Shown here: positions 1 to 64,000 of the stretch, piece after piece | How positions within the stretch are numbered: position 1 is the stretch's first letter | Layout: each line of letters opens with the position of its first letter | The notes under the pieces: model-generated | What the model was told of the DNA's origin: nothing | Seen by the model: only the letters and a program-made list of their open reading frames with translations | The model's database searches: none | From: Alloascoidea hylecoeti | Taxonomy: Eukaryota | DNA length: 64,000 bases | Direction of reading: 5' to 3' | Assembly: GCA_001600815.1 (NCBI GenBank) | Contig: BCKZ01000002.1 | Coordinates: forward strand, 434,001-498,000 | Position numbers and translations under genes: made by a program

Positions 1-399
1 GGTGTATAAAACACCACTAGCAGCATCTGATCCATCAGCAACCACCTGTGTAACCCTAACAAAATCATTTAACAGCCATCGGTATATGGCCTTTGTAGGA
101 TGTGTCATGAACACCCTCCCTTTGAAGTTCGTATGTTGCATAACATAGGGAAGGGCAGCAGCGTGGTCCAGATGGAAATGGGACACCAGCAAAACATCGA
201 CGGTCGATAAATCGTACTCATCGTAGAACGGTAAGCTGGCCAAGCCGGAGTGAGCTGGGTGGATACCAGCATCCAGCATCACGGTATGCCCACCACGGGA
301 GATTACATGGCTCGAGCGGCCGACCTCATTGCCGGCCCCGAGGGTTACAAACTTCAAAGTGTCGCCTTCCACCTCCGTCTCGCTATTTCGTCTTTTCAT
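1..399 (-). CDS. YSH1: CPSF73/Ysh1 pre-mRNA 3'-end endonuclease (metallo-beta-lactamase/beta-CASP), 5' portion; runs off window start
   Basis: Manual translation from ATG at 399: [33 protein letters not shown]...[76 protein letters not shown]. Has the HxHxDH motif. Missing from the ORF track because it is truncated. Confidence 0.96.
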
Positions 400-595
400 A
401 CTTGGAGCGTAACTAAATTTCAACAGAAAAAGTTTGGTGGGTGGATGTAGTCAGACCTTATGGGTGTCTGAATGTTTGGTTTTTCATACCCATAAAATAA
501 AATATTTAAAATAATTACAAATTTAAATTTCCTCCAAAATTTTCAGATTCCTGCAAAAACAGCAGAATTGGCACAATTGGATAAAACTCAGTAAA

Positions 596-3500
596 ATGAC
601 TGTTTCTTTTGTTAAACAGGCCGATTTTAAGGTGGAATATTCTCCTTCTCATATCCGCAAGTGGATCTCAAGACGTACAGGTTTACAGGTCGCACTCATT
701 CAGCAGGAATCTCCCACCGTAAATGGTTATTTTGCCGTGGCCACGGAAATTGAGAATGACAGTGGTTCTCCTCACACTTTAGAACATTTGATCTTCACAG
801 GTTCTAGGAAATATCCTTATAGAGGCTTATTAGATGTTTTAAGTAATGTTACGTTCTCTTCAACAAACGCTTGGACCGCGACTGATTCAACTGTTTATAC
901 TTTAGACACTGCAGGCTGGGATGGTTTTAAAATGTTATTACCTGTTTATTTGGATCATGTTCTTAACCCTACTTTGACTGAAAATGCTTGCTATACAGAG
1001 GTTTATCATGTCGATGGTGATGGTCTGGATAAAGGTGTTGTATATTCGGAAATGCAAGGTGTTGAAAATACTTCTGAATTTCAGGCTGATTTGGCCGATA
1101 GAAGAGCGATGTTTAGTGAGAAAAGCGGTTATTCATCAGAAACTGGTGGCTTATTAAACAGACTACGTGTTTTAACAAATGATGAAATCAGATCTTTTCA
1201 TAAATTAAGATATAGACCTGATAATCTTTGTATCATTATAACTGGTATAGTAGATCCTGAAGAATTACTTACCGTAATTGAGCCATTTGATAACGAATTA
1301 CCTACATTGAATGGAAGAAATTATCGTCCTTTTGTTGATGCCGTTAGAGAACTACCGCCTACTAAAGATACTATTCAAATTATTGAATTCCCTGATGAAG
1401 ATGAAAGTGTTGGTGATATTTTAATATCATGGATGGGTCCTGAATATTCAAATATTTTGGATGACTTGGCAATTGATATATTGGGAAGTTATTTAACTGA
1501 ATCATCAATTGATCCATTACAACGTGAAATTGTTGAGATTGATGATCCATTAGCTAATTATGTTTCAATTTATCCAACAACTTATGTTAATAATATTACA
1601 CAATTATCATTAGGTGGTGTGCCAACTGAAAAATTAAAAGAATGTGAATTTAAAGTTAATCAAGTAATTAAATCACAAACAATTTTAGAAAATTTTGATT
1701 TGAATAGAATTAAAGATATTGTAGAAAGTTCAAAATTAAAATATATTTTACAAGCTGAAAAAAGTTCAAATAGTTTGGCTGAATCAATCATATCAGATTT
1801 CTTATATGGTAAAGAAGATGGTTCTGAATTAAAATCACAAACAGCTGATTTAAAAGAATATGATATTTTATCAAATTGGACTAGTGAACAATGGATTAAT
1901 ATTCTTAGAAAATATTTTGTTGAAAATAAACATATTTCAACATTATCTAAACCATCAAAAGAATTATATGAAAAGTCACAAGTTGATGAAAAGAAAAGAA
2001 TTGAAACTAGAAAATTAAAACTTGGAAAAGATGGATTAGAAAAATTAAAGAAAAAATTAGAAGAAACAGAAAGGGAAAATAATCAAGAAATACCAAAAGA
2101 AATAACTGATTTATTCCAAACTCCTGATCCCTCAAAAATTCATTTTATTAATACTGAATTTGCAGAAACTGGTTTAGGTTCGATTATTAATGAAGGTAGT
2201 AATATTCAAAAATTAATTACGAATAATACTCCAAAAGATTTTAAACTTTCCACCCATTTTGAACATTATCCAAGTGAATTTGTACAGATTAGAGCAATAT
2301 TCCCAACAAATACAGTTCCAATTGATTTATTACCATATATTGATGTTATAATTTCAGAACTTTTATTTAGTTTACCAATTGAATTTCCAACTGGTGAAAA
2401 ATTATCGTTTGAAGAAGTTATTTCAAAACTTTCAAAAGATATTGTTAATTATTATGTATTTCCATCATTTACTGAACAATTTTCAGAATATATAACAATT
2501 ACATTTATTTCAAAAAGAGAAAATTATAAAAAATCAATTAAATGGTTAAAAGATATATTATTTTATACAAAATTTGATAAATCAAGAATAAAAGTTGCAA
2601 TTAATAATTATTTAAATGGATTGCCTGATAAAAAAAGATCTGCTAGTACAATGCTTGATTCAATAATGACTCGAACAATTTTAAATGATAAATCGATGAA
2701 AAGAGCAAAAGATATATTATCAACTGAAGATTTTGTTTTTGAATTATTAGATGATATTGAAACCGAATTTGAATCCATTGTTGAAGATTTAGAAAAAGTT
2801 AGATCTTCTTTATTTTCATTGGATAATGCAAGAATCTTGGTTTGTGGTAATATTGAAAAGTTAGAAGATCCTGTTAAATCATTAACTCTCCTCACTGATA
2901 ATAAAGATATTAAAATTACAGGACCACCAAAAATCATCCATAGTCTTAACTTCTTAACTGAAAAGGGTAAATCATTATCTGGAGAAGCAAATATTATTGC
3001 AGTCCCAGGAACAGAATCCTCTTTTCTTATTGCTGTAACCAAGGGGCCAACAGACTACACTGATGAAGATTTACCTGCTTTAAGACTAGCAGCATCTTAT
3101 TTACAAGCTGTTGAAGGGCCATTTTGGAAAGGGATTCGTGGTGCAGGTTTAGCATATGGTGCAAATGCTAGACAATCTGTTGAATTAGGACAAATTGGAT
3201 TTGAAATTTACCGTGGTACAGATGGTTATAAGGCCTTTAACACAGCAAAAAAACTCGTTGAAGATTTAGCAAATGGTGTAACACCAATTGATGATATTTT
3301 ATATAGAGGTTCATTATCATCAATAATTAATTCTATTGCATCTCGTGAAAATGATTATTTCTCAACGTCTGTTAAAAATTATCAAAATCAAGTTTTCATT
3401 GGACGTGACAGGGATTATAATACAAAATCAATTGAAAAATTAAAAAATGTTGATTCTGATCAGTTAAGAAATTCAATTAAGAAATATTTTGAACCAATTT

Positions 3501-3694
3501 TTAATAGTAAAACAGGAATTGTTTTTGTTGCTTGTCATCCTTCTGCTGTTGAAGAATTTGAGAAGAATTTTAAAAATGATGGCTTTGAAGTAAATATAGA
3601 AGTTGTAACAAATGATAGTGATAGTGAATCAGGTTCGGAAAGTGGATGTGAATCTCATGATCATGATCATAATCATAATCATAATCATAATTAG
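596..3694 (+). CDS. SDD3: M16 (insulinase/pitrilysin) family zinc metallopeptidase, YOL098C/Sdd3-like
   Basis: 1032 aa; inverted zinc motif HTLEH (HxxEH), NAWTATD, GVVYSEMQG, GPFWKGIRGAGLAYGA. Confidence 0.85.
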   Translation: MTVSFVKQADFKVEYSPSHIRKWISRRTGLQVALIQQESPTVNGYFAVATEIENDSGSPHTLEHLIFTGSRKYPYRGLLDVLSNVTFSSTNAWTATDSTVYTLDTAGWDGFKMLLPVYLDHVLNPTLTENACYTEVYHVDGDGLDKGVVYSEMQGVENTSEFQADLADRRAMFSEKSGYSSETGGLLNRLRVLTNDEIRSFHKLRYRPDNLCIIITGIVDPEELLTVIEPFDNELPTLNGRNYRPFVDAVRELPPTKDTIQIIEFPDEDESVGDILISWMGPEYSNILDDLAIDILGSYLTESSIDPLQREIVEIDDPLANYVSIYPTTYVNNITQLSLGGVPTEKLKECEFKVNQVIKSQTILENFDLNRIKDIVESSKLKYILQAEKSSNSLAESIISDFLYGKEDGSELKSQTADLKEYDILSNWTSEQWINILRKYFVENKHISTLSKPSKELYEKSQVDEKKRIETRKLKLGKDGLEKLKKKLEETERENNQEIPKEITDLFQTPDPSKIHFINTEFAETGLGSIINEGSNIQKLITNNTPKDFKLSTHFEHYPSEFVQIRAIFPTNTVPIDLLPYIDVIISELLFSLPIEFPTGEKLSFEEVISKLSKDIVNYYVFPSFTEQFSEYITITFISKRENYKKSIKWLKDILFYTKFDKSRIKVAINNYLNGLPDKKRSASTMLDSIMTRTILNDKSMKRAKDILSTEDFVFELLDDIETEFESIVEDLEKVRSSLFSLDNARILVCGNIEKLEDPVKSLTLLTDNKDIKITGPPKIIHSLNFLTEKGKSLSGEANIIAVPGTESSFLIAVTKGPTDYTDEDLPALRLAASYLQAVEGPFWKGIRGAGLAYGANARQSVELGQIGFEIYRGTDGYKAFNTAKKLVEDLANGVTPIDDILYRGSLSSIINSIASRENDYFSTSVKNYQNQVFIGRDRDYNTKSIEKLKNVDSDQLRNSIKKYFEPIFNSKTGIVFVACHPSAVEEFEKNFKNDGFEVNIEVVTNDSDSESGSESGCESHDHDHNHNHNHN

Positions 3695-4119
3695 ATCTTG
3701 AAGTTTTCATCATATTTTAATGGATTAAAATTATTTTTACTATTTCCATTAATTAATAATGTGTAAATTTCATTGGAAGACTCTGTGCTCTGTAACTCAT
3801 AATGAAATGTGCTGAAAAAGGATCTGGCAGTGGGAACTTCTTTCTTTCTTCAAAACCTCATGTCAACCATGCCCACCTTAAGGTTCAAAAGTTCAATACC
3901 GTAGGTATTTGCAGGGAAATTATGGCATCAATTGATGCATGGGCATGGCTAACACTAAAATGTAATATGATATATACATATCAATCTTTTTTTAACAATT
4001 AAAATTGCTTTTTCTGAAGTGTCACCCACAGCGCTTACTTATAAACACAAACACAAACACATACATTTCTATAATTATATTCAAATACATATTTAAACCA
4101 CTTAAATATTTACTCCACA

Positions 4120-5460
4120 ATGAAATTTCTTAATCCATACATTTTCTTCATATCCGTTTTGTCAATATCGACTACAAAGGCAACTCCTTATTGGAAGGAA
4201 GACAAATACTGTGATTTTAACTACAACCAAGGTCTTATATCTCTTCCACTTTTCGCTGATACTCCCCCTTCATTCAGTGATCCTTTGGAGTATAATTTAG
4301 TCCCTTATACTGGATTCAAAGTCTTTCATATTTTTAATAATGGCCTCAGAATTGGTTATAATAAAGGTATAAAGCTGGTGCATTGTACTTTGGGAGAAGT
4401 TGATAAAGAGGAAATGATAGCTACGGAGTACTTTGATCCTGTACCTTGGAACAAGCCCATATTTGTTTATCAACCTGGAAAAAATCTGAATTCTTTTTAT
4501 GATTTATTTGCAAAATTGTTTACAAAGGAAAGATATAATATTGACTTTAATAGAGATGTTAGAAGAGTTATCAAAGCAAAACTTGAAGAAAAAACTGTTT
4601 CATCAAGAATACTCTATGAGAGTTCTCTAAAGGATAAGACTTTTGATTTAAACGATTTTATGAAAGATTTCACCAAAATTAAAATGGTACGGAGGAAAAA
4701 ATTTTTAAAAAGAAAGTTACCTATTTTCCTTCCTCATCAATGGGTTGGAGGATTGTTTGAATGCCCAAAACCAACTCAAGAATATCTTTCAACTATTCCT
4801 CCAATTGCTGAAGATGCGATCAAATATCTTAATGATTATCCTTGTCCAAATGAATTGGCTATTCCTTTAAGACCTCTCATTGCAGATAATATGTTTACAT
4901 TTGAAGAAGTTAGTTATCCCAATGATCATATTCTAGATATGGAAATTATTTCAGCAGCGCCTCTTCTATACACTCCTGATCCTTCAATAGATTTACGTTT
5001 CCGAGAATTAACTAGAAAACATTGGGCAAAACAATTAGATATCAATGAAAATTATAATTTTACAAAAGAAGATGATACAATCTTTGAAAAATATAACAAT
5101 GAATTATTTAAGTTTATTCAATTTATAATTCCAGAAATTAATTATGAATTATTATTTAAAATGATTAATTTGGAGTTTGAAAATTTTAAGAGCTTGTTTA
5201 AAAAATTTAATCATAATTATAAAATTAATGATCATGAACTTCAGTCAAAATTATTAAACTTTACCAAAAAAGAATTCAAAATCCTTTCAGGAATTCCCGA
5301 ATCTGAACTTGACTATAAACATGACTACAACAATGCCAATTATATTGATTTAGAACCCTCGGTAACTATGATTGATGAAGCCAAACAAAATATTAAAAAA
5401 TATATAGGACTTCGTAAGCAAAAGAAAGTACACAACCACAAGTCTGATCAAAAATTATAG
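4120..5460 (+). CDS. Hypothetical secreted protein (orphan)
   Basis: 446-aa open frame with host-like codon use and an N-terminal signal-peptide-like segment (MKFLNPYIFFISVLSISTTKA); no family recognised. Confidence 0.7.
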   Translation: MKFLNPYIFFISVLSISTTKATPYWKEDKYCDFNYNQGLISLPLFADTPPSFSDPLEYNLVPYTGFKVFHIFNNGLRIGYNKGIKLVHCTLGEVDKEEMIATEYFDPVPWNKPIFVYQPGKNLNSFYDLFAKLFTKERYNIDFNRDVRRVIKAKLEEKTVSSRILYESSLKDKTFDLNDFMKDFTKIKMVRRKKFLKRKLPIFLPHQWVGGLFECPKPTQEYLSTIPPIAEDAIKYLNDYPCPNELAIPLRPLIADNMFTFEEVSYPNDHILDMEIISAAPLLYTPDPSIDLRFRELTRKHWAKQLDINENYNFTKEDDTIFEKYNNELFKFIQFIIPEINYELLFKMINLEFENFKSLFKKFNHNYKINDHELQSKLLNFTKKEFKILSGIPESELDYKHDYNNANYIDLEPSVTMIDEAKQNIKKYIGLRKQKKVHNHKSDQKL

Positions 5461-6687
5461 ATATTTATTATAGAATTTTAGTATGATAAATATAAAGTAT
5501 TTTGCAAATGATTTTAGATAAACCTTAGTATTTAGCTCATAATTACCATAGCGCAAATTTAGCCTGCTATATATGAACACCGATTATCAGAAAAACAATA
5601 GAACTACCTAATATAAGATTTTTATAGTTTCATAAGTTAAATATAGGCCTATAATTAGTATAGCTGGTTAATTCTTCTTGAGGTACCCAATTACAATTAT
5701 ATTAGTATTGTAGTAACGCTGGTAAAATTGTTTGTGTGTGTTAAATATAAAATTTAATTTCAATTAATATTGATCAGCTTTATAATTACCCTTTTTACAT
5801 ATATTAATTCCTTTGTTATATTAATATATATTCATTAACGTTATTGGTTATTTAATACTACTATCTTTTGTCCCCATTCCTTAGATAAAGATGTGGCTAT
5901 AATTATAAACTGAGCCTTCTTATTTTTTCTTTCTTTCTTCATCACACGCAATATTTGATTAGAAATAATAATAATCTATTTAATATGTTAGTTATGATAC
6001 TATTAATATTTAATTACCTTAATTTATTAGTTTGTTTCCTCTTATAAACCTTCTAGATCTTCCTTTGGTTTCTTCAATAAATCTTTCTTAATCCATATTT
6101 AAATAGAAGTAATGCTATCATAACTGCTGAAGATACTACATAACAATTTAAACATGTACTAAAAAATGGAAGAAGAATATAAGAAGACATGGCTGCAATC
6201 AATTGCAATAAAAAAAGTGATTTGATAAAGGATATCGGTGTCGATATCGATGAAATTGGAATGTCCAGGAAGAAAGATACGTGATTCTAAAAATAGTGAT
6301 AGGGATTAATTAATTAGGATTATTTATTAAATTATGATTAATCATTCTGGTTAATAGTTAACACATAATTATTTGTGTGTTCGATTTCTCTATATTTGTT
6401 AAATTTATATATAATAGGTAAACCTTCAGCTAGATATTACCTTACCTTCTAATCATTGATTGGTTAAGCTTTTTTTTATCTAGCTGTCTATCTATAGAAG
6501 GATAATTAAATTTTCAAGAAAAATTCCTTTATAATATTAGTTATAGAATAATGTTTGTTTGATGTTTATTGTTTAATGTAATATATGCAATTGGAACCTT
6601 TAAATTTGGTATGTACTAATACTTCAAGTATTCTATATTATTTACATTTAAATCAATGGCTATAAATAACTGATTAATATTTTCTTT

Positions 6688-8073
6688 TTAGTAAAATGAA
6701 GGTTCAGTTCCACAAATTTCCTTCATATTATTAATAAAAGTTGTATAAAAATCATTCCATATAGCAACCCCTTCACAATCTTTTAATTTTTTATTTGTTT
6801 TAATACCTTTATTTTTATAACATATTGGAATATCATAACCTAAACCAGTCATAACTTTCCAAGGTTTTGGAATTGGCCAATCTGAGAAATGGATATGTTT
6901 TAATTTTGAACGAATTAATGTTGAATCAAAATTTGAATTATCCCAATAATAATTTTCAGTTTTTGAATTTTTGAATGAATTAATTGCAATTTCTGTATCT
7001 TCAGGATTTGCTAAATATGCTTTATGATTTATATTTACAAATTCACTTGTTAAAACACCATATTTTGAGTGTGGTAATATAAGACATTCAGGTATTGGTA
7101 AATCTTTATCTAAAGATTTTTCACGACATGTTTTATAATCAAATACTTTATTAATAATTTCCATATCATATTCATTTTCTTGTCTTGAAGAAGAATATTG
7201 TTGTAATAAATCAAAATATACTTTTGATGGTTTAATAATCATTATATGACTACCCCAAATAAAATTTCCATTTATATCGTTGCCCTTTTCACTTTCACTT
7301 TCAATTTCATTTTCATTTTCATTTTCTTTTTCTTTTGAAGAAGAAAAAATATCCCACCAATGTTTCTCTGGTACTTCTTTTGGTTTAACTAACCAATAAG
7401 CCCTTGGCATTGCAACAATACTTTCAGGTATGAAAAACAATTCATCTAAATTCTGTAAAACCATAGAATCAGAATCCATATAAATAATTCTTTTATATTC
7501 AATTAATTCAAAAGCATTTAATTTTGCAATACTTGAACCCCAATTTGTTTTATCAGCACCAGCATCAACAGGTTTTATAATAATTTTATATCTAAAAGAT
7601 GCTTCTTGAATTTTTTGAAATTCAGGTGATGATTCATAATCCCAAATTTTATTATATAAAAGAATAAATTTTGCCTTTGTTTGTAATTTTGAAAGTTGAG
7701 AAAACATTATTATTGCATTACAAAGATATTGAGGAGATGTGGCATATAAAACATAAGCATATTTTGACCAATCAATACCATGATCATGATGTTTTTGTTG
7801 TAACTGAGATTCAATATTTTCTAAAGTAGTTTCTGGTATCAGATCAACTATACTTTTTGTGATAATAACTGGTGATGGTGGTGTTGATGTTTGTGTTGGT
7901 ATTATTGGTTTGTCCACAGTTACAGAAGCAGGCTGAGTTTGAGGCCTACTCAATAAGTAAAAAATTGAAAGTAGGAGAAGTGAAGCAATAAGGTATCTTT
8001 TTTTGAACCTTCCTCCAACAACCCTGATTCTTTTTTTAAAACGCTGCCGTGGCCTCCGATTTGAAGGGGCCAT
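6688..8073 (-). CDS. GNT1: Glycosyltransferase family 8, Gnt1-like Golgi N-acetylglucosaminyltransferase (type II membrane protein)
   Basis: Basic N-tail plus TM (YLIASLLLLSIFYLL), DWSKYAYVLYAT...YLCNA, DxD motif (YMDSD), AMPRAYW, YDMEIIN, HFSDWPIPKPW. Confidence 0.88.
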   Translation of the reverse strand: MAPSNRRPRQRFKKRIRVVGGRFKKRYLIASLLLLSIFYLLSRPQTQPASVTVDKPIIPTQTSTPPSPVIITKSIVDLIPETTLENIESQLQQKHHDHGIDWSKYAYVLYATSPQYLCNAIIMFSQLSKLQTKAKFILLYNKIWDYESSPEFQKIQEASFRYKIIIKPVDAGADKTNWGSSIAKLNAFELIEYKRIIYMDSDSMVLQNLDELFFIPESIVAMPRAYWLVKPKEVPEKHWWDIFSSSKEKENENENEIESESEKGNDINGNFIWGSHIMIIKPSKVYFDLLQQYSSSRQENEYDMEIINKVFDYKTCREKSLDKDLPIPECLILPHSKYGVLTSEFVNINHKAYLANPEDTEIAINSFKNSKTENYYWDNSNFDSTLIRSKLKHIHFSDWPIPKPWKVMTGLGYDIPICYKNKGIKTNKKLKDCEGVAIWNDFYTTFINNMKEICGTEPSFY

Positions 8074-8720
8074 TTTATTTATTTGTGATTGTGATTAATT
8101 CGGTGTTACACATTTTAAATAGAAAATGAAAAATGAAAATGAAAAAAACGTTTTCCTTAGATGTGAGATGATCATGTTGTACCAATAATTCACTTAACTG
8201 TTTTATGAATATTTAGGAGGAATTTCACGAAAGAAATTTGTATTATGTACCGAAACTATTAGGTTCCATTGGACGAAACTAAAGAAACTAACTTTTTCAA
8301 ATTTTAAAAATGAAACAAATTTCAAAATCATATAATTTATTAAAAAGATTCTATAACAAAACACCATATACGTATACGTATACCTTCATAAATTATATAT
8401 AAATTATATATATAATATTATAACCCTAAACAATTCCTGCAAATCCATCTATCCCAATCCAAGAACAATTCAAGAACGGTTTTAAAAAATCTCAAAATAA
8501 AAAAAAAGAAGCATATATAATTTAAATCAATCGATAATAATAAAATAAAATTCAATAAATAATAATAAAATCAACCATTATTGTCAGGTTAAACAAATGG
8601 CTTTGTAAATTTGTATAAAATATAAAACTAATATTATAGTAAAGAAGATAATACTATATAATTAATTCAATTGAGATCGAGTAGTGAAATTTTCATAATT
8701 ATAATTATAATTATGATAAT

Positions 8721-11336
8721 TTAAAGAACAACTTGTAAAAAATCATCAAGACCATTAACATCATTATCTAAAGCATTATCATAATTCATTAACATTACAT
8801 TTAAAACATGATGAATTTGTAACCATGATAAATGAATAAATCTAATAAAACATTTACTAATTTGTTTATTTAAATTTGTTAAATTTTCAAAAGTTGATAA
8901 ATTATCAATATCAACATTATTATTATTTATAATAATATCGGAAGTTGATGATGTTGAGGTTATAAAATCAATATTATTTGGAATATCATTAATAATATTT
9001 TTTAAGTTTAAATCATTCATAATATTATTATTAATTAAATCAATTGTAAAAATATCTTGTTTTTCAATAAGATATGGAGTAGTTGTTTCTAAATTTGAAT
9101 TGTTAATCAAAGAATTAATTGTTGAACAAGCTGTTGTTGATGAAGTATTTAAATCATAAATTAATTTAAAACCAAATATAATTGAAATTAATTTAATACT
9201 AAAATAAAATTTCTTTTTTATTTTTGTTAAATTTAATGGATCAATTCTATCAATTGAAGAATGATTTAATTCTTGAGTTAATTTTTTACGATTATAATGA
9301 TTTTGATTTTGATTTTGATTTTGATTTTGATTTTGATTTTGATTTTGATTTTGATTTTGATTATGAATATGATTATGAATATGATTATGAATATGATGAT
9401 TATGATGAGTATGAGTATGATTATGATTTAAATTATTAATATTTTCTGGTAAATTATTTGATTTTGAATTATAATGTTTATCAAGTGTTTGTGAAAATTT
9501 AGCAAAACAAGATTGTGCAAACTTTCTTTCTTGTTGTAATGTTAATTCATTACAAGATGATAATAATCTTGTTGGAGTAATTGATACGTTTAAAAATTCA
9601 TCAACATTATTATCTTTCAATGGTGAAGTTGATGATGATGATGATAATAATTGTTCTTTTCTCCAATTAATTAATTTTTCACAAACACTTTTCTTTAATA
9701 AATAAATACCAAAATCTGAAAATAATAATGAAGATAATTGTAATAAATCTTCATTTTTAATTAAATTAATTAACTGAGATTTATAATTTGAATTCAATAA
9801 ATCATTATTATTAATTATATCAAATGATGATGAATCAGAATTTAAAGATAATATAGATGAATCTAATGATGATGTAGAAGAAGCATCTTTTGAAATTAAA
9901 TGACCAACGTTTGAAATTGCAAAAGGTAATTGATTATCATTTTTATTTAAATTTAAATTTAAATTTAAAAATGATGAACTATCATCCCAATTAAAAAATT
10001 GAATATCAAATTGTTTAAATTTTTTTAAAAAAATTTTTTTTAAGCCATTAATATTATTATTATATTGATGATCAATTAAATCACATTTTGAAATAATTGG
10101 AATTAAAGGTAAATAAATTGATAATTTTTTTAAATCTTTTAAAATATCATTTGTTAAAAGATTAATATTTGGATCTAATAAATAAAAACAACAATCTATA
10201 TAATTTAATCCTTGATTTGAAGTAATTAAATGATTTGTAAAACTTGAAGAATTAAAATTAATTAATTGTGTTATATTTTGATAATTATCTTCAATTAAAG
10301 AAGATGATATATTTTTGATTGATGTTAAAGAAGTATTAATATTTATAAAATGAATATTATAATCAAGATCTTGTTGTTCTAAAGAGGCGGTTTCTTCAAA
10401 GTTTGGGAAATTAATTGTTGAGTTATGAAACAATGGTTTTGTTGAGCAACGAATTGATTTATTTTTAATTTTTTCATCAATATCATGATCATGATCATTT
10501 GTTGTTTCAACATCAACGATATGATTACAATTTTTTATAATTGATTGAATAAAATGGGATTTTCCAACATTTTCCGAACCAAGGACTAATATATTCAAAT
10601 TAGGTAATCTTAAACCAATATCAGTAAATTGGCGTTTTGAAGGCAGAGAAAGTCGTGGCATTATTAAGGTTGGCAAAGAAGCATCTTGAGTATTAGTGTT
10701 AGTGTTTGAGCCTAGATGTAGATTCAATGAGTCAATATCGATATTGATATCATGAAAAGAAGGTGAGATTGAACGGGATCTTGAAGAAATAATATCCTGA
10801 TCGTCATCCATTTGGTCATCCATTTGTACAGACAAATCATCATCCAAAAGCCAGCTGGATTCGCAAAAGGGAGAGGTAATTTCGTCAGTGATGTCCGATA
10901 AGATAGGGGTAGACATGGATACCGCCGAACACCCCTCCTGTTCTGAGGGTGCCCTGGAGCGAGGCGAAAGAGGGGCCGCGGGGGCCGCGGGGGGACGCGA
11001 GGAAGACGAGGAATGGACCACCTGCAGGGTATCCAGATCGGGGTTGTTCAGCAACTGCAGGATGGAAGAGTGAGGGTTGAACAGGGCATTGCGCGATTTG
11101 GCCGATATGGTGTGCGCAGATTCCGCAGAAACAGGCGCAGTTTGCGTGTGGAGGCAGTCGAGGTCGCGGGGTGCGTGGGCGTGGGCGTGCGACGAGGGCG
11201 ACGAGGGCGACCCGGACGGGTCACTGCTGGAAACCACGAAATGGAAGTTGGAGGCAGCCATTTGCATTCGATGCTGTGGAAGAGAACAGAACAGAACTTT
11301 GAAGTACCCCTCCTGCGCACGTGATGTTATCGCCAT
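8721..11336 (-). CDS. Septin-like P-loop GTPase-domain protein with C-terminal hydrophobic anchor; start may be 11267 or 11261
   Basis: LIMPRLSLPSKRQFT, NILVLGSENVGKS (G1), IDCCFYLL, LIPIISKCD (septin-type G4), PFAIS, DPLNL followed by hydrophobic FYFSIKLISIIFGFKLIY. Confidence 0.75.
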   Translation of the reverse strand: MAITSRAQEGYFKVLFCSLPQHRMQMAASNFHFVVSSSDPSGSPSSPSSHAHAHAPRDLDCLHTQTAPVSAESAHTISAKSRNALFNPHSSILQLLNNPDLDTLQVVHSSSSSRPPAAPAAPLSPRSRAPSEQEGCSAVSMSTPILSDITDEITSPFCESSWLLDDDLSVQMDDQMDDDQDIISSRSRSISPSFHDINIDIDSLNLHLGSNTNTNTQDASLPTLIMPRLSLPSKRQFTDIGLRLPNLNILVLGSENVGKSHFIQSIIKNCNHIVDVETTNDHDHDIDEKIKNKSIRCSTKPLFHNSTINFPNFEETASLEQQDLDYNIHFININTSLTSIKNISSSLIEDNYQNITQLINFNSSSFTNHLITSNQGLNYIDCCFYLLDPNINLLTNDILKDLKKLSIYLPLIPIISKCDLIDHQYNNNINGLKKIFLKKFKQFDIQFFNWDDSSSFLNLNLNLNKNDNQLPFAISNVGHLISKDASSTSSLDSSILSLNSDSSSFDIINNNDLLNSNYKSQLINLIKNEDLLQLSSLLFSDFGIYLLKKSVCEKLINWRKEQLLSSSSSTSPLKDNNVDEFLNVSITPTRLLSSCNELTLQQERKFAQSCFAKFSQTLDKHYNSKSNNLPENINNLNHNHTHTHHNHHIHNHIHNHIHNQNQNQNQNQNQNQNQNQNQNHYNRKKLTQELNHSSIDRIDPLNLTKIKKKFYFSIKLISIIFGFKLIYDLNTSSTTACSTINSLINNSNLETTTPYLIEKQDIFTIDLINNNIMNDLNLKNIINDIPNNIDFITSTSSTSDIIINNNNVDIDNLSTFENLTNLNKQISKCFIRFIHLSWLQIHHVLNVMLMNYDNALDNDVNGLDDFLQVVL
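9295..9428. repeat. Coding hexanucleotide microsatellites (GATTTT)n and (TATGAA/TATGAT)n encoding (NQ)n and His-rich tracts
   Basis: About 10 tandem GATTTT units followed by TATGAT/TATGAA units, visible directly. Confidence 0.95.
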
Positions 11337-11375
11337 CAGAAGATAGCACCTTACCCGGCCAGAGATAGCAGGCAG

Positions 11376-13757
11376 TCACTCGGAATCCGACGGTATCGAA
11401 ATGACTTCGGCCGAACCCACTTTGGCCGAACCCACTTTGGCCTCGACTTCCGAATCGCTCTCGTCCCAATTGTCCTCCAAAATCGAATTCATCAGGTAGT
11501 CATGTCGGCGATTAGCTTTCATTTTTATTATTGAGGGATCCGGAGATCCATGCAGGGTCAACGGTATCACTTTTCTCGGGTTTATGTGATATTTTTCCGG
11601 AGAGCTAGTTAATTCTCTGGTTTGCCCCTTTTTGGGTGTTATGAAAGGACTGATAATCCTGTCCGGCGGAGGTGTTTCCCGAGAAAGAGAATCGTTTATT
11701 ATCCGGAGTTTGGGCGATTTGGGTGGATCCATTAGTTTAATAGTTGTAACTTTACGCGATGCAAAATATGAAGTTATTGTTGTTTGTCCTGGTGCTAATT
11801 TCTTGCTTCTCGTTCTCGTTCTCGTTTTCGTTTTCGTGTTCGCTTTCGCCTTTAACTGTAATCTCCAATATTCTACTAAATCAGGATTTAATACTTCCAT
11901 GACAGAAACTGGTATAAATTCTTCTAATTTAGATATCTTTTTACTTTCTTTTTCAATCTTTTCATAATAACTTTGAATTTCATCATCAATTGTTTTTATT
12001 TTTGTTTCTCTTCCTCTTTCGGATTTGCTTTTCCTATTATAACTTTGATTTATCACTTTACCATTGATAAAATCTTCAATTGTTTCAACCTTTTCATTTG
12101 GTAAATAATCTTTCATTAATAAATCTGTATTTATAATTGTTTTAAAAACTGAATATTTTAATCCATATATTATTTTATCTTTAATTTCGGATTTAATTTC
12201 AATTAATTTTGATAAATATGGATCTTTTGGAATTGTTTGATTTTTTAATATATTTAATAAATAAATTAATGAAAAATGTTTTTGAAAATATAATCCAATT
12301 GGTAAATTCCTACCAAAATATTGATTTTTTTGAAAAAATTCGGCTAATAATGTTAATTTTAAATTATCAATTGTGTGTGTATTTGTTGTTGATGTAATTG
12401 AATTTGTATTACTTAAACTATATTTCCATTTTTCTTTAAAATCTAAAATTTTATCATTATTTGATATAGATGGTTTTAAATATTTCATAATTATTGAATC
12501 TGATGGGAAATCATCAATTAAATTAATATTTGATACTTTTTTACCAAATATTAATTTATTTTTTGAATAATCTTTTAAATAATTATTTATTTTAAATTTC
12601 CAATTTAATAATTCATTTTCTCTTTTTATTTTATCATCATTATCATTAATATTATTTGAAGAAATATTTGCAATTGAATAAATTTTTTCAAATTCTTTAC
12701 ATATATTAATATTATCATTTTCATTTTTATATAATGATAATTTAACTGATCTAATAATTGATAAATTTAAAACTCCTGAATGATAATCACCACCAATAAA
12801 TAGACAAATTAATAAAAAATGAAATTTATTAATTTCTTCATCTTCATCTTCATCTTCATTTTTATTTAAATGATACTTTTCTTGGAAATATTTTGAAATA
12901 TTTTGAAAATTTATTGGTGTTACCCAATTATTTGTTGGATCCTTTTTTAAAAAACTATCTTCATTATTCGAATTTAAATTTGAATTATTATTTTCAAAAT
13001 CTTCAAAATCTTCAAAATCTTTACTTTTTTTTAGTTTTTTGGAAATTGTTGCACTTGATGGTCTATCATAAATAAAATGTGAATAATTTTTTAAAATCTT
13101 ATCACCGCCAAACATTAAAACATCAGAATCATTTGTCAATATAAAATCACAAATTTTTAAATTTAATAAATTAACACATTCTGCTTCTGCTTCACCTTCT
13201 GCTTCAAAATATTCAATACCTAATATTTTTAAAATTTCTTTAACTTGTTGAATATCTTTATTAAATTTATAATCTAATCGTTTTATTTTATCTTTATTAT
13301 TATTGCTAATATTAGGTTTTGTTTTTAAATCAAATTGTCTTTTTTCCCATGGTTTATCAATACCATCAAAAACTAATATAAATCCAATATTTAATGATAA
13401 TAAATTTTTAATTCTTTGAAATATGATTTGATAAGTATGCATTTTCCAATTATTATTATTTGATGACATTTGTCCTTCAAAAAGCCACATAAAAGCATCG
13501 ATTGCTATTATCATTGATCGAGAATGTTTTGAATGGAATTCCGATGAAAGAATTGGTAATGCTTTGATTTGATAATGGTTAATATCTAAGATTAGTTATA
13601 ATGTTTATGTTTATGTTTATTAGGGAGTAAAGATGACTTACGGATTCTTGGTTCATTTGCTTCAGAAACAACATCCCAAAGACTATTAAACATATAAGTT
13701 TGTATTTAACCCATATAAAGTAAATTTTAATAAAGAAACATACTGTGAAATTCCCAT
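11376..13757 (-). CDS. YEN1: XPG/Rad2-family Holliday junction resolvase Yen1/Gen1; spliced: exons 13757-13744, 13682-13642, 13561-11376 (746 aa)
   Basis: Introns GTATGT..TAG (13743-13683) and GTAAGT..AAG (13641-13562) restore MGISHLWDVVSEANEPRIPLP...IAIDAFMWLFE. XPG motifs LVFDG, GEAEAEC, TNDSDVLMFG and GGDYHSGV are present. Confidence 0.88.
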
Positions 13758-13933
13758 TTTAAAATAAGTATATAAATGAATGGTTCTTGGGGTCGGTATT
13801 AATGATTTGGTATAAAGGAGGTTGAAAGGTTTAGTCGAAAAAATAAGTTTTCAACACAAACACACATACAAAACATAAACACAAATATAAATTTACAACC
13901 CCTCATAATAATATTTTACAACTCCTTGATTAT

Positions 13934-14530
13934 ATGAGTATCCCCAAAACATCCCATACACTATATCCCAAACGATGGCTTTTATCAACAGGTGTCCCAA
14001 ATAGTGTTTGTAACGATAAACGACGTTTTCAAAATTATAAACCATTAAAACCGAATCAAACTCCAAAATTAGTTGATGCATTTGGTGGTATTGTCCCAAT
14101 ACTTGGTATAGGTGATGTTTTAATAAAAATTTATAATTCTTATAATGAATCTTTGGAAATTTTAGTCAAAGGTGTCTTTCATATAATTGGACAAGAAAAT
14201 ATATTACAATTACATTATTTATTAAGTAAAGGTGTTGGTTTTAAATATTCAAATGATCCAAATTCATCTACAAATAAAAATTCTAATGGAAATGGTAATG
14301 ATACAAAAGGAAATGATATGGCAATGTTATTTTCAATGAATGGTTATAATTTTTTATCAGTTCCACCAAATCCTAAAAATAAATTATTTTATTTTTATGA
14401 AGAAGGTTGTGATTTTTATGATAATATACCTGAAGGAGTTCATCAGATAAATACATTATTTATTGCTGATTCGGATCAAGATGGTGATGAGGATGATGAT
14501 CTATTTTCTTTTAATGAAACAGAAAATTAA
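13934..14530 (+). CDS. Stand-alone Ty1/copia protease-like (Pol beta-barrel) protein with catalytic Asp replaced (STG)
   Basis: WLLSTGVPNSVCNDKRRF..YKPL...VDAFGGIVPILGIGDV...LVKGVFHI.G.ENIL matches the copia protease pattern WxLD(S/T)GAxxHxCxDxxxF...GxGxV...LxxVxxVPxxxxNLxS; intact 198-aa ORF. Confidence 0.7.
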   Translation: MSIPKTSHTLYPKRWLLSTGVPNSVCNDKRRFQNYKPLKPNQTPKLVDAFGGIVPILGIGDVLIKIYNSYNESLEILVKGVFHIIGQENILQLHYLLSKGVGFKYSNDPNSSTNKNSNGNGNDTKGNDMAMLFSMNGYNFLSVPPNPKNKLFYFYEEGCDFYDNIPEGVHQINTLFIADSDQDGDEDDDLFSFNETEN

Positions 14531-14608
14531 AGATATATATCAATTTATATAAAAAATAAAAATTAAATTAAATTACACATGCTAATAGATTAGATAATAA
14601 TGTTATGA

Positions 14609-16081
14609 TTATTTCAGAAATAATAAATAATCTTTAGGATCATAATCTTCATTAGATAGCAAATTAAAACACTCGATAAAATAATTTACTAATGATAACA
14701 AAGTAAATTCCATTGAATTTCTATTAACACCTTGTTGGTCGTTTATCTCAATTTGATCTTTATTTAAATCATGATTAATTAAATCAGTCCATTTTAAAAA
14801 ATTCGTTTCAATTCTTTTAATTTTTAAATTTAAATCATCATTTAAATTTTCAAATTGAATAATTGGTATATTAATTTGAATTTTATCATTAATCTCATTA
14901 TCAATTATTAATCTAATAATTAATTCTTGTAATTGATTAGATATTAATAAATTATTTTGAAATAGATTTGTTTGTAATTGAATATTATTATGTAAATCTT
15001 CTTGTTCTTCATCTATACTAGTATCTGGGGTTGTTGAGGATGATGATGGAATGATATTACATCTGATTGAATAGATTGTTTTTTCATCTGTTTTTTCATA
15101 AATTGATATTGTTTCTCCAAGGTGATGTTCAAGAGATTTCATTTCATTAATAAGTTCTTGATCGATGTGATTCTTTTTCTTTTTCTGTTTATTTTTAGCT
15201 TTGGTTTTGGGTTTCGATATATTTGAATCATTAGTTTTATTACTATTATTAGATTTATTAACTGATGGTGAAAATTTATCAGTTGATGTTGATGCAGATT
15301 TATCAGTTAATAATGAAGATCTATTATTTTTCAATTTAACAAATTTTATCGTTTCTCTTTTCTCCTCACTTAAAAATCTATCTAAATTATCATCTAATTT
15401 TTTCATCATTGTAATTAATCCATTACCTTTTCTTAATCTTCTTTTTAAAATTAATTCATTAACTTCTTTAACAATATCATTAAAACCAAAATCAATATTT
15501 AATGAATAACCTTTTGGTATATCATTATTTAATGTTGTTAATCTTACTAAATTATCATTATTTGAAGTACTTGTAGAAATATTTGAAATATTTTTTGGAA
15601 TTTTTGGATATGATGATGGTATAAATAAATTAAATTTCAATTTTGAAATATCATATGGGAAATCAGGATCAGATGGTGTTAATTCAAATAAAATTGATAG
15701 AACATCAGATTCTAAATTTATCGCATCTTGCATATGATCTTTAGATTCTATTAATTCATTTTTTAAATTTGTATAAGAAGTATAATTTATAATTTCATAT
15801 TCATTTATTTTTAATGGTTTTAAATGTTTAAAAAGTTTTGATAATTCTATTGTTCTTGCAGATAATTTTGGTTTATTTTGGTTTTGTGTTTGCGTTTCTT
15901 TGTTTTTACTTTCATTTTCATTTTTATGTTCATTTGTATTTGTATTTGTATTTGTATTTGTATTTTTATTTCTATTTTTATTTTTATTTTTATTTCTATA
16001 CCTTTTATTAGATTTATTTGACAGTTGGGGTTCTGTAGTAGTAGACATATTTGATGGTGTGTAAATGGTGATGGAACACAA
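14609..16081 (-). CDS. Conserved fungal hypothetical protein with PSDPDFP (RWD-like) motif; likely start 16048
   Basis: 490-aa ORF; FELTPSDPDFPYDISKLKFNLFIPSSYP...NDIPKGYSLNIDFGF...LDDNLDRFLSEEKRETIKFV recalls a fungal RWD-like family. Confidence 0.65.
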   Translation of the reverse strand: MCSITIYTPSNMSTTTEPQLSNKSNKRYRNKNKNKNRNKNTNTNTNTNTNEHKNENESKNKETQTQNQNKPKLSARTIELSKLFKHLKPLKINEYEIINYTSYTNLKNELIESKDHMQDAINLESDVLSILFELTPSDPDFPYDISKLKFNLFIPSSYPKIPKNISNISTSTSNNDNLVRLTTLNNDIPKGYSLNIDFGFNDIVKEVNELILKRRLRKGNGLITMMKKLDDNLDRFLSEEKRETIKFVKLKNNRSSLLTDKSASTSTDKFSPSVNKSNNSNKTNDSNISKPKTKAKNKQKKKKNHIDQELINEMKSLEHHLGETISIYEKTDEKTIYSIRCNIIPSSSSTTPDTSIDEEQEDLHNNIQLQTNLFQNNLLISNQLQELIIRLIIDNEINDKIQINIPIIQFENLNDDLNLKIKRIETNFLKWTDLINHDLNKDQIEINDQQGVNRNSMEFTLLSLVNYFIECFNLLSNEDYDPKDYLLFLK

Positions 16082-16127
16082 GAAGATTTAAACATTATAT
16101 ACAGACAAGAAATAGACCAATCAGAGG

Positions 16128-16637
16128 TCACGACTCATTTTTACTCATATCCCCCATCTTTTTAACGTTTATCAATAGTTTTCTCATCTCCAAAATCTCG
16201 TCATTTTCCTGCTTATCAGACTCATTTACATTTTCAGCTAAATTTCTATATTTTCTTTTTTTCTTCTTTTCACTACTAGATTTTTTTTCATGCTTTAATT
16301 GTTTAATTATACCTAATCTACTATTTTCAGGATCATTCAATTCTTGTAATTTCATTGCTAAGATTGATCTCGCATGTTTTCTGTTTTGATCTCTCGACCG
16401 GGTCGCCTGTGACGATACAACGATTCCTGTGGGTAAATGGGTTAATTGTACTTTACTGTTTGTTTTATTGATCTTTTGTCCTCCCTTACCACCGCCTTTT
16501 ATGAAGACTTCAGTGATTTCATCTTCATTTATTTTGGGTCGTGGAGGTAACGGATTTTTCAACAGGATTGGATTTGTGTGGAAAAGGGATTTCAGGCTAA
16601 TTATTGGTATTTTGAGTATTTTTGTGGGTTGTAGCAT
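16128..16637 (-). CDS. RSO55: Mitochondrial codon-independent peptide release factor homolog (C12orf65/MTRFR, yeast Rso55/Pth3)
   Basis: Presequence-like N-terminus, LPPRPKI.E.EI.E.FIKGGGKGGQKINKTNSKVQLTHLPTGIVV..QATRSRDQNR, basic C-tail. Confidence 0.88.
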   Translation of the reverse strand: MLQPTKILKIPIISLKSLFHTNPILLKNPLPPRPKINEDEITEVFIKGGGKGGQKINKTNSKVQLTHLPTGIVVSSQATRSRDQNRKHARSILAMKLQELNDPENSRLGIIKQLKHEKKSSSEKKKKRKYRNLAENVNESDKQENDEILEMRKLLINVKKMGDMSKNES

Positions 16638-16869
16638 TTGTGGGTTGTGTTTAATTTAGTTTACAATGATATTTACGATGATTACGATGGATCAACAATG
16701 AAAGAAATTTAAGGTCGCGAACAAGGTTTCCGGATAAGGTTTCCGAACCCGTCCGAAAAGCCCCAAACTGAGTAATTCTGCAGCTGTGATGCGTAAAAGA
16801 CGCAGCGAAACAGCTCAAGAAATCGACGATCTCCTGCTTTTCCCGACCAAAACGTCGAAAAAACCGCAA

Positions 16870-17045
16870 TCTCGAGACTCGGTCATCCGTACACCCTACC
16901 CACGCCCACGGCGCCTGATTGGCTGGATCGGGCTTCCGTCTCCTCCCGCGTGGTGTCCCGCATAAACCCGGGGCTGGATTACATAACACACACATATACC
17001 CCACAAATCTGGAAAAGTCTTCAGACTCCTTCAGAGTATAAATAA
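16870..17045 (+). promoter_or_regulatory. PCK1 promoter: Mig1/CreA sites, CCAAT box, CSRE-like element, TATA
   Basis: ATAAACCCGGGG 16962-16973 fits the Mig1 consensus WWWWWN-SYGGGG; CCCCAC 16999-17004; CTGATTGGCT 16915-16924; CTCGGTCATCCG 16878-16889 (10/12 to YCCRTTNRNCCG); TATAAATA 17037-17044. Confidence 0.55.
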
Positions 17046-17120
17046 ACAGCAATTTCTCTTTTCCTTTTTCTCCCATTCTCTTTGTCAATTGTCTTTTGTC
17101 ATTTATAGAACTATTCAATC

Positions 17121-18782
17121 ATGGCTCCTGCTGTTAACATTACTAAACTCCACCCACAAGGTGTTGAACCTCAATCCGAAGTCGAAGAGACTTTGTACAG
17201 AAGTGCCCACATCGACTACTCAAAAGTTCACATCACCCATAATCCTTCTGTTCCTCAATTATATGAAGATGCTTTGGTCCACGAACATGGCTCTGCTATC
17301 AACTCAACTGGTGCTTTAGTCGCCTCTTCTGGTGCTAAGACTGGTCGTTCTCCAAAGGACAAGCGTGTTGTTGATGAGCCTTCATCTGCAAAGCACGTTT
17401 GGTGGGGACCTGTCAATACAAAACTTTCTCCACAAGCTTGGGAAATCAACAGAGAACGTGCTATTGACTACTTAAACACAAAAGATAGAATTTACGTTGT
17501 TGATGCCTTTGCTGGTTGGGATCCTAAATATAGATTAAAGGTTAGAGTTGTCTGCGCAAGAGCTTACCATGCTTTATTTATGAGAAATATGTTGATTCGT
17601 CCAACCGCTGAAGAATTGGCTAATTTTGGTAAACCAGATTTCGTCATTTACAACGGTGGTGGTTTCCCTGCAAACAGATTCACAACTGGTATGACTTCTT
17701 CTACCAGTGTTGATATCAATTTCGCTGCTATGGAAATGGTTATCTTAGGTACTGAATATGCTGGTGAAATGAAGAAAGGTATCTTGACCGTTATGTTTTA
17801 CTTACAACCTGTTGTTTATAACAATTTAACTTTACACTCTTCTGCAAATGAAGGTGAAAATGGTGATGTCACTTTATTCTTCGGTTTATCTGGTACTGGT
17901 AAAACTACTTTATCTGCTGATCCACATAGATATTTGATCGGTGATGATGAACATGTCTGGACTAGTGAAGGTGTTTTCAACATTGAAGGTGGTTGTTACG
18001 CTAAATGTTTAGATTTATCTGGTGAAAAGGAACCTGATATTTTCAATGCTATTAAATTTGGTTCCGTCTTAGAAAACGTTGTTTTTGACCCATCCACAAG
18101 AGAAGTCGACTATGAAGATTCTACTTTAACTGAAAACACAAGAGTTTCTTACCCAATTGAATACATTCCAAATGCTAAGATCCCATGTTTCTCAAACCAT
18201 CACCCAACAAATATTATCTTATTGACTTGTGATGCTCGTGGTGTCTTACCTCCAATTTCAAGATTAACTCCTGAACAAGTTATGTATCAATTCATTTCTG
18301 GTTATACTTCAAAGATGGCTGGTACTGAAGAAGGTGTCACTGAACCAGAAGCTACTTTCTCCGCATGTTTCGGTCAACCATTCTTAGTCTTACATCCTAT
18401 TAAATATGCTCAATTATTAGCTGAAAAAATGAAGGAACATAAATCAAATGCCTGGTTGTTAAACACTGGTTGGACCGGTCAATCTGTTGCCAATGGTGGT
18501 AAGAGATGTCCATTGAAATACACTCGTGCTATTTTAGATTCTATTCACTCTGGTGAATTAGCCAAAGCAACTTTTGAAAACTTTGATGTTTTCAACTTTG
18601 CTATCCCAACAACTATCCCTGGTTCAACTGTTCCAAGAAATATCTTAAATCCAAAAATTGGCTGGAAAGGTGATGATTTCAGTACTGAAGTTTCTAAATT
18701 GGGTCAATTATTTGCTGAAAACTTTGAAAACTACATTGATCAAGCAACTCCTGATGTTATTGCCGCTGGTCCTAAGTTTTAA
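17121..18782 (+). CDS. PCK1: Phosphoenolpyruvate carboxykinase (ATP)
   Basis: [53 protein letters not shown]; strong codon bias. Confidence 0.99.
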
Positions 18783-19989
18783 ATAACCAAAAAAAGCTTG
18801 CACATAAAGAGAAGAAAGATTTGAAAAGATTTATTATTATAGATCTAGAGTTTACATTTCTTATATTAATCCACATCTTTATCTGGATTATAGAGATTAC
18901 AAGGGAAATAAAAGATAAAAGAAAAAAAAACAATAAAAAACCAGTATAAACTTGTCCTTTCTTTTAAATATACATGTTGTTTTGAAAAAAGAATTGGTTT
19001 TCTATTTTTGTTAATTTAATGATGATTTGTATTGAGTTTAATAATTTTTAATAAAAAATTTGAATAAATTTATGACATAAAATATAAAGTGTAATTTCTT
19101 GATAAAGCTTCTAATTATAATTATTTGCCTTTAACAAAGAACATAATTAATTATGTTGAGAGTCAATTTAGGATAGAGAGTTGTAGATTTACATTGAATT
19201 ATAGGTGATGATGTATTAATCGGATCATATCTTGATATAATTAATCAAATTTAGCTTCGATTTTGAAAAACTCATGCATTTATGGTATCATGATTCATGA
19301 TGAATCATTGATGATTCTTCTTCTTACCTTCTCTCAAGTATGAACTTGTACAATTATCATAAGATTAAAAAGTATTTACGATATCTCAATGCGTACGAAA
19401 ATGAATATTAATTGATAAGGATACAAGAACATTAATTATAATGTTATCTATAGCTAATCAAAAAAAAAAATTTAAATTCCAAAGCTAGTGCTATATAGCT
19501 AGCATTGGATCAATCAATGTCAAAATTATGGGAGTCTTATTTTTTTTTTTAAAAATATATATTTGAAAAGTTGGATTATAAAAGGGTAGAACGTCAAAAC
19601 AATTACATAGAAGATCTAAATTTAAACTATTAAGGTACCGGTGATAACTTATAAGTGCATAAGTTGCTATAAACGCATAAATAGCCAGTCAGAGCAAAGG
19701 GATTTTCAGTATTTTAATAATACATGTAGGTTCCATTAACGCTCAGTACGGCTAGGATTATGTATTATCTCAACTAACAGTATCACCCTCTCTATTAGGA
19801 CAGAAACCTAGCCCCAATTAGGGTTTTTGATAGTCAATGGGAAAACTACCTCCAGAAAACCTCTGTCAGGTAGACCTGTCAAATGATTTAGAACCCACAG
19901 GAGTCTGTGCTTGACTTTTAATGAGGGTCGTCCTTTGAGAAACGTTCGGGTCAGGCTTACTGTTATATTAGATAGTAACAGTTCGGGTT

Positions 19990-21075
19990 GCTTTGTTCCT
20001 TAATTATAATAATCTTGTTGGGTACGGAATCTACCGGATTTTTATAACGTACGGCGGTTTGGATGTGTGATTCATGGAACGAACGATTTGTTTCTAAATG
20101 AGTATAAAATATAATTGAATTTGTCGGTGGAATCCTGGTCTTTTTGGTGCATTCGAAGTTGCTCATGCTCTATATGAAGACAATACTTTAAAGGGGCTTA
20201 TCATGATCACAGGTTTGGAAAATCCATTACAACTGCAATTGGAGGTTCAAATTAAAACTTATGATCCTCACAGCTAGAAAAATTTATGGTAAACATACGT
20301 GTATATGGCGAAAATAAATTTCAAAGCTTGTGAAGACAAAAAAATCATGTTTCGAAAGGCTATCACCAGTACTATCATAATGAATGAGTTGTCTTCTGTA
20401 TTCATTGCCACTATTCGAACTGCTTACACTTTCGGAAACATGAAAGGAACAATATAATCATCTCAAATCATATGCATGTGATGACAAGTCTTGATCAGTT
20501 GAGATTTTTATTAAAAACCCCACAACTTAGATTCTCATCATCAGAGGTATTGGATAAACTACCATCCCCTAAACTGTGAATATAAGAGAGATAGTAACTA
20601 CGAGATCCGGCTCGAGAAATATTTCTTCATCCCCATCTTTCATGTCAAATCGCTTTTGTTTCGACGTGAAAGAAATTTTTTACTATAGAGTTGAGCCACT
20701 GCGGTGACTGTGGGTGATAACAGCTTCATATTTGGATTCTAAAGATAAAATCTAGTGGATTAATTGGAAAGAGTCATGGAGGAGCAGATACACTGGGTTG
20801 TGGATTGGCATATAAGTTTCTTACTATGTGTGACCCATTAGTATTGTAAAGATTTGAGATTACTTAGCTAGCTTGTAGCAGAGAAAGGCCCCAGGTCTAC
20901 AGGTGCCCTAATACGGCTGGTACTTCTTCCCACTTTATCGATTTGAAATTGCTGCATCGAGTTTCCACTCATCAATATCCCAGTCTCCTATAGGATCTGA
21001 TGAAGTCATGTTCAAGATGCGAAAGATGATGTTTATGTTTATATCCTTGACTACAAAACTGAATACTTCTGTAGC
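19990..21075 (+). mobile_element. Decayed Ty3/gypsy pol relic (RT - RNase H - integrase zinc finger)
   Basis: Frameshifted fragments in gypsy order: LYM-D-NTLKG (~20170, YxDD-like), LDQLRFLLKTPQLR (~20490), SNYE..LEK...HVKSLLF (~20595-20660), IGKSHGGADTL (20763), KDDVYVYILDYKT (~21022). Confidence 0.5.
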
Positions 21076-22189
21076 CGAATATGTTGAAAGAATGATGCTC
21101 TTTTTCTACGCTACATATATAATTTCCTGACTACAAACAATTTAATTAAGGAAATCACTCAAAGAGTGAAACGTATTCTTATTTATAAAACTTTATATTT
21201 CTTAAGCTTTTTCTTCCCTTTTTGACAAGATTATTTATAGTTTTAAATTTTTTTTTATTGCTTGAAATGTGCCCATATTAAAGTTTCCCAGTTTATTTCA
21301 TTTAACTTTTGTGACGGTGGTCCTTGCTGATAATGTGCGTATCTTATACTCTTTAATTCCTATGCCTTGTCTATAAATTGTGCCTTCTCTTCTATATTTT
21401 TTTCCTTTGATTTCTAAAAAAAAGGTACCGGTATAGTTGATAAAGTTCTAAGTGCCTGTTTCTCCCAGTTACCCCCAAAAAGCTAATTGGCCTCTTGTGA
21501 ATTGTTCTAAGGGTGGTATAATATCCAACATAAGCTGTAAAAAATATTAATTGTAGGTCAATGTTCTGTAGTCTTTGAGTTAATAATCAAAAGAGAAAAG
21601 ACAACGTCAAAAAAAATCACCAAGACCTCGAACCACAAATTTTCAAGATAATTAACCGACATTAATAATACTTCATATAGCCTAGAATATACTATTCGAC
21701 TGAAAGTATCGCATTCATTTTCAACTCCTTAAGCCTTCATTTCATCATCCAGCTATAGCGCTGCGGTGAACGTTCATTATAATTTAATTTAAACACATCA
21801 CCATCTTTTAATAATGATAATCTAGTAAGTCGTTCATGCTAGTTATTTCGTATTAATAACTCATTCTTATGATTTTATATATTCTCCTCCAACAAAGTTC
21901 GTGCTGTTGACTAGTTGTGGCCATTTTAGACATCCTTAAACTTCCAGCCATGCAGCCCTCATCTTGTTCAAAATAAATATGTGGAACTCTAAAGCGCAAT
22001 ACCTATAAGTATGATCATCTCTGGAAATCCTGCAGCTGAGATTAAACCTATAGCTATTGTTATATAGATCCAATATACCTTTCCTCTTAAAATGCTTTGC
22101 TTTGCTCTTTGGCCATGGGCAGTTGAAAAAAAGAAGCTTCTGCAGCCGGCCATCATAATTAAGTATGATTACACGTTAATGAAACGCTA

Positions 22190-22740
22190 GTACCATTGGT
22201 TAGGATGATGTCAGCCACCCTTCGTAAGAGGGAAAATTAATATTCAAAAGGCAAGCTTAATTTTATCGAATGTTGGATTGAAACCTAATTATAGCATGTT
22301 AAGCTTTAGAGAAATATTCGAAAGACTGCAGCTCGTATATTATGTCCCTTACAAGTCTGGACTCTGTAGACTAAAAAGCGTTTGGCCATAGAAAAGCCAT
22401 ATGTATGGTCACTGGTCAGTAACAACCTCTTGAGCTTTCAGAAAATAGATCTTATTACTAAGAGAAAAGAGCACGTTTTAAAAAATTGATTAATGCACAT
22501 GAATAAAATTTTGCCAATTTATGTGGGCAGTTGTATCTCGCGATCCCTAGATCGACTATCGCAATTTCTCCTATAACTGAATCTTCCACAAGTTACAACA
22601 AAAATTGGTAATACATTATAATAAGATATAGAAACAATCTTAGGTGATCCATTATAGACCAAGCAACATTGATTGGGTATATCAGAAACCCAAATGATCG
22701 CGACATTGTAATAAAGCTTAGTTATAAGAAATATGCATCA
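22190..22740 (-). mobile_element. Decayed Ty1/copia RT-end/RNase H relic
   Basis: YPINVAWSIMDHLRLFLYL (cf. P...HW.A.KR.LRYL), DR..TT, IF*KLKR (cf. ISWxSKKQ), SKA*HAIIRFQ..IR (cf. TKHIDIRYHFIR), VADIILT, all in correct order. Confidence 0.6.
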
Positions 22741-23165
22741 AAAGAGAAATATAAATTTCCCAAAAAGCAATATTAGAGGGTCAAACAACAAATGTGGATA
22801 ATAATGGATGTGTGCATTATGCAAAAATATTCGAATTCTTCAAAAATATGGGGAGATTCTTTTAATTATGTAAAATGTTCAAATTAATAATTATGTAAGA
22901 AATAAATGTAAAAAATAACAAATGCAATATAAGATCTTATATGTATATTATGTAGTGTAACATACTATTTTTCTTGCGACCAGCGAAAATAGCCCTTATA
23001 TAACTTATAGGTTCATATAATATGTAAAACCCACAACTTATTATTCTTGAAACAGGCCTGGGAATAATACTTTTTTTCCAAAAATAAACTGTATAATTAT
23101 ATGGTCAACTTTTCATTTAAAATACACACGAACTACTTCCGGAAACATGCAAAATAATATACAGA

Positions 23166-23216
23166 TACTGTATTTTCACTTAATATCGGACACTTGAAGC
23201 ACTAAATATTCTGACA
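23166..23216 (+). repeat. Dispersed repeat copy 1; probable pogo/Tc1-mariner terminal inverted repeat
   Basis: 44/51 identical to 41606-41656, including a 24-bp exact core TTTTCACTTAATATCGGACACTTG; starts after TA. Confidence 0.7.
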
Positions 23217-23438
23217 TGTGATGAAATAATATTCGGACATGTTTTCGAAAATTCGGAGGATTATTCTCCGGAAATTACCCAAAATCTTTCTTTTTCAAAA
23301 ACCATAATTAGTGGAAATGTCCGATTCTAACTTTCTTTGTAAGTAACAATTTAAAGTTCTTATTCCATATCTTCTATTTAGATCGAAAACCGCCACAGAA
23401 AAAAAAAATAAGAACCCAAAAAAAAGCAAAAAGGAAAA

Positions 23439-23510
23439 CTCCGATACGGGGAATCGAACCCCGAACTGCCCGGTGAAAGCGGACCGTGCTAGCCGTTACA
23501 CTATATCGGA
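23439..23510 (-). tRNA. tRNA-Glu (anticodon TTC), intronless
   Basis: TCCGATA-TA-GTGTAACGGCTAGCAC-G-GTCCG-CTTTCAC-CGGGC-AGTT-CGGGG-TTCGATT-CCCCG-TATCGGA-G; full cloverleaf with oligo-T terminator downstream. Confidence 0.98.
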
Positions 23511-23795
23511 AACAATTGTTGACCAAATCCAAGGGGTGGCCGTCATAGTCGTCTATGGCTTTCAGTTAACCAAATTTGGGCCTATATTAAAGATTAGGGT
23601 CGTAATAAACTTCTACCTAAGGAAGAAACTGAGATACATGAAAGACAAGACATTCTATTATATCAGTATCAACTTTACACATTCCCAGGTTTACTTACAC
23701 TATCATAAATTATATATTATATAATTTCTTTTTTATGTAGGTTTAAAAAACATAAATAAACAAAATACATTGATATGATATAAGCAAATGAAGGT

Positions 23796-23969
23796 CTATT
23801 CACATGCACATTCAAGATCTACTTCATCCGAATTATCCTTATTCATTATGTCCTTTACATTCATAAGCCTATTGAATGTTTCGATTTTCTTGACTCTTTC
23901 TGAAAGATCGACGACTTGTGGACCAAGACTATTGGCCGTATATCTACTTGTTGATTGTTTATCTTCCAT
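23796..23969 (-). CDS. Candidate small protein, 57 aa (below ORF-track cutoff)
   Basis: MEDKQSTSRYTANSLGPQVVDLSERVKKIETFNRLMNVKDIMNKDNSDEVDLECACE; good start context (agaATGG); host-like codons. Confidence 0.4.
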   Translation of the reverse strand: MEDKQSTSRYTANSLGPQVVDLSERVKKIETFNRLMNVKDIMNKDNSDEVDLECACE

Positions 23970-26900
23970 TCTAATTATCTTATTTACAGTTATTAATACC
24001 TTTAGTTCGTGTATTAATTAATATAAATATGTTGATAATATTGATGTTAAAATTTAGTATTGAAGTAGTGGAGTCTAAATATCTATCGAACTATCATATA
24101 TATTGTTGTGTCAATTTGCACTGACTTGATTGGTCAATATAATTTTATTTTAGAAACTTTTAATTGTATAAGGTGAACTTTAACATGATACGATAGTGCC
24201 ATTTATAACTTATATTGTATGTTTTCCCTATTCGGATCTGAAATTGGAATATACTCTTTCGTCAACCTGGAAGTAAGATTCCGGTAAAACAAAAAGTATC
24301 AGTATTATGAATAATAATATCTCGACAATGTAAAAGTAGAATTAACATTAATATTATCTAGCGCTGATCAATTGTAACTTCTACAATTACTATTCATAGT
24401 TATATACATGTATAGCTATAAAGCTATTGTACTTGTAAGGTTATAAACTTATATAGTTAGGGTTATATAGGCCTATATGCTATAAATTATAATCTTCACC
24501 CAGCAAATATATATAATCTTGTATACATTGTTATGTATTAGAAAGCAAGGTTAAAATAGAGTAATACTATACTATTATAATGTTAGCGTTATATTATAAT
24601 TATGAAAATTTTATATTTAAACCCATGGCCATTATATTGTGAAGTCATCTCAGAAGTAGTTATCCTTATATATTAATATAATTATATTAATTAATAACAT
24701 CCGATGGAGGTGAATGTTAATGGGTTCCCAGTGGAATTAGTACCTTTCTAGATCTATAGGCTATACATCGACTACACAATGTACATAATATTTTCTCCTT
24801 TGTTTAGATCTAGAAGATGATAGAATATCAAAGAAAAGGTTAGAAATAATAGAAATTGTACGAGGTACAACATATATACCATATATATTGATTTGTAAGG
24901 TCTTATAATTAAAACCGCCAAAACTAACTTAGGTTGGTACGAATATATAAGTTATAGCTTTTGATGCAGCTGCTTATAAATTTGTATGTATTCCATTATT
25001 TCCATACATAATTAACCCTACACCTGATCTTGTGAATTCAAGTTTTGTAGACAATGAAACCGGAAATAGGCGTTACTCCAGTATTTTGTAAAAACAAAGC
25101 TTAATGTTGAAGATTGAAGCATTGAAGATAGTGAGTTGTATGTTTTCAGGATGTCTTAAAGGTAAAACAAACATAAATAGTAATCATAACATATGAAATA
25201 TACAGTATGCGTGAAAATATCATGAAACTTAAAATACATACCAGTTATAGGAGAATTAGTGATCGCGATACATACTGGCCGTGGTAGACTCACGATCAGA
25301 CTAGTAGCTAATATTAATAGCTATGGTACTAGGCCTATGGTTAATATTATGCTATTTTTAATTGTTGGTAGCTGCAGTCATCTGTTTATATAAATGCTTT
25401 ATCCAACCGCCGACCTTGTTGTTGACTTTTTATTCTAATTTCTGTTTTTCTTGAAGTTCTTTATTTTTTAGAATTCTAGAAGCAAGAAGACAATTTGTTG
25501 GATTCCATAAAATCACGTAGCATAATATTTTAAGTAGGATAATTTTAATATAGGTTTATTGTTTAATTTGTAATATTTTGTATTAAAAATGGTATAAATT
25601 TTTTCAGTTGCAGAGTTCAATAATGTTGATTTTTAGGCATAACAATTATATAATTGAATTTCATGAATTCGACTCCACATATCATATAATTTGAAGCTAT
25701 CTTACAGCGGTGCATTTCATCGATTCCTTTTCAGCTCTCTCATACGATTACATAAGATGAGCGTGATAATATATTCATCATGATTTTTAGGTCACATGAT
25801 CGTATCTGTCATCCAATCCTGATCAGTAGGTTTTGTAGTAGTAAAATTACTGCATACCAAAAACGTTTGATCTCACAAATTTAGAGTAACATAGAATATA
25901 AATACATATAATCATTAGCTTTAGAATGGAAAACAATTATCCATCGTAAATTTTAAACAAGGAATTCCGTCTATGTCAAACTGGAATTAAATGTTAGCTT
26001 GTTTCAGTAGAAATTTAAGATTTGGGTATCTTAGATCTGAGATCTTAAGCTTATAATTACATAGCACGGATTTTCCCCATACAGGGTCATACTCCGAAAA
26101 TATATAGAATTGGATCATTAAGGATTGGAATTCAAGTAAGATAATGGGAAGGATTTTTAATTGATTTAAATTATAAACGTGAAATGGAACTTTTGTGTAA
26201 ATTTTGTGACCTTTCAACGAACTTTCATAATATTATGTGGCTTTTATGATTAAAAATAAATACAATTACATACTTATAACATACGTATATATTAATATTA
26301 GTACTAATAAGTAAACAATTGTAAGTCAAACTTATAAATTTTATATATGTATACCGATTTCCCCACCTTATATAATTGCAGGCTAACTATAGGCTAAACC
26401 ACAGAAGAAATATCGTCTATTACACCAACTACGGCTAAGCCATTGATTGGTAAAATTTCTCCTATACAGGAGAAGGATTTTTAGTTCCCCTCATGATACC
26501 ATTCTGTTGACATGGTTTGATAAAAGGTCGGCAGTGATTATTTGTAAATCTGATTGGTTTGTCCTAATTAAGTAGTCAAAAAATTAAAAAAGATAACCGT
26601 GGTTCCCATTCTGACAATTTATAGAATGATACAATCAAAAATATTTGAGAAACAGATTAATAAAATAAAATTTAAAAGAAAGAGGAATTGCTAAAAACAT
26701 TATACAATTGCAATTATAATTAGATGAATTTTTCATTATAACTTGCTTATAATCATCATGCATGTTTATTTATGCAAACCACGACCACGACCGCGAATAC
26801 GATGATGATGATGAAGAAATATATCGCGCTCTGTTTCACAATATTAAAATATGAATAACTAATCTACTGTAAGAAATTGAGATCAAGATCATCTCATGTG

Positions 26901-28101
26901 ATTAGGTAAAATTTCATCAATTATTTAATGTATAACAATGATATAAACTGGTGACTTTCTAAGAAGTGAATGTACTTGAAATACAACTATGTAGTAAATG
27001 TATCAGGCACTTAAGCTTAGATAATAGAATTCTATATTAAGCTAAACTTTGAGTGCTTTAAAACTAATACTACCACTATACATGTACAGCATAAGAGGTT
27101 TGCTTTCCTTCGTAAAATCGGCGTCTTTCTAAGGGGGTTTTAATTCTTGCGTATATGTAAAAATGTAATTATAGGAGAGATCTGGATATTGACATAGTGG
27201 TGCGACACTCTCAAGTGCCATCCAGTCAAGGTGTTATAAATAATATATAGCGACATCAATGGTGTATGGTATGAAATTCCGTAAAGCGTAATTATATTGA
27301 GATGTGGAGCAGATGAGCCAGAACATTGGGGCTCCACTTCTTGCTCTTAATATCAGATGATCATCACAAACAAGAGAAAGTAGCCTTAAGCTTCCATTTT
27401 TTACCAGAGAATTCTGTTTTGAAATCTGAAGTTACCAACATCGGAAGCCAAGGAATATAATATTCCGCGGCCAGTTACTGCTCCTGCGCGGCTAACAGCA
27501 CATTGCGTATAGACACTGAAAAGTTTTATAATTTTCAATTACATGAGTTGATTATAATTATTAAAGCATGCTGGAATCCTCCAGAAGAGAGTGCCTTTCA
27601 TATTAATCCAACACGGGGATAATTGATGATTGATCAGTGTCCAGTGGATAGATCAACATCATAAAGTTTCTGTCCGTAGTAGGCGTATGACCCCAGCTCT
27701 AAGCTAGGATGCTGCTAGGATTTCGACAAAGTATAAATATGATTCTTTCATGGGATTATCTGATACATGTAGTATTATATTATTCTCTGGATCTTCTTCA
27801 ATCCACACAATTTGAGGATTAATATTAATTACTGGTTTCAAACGTTTGATTGCTGCAAATCACTCAAAACGGGTCTTGCATACCCAACAGTCCCAATGGG
27901 CCTGTTATCCAAAAATATATTACCTCATCCGATGACTCGCAGCACAAGGTTTCTGGAAAACAAAATTTAAAAATCTTTTTTTTTTCTGCAGTTTCATATT
28001 AAAAGGGCTGTTATCTCTCTTTCTTCCTTCTTTTCCTTTCCTACTTCCTTTCACAATATTGTGTCTCCGTCTCAAAAATTCATCTCGATTTTTATCTCTA
28101 G

Positions 28102-29943
28102 ATGCCTTACGCTTCGCCAACATTATCCAGAAGGTCTAGTGTCAGCAGCAATTCCACATCATCGAGTTCTCCGAAACCACCCCGACCTATCTCTTTTCCT
28201 GATAATCATGACCCACGCGATCCACGTGAAGGGCCATCAGATGACTCCATCAATCATACTTCGATCGATGGTTCACACGGTCTTGATCTCTTTTCGGCCC
28301 TCCAGTTCCCAAACTTAGTTCTGTCTCCGTCCAATCCTTCTTCTCATCAATGGTCCTCTACAAATCAGATTATGCAAATTATGTCCAAAAAGCCACATTC
28401 TTCGGAGCCTATATTAGAACCGAAGCACAGACGTGTGTTGTCCGATAATACAAAATTTAACACTAATCTATCAAAGCTGGATCTTTCCAATATTTCCGAT
28501 TTTCCTGATCATGATCAGAACTCAAAGGACACACCCATTTCACCGATCGATTCTGGCATTTTTTCTCCATATGGTTGCGGAACATCTTACACATCATCAC
28601 CACTCGTGAAAAAGAAGTCGGGTGAGTTGGTTCGTTCATCCCTTAAGTTGCCTTCTCTAAATAGACCCTTATCTCTCCCGACACATTCAAAATCAGTTCA
28701 TTTCGATACTGGCCATATGACAGATGTGAGACATTTCAAAGATAATGAAAAACCAACTGCGGTTTCAGCAAGTAGCTCACCGACAAGACTGGGTAGGCGA
28801 TCGGTTTCTACTGGTAGAATTAATATCAATTGGAACCTAGACGATTCTGATTCTGAATCTGATGATGGTGACGATAGTGATTTTGCTCAATCATCTTCAT
28901 CTTCAACCGATAGTGACGAAGAAGATTTGTCCCGGAGATATAATTTCACTAGGAGAAGAAAGAGAAGACAAAATTGGACTCTCAATTTGCCAAATTTTCC
29001 AAATAATACCCACCCAACTAGAAACGGTGCTGTAGTCTTTTTGGACCGTTGTTACATCAACAATGATAAAAATAGCGTGATTGGACATGTGGCCGTGAAA
29101 AATCTTTCTTTTAATAAGTATGTTTGTATACGATACACTTTTGATTACTGGAAGACAGTTACTGAGGTAGTTGCCAAATATAATGACGATAATCCAAAGC
29201 ATTTACAACAAGAAGGTTATGATCGTTTTACTTTTGCTATTGAACTTTCTGCTTTACCTCCTTCAACATTAAAATCAAAAGCAATGTTCTTTTATATTCG
29301 TTATTCTGTTAATAATTGTGACTACTACGATAACAACAATACTCTTAATTATGAGATTATGTTCAAACTGACTGATCCCTCAAAAAATGATAATAAGCCA
29401 ACAAACGTTAAACCCAAATATAGTAAAAAATCATCTGATTTTTCATCTCTAAATTCTGACACAGATGCTTTTCTCTCTGCATCAAAGAAAATTAATAAAG
29501 ACAATAATAGCAAAATTCAATCCGTGGAAACATATACTGACACGTTGGACGAATACCTTAGATCAATTAGGTCTCCTAGAGTTTTATTTTCATCACCACG
29601 TTTGGGTTCCAGCAGTTTTGAATCAATGGCACTAGCAAATCCATCGGGATACAGATTTCCTTTATTGGATAATGATCAAAATAATGCCGTGGGTTATGAA
29701 ATGACTGGGTCCTCTGGCTCTTACTTTGATCGTACACAAAATGAACGTGGTAGACCAGCTGATCCAAAACATACATCAACTAATGGAATATATGGAAAAT
29801 CTTCTACTAATGATAATTCTACCATCAATAAATCTTCTAAGCCTTTTGTGGCTCCTCGTCAAATGAGTTCAAGTGAACGTCCAGCTTTGGATTCGACAAC
29901 ATACAAAAATATAGTGGAAAGTTATTGTTTCTATAGAAGCTAA
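28102..29943 (+). CDS. GAC1: PP1 (Glc7) glycogen-targeting regulatory subunit with CBM21 domain, Gac1/Pig1 family
   Basis: LVKKKSGELVRSSLK, RVxF motif KSVHF, GHVAVKNLSFNKYVCIRYTFDYWKT, YDRFTF, YYDNNNTLNY, terminal Y..IVESYCFY. Confidence 0.85.
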   Translation: MPYASPTLSRRSSVSSNSTSSSSPKPPRPISFPDNHDPRDPREGPSDDSINHTSIDGSHGLDLFSALQFPNLVLSPSNPSSHQWSSTNQIMQIMSKKPHSSEPILEPKHRRVLSDNTKFNTNLSKLDLSNISDFPDHDQNSKDTPISPIDSGIFSPYGCGTSYTSSPLVKKKSGELVRSSLKLPSLNRPLSLPTHSKSVHFDTGHMTDVRHFKDNEKPTAVSASSSPTRLGRRSVSTGRININWNLDDSDSESDDGDDSDFAQSSSSSTDSDEEDLSRRYNFTRRRKRRQNWTLNLPNFPNNTHPTRNGAVVFLDRCYINNDKNSVIGHVAVKNLSFNKYVCIRYTFDYWKTVTEVVAKYNDDNPKHLQQEGYDRFTFAIELSALPPSTLKSKAMFFYIRYSVNNCDYYDNNNTLNYEIMFKLTDPSKNDNKPTNVKPKYSKKSSDFSSLNSDTDAFLSASKKINKDNNSKIQSVETYTDTLDEYLRSIRSPRVLFSSPRLGSSSFESMALANPSGYRFPLLDNDQNNAVGYEMTGSSGSYFDRTQNERGRPADPKHTSTNGIYGKSSTNDNSTINKSSKPFVAPRQMSSSERPALDSTTYKNIVESYCFYRS

Positions 29944-31014
29944 ATTGATTAACAAAACTCTCCCTCTCTTCTTTTACCTTGTAGTTATGATTTTAAAGAT
30001 ACATTGATTAGTTAATGCGATATAGTCATATTTGATGCATCGTATCCTGGTGATAATATTGTGTTCACTCACTTAAATGACTGTTGATCTTTACATTTGA
30101 AACTTGAAAAATGCGTCTTTTTTCTTTTCTAACTTTCTATTTTACAATTTTTTTTCGGAATTTCATAAATAGCGAGGTTTTTTTTTATAAACACCTACTT
30201 TTATTACTCACTAAATTCATATATCAGTGCTCCGTTTATTCCTGTTTCTTTTTCTTTTGTTTTTTATATATGTATTTTTTCTCTTTTCTTTTTTTTATTT
30301 ATTTGTTTTTATGCATAGCTTTTTCTTTTCAAAACATTTTTTTTTATTATTAACTTACGATTACTAATTGTTAATTTATGATCATTATTATATTTATTAA
30401 CACATTCGTCATTAATTGGTAGGTTATATTGGTTTATTAATATCCGTTGATTCAATAATGATACAGTACAGGTATTTCTTTCAAGCACATGCCTTATTAA
30501 TATAAGCATACTAACTCAATATTATTTTTTATTTATTTATTAATTTTTTTATTCACATGATTATTGGTTCTATTTTTCATTCTTTGATTTGTTCGTGTGA
30601 ACTGTTTAAAACTAAATTTGCAATTTTGGCTTTGGAACGAGTTGGGTATGTTATTGATTTGATATATTTTGCTTATTTTATAATTAATTTCTGCAGTTTG
30701 GTTTATTTTTATACCATCTGAAAAACTAATTTATTTATATAAGCGCATATTGTTATTCTCTGATTTTAGTTTTATAAGGATTTTTTTAGTGTTGAAAGAT
30801 TGTTTATATATAACATATATAATTTGAATAAAATATAATTCTTGGAATATTTTTCAATTATAAAAGCAAGAAAATGTCACAAGTCATTTATTACTAGTTT
30901 ATTGTTAGCCTGTTTTGAAGCTTAATCCTCATTTACTCATTTAAATAGCTTGTGTTCGCCTCTTTCTAAAGAACTTCTTTCAATCAATAATCTACAATAC
31001 AATGCAAATATATC

Positions 31015-31190
31015 ACAATTTATTTATAACAACCGGTTTCGAAACATAAGTTACCAGTTAAGATAGATAGATGTTAATGTCATTAGTGCATCTGGCTTAT
31101 TAACTCTTCTTAATACTTATTATTACAATTTATTTACGACTGGTTTGCGAAACATAAGTTTAGCAGTTACGCAAACCCAGATAGATTTAG
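31015..31190. repeat. Diverged local direct duplication (period 110 bp) with internal inverted repeats
   Basis: ACAATTTATTTA..GGTTT(G)CGAAACATAAGTT..CAGTTA..AGATAGAT at 31015 and 31125. Confidence 0.7.
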
Positions 31191-32085
31191 TATAAATTAC
31201 AATGAAAGAACCTGAAGTTGTAAAAGATCTTATTCCTATAAATATTATGACAAACTACTTTTATCTATTTTAGGACAAAAAGTACAATTGGAATTGCAAG
31301 CAAGATGTTCGACAAAATATACTCCAACAATGTAATTAGCTAGGCAGTGCAATTGCCAACCGTTGTGGGAGATAGGAAACACACTTTAGATTTTCCAATT
31401 GCAATTAATAGGTGTATAATTTGTTGTGAACTTACACACAATACAACACATATCACGAAACTTTTACCGAATATCATGAAAAAAAAAAATAAGAAAAAAT
31501 ATTACTGATCTTTAATGACTCCAAGAAGTTCAAGATACGAATCTAACCTTTAAGAGAAATATGATCCAAGCAATTGTGGATAACATATCAAATCTATGTG
31601 TTTAGAAAATTAACACCTTCATCTTCGTACGAGGAATATGCTTACACATTTTCAAATATTATTTTCAAATACAGCCAGATGATTGTGGACCGTTGTAAGC
31701 AGTAAAATATTGGTAGAATAGTAATGACAGTATAGCTATATCAGTCCTAACTAATGTACCAATTGAATTGGTATTGATATACGATGCAATTGGTCCATAT
31801 CTACAATGTAATATTACCTAGCTTTCTGTATATAAATTTGATTAGTCACATACAAGTAGTTGGTGTTACAGCGTAGTTTGGGATAACCCGTAACAGCTGG
31901 TATAATGTAGTTGTACCTTAGGACCAATTATTTATTGTTTACAGTGGTTCATAATTAGCAAACTGTATAAGGCTTTTACCTAATCATCTTTTCTTAAATG
32001 AGGTCTATTAATAAATTTCACATAGAAAGTGTATTAAAGGTTATATAATGTACCAGTATGCTATATCTATAAATATACCCTTACA

Positions 32086-33723
32086 TTAAAAATGAACACC
32101 AAGTTTTCTTAATCTATTTTCTGTAACCAAGAAACTATCAGGAAATATATCATTCAAATGCGGATCAATGTGCTTCCCTAGATATTTGTTCACAAGATAC
32201 TCTGCTGATTTATAAACTCGAGTCATTCCATGTCCATTAAAACCAGCACAGATTAGAACACTACCGCCTACTTTATGTTTAACTTTATCAATGACAGTAG
32301 TACCACCATAGTTATTAATAATAAGGCTATCACCAGCTTTTTCAAATAAACTATCCGGAAGTTGACCAACAAATGGGGCTTTATCCTTAGTAAAGCCCAT
32401 TATTCCAGACCATGCAGATAATTTCTCCAAAGGCTTTAATTTCGCCAGTGTAGAATTTCTTAATTTGTTAAATTTATCATTCCCATCTTCAATTAAATCT
32501 TTCTCCTCATCGTTTATATTTTGTGTTTGCTTTTTTAGTTGAAATCCGAATTGACTCTCTAAAAAAGTATCAAGGATTTTATCGATATAAGGATTTAAAG
32601 TAGGATTATCCAAACCACATTCACCACCTTTAGCAAAATGCCTACATCCTCCAAAAACAACATAATGCTCATTTTCATTATCATTACTTCCAATTTCATT
32701 TGGAGGATTTCTATGTTTCGGGAAGATAATTAAATACTCATCTTCGCTGTTAACTATGTTTAAATAAACTTTTTCATTATTCTTAACACTTGTCGAATAA
32801 TGAACTACTTGTCCCCGAACAGTAGTTACAGAATCTTTAAAGTTTGGTAGTATTGACCCAGTAAATCCATTTGTTGCAATAACAACATCATTGGTTTTAA
32901 TTATACCTTTAACAGTTTCAACAGTATATTTATATTCATCGGTGTCATCGTTTAAGAGAATTTTATTGGCCTTTGCATTTGTATAAAATTTTAAGCCATT
33001 TAGAACAGAACGAAGTAAGAACCAATTAGTAAGGAGGTAGGGGTTAATTGGTGTTCCTTTCGTTGTTATCGAACCCCATTGATTTTGAATACCAAGCTTT
33101 TCGGCAGTAGTATCTCTATTATATATTTTCAAATCATCAATATCACCCTCACCGACTGTTCTAAGCAATTCGATCTGCTGTCTAGCTTTGATGAATGCAG
33201 CAGGGGAAGTATAAATAATCCAAGCTGAATTTTCCTTGCCATGAGTCAAACTGTATTCTTCATCTGTGAAATGTGTCCAACACTCAATGTTATTATCAGA
33301 TATTAATTTTTGTAATGATCTGTATGTTTCAAGTTCAAAAAGATTTTGTTTAACTCCTTCTTCCAGTGATTTATTGTACTTTTCATTATTATCTTCCTCA
33401 TTCTCAAATTCCGATCTTAACGGTATAAAATCATAAGAATGGGGGAACAGATGGCCACCATTTCTTCCACTAGCCCCTTGACAAGCTTCTCCATCTTCCA
33501 GGAGTACAACTCTAGGGGTTATCTTATCTTGAACTTTACTAGAAGTTTCCGTATCCGAGTGTTGTTTCTTATCTTTAAGTAGATGGTATGCAGTACTAGC
33601 TCCACTATATCCACTACCGATAATTAGTACATCAGTAGATTCTGGGAGTTTCGAAGTAGAATTATGGTCAGCTAATATTGACTTTTGAGCCATCCATAGC
33701 GAAGATGTTAGTTTATCAGACAT
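32086..33723 (-). CDS. FAD-dependent oxidoreductase, DAO/PuuB-like family
   Basis: DVLIIGSGYSG (GxGxxG), GASGRNGGH, VVIATNGFT, VRGQV, WSGIMGFT.D..PFVG, AGFNGHGM. Confidence 0.92.
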   Translation of the reverse strand: MSDKLTSSLWMAQKSILADHNSTSKLPESTDVLIIGSGYSGASTAYHLLKDKKQHSDTETSSKVQDKITPRVVLLEDGEACQGASGRNGGHLFPHSYDFIPLRSEFENEEDNNEKYNKSLEEGVKQNLFELETYRSLQKLISDNNIECWTHFTDEEYSLTHGKENSAWIIYTSPAAFIKARQQIELLRTVGEGDIDDLKIYNRDTTAEKLGIQNQWGSITTKGTPINPYLLTNWFLLRSVLNGLKFYTNAKANKILLNDDTDEYKYTVETVKGIIKTNDVVIATNGFTGSILPNFKDSVTTVRGQVVHYSTSVKNNEKVYLNIVNSEDEYLIIFPKHRNPPNEIGSNDNENEHYVVFGGCRHFAKGGECGLDNPTLNPYIDKILDTFLESQFGFQLKKQTQNINDEEKDLIEDGNDKFNKLRNSTLAKLKPLEKLSAWSGIMGFTKDKAPFVGQLPDSLFEKAGDSLIINNYGGTTVIDKVKHKVGGSVLICAGFNGHGMTRVYKSAEYLVNKYLGKHIDPHLNDIFPDSFLVTENRLRKLGVHF

Positions 33724-34328
33724 CCGGTATAGATTTGAAGTTAATATTAGTCTGCTATCAGTAGATTTGGATGTTTGGGTTTACTGTTCATATGGAGAGC
33801 TTTCTAATATGAAGAAATATCCTTATTTCGATTATATACAATAACAACATAGCTGATCATGAAAGAAGCCATAATATTTTCATAGATAAGTCTTTAAGTT
33901 TATCTAGTACTTTACTCCCTGAGTACAAATGTAATCTAAGACCACTCGTCTTCATTATCATTTCAACTTCCAGATCAATTAACATTTGCAATTAGCTACA
34001 GATTCATTTAAATACATATGCATTGTTATTGTTTCTATCAAATTTGCTTTCTCATTTTTATTTTATAGTTATTATACAAACATCAATATTTATTATTATT
34101 ACACACCCAAAATTTCATAAACCAAAAGAGCTAACTAACTCCAATTTAACAAATAAAACTTGAAAACTAGATATTTAGCAATAATTATAAGAAGAAAAGA
34201 AGAAGAATCCCCGATTTTATACATATTCATCATCAATCAAGGGGTTAACTTAGAAGTTTTTGTATTATATTGTAATATTGTCAGTCATGAATTGAAGTTA
34301 ACGTTTATAATGAATCTTTGAATATAGC

Positions 34329-36086
34329 TCAACACCAATATCTATAGGCTCTATAGTAAAAAGGCCTTGAAGCGATATATTCCTTATTATCTGCAATTTC
34401 TTGTCTTAATTCATCAAGATCAAACTCTCTTCTACCAAGGTCAATATCAATCCTATCTGCTCTAATGTACAAAATCCATTGTTTCTTGTATATCTTATGA
34501 CAAAAGTAACTAATAAGAATGATTGGAGCAGCCAGGTATGCCTGGAAAAAATTGGCTGCGTTAGCAGTTTTCGAGCCAATAGGGAATAAGCCAACCCAAA
34601 ATTGAAGAATTAAAACAAGAATGTTAAGAAGAACAGAATATATAGACCCCCAAATTCCAACTTGAGAGGTGAAAACCAATTCATCAGTTCCTCTTCCCCT
34701 GACTGCTAAAGCATATCTAAATCTCAAATGACAAATGCAAATAGACATCCAAGTGAAAATGAACGATAAGCCTGTAAGAGATAACAGCCAGTGGAATACA
34801 TCAGTAGCCTTATCGGAAGCCGCTACAAAAGATAAAAGGCCAAATGATAATGTGAAGGCTGTGGCAACAAGTGGTCTTCCACGATTATCAATATATCCAA
34901 ATATCTTTGGTGCTTGACTTTGCAACCCTAATGATGCTAGAGTTCTGGAAGCAGCAAAAACCGCAGAGTTAGCTACCGATAAAACTGAAATTAGGATGGC
35001 GACATTCATGACAGTTGGTAAGCCTTTAATCCCAGCATTTTTGGTGGCTATTATGAAGGGACTAACAGATGAATCGTAGTCACTTTGTCCATCATCCAAC
35101 TTAGAGTCATTATATGGAACTATAAGTCCAACAATAAATAGACCAAGAACATAAAAGATTGTGATTCTCCAAAATATTTGTTTTGTGGCCTTTGGAAGAG
35201 TACGCGCTGGATTTTCAGCCTCTGCAGATGCTAGACCAACAATCTCCGTTCCGGCAAAAGCAAAAGCAGCGACAACAAATACAGTAGAAACACCTTTAAA
35301 ACCATTTGCAAATGCACCTGGATCGCGCCAATATTTGGTACCAATGTATTCACCTTCAGGACCTCCACCGCAAGCAATTACAATACCCAGTATAATGAAA
35401 CCTACAACAGCAATCACCTTTAATAGAGAGAGAAATAATTCAGTTTCGCCATATCCTCTAACTCCAAATAAATTTAAAATAACAATCAGAACTAAAAAGA
35501 CTGCAACCAATATTACTGAATTAAAGTTTGGGTGCCAATAATTTATGATAATTGAAGATGCTACCAATTCAAGTGGCAATAAGGTGCACCATCCTATAGC
35601 ATAATTCCAACCCATTGCAAACCCCCATGAGGGATCAATAAATCTTGTTGAAAAAGCCGAAGCACCACCTGATATAGGGAAAGCCACTGCTAACTCACCT
35701 AAAGCGTGAATAGTACAGAAAATCATGGATCCTATTAAAATGAAAGCAATTAAGAGTCCAGCCGGACCACCACTTTGTAGAGAAGATCCTGAACCGATGA
35801 AAAACCCAGTACCAATACAACTTCCAAGTGCGATCATTTGTAAATGTCTCCCCTTCAAGACTCTATTTAATGGAACATTTGCTGTGGCAATAATTGCTCT
35901 CTCTAACTCGGGTAAAGATGGATCTGGCTCATCTACTTCAATTCTTTGGAATGAGTGCTTAAACTCTTCCCATTTGTTTAGCTTATGAGTCTCCGAATGG
36001 TTATAAAAGGAATCTTCATCTCCCGATCCAAGAGGATACGAATTTGAATAATAATCTCGATCGTTCTCATTCTTCGAATATAACAT
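34329..36086 (-). CDS. Yeast amino-acid permease (YAT/APC family), Gap1-like
   Basis: LKGRHLQMIALGSCIGTG..IGSG, RFIDPSWGFAMGWNY, FAFAGTE, about 12 hydrophobic segments, terminal YWC. Confidence 0.95.
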   Translation of the reverse strand: MLYSKNENDRDYYSNSYPLGSGDEDSFYNHSETHKLNKWEEFKHSFQRIEVDEPDPSLPELERAIIATANVPLNRVLKGRHLQMIALGSCIGTGFFIGSGSSLQSGGPAGLLIAFILIGSMIFCTIHALGELAVAFPISGGASAFSTRFIDPSWGFAMGWNYAIGWCTLLPLELVASSIIINYWHPNFNSVILVAVFLVLIVILNLFGVRGYGETELFLSLLKVIAVVGFIILGIVIACGGGPEGEYIGTKYWRDPGAFANGFKGVSTVFVVAAFAFAGTEIVGLASAEAENPARTLPKATKQIFWRITIFYVLGLFIVGLIVPYNDSKLDDGQSDYDSSVSPFIIATKNAGIKGLPTVMNVAILISVLSVANSAVFAASRTLASLGLQSQAPKIFGYIDNRGRPLVATAFTLSFGLLSFVAASDKATDVFHWLLSLTGLSFIFTWMSICICHLRFRYALAVRGRGTDELVFTSQVGIWGSIYSVLLNILVLILQFWVGLFPIGSKTANAANFFQAYLAAPIILISYFCHKIYKKQWILYIRADRIDIDLGRREFDLDELRQEIADNKEYIASRPFYYRAYRYWC

Positions 36087-38570
36087 CTTGGGAGAAAGAG
36101 AATGGAGAGTAGATTATTCAATGGATTGTGTGTAGCATCTTATAGTAAATTTTCAGTTATCTAACAATTGTAATAACTAAATTCAAAGACATATGCATTA
36201 TCCCGTTTACATGGATATTTATAATTGGCTGTTTTATTGCAGTTGTTAATCGATTTTAGCCTTGATATCTATATGCACATATATGAATATAATATATGCA
36301 TATTACCGTTATCGATTATAAATGTTGCTAATTATAATGATGTTGTAGTCTTAAATTTATTATCTAAGAAAATATCCCATGGCCAGATCTAGATGATTTA
36401 ATCTGGTTCAACTCTCTATATACATGTATATATTTGTCATTTTATACATAATTATGACATTAATCTTAGTATTCATATATATATATTCACCGGTACCTAG
36501 TAAACTAGTAGGTGTTGAGTTCTACTATTCTGAAGTTAGAATAAATTTTGAAAATGGTAATTATTGTTAACAATATAGATTTAATACTATTATATATATA
36601 TATATGTGTTTCAAAAGTTATTTAATACTTTCAAATTCAAATTGTCCACATGCTATAAATATGCTTATACCCACAGCAAAGCATTCATAAGTATAGGTAC
36701 AATATACAATTGCAATACTATCGTTCGAACTTCGAACCATATGGGCCCACGCATTACGCATGTGTCTACCAATGGCAACTTTACAAGTACAATATTGGTA
36801 ATAAATGATCTCTATAACCTACGTACATACAGCGCTCGATATTTACACTATGTTATATATATAGCTGAGATTATAACTAATTAAATAGATATCTCTTATA
36901 TGTAAACGGATATACACAGCTATTAGCTGTAGACACTAAAGAGTCGGTTGGTTATCTATATATATGATAGATCTAGCTATAGATCTAACCTAATGGCGGC
37001 TATAGATTCGAAGATACGGCACTTAAGATCAATCTTATTATTATAATCAGGCTAATATGGAACCATAAATCAAAATGAAAGCTGAATTATATATCAACGC
37101 ATGTGTCGCGATCGTCACAAGCAGCTCTGCAAGGGAAGACGGGCCGCCGTACAAAAATATAGATTATACATGTCTCAGTTAAAACATCTTTAATTTTCTT
37201 TATCGGGTTAGCACATTTCATTTATGTAGACGTATACGTAATTCTTATTTAAGGCGGTGTTTATTAACACTGGACTCTGGTTAATTACATTAACTAAAGC
37301 GTAAATTTGCGCGTAAGATTGACTCTGCAGTTATAGATGATAAACTGATAATATTAATATTCCATAACGATATGTTGTAGGCTCTATAATTATATAATAA
37401 GTCAAGAACCCCACTCGAAAATTATACTCAAGTTTCGATACTTGAGTAACAAATCATCAGTATTTTGAATATTAAACATTCGGCAATGTAGATAAATATA
37501 GAGAATAATTATCACCAAATATAGTCTCAGAATACTCTGATTTCATGATTATCAGTCATCCCCATATATAATTTCGGTAACGTTATTGCCGGTATGTCCT
37601 ATTAATATGCACTATCTATTATGCAGGGATAAGGAATAACTGTATGGAAGAAAAAATGAAAATTATCTTGGTCATGATCTTAAATTAAAGTTACGAAAAA
37701 TAATGTTGACATTTTGCTCTGTAATGTGAACTATTCGTCAAATTGAATTGGAATTACTAGTGCCGAGACATTGAATAAATAATCGATATCATGTGACGTG
37801 TGGGAAACACAAACCCGAGAGAAATCTATACATGAATTTATAAGAAATTTTGATTTATTTTAGAGGAGGGAGGTTTTTTAAAGGGAAATCAGATATTGAA
37901 GTTATTAGCCTTTGACAAGTGGCTTCTTTAATTATAACATTTCGTTGATTTGAACTGAAAATAGACAAGTCGTGATTGAAGACAAGTTTCAGGTAGTTCA
38001 TTGAGTTTTCGACCATACGTATACAGACATATTAGTGAGAGTCTGTGTTTTCTTCTGTTAGTTGTTTTTCTCTTTTTTCATTTAGAATCATCCTAAACAT
38101 CACATGTAATGCTTAACCTGACTGGTGTAGAAATGTTCCAGCAGTCAAGCCAAAAAATATCGTCATCTGGATTACTAATTTTCATTATCTACCGGTATCT
38201 GAATTTTGAGTAATAAATTTTGGTATCATATGCAAGATAAATTTAAAACTCAATGGAGATCATATTTGGCCTTGTTAACTTATTGTGCACTGATTCTGAA
38301 TAAAGTGATCCTTTATGGCTGGTTTTTTTAGCAGAAAGACTTATTTTTTGTTTTTTCGTTTTTTATAAAGTTATTTTTTTCTCTTTTTTTATTATTTAAT
38401 AAATTCAATTATCTTTTATTTTTATATTTTACATTTTTTATTTTTTTAGATTTATTTTTTTGAATTTTTATAATTTCTAAACTCTGAATTATTTTTGGAT
38501 TTTTAATATTTTCTAATGTCAATGGTGTACTGTTTTGTATATGATTTAAAGCATTATATTATTATTATTA

Positions 38571-39083
38571 TTATTGAGAGTAGGGATGCCTCCCTTTGTA
38601 ACGCTTTTTATTGCGATTGAATGTAGAAATAGTTTTGGAGATGTGTATAGCTTCTTTTAATTCGGCATCACTATCATTATCCGATGACTGTTTTTCCAAA
38701 GATTTATCATATTCAGCAACATTATCAATTTCATGAGCATTAACAATTTCCTCATCAGTTTGTGAACGAAGCTCATGAAGCGATGTTGGAAAGGCTGAAA
38801 ACATATGATGTGTCGGAGGATGAATTTCGTATTTAGAAGAATTGGCTTGGGGGTGCAAACAGGCGTTATTATCAAATACATCCACCAATATTCTTGAATA
38901 TCCCTTAAAAACTATCCGGAGTGGATTTAAGACTTCTAAGAGGGGGAAAGCACTCATAACACATAATTCCCCTAAGATAACGAAGAGAAATGCTTGTCGT
39001 GAGATTGGTGCTGCTGAGCTGAATACACTAAGTCGGAGAAACTCTACAACAGAAAACACAAAAAGTGTATATTGAAAAATCAT
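38571..39083 (-). CDS. Hypothetical membrane protein (orphan)
   Basis: 170-aa ORF with two N-terminal hydrophobic segments, an acidic middle and a basic tail; followed by A-rich 3' region. Confidence 0.55.
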   Translation of the reverse strand: MIFQYTLFVFSVVEFLRLSVFSSAAPISRQAFLFVILGELCVMSAFPLLEVLNPLRIVFKGYSRILVDVFDNNACLHPQANSSKYEIHPPTHHMFSAFPTSLHELRSQTDEEIVNAHEIDNVAEYDKSLEKQSSDNDSDAELKEAIHISKTISTFNRNKKRYKGRHPYSQ

Positions 39084-40071
39084 TATCAGAATTACGAGAT
39101 TAAATAGATTTTAGTGATAGTATTAAATTTAATTTATATTAGTTGTTGGTTAAGAAAATGGTGGTTGAAAATACCAATTATGTTGTGTCCGGAATCCTAG
39201 TACCGTCCGACCCTGACGGTACGTATATGCATATGTGTATTAATACTAGTTATCCTTCTATCTTACCGTAATAGTTATCGCTAAAAGAATAAATCTAAAT
39301 CTGTTAAAGATAAAACTTTACAATTTCATTCCAACTTCCAAACCATCGTAAGGTCGTCAATATAAGTTTAAACTCACCAAAGATAACATAGTATGTGTGT
39401 GTATATACCATATATCTTCAGCTTATTTTTTGATTTAATATTGCAACTAAATTAAGATCTTTCACTAAACGAAGGTTAACTTTGTATCAGACTTTATTTA
39501 AACCATTTATTCACTTTTATGCCTATAACCCTACATGTAATCTCGTTTTTGTTTAAGATGACTTTAATAATAATATAAATTTTACACGAATAAATACTTC
39601 CAAAGGAATATGCGATAAAGAAGTATTCATTAAATCAAATTTGATAATATCATATAAAGTAAGAAGGTCGGTACGGCAAAGCGAATCTTTGCATGAGTTC
39701 AAAGAGCAAATGCGATATAGTTTTCATCATTGTCCTTTGGGTACGGGCCCAAACGTCACCTACCTCGGTACACCAACTTTTTTTCACAACCAAAAACAAA
39801 AATATTATAAATTGCATTCATGAAGTTATTGGGGTATAACTTATAAAACAATTCTCCATTACTTACGTTTGTATACTGTATCAGGAATCTTAGGATGGAT
39901 GTGCAGAATTTAGTAAGCTTAAGCATTAATCATGACAGATAGCTGGTGTAGGTACTGGGCAGTTTGTGGGGAATTTCATAGAGAAAATGTGAGATAAATA
40001 TAGAGAGAACATTGTTATGGTATCTATGGATAGCCAACAATCTAAAAGGGTGTTATAACTGGTCAATCGGA

Positions 40072-40296
40072 CTAGAGTTTGACATTGATATTTGGTATTA
40101 AAACTGAAGCTGCGGAAATGGGTTTGGTAAGCATCACTTCTATACGTTTATTGCTCACTCTATGTACATATAATGGTTTTGTGCAATTGGATTCATGAAC
40201 TTCTTCCTCCAATGATGAGCTTCTTCCATTCTGTTCATGAAGCCAGGCATTAAACTTGTCTTCAGTTGTATTACTTGTTGCTATTGTCGACACCAT
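40072..40296 (-). CDS. Candidate small protein, 74 aa
   Basis: ATG-initiated ORF with TATATAAA about 70 bp upstream and a pyrimidine-rich (CTCTTGT)n tract further upstream; no family recognised. Confidence 0.3.
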   Translation of the reverse strand: MVSTIATSNTTEDKFNAWLHEQNGRSSSLEEEVHESNCTKPLYVHRVSNKRIEVMLTKPISAASVLIPNINVKL

Positions 40297-41605
40297 TAAT
40301 ATTTCTATATAACTTATATCATGTGGATTCTATACTGGTAATAGAGTAGACGGGTATTTGTGTTTATATATAAATAACTTTTGTGATATATATTGACTAA
40401 TGAACTATTTATATACATAATCAATTGAACAGAATTTTCGTTAATATTGAGTATATTTTTGCACCAATATATTGCAGTTGTTGTATTGCGGCTACCAGAG
40501 ATTGTATGACTATTTGGTCCATTCTAACAAGGACAGACAAGAGACAAGAGACAAGAGACAAGAACAAGAAATCAAGAAATTAGGAATTCAAATATATTCA
40601 AAAGAGTGATCTAAATCGAACAAAAACAAAAAAACAACGAAGTAACTTCAATAAACTCTATAAGAAATTCCCGCCAAATCCACTTCTATTTCACAATATG
40701 ATCAACAATAAGAGCTACATATAACTTAAAATATGCCTTATACCTACTGAAATTCCATTACGATACTTATAAGGCCTTATATATATCTGGACCTGTTAGA
40801 TATATATGAATACTATATTATGCTTTAAGACGGGCATATAATACATAAACCGGATACAGTAATGTCAAATTTAAAGTGATCAATTTTCGTGGAAATGTTC
40901 TGTAGCTATCGGACTCACAAAATATAAAGCATTTTTCTGATTTTCGAGGTATATTTTGTTTACTTTTTAATAGTCATAAATTTTAAGAGACTAACTACGT
41001 TTTCGGCTAAATAATTCATTGAAATATTAATGAACTACCGTCTTGAGAAATATTTTCTGGGAATTAGTAAAATACATTTGAAAAATACTTTTCCATGAAC
41101 AAAACACTTCTACGAAAGAACAGAGAAATGGTTTCATACAGCCGGCTACGGAATTATACAGATTACTTATCCGAGAAATTGACCAAACATTTTTTGGAAT
41201 TAGTATAATTATTGTATCGTATCTAAAGATTAATAAGATAGAAAATAATAAAAATCACTACAAAACAACTACTCCTAACTTAATTATTTAATTAGCTAGT
41301 ATAGTTATTCATTCCCATATAGCCATAGCTACTACAAGAGATTATCATGAATGAGGAAATGTCAAAACACATGTATACCATGGCCAATATATACGTAAAG
41401 TAACGTAACACATACACAGGTAAAATTAATAGTTAAATTTGTAGTTGAAATATACTTATATCAAGATCAGTTATATGTATAATATTCCAATCAGATAGAG
41501 AGGATGGAAAAATCCTTGCTACAAAACTTTACACCTCTTATTGTAGTAGATATCATAACATAAGGCTAACATATTACAGTTATACTACTAAAATAAGGGC
41601 TATTA

Positions 41606-41656
41606 TACAGTCTTTTCACTTAATATCGGACACTTGGTGGACTAATTATTCAGACA
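41606..41656 (+). repeat. Dispersed repeat copy 2; probable pogo/Tc1-mariner TIR (TA|CAGT...)
   Basis: TACAGTCTTTTCACTTAATATCGGACACTTG...; 44/51 identical to 23166-23216. Confidence 0.7.
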
Positions 41657-41989
41657 CTCGGTCATTCGGGGTTTCCAATAGAGTATATTAGTAAACACCC
41701 CTATATATAGAAGGTCACTTATCTACTCGGTTCGGGTAAAGGTCCGATTACTTTATTCTAAAGACAATGGGGATAATTTTAATGAAATATGAAATATACC
41801 ATCAGTAATTACCGGGCCATCCAAAATTGAAATTGCTTTCTAACCACGAATTGCAATAGCAGAAACAAATATAAATTATTAGAAATAGTATTACAAAATC
41901 TACTTAATCCTATAAATCTGATACTATATATTCGATATATTTTTTTTGTAAATCTTGTTGTAGCTATAGTGCGAGCGGTATTCTACGAT

Positions 41990-42830
41990 TTGACATATTG
42001 AGCTCACATTTGTTGTTGGTATTCCAATTTGTGGTTGAGGTGTAACAATTTTAGGTAACTTTATAAGCTGACGGTATACCTAGGTGCCTGCAACTGTTCA
42101 TTTTATAATAAATTCATTCCAGATATATTGTTGATAATTTTCAAGTAAGGATGACCTCTTATATCATGATATCAGAGTCGTAATATTCCGAAATGGCTTC
42201 TACATTATAAATATCTGGGCTGCTTAAATTGCAATTGACATATGACACCAATAACCGTACGCGTGATTTTACATTTAAATTTAAATTATCTAGTAGTGGT
42301 TAGGTATATAGATTTACAATATATAACTAACTTTAAAGACATTTAATGAAGAGTTTAGTGACTACTAAGATTAAATATAAGTAAAATCGTTGCTATGCTA
42401 TAGCTACACATATAATTTTCACACGAAGGTCCTGAAGTAGATTTAATATCATACATATGCTAAAGAAATTAGTACCTTTTGTCAAAAAGTGTAAGCTGCA
42501 ATTTGAAACAGCGAGGAAGTTTGAGTGAGTCTATATATTGTATTGAAATTTATAATATATGGAGCACTATTACGATATCTATTGATTGAAAGCTGAGAGA
42601 ATCACAAGAGGATACAGCCTACCTCAGTTACAAAAGCTTATAATACTAAAGAGCACGGCTTGTAGTTGAGTTAAATTGCAATAACATACCAACACTAGTA
42701 CTAAGTCGGCAACTTCGAGAAATAGAGCCGATACTATAGCTAGTTGTAATTATGTATGGTTTACAGCCAACTTCGTATACGGATGCAAGTAACTTCACAT
42801 CTCAATTTTACCAAATATGCATCTCAGTGA
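41990..42830 (+). mobile_element. Decayed Ty3/gypsy RNase H - integrase relic
   Basis: FQIYC-DN, IPKWLLHYKYL, KEISTF-VKKC..CN (HHCC end), IEIYNIWSTITISID (first D), YGLQPTSYTDASNFTSQFYQIC (second D, 42755-42820), all in order. Confidence 0.65.
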
Positions 42831-44769
42831 CAGAATGTATTCTAAAATTTCTAATAGTATTTTGAAATCTTAATATTTCATTGGTTATAAGGTTGTTATT
42901 TTACCCGAAATCCGATGCATTATAATCATATAATGATTCATATTCCCTTCATCCATGACCAAGTATTGTCGGCTTACAATTGAGGAGAGAAGAAATAATG
43001 AAAAATTGGACCCTTGCATATCGGCAATTTCGTTTTATCAGCCGAATTTCCCGATTTGTAATATATTTGGCGTTACCACTTTATATATAAATAATATACG
43101 ATAAAGCCCACAGAATAATGATACTATTAAAATAATAGCAACTATATATATTGTTTAGTTTTTAAATTATCATTGACACAAAAAACTGAATTTCTGTCGT
43201 AGTAAGGGTTTGAAATAAACGCTCATTTGCCGCTTTTGGTATACATTATTAATATTATAGGAAATGTGCTATATTAGTACGGTTACGGAATGAAAAAATT
43301 TATAATTAATATTTCACAAACACTACACCTAGCTATAGTTTTTTGAAGGATCATCTTGATGATATTACTTTTATATTTAGCTATTTTATTAATCAGCTTA
43401 GATTGTCCTACATCTAAAACAGACTATTATAACTTATAAGGTATATTATACGCATTGCATATGCATTTAACAATTATTTAAGCTTAAGCTGTCGATATTG
43501 ATCTATATCAATAACTAGTTGATTATACATTTATAATATTTTGTAGCTAGTTAATAGTTATAGAATCAAACTTTTAGTTCACAACCGTATCAATATATGT
43601 AATCTATCAAATTTTTTGAATGTGCCAAAAAATCTGAATATGATTAGTAATCCTGACTAACACACACTAAAAGGGAGATTAGAGAAGGAGAAATTTTATT
43701 CGCCCTCGGCCATTATGAATACAGAGGTTGGAGTTGGAACTGAGATCAATTTAATATATATCGCAGGAGGGTAACTCTTTTTTGCCCCAAAAAGGGAATA
43801 AAGGTGTCAGTTATAATTACTCTTCTTCTAATCGCAATTGCAATATCTTTAAGATTATGATACTAATTATAATTAATAGTCATCACGATGGTCATTATCT
43901 TCATATAACTTACATGCATTACATATATACTCATTTGGGGTTAAACATAGATACGTTTTTAGTATATACCATATGAAAGCTTCTAATTAATGTCTAACCT
44001 TATCTGCTTCTAATTCGAAGTCAACAAAACACCTCCTTTTCTTCCTCATATTTGTCTTAATATATATTATCTAGGGATGAGCACAATTATGCAATTGTTT
44101 TAATTTGTAGATCTTATACTTTCGAGGCTCGAGCTTTAATATTACAGTGCGGCGCGCTTAATTTTAGATGACCGTCTTCTGATAGTGAACAGCTGATGGA
44201 CCTCATGAGGGTTCTCTTAAAATTATCTTAAATTAGATTATCGATAGATAATTGTGTTTATATTTATATAAACAAAATCAGAAACAATCGAATTGATACT
44301 CGGCTTTTATTCTTAATGTACATGTCTTGAATTTAATAGCTCAATTACGTATCACAATGTTAACAATTGTCCAGCTAACTATTATTTTGTAGCATATCTG
44401 TATGTTTGCCTTACATAAGAAGGATTCCACAATTACAAAGGCTGGAAAACGCAAGGCTTCTTAAAACTTCAAAATTTGAGGTTTTGAAAAGAAGAAGAAA
44501 AAGCTCAAGGTTCAACAGGTGAGTACGGCCCGAAAATCACTCGGATCCGGAGTAATTTTGTTTAAGCACGGAAGGAAGAGAATTAACCAGTCCTCTTTGG
44601 ATCTTTCCAGCAACCTTATGCTGAAATTTGTTATTTCCTCCAATAATAGCTGAGTGAAATTTACTAAGGAATACTGGGCTAGGCCGAGCGCGGATCCGGG
44701 GAAACAGAATTTTAGTTAAAATATAATACCTGGAAAACACAAAATGGAAAATGAAAATGAAAACAAACA

Positions 44770-44792
44770 CGGCAAAACGGCAAACCGGCAAA
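44770..44792 (+). promoter_or_regulatory. Three tandem CGGCAAA motifs at exact 8-bp period upstream of the ECM13-like gene
   Basis: CGGCAAA at 44770, 44778 and 44786; TATAAAA near 44886. Confidence 0.45.
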
Positions 44793-45012
44793 TCTATGCA
44801 GGACAAAATGTACTCGCATGCAGTGTCGGCAACTTAAAATTGTGTTCCACCCGGATCTACCATAGCGAAAGAAAAAATAATGTTTTATAAAAGTAGCCCT
44901 GTCCCCATAAACAAATTAATTATAAATTTTTACTCTATTCCTTTTTAAGAAAAGTCTCGAGATATTTAACGCAGTCTCGCCAATCATAACAAACGGATAA
45001 ATAAAGGACCAG

Positions 45013-45849
45013 ATGTTATCGAGTATCGCATACACATATATCTTGGCAAGTAGGGCTAAGGATAAACTTACCAAAGAAGCTTCCAAAACGGATTTAGATT
45101 TACGAATTTTGGTCTGCCATGCCAATTTATTAGATTATTTAACAGAAACAATACAAGAACGAAGATTACAACCAATTTCGGATATCAAACTTGACGATTC
45201 TAAGCCTATCCAAGATGATATTAATGATGAACAAACTACGGAGACAATTGAAGAAGTATCTGAAACTTCATGGGATGAAGTTGATCAAGAACCAATCATA
45301 TCCGTTGATGATAAAGATGTCGATTATGAGGATTATGAATCTGAAAATGAATACAGTGATAATGATTCATCATCATCTTATTCTTCGGATTATAATTCTG
45401 ATAGTGAGAATGAATATGATAATGAAGGTGAATTAGAAGAAGAATCCAGAAACACTTTAAGTCGGTATAGATCAATGCCCACTATTGATGAATTATCAGA
45501 AGATGAACAGACAGATATAGCCGACTTGTATGACACTGTTTTTTCGGATTCAGAGGATCTCGTTGTAGTTCGTTCCAATCTTTTAAAACCACAAACAACT
45601 GAACATGATGAAGAACACGAGGAAGAAGTTGATGGACATACAATAGAACGAGCGCCTTCATTAAACTATTATTCGTCAGAGGAGGAATATAGCGATAGTG
45701 ATGAAGAACACCATGAAGCCATTGACTCTCGAGTTGAAACTATTCCTATTCACAAACCACATCACCATCATAAATATCATCATAATCACCACCACCATAA
45801 TCATTACAGCGTTCATAACCAACATCAAGTTCTAATTGCCGCTGTCTAG
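45013..45849 (+). CDS. ECM13: Ecm13/YJR115W-family acidic protein
   Basis: N-terminal YTYILASRAKDKLTKEA...DLDLRILVCHANLLDYL family motif; long acidic region; His-rich tail. Confidence 0.75.
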   Translation: MLSSIAYTYILASRAKDKLTKEASKTDLDLRILVCHANLLDYLTETIQERRLQPISDIKLDDSKPIQDDINDEQTTETIEEVSETSWDEVDQEPIISVDDKDVDYEDYESENEYSDNDSSSSYSSDYNSDSENEYDNEGELEEESRNTLSRYRSMPTIDELSEDEQTDIADLYDTVFSDSEDLVVVRSNLLKPQTTEHDEEHEEEVDGHTIERAPSLNYYSSEEEYSDSDEEHHEAIDSRVETIPIHKPHHHHKYHHNHHHHNHYSVHNQHQVLIAAV

Positions 45850-46899
45850 TCACAATAGTATTTATTTAGATATTTATGGAGTCCACAAGATAAAATAACC
45901 CCATAATTCTGCATTATATATTTGTCATTGTTTATTTACGTTTGTTTTCTGTTTTATTATTTTCTTTACGGAGTTACGATTTATGATCCTGTTCAACATT
46001 TTATTCAATCACAAAGCTATTACTCTATGTATATTAAATTATATTAGTTAAAGATTTCAATTATAAATTAGTTTTCTTTGGTATGAAGAAATATTATTTC
46101 CCCAGCATAACTATGAATGCAATTGAGAGTAAAATACGATCGCGATGATCAATTCCCTATATAAGCTATTTTTTGAGATAAAAATATTACCATTGGTAAA
46201 ATTTGTATAGATTATAATTAATATTTTTAAGGGTAAGATTAAAACCGTTTATTATACTGATATATATTACGATTCTTGGATTATACTCCAAAAGAAACAC
46301 CTCACAATGCATATGCATATCAAGAAATTCCTCATGCAAAAAATTATCCACAAATTCACGCGGCTACGCTAAAAGCGCTGCATACCTACAGTTTGATTAA
46401 GGGAAAATTTTTATATACGACACCAGTGCTTGTTTACAGTTGCCCTATAAAAAGAATATTTAGAAAATTTGTACACCTATTAGAATTATGCCCGCGGATA
46501 ACTTTTATAAAAATATATCAAATAATATATATATTTTAATAATAGGATGGCTCCAAATTCCGTTATAATAAATTATTATCTTGCTGGTTTAATAAAATTT
46601 AAGAACTACAGTAGTATGTATGGGTCATCACTGACTCATCAGTATATACAGATTCAAAATACTAGATAAAATATATAATTATGAACACTAGTATTGATTA
46701 GAAAATTCCGAATTATCTTATTCCTGTGTGTGAAGCCTCAACATCCATAAACCTTCTTCGTTCAGAATCATAAAATACATATTAACTCAAATATACAAGT
46801 CTAATTTTAATTTTAAATAAAAATTGCATAGAAAGATTCCTGATGGACAAATCAATCCCGAGACACTTCACTGATGCCAATAAGATATAAGAATGTGAA

Positions 46900-47930
46900 G
46901 TATGCGAAAGGAAATTGGGATTTCCAATTGCGAGATTTCTAAAAGGATCACGCTCCGCGCTATAGGGACAATGTTCTTCACGAGACAGGCAGGCCAAAAC
47001 TCCTTTACTCTAGATACCAAAACCTGTAGGCGAAAGCCAATAAGTACACCTAGTTCCACCTGGCACTTATCGCGTCTGGTGGTTGTGTATCGTGATTTCC
47101 AGTTGGTATCGTGAAACAATCTCGTGCACAACAGTGCCCAGATACGATGCTGAAAAGTGCCTTACCTCGTTGAAAACTTTGACAAAAATTTCAGATGCAA
47201 GATAAATAAACTTCATGAATATACTAGAAGATCTCTCGATAACATATATTCGAATTTCTACACTAAAAATATGTCTCGAATGCCGAAAGCGGTAAATGAT
47301 CGATATTATCTATTGAGAAATGGTGATGGCCATGTGGTTTAAATCGCAGACATTTATCTTAATGGACTGTAAATTATATAATTAGAGAGAGGAAACCTGG
47401 ACCTTTCTTTTCTTCCCTACAAAGTGTTTTCTTACGTTAATAACATTTGTGTAATTTGTGACCGAATTGATACCTATAAGGTGTTGTTATTTAAATTTGG
47501 ATGAATGTTGTCGCTATATATATTAGCTAGCCATATCTATCCCTATGTGGATGTTGATTTTAAAACAGCAACAGAGCAAAAAATTATTGCAATTGATGAA
47601 TTAACTATAGAACATTGGTCAATTAAGATTCCAAAAAATGGTACTACCAGGTTTGAGAGATCGATGTCCACCCTGAATCTGCACATGAATCTTCAAACTC
47701 AAACGGTTTTAGACTTTATTTGCACTTGTATCAAGATTAATATCACTATGAATAGCTATATCAGCCAATTTCTATGGCGGTGGAAATACTCAACATTGAA
47801 TATAAGTACAATCCATCCTTAACTTAGAACAATATTTACAGATGCTATCAGTATCAATTAGGATCCTTCAAAAATATCCATAGACCAACAACACCAACTT
47901 GTTTCCCCCATATAATACATACTCCTAACA
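46900..47930 (-). mobile_element. Decayed Ty1/copia integrase relic
   Basis: WSMDIF (~47880; cf. Ty4 WCMDIFGP), V*NRLSLKI...RVD, then C-terminal RRDK...ELGVLIGF...E-SRN...SQFPF. Confidence 0.5.
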
Positions 47931-48269
47931 TTAATGTTATAAGACAAATGATATTGCAGAAATATTTTGTTGAGAGTTGGTGCGAGCAGCACGCTATCTA
48001 TCATCAATGAATGATGGTGATACACTTTTGATGTTTTATTTGTTTTATATTGCCTCTATTACTATAGAAGAATATTATTGATAAAACCCAAAAGTTTATG
48101 CTGAACTAATTTTGTGTAATATAACTAGGTAATTGAGAAAAATAAAAATTGAGTATAAAAATACTCGGATCAATATTACTAGCATAAAAAGTAACATAAA
48201 AAAGTAATAGTGATGATCTGATTATAAAAATAATGCATGCTCTGATATATTGAGAAGTGGGAGATGTTA

Positions 48270-48540
48270 TTTAACAAATTGAATGACGTTCATATAGGTA
48301 CTTTTACAGCTATATTGGTATCGCGAATGAATAGTTTCAGAAGTCTTTCAATATTTGGAGTTTGAGTTACTTTCATACATAGTTCTACTACTTCTAGATC
48401 TGTCTCGGGCGATCTGTAAACTTAAGTAACGGTCAACTTTTCCTAGATCAGTAGTTAACGTTTCAAAACGGATCGAAAATTTACTCCTGATTTATGTTGT
48501 TATTTCGGGCACCAGTGAAGATGTAGGGCAATCTAAGCTG
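48270..48540 (-). mobile_element. Decayed Ty1/copia reverse transcriptase relic
   Basis: IAL[YVD lost]-IFTG, RFETLTTDLGKVDRYLSLQIARDRS, VTQTPNIERLLKLF..DTN..VKVPI (cf. F.M.DLG...FLGI.I.RD...LSQ..YI..L..F). Confidence 0.65.
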
Positions 48541-50036
48541 GTTAATAATACAACTAAATATAAATCCTCAAGAAGATCCTTCAAAAAACTAGGTCTAGTG
48601 TTTGTGAACTAATTAAATAATTAGATTTTTTAGAGAATAAGGTTAGGAATAAATATTTGGCATGCCGCCATGGTATTCTTCCAGTTATAGTTAAGCATAT
48701 TGTATTTCGTAACATTTAATTTTTTTCAGAGATATCATATGCATAATTATCTCATCTATTTTATTTTCTTTTCTTTATATCATAATCAACTATAACCATA
48801 ATTTTTCAGTTCATTTCACATCATATATTAATATCTCGGCTTACCATTATGTGAGTGTTTGATGGGTCTTGTTATTGCTAAATATGTTATACAAAATATT
48901 AACGTGGAGATTATCAATTCAGATATATGACTTATAAGACATGTGTACGATTTTAATGTTATATCGAATTTGAATGCATGTTATGGTCTGCTCCAGAAAT
49001 GAAATTACTTGTTCTGGGTTTTTCCGACTAACATAGTTGCTATTCAGCTGATGAATCAACAAGCTGGTAATAAAGTTTCTTAAATTTAAATTCTAATAAT
49101 TATTTAATTTATTTCACACCTTTTTGCCCCCATAGAGTTTAAAACTATTTCATTTCAGTGTATTAATAATATATGTGCTGTGAGATACGATATACACATA
49201 CGAGACACCTAAAAAATGATTCATTATATTTACGAAGCATATAATTATATGATATATTTACAAGTTAAATAATTATAAAATATTCTGATTATGTATTTAT
49301 AAAGTAACTATTAATAGAGTTACAGATCATTTAAAAGCTTTAAAAACAGTGTCAAATAACAACAATAGAGTTGAATACGCGCTTTTCAAGTCCAAATTTC
49401 ATATTTACACCCAAACCTAACGACGAATTTGACATTGTGGTAGCTGTAGATAGATAGAGCTAGGGAAAGACATGACACGAAACAGCATTATTTGATCCCT
49501 ATACTATAGTCTCCAGTCTAATCGAAAGATCACATTCTCTATGCAACACGGGTGGTCGGAGGTTACTAGCTACAGGTGGATTCCAAAAGAGGTAAAATCA
49601 TAACAATTACCGAAAAGCAAGGATAGCATACTTTTGACACTTCCTCTTCTTCCGTCAGTCTCAGCTTTCTTTCTTATCTTCAATTCAATCCAATCTTTCT
49701 TTTTTTTGGTGTGTGTGTGCGTCTGTACTTGTGACCTGTCATTCAGGCTACTCCTCCTTCCTTTGAGAATTCTTCTTCTACCTAAATTGTTTATTGCACT
49801 TATCCCTTCTTTTACATTACCTTTACATTACCTTCTCAATTTCCCCGATTCGGCCTCTTCAAGCGACATCGGCTTTTATCCATTGTTCATGTACTATTGG
49901 TTATGAAAAATAAACAATCAGATTTCTAAAACGGCCCCCATTATCATTCAAACGAATCAAATTACAATTCTACTATATTCGAACCCAAAGTTAGAAAATA
50001 TCCATAGACCGTTCATTAATAGTCATACATAGCATA

Positions 50037-51542
50037 ATGGATGTAAGTAACTTCTCTGATTTTCCTTTTTATCTTTTTTCATATTTTATCCTTTTCACAT
50101 GGGTAGTTTCATGCTTATAAATGTTTGGTACTAATAATCTCTTTTAGTCACACCAACATCAACATATGAAAATCACTAATGAGAATAATCTCCCAATTGA
50201 TGATCTAATAAAAAAAGGAGCTTATATGTCTTCTAAATCTTCTGCCTTAATAACGGCCGCCAAAGCCAATGCCGTTTTGGGCTCAGGTGTTAATCAGATT
50301 GGAAAACCACAAAGACGAATTGCGTTATCAGATGTTACAAATTCATCAATATTACAAACAAATCAAAACCGTATATCAAACAAAATCAAAGTGTATCAGG
50401 AATCAGATACCGTATCTACATATAGACCACAGCAAGAACTGATTGTGATAGATGATGATGTAACCGAAATCAGTGACACAGAAGAAATTGAGGATTATTA
50501 TATAGAAGAAGGAGAATACTGTAAATCCCCAGATATTGAGCAAGATATTCAGACTGAAGAAGAGGAAGAAGAAGACAATGACGAATTTGAAGACTCAGAT
50601 GAATCACATCTAGATATTCATCATGGGTTTGAACCATATAGATTAGCCACAAATCCTAATTTAACCAACAGTATATCCCAGGAACTAAAAGCTGTTAATG
50701 ATCAATTCACAAAGAAGGGCGATCTTCTAGATGAAGAAGATGAAGACATTTATGATATTTCCATGGTTGCAGAATATAGTGAAGATATCTTTAAATATAT
50801 GAGGAGATTAGAAGCAAAAATGAGGCCAATTGAAAATTACATGGAATTTCAAGAGGAACTAGAATGGAGAATGAGATCAATATTAGTTGATTGGCTTGTT
50901 CAAGTGCATCTAAGGTTCAACCTACTACCAGAGACACTTTTCCTGACCGTGAACTACATTGATAGATTTCTATCTAGACGCTCTGTATCTTTGAGTAAAC
51001 TTCAAATGGTTGGCGCCGTTGCATTATTCCTTGCTGCTAAATATGAAGAAATCAATTGTCCTTCAATAGAAGAAATCGCATATATGGTTGATCATACTTA
51101 TTCTATTGATGAGCTTTTGAGAGCTGAACGATTTATGATTGACGTTCTTGATTTTGAAATGGGCTGGCCAGGACCAATGTCATTCTTAAGAAGAACCAGT
51201 AAGGCCGATGATTATGACTTAGAAACTAGAAGTTTGGCTAAATACTTCTTGGAAATAACAATCATGGACCAAAGATTTATTTCTCTGCTGCCAAGCTGGC
51301 TAGCTGCTGCTTCTCATTATTTGGCACGAAAATTATTGGCAAAAGGTGACTGGACAACTGCTCATGTTTATTATTCAGGTTATACGAGCAGACAGTTACA
51401 ACCTATTGCACAAATATTATTAGAATGTTGTCAACATGCTGGGTTTCATCACAAGGCAATTTTCGAAAAATATCAAGAACGAAGGTATAAAAGAGCATCA
51501 ACATTCGTCCAAGAATGGATGAAGATGGTTGATAATGTTTGA
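50037..51542 (+). CDS. CLB4: B-type cyclin, Clb3/Clb4 class; spliced join(50037..50042,50148..51542)
   Basis: ATG GAT|GTAAGT...TACTAAT...TTTTAG in frame with the 50166 ORF; D-box RIALSDVTN; MRSILVDWLVQVH.RF.LLPETLFL; AKYEEINCP; GWPGPMSFLRRTSKADDYD. Confidence 0.9.
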
Positions 51543-52384
51543 TTTCCCTGACCCTTAAATCTGCATATACCAAAAACACAATACACAACACAAAAAACCA
51601 TAAAAACAACAACTGTAACAACAACACCCAATGTAAAAGGCATTGCAATGAAAAATGACATTAATTGAAATATAACTGTTAAAAATATTTGATATATATA
51701 TATATAATTGAGAACTAGTGATGTTTTTTGGTTCATTCAATTATAGTTAAAATTAATACATCTATCATAAAGACTGTTATTCCTTTTTTATTTTTTTAAT
51801 ATATCATTAATTTAACTTTAAACAGACTCCTTTTAATTTGCTTTTCAACTTCGAATTTTATTAACGTTATAATACTTCTTCCTCCCTTATATTCCTTAAA
51901 GCTTAATTAAGGGTATATGGTTTTCTAATTTACATATATTTTACGCAAAAAAATGTTTATCTTAATTTTAATAGTTATATACATACCCCATAAATAATTG
52001 ATTGTTCTAAATCTTAAGTAATACTAATACTAATATTAATTATAGTGGTGATTATCATCTAGCCATAGTTATAACGATTTATAAGTTTAACGCTATGTAA
52101 AATTTATATAAGTTACTATACTTATAACTCTTGTAATTGGCCTACAAGTTAGAAGTGCACAAGCGCTATGAACTCATTCTACAAATTATACTAAATATAT
52201 AGAAAGTGTGTGATATCGGAAATATAAATAGTAATTCTCAGTATGCAATGGCAATCGTCTATATTGAAGATTGAGTAGTAATGTTAATAAAAAGTTATAT
52301 AGCACACTGAGGAATAAATAAAAGAAAATATTTCGATTTCAGAATATATGTGATTATGGTAGCTTATGAGAGATGAAATTAGCC

Positions 52385-52491
52385 AACCCTAAGTAGGAAC
52401 ATTCGGCCGGTATTGAGGAGACTTATCTGTCCAACCATGGGTGCACGTGCCAAGAAGCCAAAATTTGTTAGGTAATCAGTTATTGTGACTG
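52385..52491 (+). promoter_or_regulatory. RPP1 promoter: Tbf1-like, CACGTG and Homol-D motifs
   Basis: AACCCTAA 52385-52392, CACGTG 52444-52449, TGTGACTG 52484-52491 (exact reverse Homol-D). Confidence 0.5.
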
Positions 52492-52590
52492 TTTTTTCTG
52501 AATATAGAAAGTATCGAAACCACCTCCAATCTTTAAACAAAAAAGTACAACGAAATCAGTGAAATTAATCTACAATACAACACGTTAAAA

Positions 52591-53210
52591 ATGTCATCTG
52601 AAGCTGCCGTATCATACGCCTCCCTCATTCTAGCTGATGCTAATATTGAAATTACATCCGAAAAACTTTTAGCTCTTACCAAGGCTGCTGGTGCCAAAGT
52701 TGATGCTGTGAGTATTTTGAAATAATGAGAAGAAACACAATTGCAAGAACGTTAAGAATAATGGAGTTTAATATTTATTGGTAACACCACTTTGAGTCAT
52801 TATATGGAATACCTTTTTTTTTAAAAGTTAAATGAACGGGGTTCCATCTACAATTGCCAAGTTATAATTGAATGAAACTTCTAAAACCAATTAAATATAT
52901 CTTTCAAATTTATTTGTCAACTATCCAAAAATCAATTGTGCTATTCTCTACTTATAATTATTTATAATTATTTATCTAACCAACTATTTATTATTTTTAG
53001 GTCTGGGCTGATGTTTTCGCTGCTGCACTCCAAGGCAAAGATTTAAAGGAAATTCTATTTAGCTTCGCCGCTTCTGCTCCATCCTCCGGTGCTGCCGCTT
53101 CCGGTGCTGCTGCTACTACTGGTGCCGCTGATGAAGCCGCCGCTGAAGAAGAAAAGGAAGACGAAGGAGAAGAATCTGATGATAGCATGGGATTCGGTCT
53201 ATTTGACTAG
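52591..53210 (+). CDS. RPP1: 60S acidic ribosomal protein P1; join(52591..52707,53001..53210), 108 aa
   Basis: [45 protein letters not shown]...[13 protein letters not shown]; intron GTGAGT..TCTAAC..TAG. Confidence 0.97.
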
Positions 53211-53672
53211 AGAGGTTTATTAGATTATAGACTCTAAGGAAAGAAAATGATTGTATACTTCTATTATGCTTAATAATTGCACAACTTCATTATATAATGA
53301 TATGATCAAGGAATATTCATTAGTATGAATGTAGAATATATTGTGAATCATCAAGTTCGATAACCTATTGTCCAGTCCATTTGTAATTAATAAGGTGTTC
53401 AAGTCCGACACTTAAACACAATCTATTTTGATATGTATATATGTAAGATGCAATAATATTTCGTGCTGAATATGATAATCTATAATCAATCATATCTTTT
53501 CTGAATTTAATTAACATGACTAATATATAATCGATCAATATATTTACACAATTACAAATAAAGGAACATACAATAATAAATAGATAATAGTAGGGAGAGT
53601 TTATGAAATATATTAGGAGATGAAACTAGAACACAACATGAACAATGAAAAAATTCCATTTTGTTACTTAAT

Positions 53673-54581
53673 TTATTTCTTCTTTTCAGCTTCAGCTTCA
53701 GCCTTATCTTTAGCACGCTTTTCACGGATACCCTTATATCTAGCATCTGACCTAGCGAGACGTAAAGTTTTGAAAGCATCAACCTTCTTGTCATCAGCAG
53801 AAATTGCTCTTGAGGCAACCACAGGTGCGGCTTGAGTAATAGGGAAAGCAGTAGCTGTAGATAATACTTGTTTGGCAGCGGCGACTTCTTCAACAGAAGC
53901 ATCACCCTTCTTAACTTTTCCTGCTTTACGTGGGAAAACAATGAGTTTACCCTTGTATTCCTTTAATCTTTGGACGTTGAGTTCAAAACCTTCAACTGAT
54001 TTGTTTTGACGTCTGTGGTCAACTGCGATGCCAATGGTTCTAGCGTATTGGGGAGTTAGACCGACGGCCTTGATTTCGTCAAAGGTGAAACCTTTACCGG
54101 CACGAACCTTTCTGTTGTATCGAATACTAGGAGCACGGACAATTGGTCTTAGTAAATCAAGAGGTCTTGGAGCAATTAAAGCAGCTCTCTTGGCTCTAGC
54201 GGTTCTTCGTGAAGACTTCTTTCCAGCTTGATCAAAATGTGTTTTGACCCTCTCTTGCCATTCCTTTCGGAAATGGTTCTTTTGAATAGCGTTGTTCTTG
54301 GAGATGGCTAATAGTAATGTTTGTTAGAACACATTTTTCAATTACAATAATAAAACATTTGCTATTGAATATGCTGAAGCCAGTTATGGTTAAACATTTT
54401 GTCATTAATATCTAAGTTGTAATATTAAATGTTTTGATGATAATTATATTCATTGATTACTATTGTTGGCTTTTATGAATAGTGTTGAAAACTACGGAAT
54501 TTTCTTCATAACCAGACTCCCTCATACCCTCAGCAATATTGTATTTTTTAAAATTCTTTTAAAATGAGATGACTTACCCAT
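53673..54581 (-). CDS. RPL13: 60S ribosomal protein eL13; exons 54581-54578 and 54307-53673, 212 aa
   Basis: ATGG|GTAAGT..TTCTAAC..TAG|CCATC gives [32 protein letters not shown]...[30 protein letters not shown]. Confidence 0.98.
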
Positions 54582-54700
54582 TGTTTGTTGTGTTTGTCTA
54601 AGGACCTAAATCTGTCTATTTTCCTATTCCTTCGTTTACTTTGAAACCTGATAGGAGAGGTTTTTCAGACTGACATTTACGCACATTTCTTTTCAAAATA

Positions 54701-54790
54701 CGTGACTCGTTTTTCCAGTTATAGAGAGCTCGTATATTACATCATGGTTAAGTACAAGGGAGAACGTTATGTCACATGCCACATCACGTG
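54701..54790 (-). promoter_or_regulatory. RPL13 promoter: Cbf1-type RTCACRTG sites and a Homol-D-like element
   Basis: GTCACATG 54771-54778, ATCACGTG 54783-54790, CGTGACTC 54701-54708. Confidence 0.45.
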
Positions 54791-54999
54791 TTATAACTCA
54801 TTCAATTTGACCAAATGCTTATTCAGGGTATAGAGGCATAAAATTGTATTAATTCCATTAATTTTCTTGTTTTCCGATTAGATTTATCAGGACATGTTTC
54901 ACAGAAAATGTTGAGTTGTCCCAGCTATTCCATGACTGGAAGCCTGGGTTTAAAATTTAATTGGTACGCTTAGATTTAGACATCGATTCCAGATGGCAA

Positions 55000-55560
55000 A
55001 GCTATTGATGTGTTTACGTAAACTGGCGTGTAGTTGTTATTACATGTAGTGGATTGAAGGGGGATTCTCCTACAGAGTAAAGCTTAAGCAGGATGCTGAA
55101 AATATCAGGCAGTGACAATCGATATCAATGTTAGATATTAACTACCAATGATGAACATGCACACCAATTCTCCTTAATTAGAAAGAGGATACGGAGTATT
55201 ACAAACTATAAGGATTATAATGATATTAGTTTCCTACGTGGGAAAATTTTATAATTCCCCTATTAAATCTCTCTGCGATATCACAGTTGCAAAGATAACT
55301 TTGGATTTCTGCCAGTTGGTTTGTTATATACTCTTCTACTAGGTATAACCTGACCGAATAAGGGTGCTGTTGCTTTTGCTCAGTGGTCAGCTGAACATTT
55401 TATTTTATATGCTTCCAATGAGATATTCTCAAATAAATAAAGTTTGTCAATAGGTTGGATAAACAATGATTTTTTGAGCTCATTTCATGTTTCCGAGTGA
55501 AACAAAGTTGTGCCCTCCCTCTTATCTGCTGCAATACAGTGTAGTTACTGTATGTATCTA
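55000..55560 (+). mobile_element. Decayed Ty3/gypsy RT N-terminal relic
   Basis: AIDVFT, YRVKLKQDAENIRQ, YNSPI...KITLDFCQL (cf. WNSP...R.xxDFRxLN), PDRIRVLL..LSG. Confidence 0.45.
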
Positions 55561-56172
55561 TAATACACGTACCATAGCACAAAATTAAAATGACTAAAAA
55601 AAACTTATAATTCTCTGAAATTTGTTTGATTTATATCCTGTTTTCTTATCCAAATTCTTCGTTTTCGTTCTATACTGTCGATTTTCCCGAGACAATCAAT
55701 TTCCTTTTAAAAACCTTTGAGTCTTTCTTTGGGGGATATTCGCAGTCAACTAGCGTAAGGAATCACTCAAATCCAGAAAAGGTTAGCAAAATATATCGCT
55801 TCTATAATTTTTATTGTTCTTTCCCCACACAACCACTATATGAGTATTGTTCTCAATTGCAAGAGCAAGATACTATTGAAACAGTGTTTATATATCTTAC
55901 CCCTTTTGATTACTAATTAATTTCTACATAATTACGAGTTTTTAGCGCTAGCTGAAGTATAGCTGAAGTATTCATTCGAATTCACTATAGCTATTGATAT
56001 ATTTGACATCTTCGAACTTGGCTGATAATAATTTTAAATTTAACCATGAATAGATATGGATTAGATCGTAAATCCGGAGAAATAGATACCTAAAATATCT
56101 CTTCTCTTATTTATAATTAAGTAGAACTAGATTTTTTTTTTAATGGCTATAGTGCAGCAGGGTATACCGGTA

Positions 56173-57393
56173 TAGCTTTAAAAGGCTAAGCTTTTTAAAT
56201 ATCATCGAATGATTTCTAAAATTCCGTTAAACGAGAGTTTAGTAATTGCAAATCTAAAAAGAAATTACAACTATCTAAGTGGGATTTGTAATCCGAGTAA
56301 TCACCTTCTCAATTTCGTAAATAGACATAATACCTTTCAATATTGAATTTCACTGTAAAGTAGTATATCAACAACACCTTCTTAAATTCAAAACCCCTAC
56401 AGAATTTACTGGAATGGCAATAAATGAAATTCCGTGCGTTGTAGGACCTTCCCCTTTGAATACGTAACTGGCTTCAAAGTTTGAAGTGAACGTTAAAATA
56501 TCAAAGACTAATAATACCCGATTTTAAAAAGCTTGGAATATTTTCGGTGCATAAAGGACCTTTTCGGAGAGAGGGGAATCAAATAAATAGAAAGTCATCG
56601 TCTCAAAAAAAATTGGAGTGGTCTCAGAACATTTGGCATGGTGTTGTATCCAGTGACGAAGGTTCGATTGTAACAGGATCCGGATCCAGAAAAGTATCTG
56701 CTCCTCGAAAGTCAGGTCAGGGCTTTGAACCAAACAACATTCACAATATAAGTAACTCTGGGTCTGTAACTCTTATTTTATAAGCTGGAATTTAGAAAGA
56801 AGGTCAAAGCTGTATAATTATAAAGTGGTTGGGATCTTAATAACAGAAAAAATGAGCCACCGCACATTCTTAAATAAAACTTCTGGAAGAGGTCATTGAT
56901 GAGATTGCAGAAGGTGCCGTATTCGTACAGGATAATACACCTTTAAATAAAGCTAGATTGGAGAAGGAGATAGAAGTGTTAGGGTAGCCGCCTTTGACCT
57001 GAATCGATATACATTTGAAGACACTTGCACGTCGAATATCCTCAAAATAGTTCCTAACAAGGCGGTAATTACGATTATGGACTCTATAGATGATGTAGAA
57101 CTGAATAGAGACCTAATTTTTATGTCTCTTTCAAAATATTGGGACCTCATAGATCTGGATATCTTTGATAATATGATTGATTCCATGCCTCATTGGGTGG
57201 TCGCGGTTTACAGGGTTAATGGCACCGACACTAAATATTAACTTAATATCATTTAATATAGAATCTGTAAAATTCACGGAACATTACTCACTATTTTAAC
57301 AGATTAAGACTTTGTAGAATACGCAGCAGCTGGTAATGTAATTGGCATTTCTAATTGATGTGATATCCAAAAAAGCTTGGCCACTTAAGGCTG
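56173..57393 (+). mobile_element. Defective Tc1/mariner DNA transposon with both TIRs and a pseudogenised transposase
   Basis: WSQNIWHGVVSSDE, RKSGQGFEPNNI, LIL*AGI*, VFVQDNTP, IEVLG*PP-DLN, W...DLDIFDNMIDSMPHWVVAVYRVNGTDTKY*. TIRs 56173-56204 and 57361-57393 (25/33 matches), flanked by TA and TG. Confidence 0.9.
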
Positions 57394-57794
57394 TGTCACA
57401 GGGATTATATCATTCCAAGTAACATTTTAAGAAGATTAGGAATTGTAGGATTCACACTGAGAATTCGATATCATTCGTCATCTGAAACGCAGGCAATTAA
57501 TGTTTATAGATTTAATTAAAGAGGTTTATTAAAGTTTACCTCCCTGCACGCACTTAAGACACGCAAACTTTAAAAAAGGATAAAAGACTAATATAGATGT
57601 GGATGCCATATGCAAAGCGAATATGAAATTAAAGCAATTAATTACATTTCTTGATATGGAATCATCCCATCTGTAACCATCCACCTGCATATACGTCTAA
57701 AAGCTAATTTTGGAGCTCATCTCCATATACATATATATAGGCCCCCATCGGCACTTTTTGTACTTTCTTGAACAATACAATAATAATAATAAGC

Positions 57795-58748
57795 ATGTTT
57801 GCAGATACAATGTCACCTTTACCATCTGGAAGCCATGATCACAAGATACCGACTCCAGCTTATTATACGCCCACACCAAGACAAAGACAGATACCTACAA
57901 GAAAAAAGAACACTGAACTTCAATTTAAGCCCTACACTTATGTCCCTGAGTTATATTCTCCGAGACGTAATAAGACTCCACCACCAATGGAAAAATTGCT
58001 GAGGTTACAACCAAAATCAAAAAACTCTTGTAAAAGAAAAGGGAGCTTTATTAAGCCTGTTGATGCTTATAGGACCCCATCAAGAGAAAGTCTACCAACC
58101 CCAATAGCGATTCCAATTGTTGAATCAAGTCCCGAACTAAGTACTGCATCAAGCCCTGAGTCGAGTCCTGTATCAAGTCCAATGGCAAGGTCGAGTCCTG
58201 GATTGCGAAATCTTTTAAATACACCCACCACTTCACCTGTAACTAATTCAGAACTGGTGGATGTTACCACTTTAGCCGCACCTCAACTCTTGGGATCACC
58301 ATTTAAACCTTACAGTGGGACTTTTAAGCGCTTCAAACACTTAAGGTCTAAGATGTCCGATTCCACTATATCTCCTCACTGGAATGCTACTGAGAATAAA
58401 CCATTGCTTAGTGAGATGGAAAAATTGCTCATAAGGCGGGCCCCAATTACAATAATAGATGAGTCCATTTATACACATAAAAAATACCAAGAAAAAATAA
58501 ATGAGGTAGTTTCTTTTATTGGAGAGTTAAAAAATGCTTTAGATAAGTCAATAGGAGTTATTTATCAATATAGCGTTCAAAAGAAATTAAATAGTATGGA
58601 AGTCACTGAAATCTTAGAAAGAAATGAAAATGAAACATCCTTAATGAAAAAGGATATTGAGACTCTAAAGAGGAAGGTCGAGGATTTGAATTTATTGATT
58701 ATTGAAAAGGATAAAGAGATTGCATCGCTCAAACAGATTCTAAGATGA
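57795..58748 (+). CDS. Hypothetical Ser/Pro-rich protein with C-terminal coiled coil (ATG 57795 or 57810)
   Basis: Long open frame; many S/T-P sites; heptad-like C-terminus (LMKKDIETLKRKVEDLNLLIIEKDKEIASLKQIL). Confidence 0.7.
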   Translation: MFADTMSPLPSGSHDHKIPTPAYYTPTPRQRQIPTRKKNTELQFKPYTYVPELYSPRRNKTPPPMEKLLRLQPKSKNSCKRKGSFIKPVDAYRTPSRESLPTPIAIPIVESSPELSTASSPESSPVSSPMARSSPGLRNLLNTPTTSPVTNSELVDVTTLAAPQLLGSPFKPYSGTFKRFKHLRSKMSDSTISPHWNATENKPLLSEMEKLLIRRAPITIIDESIYTHKKYQEKINEVVSFIGELKNALDKSIGVIYQYSVQKKLNSMEVTEILERNENETSLMKKDIETLKRKVEDLNLLIIEKDKEIASLKQILR

Positions 58749-59799
58749 AAGATGTTAATGGAACTTATTTATAAATCCTACTATACTTATAAATTTATTT
58801 ATACTCTTTTCTCTTACTTCCTATAAATTTTGTTGCTTAAATTTGGTTTGGAGTTATTTCCGCTGAAGCGGTTGCCAGTGATTATTATGATTTTAATATT
58901 ATGAATTGTCTTTTTATTTTCTTTTATTATAGACTATCTTATGACTTTGGAACTTTCTATTATCTTCTGTACTTTCAATTTTCTTCATCATTACTACTAT
59001 TAATTTTTGATCTCGATCATATACCTACTTATATTCTATATAATTATACTAAGTGATAAATAATATTAAATTCTTCAATTAGGTGTGTCAGATGTGTTTT
59101 ACATATATACTTATATCTATATATGGTAGCAAAATATAAGCATATTAGTTTTAATTTACATTGATGGTGGACTACAGCTCAAACAGACATCTGCAGTAGT
59201 AAACTTTAAAGTACTTTAAGGTTTACGAAAACTCCATATATATGCATATATGCATGATGAGTTTTAGATTTCCAACTATTGCTATTTTCAGCACATTAAC
59301 GCTATAAGACTATTTTCGTATCTTTAAATTTCATTTCAAGATTTAGTTTTATTCCAGGTAATTAAATTGCTTAAAGTAAAATTTAAAGCTAATAAATGCA
59401 ATTGATGACGCCAGACAGAGCCAATTATTATAACAAGTACCAACCACACAGTAGATAAAATACATTAATAAAGTTCATTAAAATTTATAAAAAATAAATT
59501 TCTTTTACAGTACTTGTAGAAACAAAATAAAAGAATAAAATATCTCTAAATGCTCCTAATTCCCTGTGTGATATCGATGGTTCTAATGACAACTTAAGCA
59601 GCCTTTTGAATATATATTCAAAGCTTTATTATGACTGGAATTTTCCCCATTAAATTTCAGCTATAAAGGTTAATTGGTCAAAATCTAAAAAGATGTTAGA
59701 GTCTATTCTAATCCAGATCTAGATAAGAAAATCAATGTGAACTCATGCATGATAGTCCACCTGCAGTTACAATGGGATAAGTCCAACCTCCTCATGTGG

Positions 59800-61250
59800 C
59801 CATTTTCGAGGATAGAAATTTATCCATAGGAGGTTTATTTCGAAAAATGTTTCCTAAATTATGGCTTGTAATTATGAGCTGGTCAACAATATGACACCCA
59901 TAATTAAAACGTTACAATTAGCGATATATTTACATAGCATCTCTCGCCTATCGCGCGCAGATATTGACGCTATAAATTCTCAGTATATCTTGCACTTTTT
60001 TTATGATAGTAGTTGCTTTGAAACGACTTCAAGAATTGAAACCTAAATTTTTGTGATGGTTTAATGCAAGCCAGAACCATTTGGTTTATATTCTAAAGGC
60101 TGGTTTCTTCCAACCTATGCTAGATCGATATGCATAGGCCAAATATTGAAATCCAACCACATCCATGCTTTACCACAAGTTATACTGGAACCGCTCCATC
60201 CCAAGAAAATTGAAGATTTGGGAAAAAGAACAAAACATATTTCAAATGGTGGAATATTTGATTATACTAAGGAATATGCCTGAGAGAAGAAATATACCAT
60301 AAAAGTCAATTTAAGAATGCATGCTGCTGTTAACAGCGGTTTCAAATGAAGCCTACTTTTGAAGGTGAAATTAGGAAATAACTTTTACTTTTACCGAAAG
60401 TTCATCAATTTTAATACTGAGATTTCACCTCAAACACAAAATAGTTCTAAATTAAAAATATAAAGCGGAGGTATGCAGGAGTTTATAATTATTCCTGGCT
60501 ATTGAAATGGATTAATTAGCGATAATAATAATAAATAAAAACCCATTCAACTCTAATTTCGATTGATCTGTTGTACTCCTTTTGGGTATACGTGTATTAG
60601 ATTTTTTTTACTAATTTATTTTTCCATATATAAAACCTTGGATATTCAGAAGGTAGTAGAAATAGTTCCTGTTAAATATGACTCCAATCAAAGACATATC
60701 AATTAAATATTAGATGTTGTTTATTCAAAATAAGCAGAAGATAATATTCCAATTGCAGAACTAAAAACACGCTTGTTACAAATGAGAAGGAAGGAAGTGG
60801 TAAACGTTGCAAAAAATTCAAGGATGAAAATAAAAACGAACCATGTAAAATTTATAGAATAAAGGTTTCTTTGAAAACGCGGACACCATCATCCTTTTTC
60901 AACTCTATTTTTGATGGAAGTAAAAAATAATTTAAAAGCTATTGATTAGTATGAGAATTAGATGAAGTGGGACATCGTTCATCACAAGTTTTATACTGCC
61001 GAAAGCACGTCGTTCAAGTTAGTACTCCTACTTCTAGAAGAAACATAGAAAGGGGGCAAACACTGAACATGTATAGTAACAAAATCAGAAGAAACAGGGC
61101 CTGTGAATATGCCAATAGCGTTAGGAGTTGGGAGCTGCCTTGGATTTTACTCATTTTTAGAAATGATTGACGCCTAAATCACAAAAGAAATTATAAAAGA
61201 TCCAATACGAAATTTGAAGCTGGAAATAAATATTATGTTAGAAAACGATA
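59800..61250 (+). mobile_element. Highly decayed Ty3/gypsy pol relic
   Basis: FGLYSKGWFLPTYA (cf. FLGL..YR.FIP.YA), IWEKEQNIF, IERGQTL...SWELPWILLIFRN (cf. ER.NQTL...WD..LP..L.AYR), KFEAGNKYYVR. Confidence 0.45.
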
Positions 61251-61739
61251 TTTTATTACTCATTTTCTTTATTAGATATATAAGTTATACCTACAAATTA
61301 ATCTTCAAACATGCTTTACAAGCATAGAAGATTTTGTGAAATATAGCACTAAGGCCACATCTAACAGTAGTAAGGACTTAAAATACTGATAAGTTGAAGT
61401 ATCCAAAATGTTAATAACTAAACTTTATATTCCTTTTCAATGATCATAAGCGGTTTAGAAGAAGTGTTGATATTTGGTTTTGTTTTGAATTTGTTATAAG
61501 TGGGATAAGCGGTAAAGAGATGATCTGGGATTCTAAATACCTTAGATTTTGAGTTATAGCTTATTCACGGTACTAATATTGTACCAGAAAATACAATAAA
61601 AATATATTAAAAAATAAAAGTAAAAGAGTGTCAAAAGTTAGAAGCTTGAGCTTAAATATATAAATTAGTGTGATAAGTGTATCTGCTATAGCTATTTACT
61701 GTATAAAATTGTATGAAATATCTCATTATTAATTTAATT

Positions 61740-62885
61740 TTAATCGCTGACTTTCTTTTTTGATTTCTGAGCTGCTAATTGCCATGCTGGAATACCAGCC
61801 GATTTTCCAGCTTTATTAGTTGATGGTGATTTTCCATTGGATAAATTTGTTTCATTCTTTGTTTTTGAATTTCCCTCTTTTGCCTTGTCGTTATTAATGT
61901 CTTTATCAGAAGATTTATTATTAAGATCATTTAATGTTGTATTTGAATTGTGATTTGATTTTATACTTGAGCTTGTACTTGTATTTTCACTTCCATTTAA
62001 ATTTCCATTTATATTTCCATTTGTATTTGTATTTGTATTTGTACTTTCAGATCTAGATAACAATCCAATATTATCAAGAGATTGAGATCGACTTTCAATC
62101 AATTGTTTTAAACTTTTCAGTTCTGATTTTAGTGAGCTCATTTCATTTTTAATTAAATCTGAATGTCTATCATTTGTTTTAGATAAACTTGATTTAATAT
62201 TCTCAACTTCAGATTTAACCAATTTCATATCATCTTCAGCTTTATCTTGTTTCCTTTCAACATCTTTTATCGTTTTATCAATAGATTCACATGTCTCTGC
62301 AATTACTTCATCCCTCTTTAATTCTTGTTCTTTTAATTCGATCGTTTCTGTAGTTAGTTTATCCAATAAGGATTGGACTTTTGAAAATTCAGAATCGATT
62401 AATTCTTTATCTTGTTCAAGGGCAGTTTTCGCAGGTGGTACAATAGCAGGTACAACATAGGTTTGTAACATTTTATAAACTCCGTAAATGACACCAGCGG
62501 ACATTGTAGTCATTATGAAATAATCTTTCCAATCTCGGGTTGCCAGTGGTGGTAATGGTGGTACTGGTGGTGCTTGATGCGGATACGGGTAAGGCCCCGT
62601 GTTAGCATAAGAATTTTGAGCTGTCACATTTGAATTAGAGCCTGAAGAAGGAGTAGACACTTTTACCTCGGTATTTGGGGCCGAGGGAGAGGTTTGATTT
62701 ATTGGATTTTCAGGGGAGTAAGCGTGTTGTGGAGAATCCAGACGTCTTAAAGCTTCGTCGATTTCATTTTTAGTTAATTCCTTTGACTCCAAAAATTCAA
62801 GTTTTGCGGATAGAGGCCGAGCCGATAATTCGGGATCCTTTAAGAACTCAACGGCAGATTTTATGAGATCTTCTCGATTAGACAT
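61740..62885 (-). CDS. PEX14: Peroxisomal docking protein Pex14
   Basis: REDLIKSAVEFLKDP...KLEFLESK.LT..EIDEAL, RDWKDYFIM, coiled coil, GIPAWQLAA. Confidence 0.96.
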   Translation of the reverse strand: MSNREDLIKSAVEFLKDPELSARPLSAKLEFLESKELTKNEIDEALRRLDSPQHAYSPENPINQTSPSAPNTEVKVSTPSSGSNSNVTAQNSYANTGPYPYPHQAPPVPPLPPLATRDWKDYFIMTTMSAGVIYGVYKMLQTYVVPAIVPPAKTALEQDKELIDSEFSKVQSLLDKLTTETIELKEQELKRDEVIAETCESIDKTIKDVERKQDKAEDDMKLVKSEVENIKSSLSKTNDRHSDLIKNEMSSLKSELKSLKQLIESRSQSLDNIGLLSRSESTNTNTNTNGNINGNLNGSENTSTSSSIKSNHNSNTTLNDLNNKSSDKDINNDKAKEGNSKTKNETNLSNGKSPSTNKAGKSAGIPAWQLAAQKSKKKVSD

Positions 62886-63029
62886 TATTATAGGTTATAA
62901 ATCGATAGAGAAGCGAAGGAAGGAAGGGAGAAAAACGAGGTCGGGAAAATCAAAAACATTTGAAAATATTTGAAAATATTTGAACCTCTCACACACTCGC
63001 AATATATTTTATCCATATAAGTTATAAAT

Positions 63030-64000
63030 ATGTCCAAAACTGAGGTCTCACTACACATAAAACAACCGTCTCTAATCTCCAGAGCCGGTTCTCATCTTTA
63101 TGCCGGGTTCTTCGGTGGTTTAACGTCAGCAGTGCTTCTACAGCCCTTCGATCTGCTTAAAACGCGAATCCAGCAATCTCCAAGCTCCAAGTCAGCAGGA
63201 CTAATTGCTAATATTAAGTCTTTGGGAGTCACTTCCACTGGAACGAGGAATATACCAAAGGCAATAACAGAGTTATGGCGTGGGACTCTACCAAGCGCAA
63301 TACGAACGTCAACGGGGAGTGCTTTATATTTAACTTCATTAAACTCCATCCGAACCTATTTGGCTGGTCTTGACTCTAGCAGCAACAACAGCAATAATCG
63401 ACGGAGCTCTTCTCTACCCAAACTAAGTATGCAAGCGAACCTTTTGACCGGTGCTTTTGCAAGAACGGCAGTTGGGTTTCTGACAATGCCAATAACGGTC
63501 GTCAAGGTCCGTTATGAATCTAGTCTGTACAGGTATAGATCTATGCTCGAAGCAATCCAATCAATTTCTCGACAAGAAGGATTAAAAGGTTTTTTCACTG
63601 GGTTCGGAGCTACGTGTTTACGTGATGCTCCTTATGCTGGTTTGTATGTTTTATTTTATGAGCAGTTGAAAAATACAATTCCTGCTTTATTACATATGAA
63701 TAGTAACAAGTCAAACAATGATTATTTCAATATATCAACATCTGCATCAATCAACACAACAAGTGCTATGCTTGCGGCAATATTATCAACTACGATAACA
63801 GGGCCATTTGATACGATTAAAACACGGATGCAATTAGAACCTTCTAGGTATAAAACTTTCTTATCATCTATTAAAATCATTATTCAAAATGAAAATACTT
63901 CAACTTCTTCTAAAAAATATAATTTTAAAAATCTATTCGATGGATTATCTTTAAGATTAATGAGAAAAGGTGCAAGTTCTGGCATAGCATGGTGTATTTA
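63030..64000 (+). CDS. HEM25: Mitochondrial glycine carrier (SLC25A38/Hem25); runs off window end
   Basis: HLYAGFFGGLTSAVLLQPFDLLKTRIQQ, LWRGTLPSAIRTSTGSALY, MPITVVKVRYES, RDAPYAGLYVLFYE, PFDTIKTRMQ. Confidence 0.93.
   Translation, partial: MSKTEVSLHIKQPSLISRAGSHLYAGFFGGLTSAVLLQPFDLLKTRIQQSPSSKSAGLIANIKSLGVTSTGTRNIPKAITELWRGTLPSAIRTSTGSALYLTSLNSIRTYLAGLDSSSNNSNNRRSSSLPKLSMQANLLTGAFARTAVGFLTMPITVVKVRYESSLYRYRSMLEAIQSISRQEGLKGFFTGFGATCLRDAPYAGLYVLFYEQLKNTIPALLHMNSNKSNNDYFNISTSASINTTSAMLAAILSTTITGPFDTIKTRMQLEPSRYKTFLSSIKIIIQNENTSTSSKKYNFKNLFDGLSLRLMRKGASSGIAWCI

What the first reader, a model, noticed from the sequence alone, without database searches (positions are those of the whole stretch)
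8721..11336. Septin-like GTPase with Atg32-like motifs and layout: possible link between a fungal septin-like family and the mitophagy receptor
Seen: a Ser/acidic disordered N-terminus (with FHFV and TPILSDITDE), then TLIMPRLSL...LNILVLG leading into an intact GxxxxGKS and a septin-type SKCD, then a basic patch, one hydrophobic segment and a tail. From memory, S. cerevisiae Atg32 has the same order: AIM, Atg11-binding ILS motif, SFVMPKLSL...FRLLILG at the start of its folded domain, basic patch, TM and IMS tail, but no P-loop. Inference: this may be an ancestral GTPase-type form of Atg32, or an uncharacterised organelle-anchored autophagy receptor.
Basis: inference. Interest (0 to 1): 0.7.

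Follow-up and report, generated by a model that had tools for sequence, protein, structure and literature searches.

The report
Atg32 relative keeping a septin-like domain
This yeast gene looks like a missing link between an unstudied fungal family of membrane-anchored, septin-like GTPases and Atg32, the protein that marks mitochondria for destruction in baker's yeast, which suggests where Atg32 came from and names candidate counterparts in moulds, where none is known.

Summary
The 871-codon ORF is real. It belongs to an uncharacterised fungal family (177 representatives): disordered N-terminus, septin-fold G domain (Z 20.5), DPL, one membrane segment. I fetched real Atg32 sequences and tested the link. 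Atg32's profile matches the family's MP-b1-a1 block (z about 8; septin, Ras and receiver controls z 1.6 or less). New: Atg32's conserved N-terminal motif LLDPHLSVLELL recurs here as LFNPHSSILQLL (18.8 bits; best of 173,973 own-genome positions 11.1; 0 of 150 family members). Eight Atg32 blocks chain in order at 68.1 bits (best decoy 23.6, best family member 33.8). A model of Atg32's 'pseudo-receiver' fits GTPases as well as receivers (25 versus 24 of 49 hits). G3 is lost here. Against: profile probability only 42-71%, the domain's C-half is not significant alone, no AIM at the homologous place, 14-16-bit out-of-register hits occur, and FHFV is a family motif. Verdict: probably this lineage's Atg32 orthologue (about 0.72), with Atg32's domain a collapsed G domain; mitophagy function inferred (about 0.55). 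The scan raised this idea before on another genome, unproven (e1-7137393).

The parts
8721..11336 (-). ORF, 871 aa from the first ATG (P0001); likely start Met24 (11267) or Met26 (11261)
   Evidence: first ATG lies 39 bases after the upstream stop; family proteins begin just before the xFF[LI]T motif
11217..11249 (-). NFHFVVSSSDP (aa 30-40): N-terminal motif of the septin-like family (xFF[LI]T..[DE]P)
   Evidence: seen in 11 of 17 yeast-type homologues examined
11049..11084 (-). LFNPHSSILQLL (aa 85-96): match to the conserved first N-terminal block of Atg32 (Sc aa 41-52); function unknown
   Evidence: 18.8 bits, E about 4e-4 for the protein; 0 of 173,973 own-genome decoy positions; 0 of 150 family members
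10881..10937 (-). aa 134-152, E.CS.......ILS then acidic: candidate Atg11-binding site, Ser147 in register with Sc Ser114
   Evidence: 10.1 bits, decoy frequency 4e-5 per position, tied with an unrelated Ser-rich site at aa 484: suggestive only
10782..10808 (-). DDDQDIISS (aa 177-185): second acidic I-I-S site; similar acidic-S-[IV]-[ISV]-S sites occur in several yeast homologues
   Evidence: significance not established
10644..10673 (-). PTLIMPRLSL (aa 222-231): MP block shared by the family and Atg32 (Sc 201-210)
   Evidence: (E 0.013)
10536..10598 (-). strand b1, G1/P-loop GSENVGKS, helix a1 (aa 247-267); matches Atg32 217-234, where the P-loop is three residues shorter
9657..10601 (-). septin-fold G domain (about aa 246-560)
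   Evidence: Pfam PF00735; AF2 model pLDDT 76.5; Z 20.5, rmsd 4.5, 238 aligned to septin 7, next non-septin Z 11.8
10326..10349 (-). G3 position, degenerate (FININTSL instead of FVDTPG)
10080..10091 (-). G4, SKCD (aa 416-419)
9297..9428 (-). His/Asn/Gln low-complexity linker, 22 copies of a 6-base unit
9210..9242 (-). DPL (invariant in the 28-row alignment) and basic patch KIKKK (aa 699-709)
   Evidence: DPL somewhere in 102 of 107
9150..9209 (-). predicted single membrane segment (aa 710-729), weakly hydrophobic like those of Atg32
   Evidence: KD 1.39; Atg32s 1.10-1.74; family median 1.79
8724..9149 (-). 142-aa tail after the membrane segment
   Evidence: Atg32 tails 96-116 aa (4 examined), family median 27.5 aa (106 examined)

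Best explanation
This is the Atg32 orthologue of an early-branching budding yeast, caught half-way. Atg32 descends from a fungal family of membrane-anchored septin-fold GTPases; its 'pseudo-receiver' domain is that G domain after loss of the P-loop residues and of the switch region (a G domain without its antiparallel strand has the strand order of a receiver domain: established fold knowledge). Proposed working: the protein is anchored in the mitochondrial outer membrane by one weak helix flanked by basic residues, with the tail inside; the cytosolic Ser/acidic arm is phosphorylated (Ser147 as Ser114) and recruits Atg11 and so the autophagy machinery; the G domain, which keeps G1 and G4 but has lost G3, acts as a regulatory or scaffolding module that may bind nucleotide but probably hydrolyses it poorly. 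Shown: ORF, family membership, septin fold, G3 loss, sequence matches. Inferred: common descent (about 0.72), localisation, phosphorylation, Atg11 binding and mitophagy role (about 0.55 overall).
For: Atg32 profile vs family: hhalign probability 52/42% on whole alignments, 62/71% on trimmed ones, z about 8 over column shuffles, while septin, Ras and receiver profiles gave z -0.8, 1.6, -0.9. Atg32 N-terminal motif present in this protein only. Chain of 8 Atg32 blocks: 68.1 bits against best 23.6 of 153 own-genome ORFs, best 33.8 of 115 family members, best 22.4 of 300 shuffles. A free colinear search put 5 of 7 C-half elements of Atg32 on the expected family elements in the 28-row profile, score 29.1 against septin 20.9, Ras 22.5, receiver 4.9. 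Atg32 domain model: after 5wlp, 25 G-domain-fold and 24 receiver chains tie at Z 7.6-8.9; Foldseek's next hits are mostly G-alpha, Rac and flavodoxins. 8 of 11 chains found by both models give the offset of 30 residues that the sequence gives. Tail length and weak membrane segment resemble Atg32. Single copy; longest branch inside the yeast clade of the family. Genome has Atg8 and two Atg11.
Against: Profile probabilities stay moderate and rest on about 45 columns; Atg32 vs this protein alone is 11%. The C-half alone is not significant by hhalign (z 0.1-1.2; Ras reached 3.0-3.8) nor by single-sequence chain (4 of 153 decoys as high); Ras reached z 3.2 in a wrong register, so that null is lenient, and the blocks were chosen by eye. 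No W-x-x-I AIM at the homologous place; the best AIM-block hit (14 bits) is out of register in the tail, and a second 15.7-bit hit to the first motif lies at aa 159, so hits of that size can be chance. The b4, membrane and C-terminal blocks do not match. The Atg32 set is 10 sequences of one yeast family (Neff 2.2). The structural register would hold for any first strand of such a fold. Neighbouring genes differ from those of Sc ATG32.
Confidence: 0.62

Rival explanations
1. Homologous to Atg32, but not (yet) a mitophagy receptor: an organelle-anchored septin-like protein that works in membrane shaping, fission or contact sites as a G-domain dimer; the receptor motifs (AIM, Atg11 site) were gained later in the Saccharomycetaceae line.
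For: No AIM at the homologous place and ILS only suggestive; the family keeps G1 in 101 of 107 and the G3 Asp in 96 of 107, which points to an older nucleotide-dependent role; membrane-anchored septins and septins at mitochondrial scission sites are described elsewhere (PMC11238149, PMC10690161, passages).
Against: This protein shares an Atg32 motif of the disordered arm that the rest of the family lacks, has lost G3, and has an Atg32-like tail.
Confidence: 0.18
2. No common descent: an ordinary divergent member of the Septin/DUF6780 family; the resemblance to Atg32 is chance plus convergence of short motifs on a common alpha/beta fold.
For: C-half not significant; Atg32 sequences hit no septin model in Pfam; no septin among the top 50 structural hits of the Atg32 model (absence there is inconclusive); out-of-register hits of 14-16 bits exist.
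Against: Four blocks in order at 53.9 bits against a best decoy of 11.5 and a best family member of 24.7; control profiles give no match to the same Atg32 block.
Confidence: 0.15
3. A receptor for another organelle (ER or peroxisome) or a true septin subunit tied to a membrane.
For: One membrane segment and an acidic arm fit any selective-autophagy receptor; septin fold.
Against: Recalled septin interface motifs absent in 0 of 150 family members and here; long 100/100 branch from canonical septins; the genome has 11 other septin loci; motif matches point to Atg32 specifically.
Confidence: 0.05

Closest known systems
Atg32 (Saccharomyces, Torulaspora, Zygosaccharomyces, Nakaseomyces; PDB 5wlp)
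   Same: Order of parts; N-terminal LxxPHxS[VI]LxLL motif; MP block and b1-a1; (I/V)LS followed by acidic residues; basic patch, weak single membrane segment, long tail; one copy.
   Different: Keeps a full septin-fold domain of about 315 aa with G1 and G4, where Atg32 has about 140 aa and no P-loop; no WQxI AIM at the homologous place; keeps the family's N-terminal FFL-type motif and DPL, which Atg32 lacks; membrane and C-terminal sequences do not match.
Uncharacterised fungal 'Septin-type G domain / DUF6780' family (PF00735 plus weak PF20571; Pezizomycotina, Sugiyamaella, Trichomonascus, Nadsonia, Wickerhamiella, Tortispora, Calcarisporiella)
   Same: Clear member: best hit E 2.4e-18, whole layout and invariant residues shared.
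   Different: Most divergent branch sampled; G3 lost; carries the Atg32 motif; longer tail; DUF6780 itself not detected in it.
Canonical septins (PF00735; Cdc3/10/11/12, Shs1, human SEPT7)
   Same: Fold including the long C-terminal helix (Z 17.7-20.5), G1, G4.
   Different: No G3, none of the recalled interface motifs, membrane anchor instead of coiled coil, separate clade.
SMAC_04227, proposed mitophagy receptor of Sordaria (PMC8226480)
   Same: Proposed for the same gap (no Atg32 known in filamentous ascomycetes).
   Different: Chosen by motif filters, not homology; its four listed motifs occur in none of the 150 family proteins held here, which does not settle its identity.

Membership tests
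Atg32 | Conserved N-terminal block (Sc 41-52; defined here from the alignment) | tested here: met
   18.8 bits at aa 85-96
Atg32 | AIM (W/F/Y)xx(L/I/V) in the cytosolic arm, WQAI in Sc (PMC5792711, PMC3164466 passages) | tested here: inconclusive
   No W at the homologous place (LQVV at 104-107); FHFV 31-34 and FHDI 194-197 fit the bare consensus but score weakly
Atg32 | Atg11-binding (I/V)LS with phosphorylated Ser114 | tested here: inconclusive
   ILS147 in exact spacing with the upstream E.CS, 10.1 bits, tied with an unrelated site
Atg32 | Cytosolic folded domain homologous to Sc 200-341 | tested here: inconclusive
   N-terminal block specific (z about 8); C-half in expected register but not significant; fold ties between GTPases and receivers
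Atg32 | Single C-terminal membrane segment followed by a tail | tested here: met
   Hydropathy only
Atg32 | No other ATG32 in the genome | tested here: inconclusive
   Sc and Torulaspora Atg32 queries found nothing in G000, not even this gene, so the search is insensitive; the MP-b1 block found only this gene and one septin exon
Atg32 | Mitochondrial outer-membrane location, Atg11/Atg8 binding, needed for mitophagy | not testable with these tools
   needs experiment
Canonical septins | Septin fold | tested here: met
Canonical septins | G1 and G4 | tested here: met
Canonical septins | G3 (DxxG) | tested here: not met
Canonical septins | Septin motifs S2, S4 and septin-unique-element residues (named in PMC11238149 section 13; patterns recalled) | tested here: not met
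   0 of 4 patterns here, 0 of 150 family members
Canonical septins | Groups with septins in a tree | tested here: not met
   7 septins on one side of a 100/100 branch, midpoint root; group 5 (AspE-type) septins were not in the tree
Canonical septins | Hetero-oligomer and filament formation | not testable with these tools
   needs experiment
Septin-type G / DUF6780 fungal family | MP block, G1, AST[KR]P, RN.CF, PxAVS, final helix, DPL, membrane segment in order | tested here: met

The most novel reading that the evidence does not exclude
Atg32 is a degenerate septin-like GTPase, not a receiver-domain protein, and the whole Septin/DUF6780 family, present in filamentous ascomycetes where no Atg32 homologue is known, is the ancestral mitochondrial autophagy receptor, originally switched by nucleotide binding; this gene is the transitional form that already has Atg32's arm motif and has begun to lose the G motifs.
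Probability: 0.3. Interest if true: 0.88.

Novelty: new variant of a known kind. Interest (0 to 1): 0.7.

Why it matters
Two reviews state that no Atg32 homologue has been found in filamentous ascomycetes (PMC8226480, PMC7711908; passages), and Atg32's folded domain is known as a pseudo-receiver (PDB 5wlp title). If this link holds, it explains the origin of the best-studied mitophagy receptor, re-reads its domain as a pseudo-GTPase (its short loop after the first strand being the remnant of a P-loop), points to an unstudied conserved motif at Sc Atg32 41-52, and names one family as the candidate receptor to delete in Neurospora, Sordaria, Aspergillus nidulans or Yarrowia-like yeasts. All are direct, cheap tests.

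Tried and rejected
Word-index homologue searches with the core and with the family alignment failed (0 hits; 2 fish septins). A 36-aa query against PDB sequences gave nothing; the family profile listed only septins and P-loop proteins in its top 60 of 169, so 5wlp could not be seen. HMMER profiles of short Atg32 blocks were too blunt; position-specific matrices were used instead. ESM Atlas gave Septin, Septin/DUF6780 and one unnamed Basidiomycota cluster, no Atg32 cluster. Atg32 sequences hit no informative Pfam family. No septin appeared in the top 50 structural hits of the Atg32 model, which does not exclude them; that model is modest (pLDDT 62; Z 11.8 to its own solved structure). Complex prediction of the Atg11 C-terminal domain with aa 135-200 gave 'no answer': no evidence either way. 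No RNA holder was listed. DUF6780 search in G000 rang nowhere, controls included. Rejected: CUG read as Ser; a chimeric GC-rich 5' end (the GC3 slope is smooth and mirrored in the upstream gene); FHFV as a shown AIM; MoAti1 as a relative (a SUN protein). The paper on the pseudo-receiver structure (PMC6135581) is not held and was not read.

Full report
Observation. Pfam gives Septin at aa 246-485, E 2.6e-9; PDB sequences give septins at E 0.005 and weaker. The genome is AT-rich, 24.8 Mb, has split septin genes, and reads CTG as Leu. The first 500 bases of the gene sit in a GC peak that slopes smoothly into both this gene and the upstream one, so I take it as native.

Family. An exhaustive search with aa 215-625 found 177 representatives at E up to 0.001, best 2.4e-18 at about 30% identity; 150 were returned. 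Of 23 family proteins looked up, named ones come from Sugiyamaella, Trichomonascus (two), Nadsonia, Wickerhamiella, Tortispora, five Pezizomycotina genera and one Mucoromycota fungus, all as hypothetical or 'Septin-type G domain' proteins. Most carry a weak DUF6780 hit (8 of 10 scanned, all under the cut-off). The layout is constant: xFF[LI]T motif, Ser/acidic arm, MP block, G1, AST[KR]P, RN.CFVD, G4, PxAVS, a final helix, DPL, one membrane segment. An AF2 model (pLDDT 76.5) matches septins at Z 17.7-20.5 and other GTPases at 11.8 or less. In a tree of 35 family rows and 7 septins the septins lie on one side of a 100/100 branch; this protein sits in the yeast clade with the longest branch, 2.37, next to another long branch, so its exact place is unsure. 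It keeps G1 and G4 but not G3, whose Asp is present in 96 of 107 relatives. G000 has one copy and 11 other septin loci. FHFV is the family's N-terminal motif, which suggests a start at Met24 or Met26.

Getting real Atg32. A scan of metagenome contigs with a short pattern gave 119 loci, of which 3 encode Atg32: L052 (529 aa, beside a PAN6-like gene, matching 5wlp at E 4.5e-89) and L023/L081 (L023 is Torulaspora ATG32). A search from the folded domain added 11 proteins, several named ATG32. Ten were aligned; all are Saccharomycetaceae and six are Saccharomyces, which I down-weighted.

Sequence tests. hhalign of Atg32 against the family gave probability 52% and 42%, E 1.4e-4 and 2.6e-4, over the MP block, strand b1 and helix a1; against this protein alone 11%. 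On trimmed profiles the values were 62% and 71%, z 7.9 and 8.3 over 40 column shuffles, while septin (8 rows), Ras (23) and receiver (86) profiles gave z -0.8, 1.6 and -0.9. The alignment shows Atg32 lacking about nine residues before b1 and three in the P-loop. The new evidence is the first conserved block of Atg32's disordered arm: a pattern for it matches 11 of 12 Atg32s and this protein, and 0 of 150 family members. As a matrix it scores 18.8 bits at aa 85, E about 4e-4 for the protein, one of 12 blocks tried; the best of 173,973 positions in 508 own-genome ORFs is 11.1. Its distance to the MP block is 137 residues here and 160 in Sc. The MP and b1 blocks scored E 0.013 and 0.003; a1 had its second-best hit in register; AIM, ILS, b4, b5, the later helix, b6, membrane and C-terminal blocks were not significant. 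Chained in order, four N-terminal blocks give 53.9 bits (best decoy 11.5 of 153; best family member 24.7 of 115) and eight give 68.1 (23.6; 33.8; best of 300 shuffles 22.4). The candidate Atg11 site keeps the spacing E.CS.......ILS of Sc 101-114 (10.1 bits, tied with an unrelated site).

Results against. The C-half of Atg32's domain does not match significantly by hhalign (z 0.1-1.2 for the family, 3.0-3.8 for Ras); the four C-half blocks on this single sequence score 14.3, reached by 4 of 153 decoys. A free colinear search did place five of seven elements on the expected strands and helices of the 28-row family profile, at 29.1 against 20.9, 22.5 and 4.9 for septin, Ras and receiver, but Ras reached z 3.2 in a wrong register and I chose the elements by eye. 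Out-of-register hits of 15.7 bits (aa 159) and 14.0 bits (aa 834) show how high chance can reach. The neighbours (glycosyltransferase 8, XPG nuclease, RF-1, PEPCK) are not those of Sc ATG32.

Structure test. A model of Atg32 197-341 (pLDDT 62) finds its own structure at Z 11.8; the next 49 rows are 25 G-domain-fold chains (one, Fbx4, counted so from recall) and 24 receivers, tied at Z 7.6-8.9. Foldseek's next rows are mostly G-alpha, Rac and flavodoxin, none under E 0.01; the second look gave the same mix. Eleven chains appear for both models; eight give an offset of 30 residues at the first strand (four directly, four assuming no gap), equal to the sequence register L247 = F217, and the last helices end together. 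This shows compatibility, not descent. So the fold does not favour a receiver origin, and sequence favours this family.

Other intermediate traits. The membrane segment is weak (1.39; four Atg32s 1.10-1.74; family median 1.79) and the tail long (142; Atg32 96-116; family median 27.5 of 106). Atg8 and two Atg11 genes are present.

Mechanism. Known for Sc Atg32: cytosolic arm, one membrane segment at 389-411, tail in the intermembrane space; AIM mutation gives a partial defect; CK2 phosphorylation of Ser114 drives Atg11 binding (PMC9980689, PMC5792711, PMC3164466; passages). By homology I infer the same anchoring and Atg11 recruitment here, with a G domain on its way to a pseudo-GTPase. None of this is shown for this protein.

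Literature. Ten searches listed no paper that links Atg32 to septins or GTPases or that names DUF6780; the library lacks most subscription papers, including the pseudo-receiver paper, which I did not read. Seen as passages: PMC9980689, PMC5792711, PMC8700663, PMC3164466, PMC10690161, PMC10940145, PMC12936173, PMC10938464, PMC7711908, PMC8226480 (and its supplement, tables only); PMC11238149 as passages and section 13. Alignments in figures and bioRxiv supplements could not be seen; a Komagataella Atg32 homologue is described (PMC8700663) but its sequence was not obtained, and it is the key missing test.

Verdict. Real gene; clear member of an unstudied septin-like family; not a canonical septin; probably the Atg32 orthologue of its lineage (0.72) and possibly a working mitophagy receptor (0.55). 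New variant of a known kind; interest 0.7.

Noticed in passing
window 10800-11600 (also 1-400 and 16400-17600): GC peaks (up to 59% against 16-25% around); GC3 falls smoothly from about 0.85 to under 0.1 along this gene and rises at the 3' end of the upstream gene. Fits GC-biased gene conversion at promoters (inference).
   Followed up: partly
G000 C38:16450 and C2:1320740 (L136, L137); also L145/L146, L151/L153, L167/L168: Two Atg11 paralogues (62% identical at the C-terminus), pairs among receivers and Ras-family genes, and 11 septin loci: many duplicated genes, while this gene is single.
   Followed up: no
window 13934-14530 (+): 198-aa ORF with a Pol polyprotein beta-barrel hit (PF22936, E 6e-7), perhaps a retroelement relic or a domesticated piece.
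   Followed up: no
window 11376-13514 (-): XPG-family nuclease (Yen1/Gen1-like by inference) whose XPG_N hit starts at model position 29, suggesting an upstream exon; it ends 39 bases before the first ATG of the gene studied.
   Followed up: no
window 4120-5460 (+) and 14609-16048 (-): 446- and 479-aa ORFs without any Pfam hit.
   Followed up: partly
P0139 (Wickerhamiella cluster): Another family member with a damaged G1 and a long branch: decay of the G motifs may have happened more than once in yeasts.
   Followed up: no
P0008, P0017, P0032, P0128, P0145: A subclade shares a further motif (SNSTAFxxALG) in the disordered arm, and 11 of 107 members carry LGGxW, mostly at the C-terminus; functions unknown.
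   Followed up: no
ESM Atlas row 1: An unnamed Basidiomycota cluster (89 members, 663 aa, score 0.91, no Pfam) resembles the family and may extend it.
   Followed up: no

Follow-up and report, generated by a model that had tools for sequence, protein, structure and literature searches.

A stand-alone Ty1/copia-type protease domain without its catalytic aspartate, beside a Yen1-like gene in Alloascoidea hylecoeti

Layout of the locus and isolation from retroelements

In the window, which is the whole 64-kb stretch of DNA analyzed here, an intact ORF lies between two host genes (Table 1). The sequence-only reading of this DNA had described an intact 198-aa ORF, with spacers of 176 bp to the ATG of YEN1 and 78 bp to the next stop codon. 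These features were recovered exactly (ATG at 13757 on the minus strand, stop at 14609). On the upstream side, the frame of the ORF is already closed by in-frame stops before its ATG. The start context is poor, with a T at position -3, where 9 of the 15 other genes of the window carry an A.

Table 1. Features of the locus, in window positions.
Feature	Position	Strand	Extent	Basis or remark
Yen1/GEN1-like XPG-family nuclease gene	11376..13757	-		two small 5' introns
Divergent spacer, ORF and Yen1-like gene	13758..13933		176 bp	sequence
Stand-alone ORF P0001	13934-14530	+	198 codons, ATG to stop	ORF listing and translation
Pol_BBD / retropepsin-like beta-barrel core	13976..14233	+	aa 15-100	Pfam PF22936 and AF2 model
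Degenerate triad S18-T19-G20 (TCA ACA GGT), at the D-S/T-G place	13985..13993	+		sequence, alignment
Asn-rich low-complexity insertion	14249..14317	+	aa 106-128	gap in 7/7 copia relatives
Acidic C-terminal tail	14444..14527	+	aa 171-198	10 D/E, zero K/R
Convergent spacer, ORF to stop of the 479-aa gene	14531..14608		78 bp	GC 0.128
Convergent neighbor, Asn/Lys-rich host gene	14609..16048	-	479 aa	stop at 14609

The divergent neighbor matches the Pfam family XPG_I with 57.1 bits, and its longest PDB matches are the GEN1 proteins of Chaetomium and human. Its 5' exons were assigned by eye: the ATG-containing exon is followed by a GTATGT...AG intron, a small exon at 13682-13642, a GTAAGT...AG intron and an exon starting at 13585. 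The spliced N-terminus reads MGISHLWDVV...IIAIDAF. No Pfam family was found for the 479-aa convergent neighbor. Even the closest homolog in the databases shares only 25% identity with it, over 74% of the query, indicating that this lineage is poorly sampled in databases.

The divergent spacer contains a TATA-like word, TATATAAA, at 13769-13776(+). Such words occur 188 times in the 64-kb window, about once every 340 bp; therefore the one at 13769 provides only weak circumstantial evidence. The word CACAAAT, which had been singled out as an MSE-core-like motif of the shared promoter, is indeed present at 13880-13886(+), but its significance as an MSE did not hold. The MSE core CRCAAAW has 46 matches in the window where 49.8 +/- 7.6 would be expected; a count of 46 was reached in 73 of 100 shuffles. 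As this motif occurs at chance frequency, the idea of meiotic co-regulation through an MSE was rejected. A scaffold co-regulated with the resolvase, as had been suggested, is likewise unsupported, its MSE argument standing at chance level.

The sequence-only reading had also stated that the locus offers no room for LTR, gag, IN or RT. The spacers, a repeat search and probes with copia sequences all agree with this statement. None of these four element parts was found at the locus, where the flanks are taken by the two host genes, and apart from low-complexity tracts the search revealed no LTR-like direct repeats of at least 60 nt. Seven copia gag-PR probes matched this ORF alone in the whole window, where the ORF has no paralog either. 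No other retroelement Pfam domain was detected in the long ORFs of the 64 kb or in 386 stop-free segments of at least 35 aa from its gene-poor regions, a set from which remains of fewer than 35 codons between stops escape. Thus, the retroelement pieces full of stops and frameshifts that had been reported elsewhere in the window were not reproduced.

Copy number was also assessed outside the window. The protein cluster of the ORF has one member, on one contig. In two data sets of the species, X3 and X4, contigs run uninterrupted from the ORF into the 479-aa neighbor, the X4 contig beginning inside the Yen1-like gene, and contig depth at the ORF equals that of its neighbors. Over 5.3 kb, X3 departs from the window at 4 sites, all outside the ORF, and X4 shows no difference. 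Since both data sets are identical within the ORF, polymorphism is uninformative on selection. By protein cluster, window and both data sets, the ORF is single-copy at a fixed locus and detached from any element.

A copia-type protease domain with a lost active site

The ORF protein matches the Pfam family Pol_BBD (PF22936) over residues 15-100 with 30.1 bits (cut-off 27, E 6e-7), covering profile positions 1-80 of 81. This is the sole Pfam family found for the protein at E<=10, and its feature neighbors in the Atlas are Pol_BBD clusters (score 0.94). The residues shared with copia gag-PR fragments comprise W15, G20, the G58-I59-G60 hairpin, V81 and N89. The copia protease pattern noticed by eye in the sequence is therefore upheld by a Pfam match above the gathering score.

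Structure prediction, which had been proposed as a check, pointed to retropepsins. In the AF2 model, aa 13-103 form a core with pLDDT of about 65-90, while the mean is 55 and aa 104-198 fall below 50; in a second AF2 run on aa 8-170, aa 100-170 were again below 50. VIA-align of the model core against 48,161 chains gave Ddi1 RVP (Z 6.9) and the proteases of EIAV (6.8), FIV (6.4) and HIV (6.3). Ddi1 RVP and retroviral proteases fill ranks 1-8 and 10-12 (Z 4.9-6.9); the one exception among the first 12, at rank 9, is a plasmepsin of the pepsin type. The best match, the T. gondii Ddi1 RVP 7d66_B, aligned over 98 residues with an rmsd of 3.0 and 9% identity, at a modest Z of 6.9 that falls in the range of common arrangements. 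With Foldseek, 46 of the 50 best entries contain a retroviral protease, and no match reached E<=1e-3. Sequence searches of the PDB gave no significant match: the family profile touched ASPRV1 as its sole family (E 0.2), and the single ORF sequence reached HIV protease (E 1.1). Altogether, the ORF protein has Ty1/copia-type protease-domain ancestry and a retropepsin-like fold, with absolute fold scores that are modest.

Retropepsins (family A2/A11 peptidases) assemble their active site from two subunits that contribute one Asp each. At the corresponding place in the ORF, codon 18 is TCA (13985-13987), followed by ACA and GGT, so that the D(S/T)G triad reads STG. This had been noticed in the sequence and is borne out by alignment A3, in which the ORF shows W-L-L-S-T-G-V-P-N-S where its relatives have W-I-x-D-S-G-A-T-S-H. 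DSGA is kept in all 7 aligned relatives, against S18-T19-G20-V21 in the ORF, and the change of the loop from DSGATSH to STGVPNS affects 6 of 7 positions. No D or E occurs in residues 15-27 around the psi-loop. Because TCA differs from the Asp codons GAT/GAC (GAY) at all three positions, the loss of the Asp is no fresh point lesion. Since the loop of the active site is largely replaced, its catalytic Asp included, the protein cannot function as an aspartic protease.

Coding signature and candidate explanations

The base composition of the ORF by codon position (GC1/GC2/GC3 = 0.412/0.302/0.095) is similar to that of local host genes, and CTG codons are absent. A codon model gave the ORF +0.405 bits per codon in its own frame, whereas the five remaining frames scored between -0.27 and -1.33. 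For reference, 15 host genes ranged from -0.05 to +0.40, and 17 non-coding controls free of stops from -0.51 to +0.10. The host-like codon use claimed earlier was thus confirmed, the score lying at the top of the host range. All three sub-segments of the ORF scored positive, including the Asn-rich insertion (+0.641) and aa 129-198 (+0.447 bits per codon). At local composition, the chance of an open frame of 198 codons is about 1e-8, and gene-poor DNA (28.2 kb, six frames) has no stop-free run longer than 125 codons. When neutral decay was simulated with substitutions only (2000 runs per identity level), the frame stayed open in 33/2000 runs at 80% aa identity, in 1/2000 at 60% and in 0/2000 at both 45% and 32%. 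This neutral-decay argument is weakened because a parent lineage missing from the databases, and not age, may account for the distance to the copias found there. GC periodicity, codon score and simulation are single-sequence proxies of constraint, distinct from dN/dS. As judged by these proxies, the ORF has the coding signature that host genes under constraint typically show.

Relatives of the protein in databases are few and distant, all of them copia gag-PR fragments. No orthologs were found in about 15 billion proteins, a collection in which this lineage is poorly sampled. Although these sequences include the ORF's own protein, none of the others is closer than 30-33% identity. A search for proteins of similar length returned only the ORF's own protein. 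At E<=1e-3 among 1.84 billion representatives, three proteins were recovered, namely the query and two copia fragments 30-33% identical to it, and a profile search retrieved 8 proteins, all of them ordinary Pol_BBD with DSGA. When metagenomes were scanned with this protein and with the Yen1-like one, pattern matches came up, none of which was confirmed. Two metatranscriptome runs from the study that produced X3 yielded three short low-complexity pieces and none, respectively; they leave the ORF uncovered and are uninformative either way.

The ancestry, the fold, the dead site, the isolation from any element and the constrained-gene coding signature thus stand as results. What they make of the ORF is, with a chance we put slightly above even, a lineage-restricted exapted pseudoprotease: a single-copy, stand-alone host gene whose product would bind rather than cut. 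The sequence-only reading had suggested such a co-opted pseudoprotease. Because ancestry, fold, loss of the Asp, absence of the other element parts and host-like coding combine, co-option is the best, still tentative reading.

According to this exaptation model, the gene would descend from an old Ty1/copia-type retrotransposon of which everything but the protease domain has been lost. The protein comprises a basic beta-barrel of retropepsin type (aa 13-103), an Asn-rich loop in the style of the host (aa 106-128), a stretch modelled with low confidence (aa 129-170) and the acidic tail (aa 171-198). It keeps the barrel, together with the Thr-Gly that belongs to the 'fireman's grip' of the dimer. 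The protein may pair with itself or with another retropepsin subunit, and its groove may hold an extended peptide without cutting it. Expression would presumably be driven from the 176-bp divergent promoter shared with the Yen1-like gene.

The main competitor, which we consider possible though clearly less probable than exaptation, is a functionless relic, all that is left of a copia insertion after decay or truncation, with a frame that is unselected and still open since it is young or lucky. A relic would suit the absence of known orthologs, the poor start context with its T at -3 and the strong degeneration of the active-site loop, which loss of function would lead one to expect. Its parent lineage may be unsampled, as the 25% identity of the neighbor's best match illustrates. 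Moreover, since a resident element would already share the codon usage of its host, host-like codons by themselves are no proof of host selection. Against a relic, the element has been stripped down to 176 bp and 78 bp of flank, yet one single domain keeps its ATG, its stop and an open frame of 198 codons, even though about 9% of random codons in this DNA are stops. GC1>GC2>>GC3 and the top-range codon score extend along the whole ORF, the slippage-prone Asn-rich tract included. The exchange of Asp for Ser needs three base changes, so that inactivation is not recent, and a closely related copia protein from any source is absent from databases that do contain the ORF's own protein.

A special case of exaptation, which we regard as unlikely, is a restriction factor acting as a 'poison subunit'. 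The dead subunit would combine with the protease of a resident Ty1/copia element into half-dead dimers, and both Gag-Pol processing and particle maturation would be blocked. The one-Asp-per-subunit architecture of retropepsins would permit this, and the ORF retains the barrel and the Thr-Gly that follows the lost Asp. A precedent exists in HIV, where engineered defective protease subunits reportedly inhibited maturation in trans (literature of the 1990s). Yeasts turn Ty-derived proteins against Ty elements, namely p22/p18 and the exapted DRT2, both Gag-derived (PMC4599808, PMC8458377, PMC13709905). On the other side, the target is unseen, with no other retroelement domain in 64 kb, and the nearest protein among about 15 billion sequences is 30-33% identical. 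Since the nearest copia proteases are so distant, it is doubtful that the ORF protein would match the dimer interface of a target. In addition, a free protein would have to enter the assembling particle without a Gag part as carrier. The dominant-negative block of copia maturation that had been put forward is unsupported, with no copia target in the window or among close database matches.

Two further explanations are very improbable. A protein that is still an enzyme, with a re-tooled site (Ser18/Thr19 or an acidic residue elsewhere) and non-canonical cleavage, would profit from the retained fold and from Ser/Thr as potential nucleophiles in principle, but residues 15-27 hold no D or E, 6 of the 7 DSGATSH positions are changed, and no retropepsin is known to function when its Asp dyad is missing. 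Just as implausible is a piece of something larger, either an exon of a spliced gene or a missed part of a full retrotransposon: splicing does occur locally, in the Yen1-like gene with its tiny exons and short introns, but host genes lie 176 bp and 78 bp away, in-frame stops precede the ATG, and nearby signal of gag, IN or RT is absent in every frame.

Comparison with known systems

The closest known system is the protease of Ty1/copia (Pseudoviridae) Gag-Pol, PF22936, with which the ORF shares the profile match over the full domain, the barrel and a set of residues. It differs from this protease by STG in place of DSG, by standing alone, by its Asn-rich insertion and acidic tail, and by an identity of 30-33%. 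The ORF does not encode an active retropepsin, as the catalytic Asp of D-S/T-G-A is replaced by S18. Nor is it an LTR retrotransposon copy, intact or decayed, since flanking LTRs and remains of gag, IN and RT are absent.

Ddi1/Rngo is the best structural match to the ORF product; Ddi1 is itself a protein of the host, with a retropepsin barrel that forms dimers. Ddi1 keeps its D[S/T]GA site and carries UBL, HDD and UBA modules. A Ddi1-like shuttle protein was rejected for the ORF, which shows only Pol_BBD at E<=10 and lacks the Asp; the sequence identity is 9%.

Host genes derived from Gag are well known, such as p22/DRT2 in yeast and Arc and PEG10 in animals. Active proteases of the Ty3/gypsy type are also known as host genes, represented by ASPRV1 and the Ddi1-like fold. 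The mammalian ASPRV1/SASPase, PEG10 and RTL1 resemble our case in being host genes that stem from protease regions of LTR retroelements. Their origin is of the Ty3/gypsy type and their active D-S/T-G site is kept (PMC7212762, PMC11402058). In contrast to these domesticated proteases, the ORF is copia-type and catalytically dead.

In yeasts, DRT2 is described as an exapted Ty1' gag relic that persisted as a host gene when the remainder of its insertion decayed (PMC13709905). The likeness to our locus lies in the proposed evolutionary scenario of a relic ORF at a fixed host locus amid a decayed element. The p22/p18 proteins are Ty1 Gag-derived restriction factors of Saccharomyces (PMC4599808, PMC8458377). 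DRT2 and p22/p18 are capsid (CA-CTD) fragments that bind Gag, whereas the ORF is a fragment of a protease domain with no visible target. The ORF therefore does not belong to the Gag-derived Ty restriction factors, its domain being protease-derived. The iRhoms are pseudoproteases in which a protease fold without catalysis acts by binding (PMC6451368). They share the concept with the ORF; fold and biology are unrelated, and the comparison is an analogy only.

In the literature surveyed, as far as its texts were available, we found no report of a stand-alone, catalytically dead copia-type protease kept as a gene, and no report of a protease-derived domesticated gene in budding yeasts. A host-encoded dead retropepsin of a budding yeast that blocks particle maturation, either by heterodimerizing with element proteases or by clamping their cleavage sites, is an improbable outcome; if true, this 'poison subunit' would be the first protease-derived retroelement restriction factor, compared with the known Gag-derived ones. 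Should the ORF be a mere relic, it would still be a useful example of the time for which one domain can persist in very AT-rich DNA after its element has gone. Provided that the ORF is expressed and conserved, it would offer a tractable transposon-born pseudoenzyme and a direct test of the dead subunit as a defence against transposons.

Locus and neighbouring genes

The window is very AT-rich (GC 20-39% in 2-kb bins) and has the look of budding-yeast DNA, in that introns are short (GTATGT/GTAAGT), spacers compact and proteins Asn-rich. Its base composition is sharply heterogeneous: the 8-10 kb and 12-16 kb bins have 20-21% GC versus 30-39% elsewhere, and the Pro/Ser/Ala-rich N-terminus of a septin-like 871-aa ORF falls in the 10-12 kb bin, at 38% GC, the rest of that ORF being Asn-rich and AT-rich.

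The range singled out by the sequence-only reading, 13758-14608, is exactly the interval between two flanking genes, a divergent Yen1-like gene and a convergent gene encoding a 479-aa protein. ORF listing and translation gave one ATG-to-stop frame between 13757 and 14609, the intact 198-aa ORF described earlier (hereafter, the ORF). When the minus strand was read by eye, the 5' end of the Yen1-like gene appeared to resolve into a 14-nt exon 1, a GTATGT intron, a 41-nt exon 2 (13682-13642) and a GTAAGT intron, followed by the long ORF. These exons lie within 13585-13757(-); the introns, of approximately 60 and 56 nt, end in AG and have an ACTAAT branch-like site. The spliced N-terminus, MGISHLWDVV...IIAIDAF, is normal for XPG. 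An ORF caller would start this protein at an internal Met (13514), losing the conserved MGISHLWD N-terminus. Since the spliced start is the ATG at 13757, the divergent spacer measures 176 bp, as previously stated, and the 78 bp between the ORF stop and the stop of the convergent gene (14609) were also correct. The 479-aa protein displayed only partial matches, at 25-39% identity, some carrying a CHY zinc-finger domain.

The CACAAAT word noted earlier as MSE-core-like is indeed present in the divergent spacer, but the MSE core CRCAAAW occurs at chance frequency in the window (46 observed versus 49.8 +/- 7.6 expected), and the argument was discarded as uninformative. The word TATATAAA lies 12 bp from the ATG of the Yen1-like gene, too close to serve it; similar words are frequent (188 in 64 kb). 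A T at -3 of the ORF ATG, versus A in 9 of 15 other genes, counts mildly against strong translation.

Coordinates of the features discussed (window positions)
Feature	Position	Strand	Remarks
Yen1-like XPG-family nuclease gene	start ATG 13757	-	Pfam XPG_I 57.1 bits; longest PDB matches Chaetomium and human GEN1
TATATAAA	13769-13776	+ (ORF strand)	158 bp upstream of ORF ATG
CACAAAT	13880-13886		
ORF	13934-14530	+	198 codons
479-aa gene	14609-16048	-	Asn/Lys-rich; no Pfam family found
Gene-poor stretches	18800-28100 and 36090-45000		about 9 kb each without ORF of at least 150 aa
tRNA-Glu	23438-23511	-	only Rfam/tRNA match in the gene-poor stretches
60S acidic ribosomal protein exon	53001-53207	+	segment Pfam scan; area empty in ATG-ORF listing
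Ribosomal protein L13e	53676-54323	-	segment Pfam scan; area empty in ATG-ORF listing

A copia-type protease domain with a dead active site

Pol_BBD (PF22936) is the Pfam family for the beta-barrel protease domain that Ty1/copia polyproteins contain. It was the sole Pfam family found for the ORF at E<=10 (E 6e-7; 30.1 bits for a curated cut-off of 27 bits), residues 15-100 matching positions 1-80 of the 81 in the profile, which bears out the copia protease pattern recognized earlier. Language-model neighbours in the ESM Atlas were also Pol_BBD clusters (score 0.94). Exhaustive HMMER searching of 1.84 billion representative proteins returned only three at E<=1e-3; besides the ORF's own protein, these were the copia gag-PR fragments P0002, at 30% identity, and P0003, at 33%. 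A profile built from these three proteins gave 8 matches in all, 8/8 with Pol_BBD.

In the 8-sequence alignment, the motif W-I-x-D-S-G-A-T-S/C/Y-H, present in 7/7 relatives, reads W-L-L-S-T-G-V-P-N-S in the ORF. The catalytic Asp is replaced by Ser18 (codon TCA, 13985-13987), confirming the STG triad of the sequence-only reading. Six of the seven positions of the active-site loop are altered, and residues 15-27 contain no acidic residue. No position of TCA matches either Asp codon; therefore the Asp loss was not a single recent mutation. With the catalytic Asp absent, the ORF product cannot be an aspartic protease. The barrel (residues 1-105) is basic (13 K/R versus 6 D/E) and is followed by an Asn-rich loop found in none of the copia relatives. 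The last 28 residues form an acidic tail (10 D/E, 0 K/R) with the C-terminal end ...DEDDDLFSFNETEN.

The AlphaFold2 model built from the 8-sequence alignment had a mean pLDDT of 55.4; residues 13-103 were predicted as mostly beta (pLDDT ~65-90), and residues 104-198 scored below 50. Remodelling residues 8-170 alone did not change this result. Foldseek found no match to this model in the PDB at E<=1e-3; however, 46 of the best 50 PDB entries include a retroviral protease (e.g. XMRV 3sm1, E 0.052; RSV 1bai, probability 0.99), with target-normalised TM-scores of 0.41-0.54 for the HIV, FIV and SIV enzymes. VIA-align 2 ranked the T. gondii Ddi1 RVP first among 48,161 representative chains (Z 6.9, rmsd 3.0, 98 residues), followed by the proteases of EIAV (Z 6.8), FIV (6.4), HIV (6.3), HTLV (6.2), RSV (6.0), foamy virus (5.7) and XMRV (5.5); because Z below 8 may mean common arrangements, the fold argument is based on these uniform top matches together with Pfam, not on the score alone. 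Taken in this way, Pfam and structure prediction, the check proposed earlier, point to a retropepsin fold. Sequence searches of the PDB were non-significant (HIV protease, E 1.1 with the ORF; ASPRV1, E 0.2 with the family profile).

By both Pfam and fold, the ORF belongs to the Pol_BBD family. It lies outside the active retropepsins, lacking their Asp, outside the Ddi1-like proteins, lacking accessory modules as well as the Asp, and outside the Gag-type restriction factors.

Isolation and coding signature of the ORF

The earlier claim that no room is left for LTR, gag, IN or RT also held. Besides the proximity of the host genes, no direct repeats of at least 60 nt were detected apart from low-complexity tracts, and seven copia gag-PR probes matched at 13934-14242 only. 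With flanks free of element parts, the ORF is not a retrotransposon copy. Within the window it has no paralog, the next tblastn match being at E 1.1. The other retroelement pieces "full of stops" reported earlier were not reproduced: no retroelement Pfam domain was found in 386 stop-free segments of at least 35 aa from gene-poor regions (45 + 150 + 150 + 41) or in long ORFs, a scan that pieces under 35 codons would escape. Ribosomal protein L13e and an acidic P-protein were what the segments yielded above threshold; the long ORFs matched ordinary host families.

The two gene-poor stretches gave no above-threshold Pfam match in stop-free segments of at least 35 aa. Such emptiness is unusual in a compact yeast genome and may reflect heavily spliced genes, decayed DNA or structural regions. 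Ribosomal protein genes were found in an ORF-empty area, and thus at least some gene-poor DNA holds spliced or short genes.

The protein cluster of the ORF has one member, from one contig. The locus is also carried by a wood-decay metagenome (X3) and by another sample of the same organism (X4). In both contigs the ORF and the 479-aa gene are joined without a break, and that of X4 also starts inside the Yen1-like gene; depth at the ORF equals that of the flanks, and there are zero differences within it. The data sets listed for the locus included no RNA run. Over 11376-16700, X3 differs from the window by only four single bases in 5.3 kb (13566, 14740, 16131 and 16219), so that identity of the ORF in X3 is uninformative on selection. 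This near-identity indicates that the organism occurs in a wood-decay habitat.

Several single-sequence tests agree on the ORF as a constrained gene. Given the base composition of the region, the probability that a random codon is a stop is ~0.09, giving ~1e-8 for 198 open codons; the longest stop-free run in 28.2 kb of gene-poor DNA (six frames) was 125 codons. Periodicity is as strong as in neighbouring genes (GC1/GC2/GC3 0.412/0.302/0.095; for comparison, e.g. 479-aa gene, 0.281/0.254/0.092; 1032-aa gene, 0.412/0.337/0.135). Under a codon model with 15 other window genes as training set, the ORF scored +0.405 bits/codon when read in its own frame, versus -0.27 to -1.33 for the remaining five. 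Host genes, scored leave-one-out, ranged from -0.05 to +0.40, and 17 stop-free non-coding segments from -0.51 to +0.10. The claimed host-like codon use thus stands, at the top of the host range, and all parts are positive (barrel +0.27, Asn-rich tract +0.64, C-terminal part +0.45). As the ORF has no CTG codons, it reads the same under the standard code and the yeast alternative code.

The core observation is real and more than chance. The main rival to a retained gene is a functionless relic, which we regard as possible but doubtful. When neutral decay was simulated with substitutions only and an AT-rich equilibrium as endpoint, an open frame survived to 80% amino-acid identity in 33 of 2000 runs, to 60% in 1 of 2000 and to 45% or 32% in none of 2000; the 30-33% identity observed is the distance to database copias, and the ORF's own parent may belong to an unsampled lineage. 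Moreover, host-like codons would already be expected in a resident element, which limits the constraint argument. Protein and metagenome searches found no orthologs of the ORF, which carries little weight in a lineage so clearly under-sampled that the best homolog of the 479-aa protein shares just 25% identity across 74% of it.

Possible role of the ORF protein

A more specific idea put forward earlier is that the dead subunit pairs with copia protease and blocks particle maturation. It is mechanistically reasonable, since each retropepsin subunit supplies one Asp and yeasts turn Ty-derived Gag fragments against Ty. Such fragments include p22/p18 and the exapted DRT2, as described in excerpts of PMC13709905. 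However, there is no visible target: the window holds no other retroelement domain, and no database protein is closer than 33% identity. We consider this role improbable.

The closest known scenario is that of DRT2, a single ORF retained from a decayed Ty1-family insertion (excerpts of PMC13709905). The mammalian domesticated proteases ASPRV1 and PEG10 are described in excerpts of PMC7212762 and PMC11402058 as being of Ty3/gypsy-type origin with DSG kept. Among the entries listed by full-text literature searches, none reported a budding-yeast domesticated gene of protease origin, or a copia-type protease that is dead yet retained as a gene.

Altogether, co-option is the best-supported reading of the ORF, drawn from one species and from indirect signs of constraint. 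If expressed, its protein would be an exapted pseudoprotease serving as a binding module for a putative partner. Its ability to dimerise by way of the retropepsin interface may have survived, because the Thr-Gly next to the lost Asp is retained, and it may hold an extended peptide without cleaving it.
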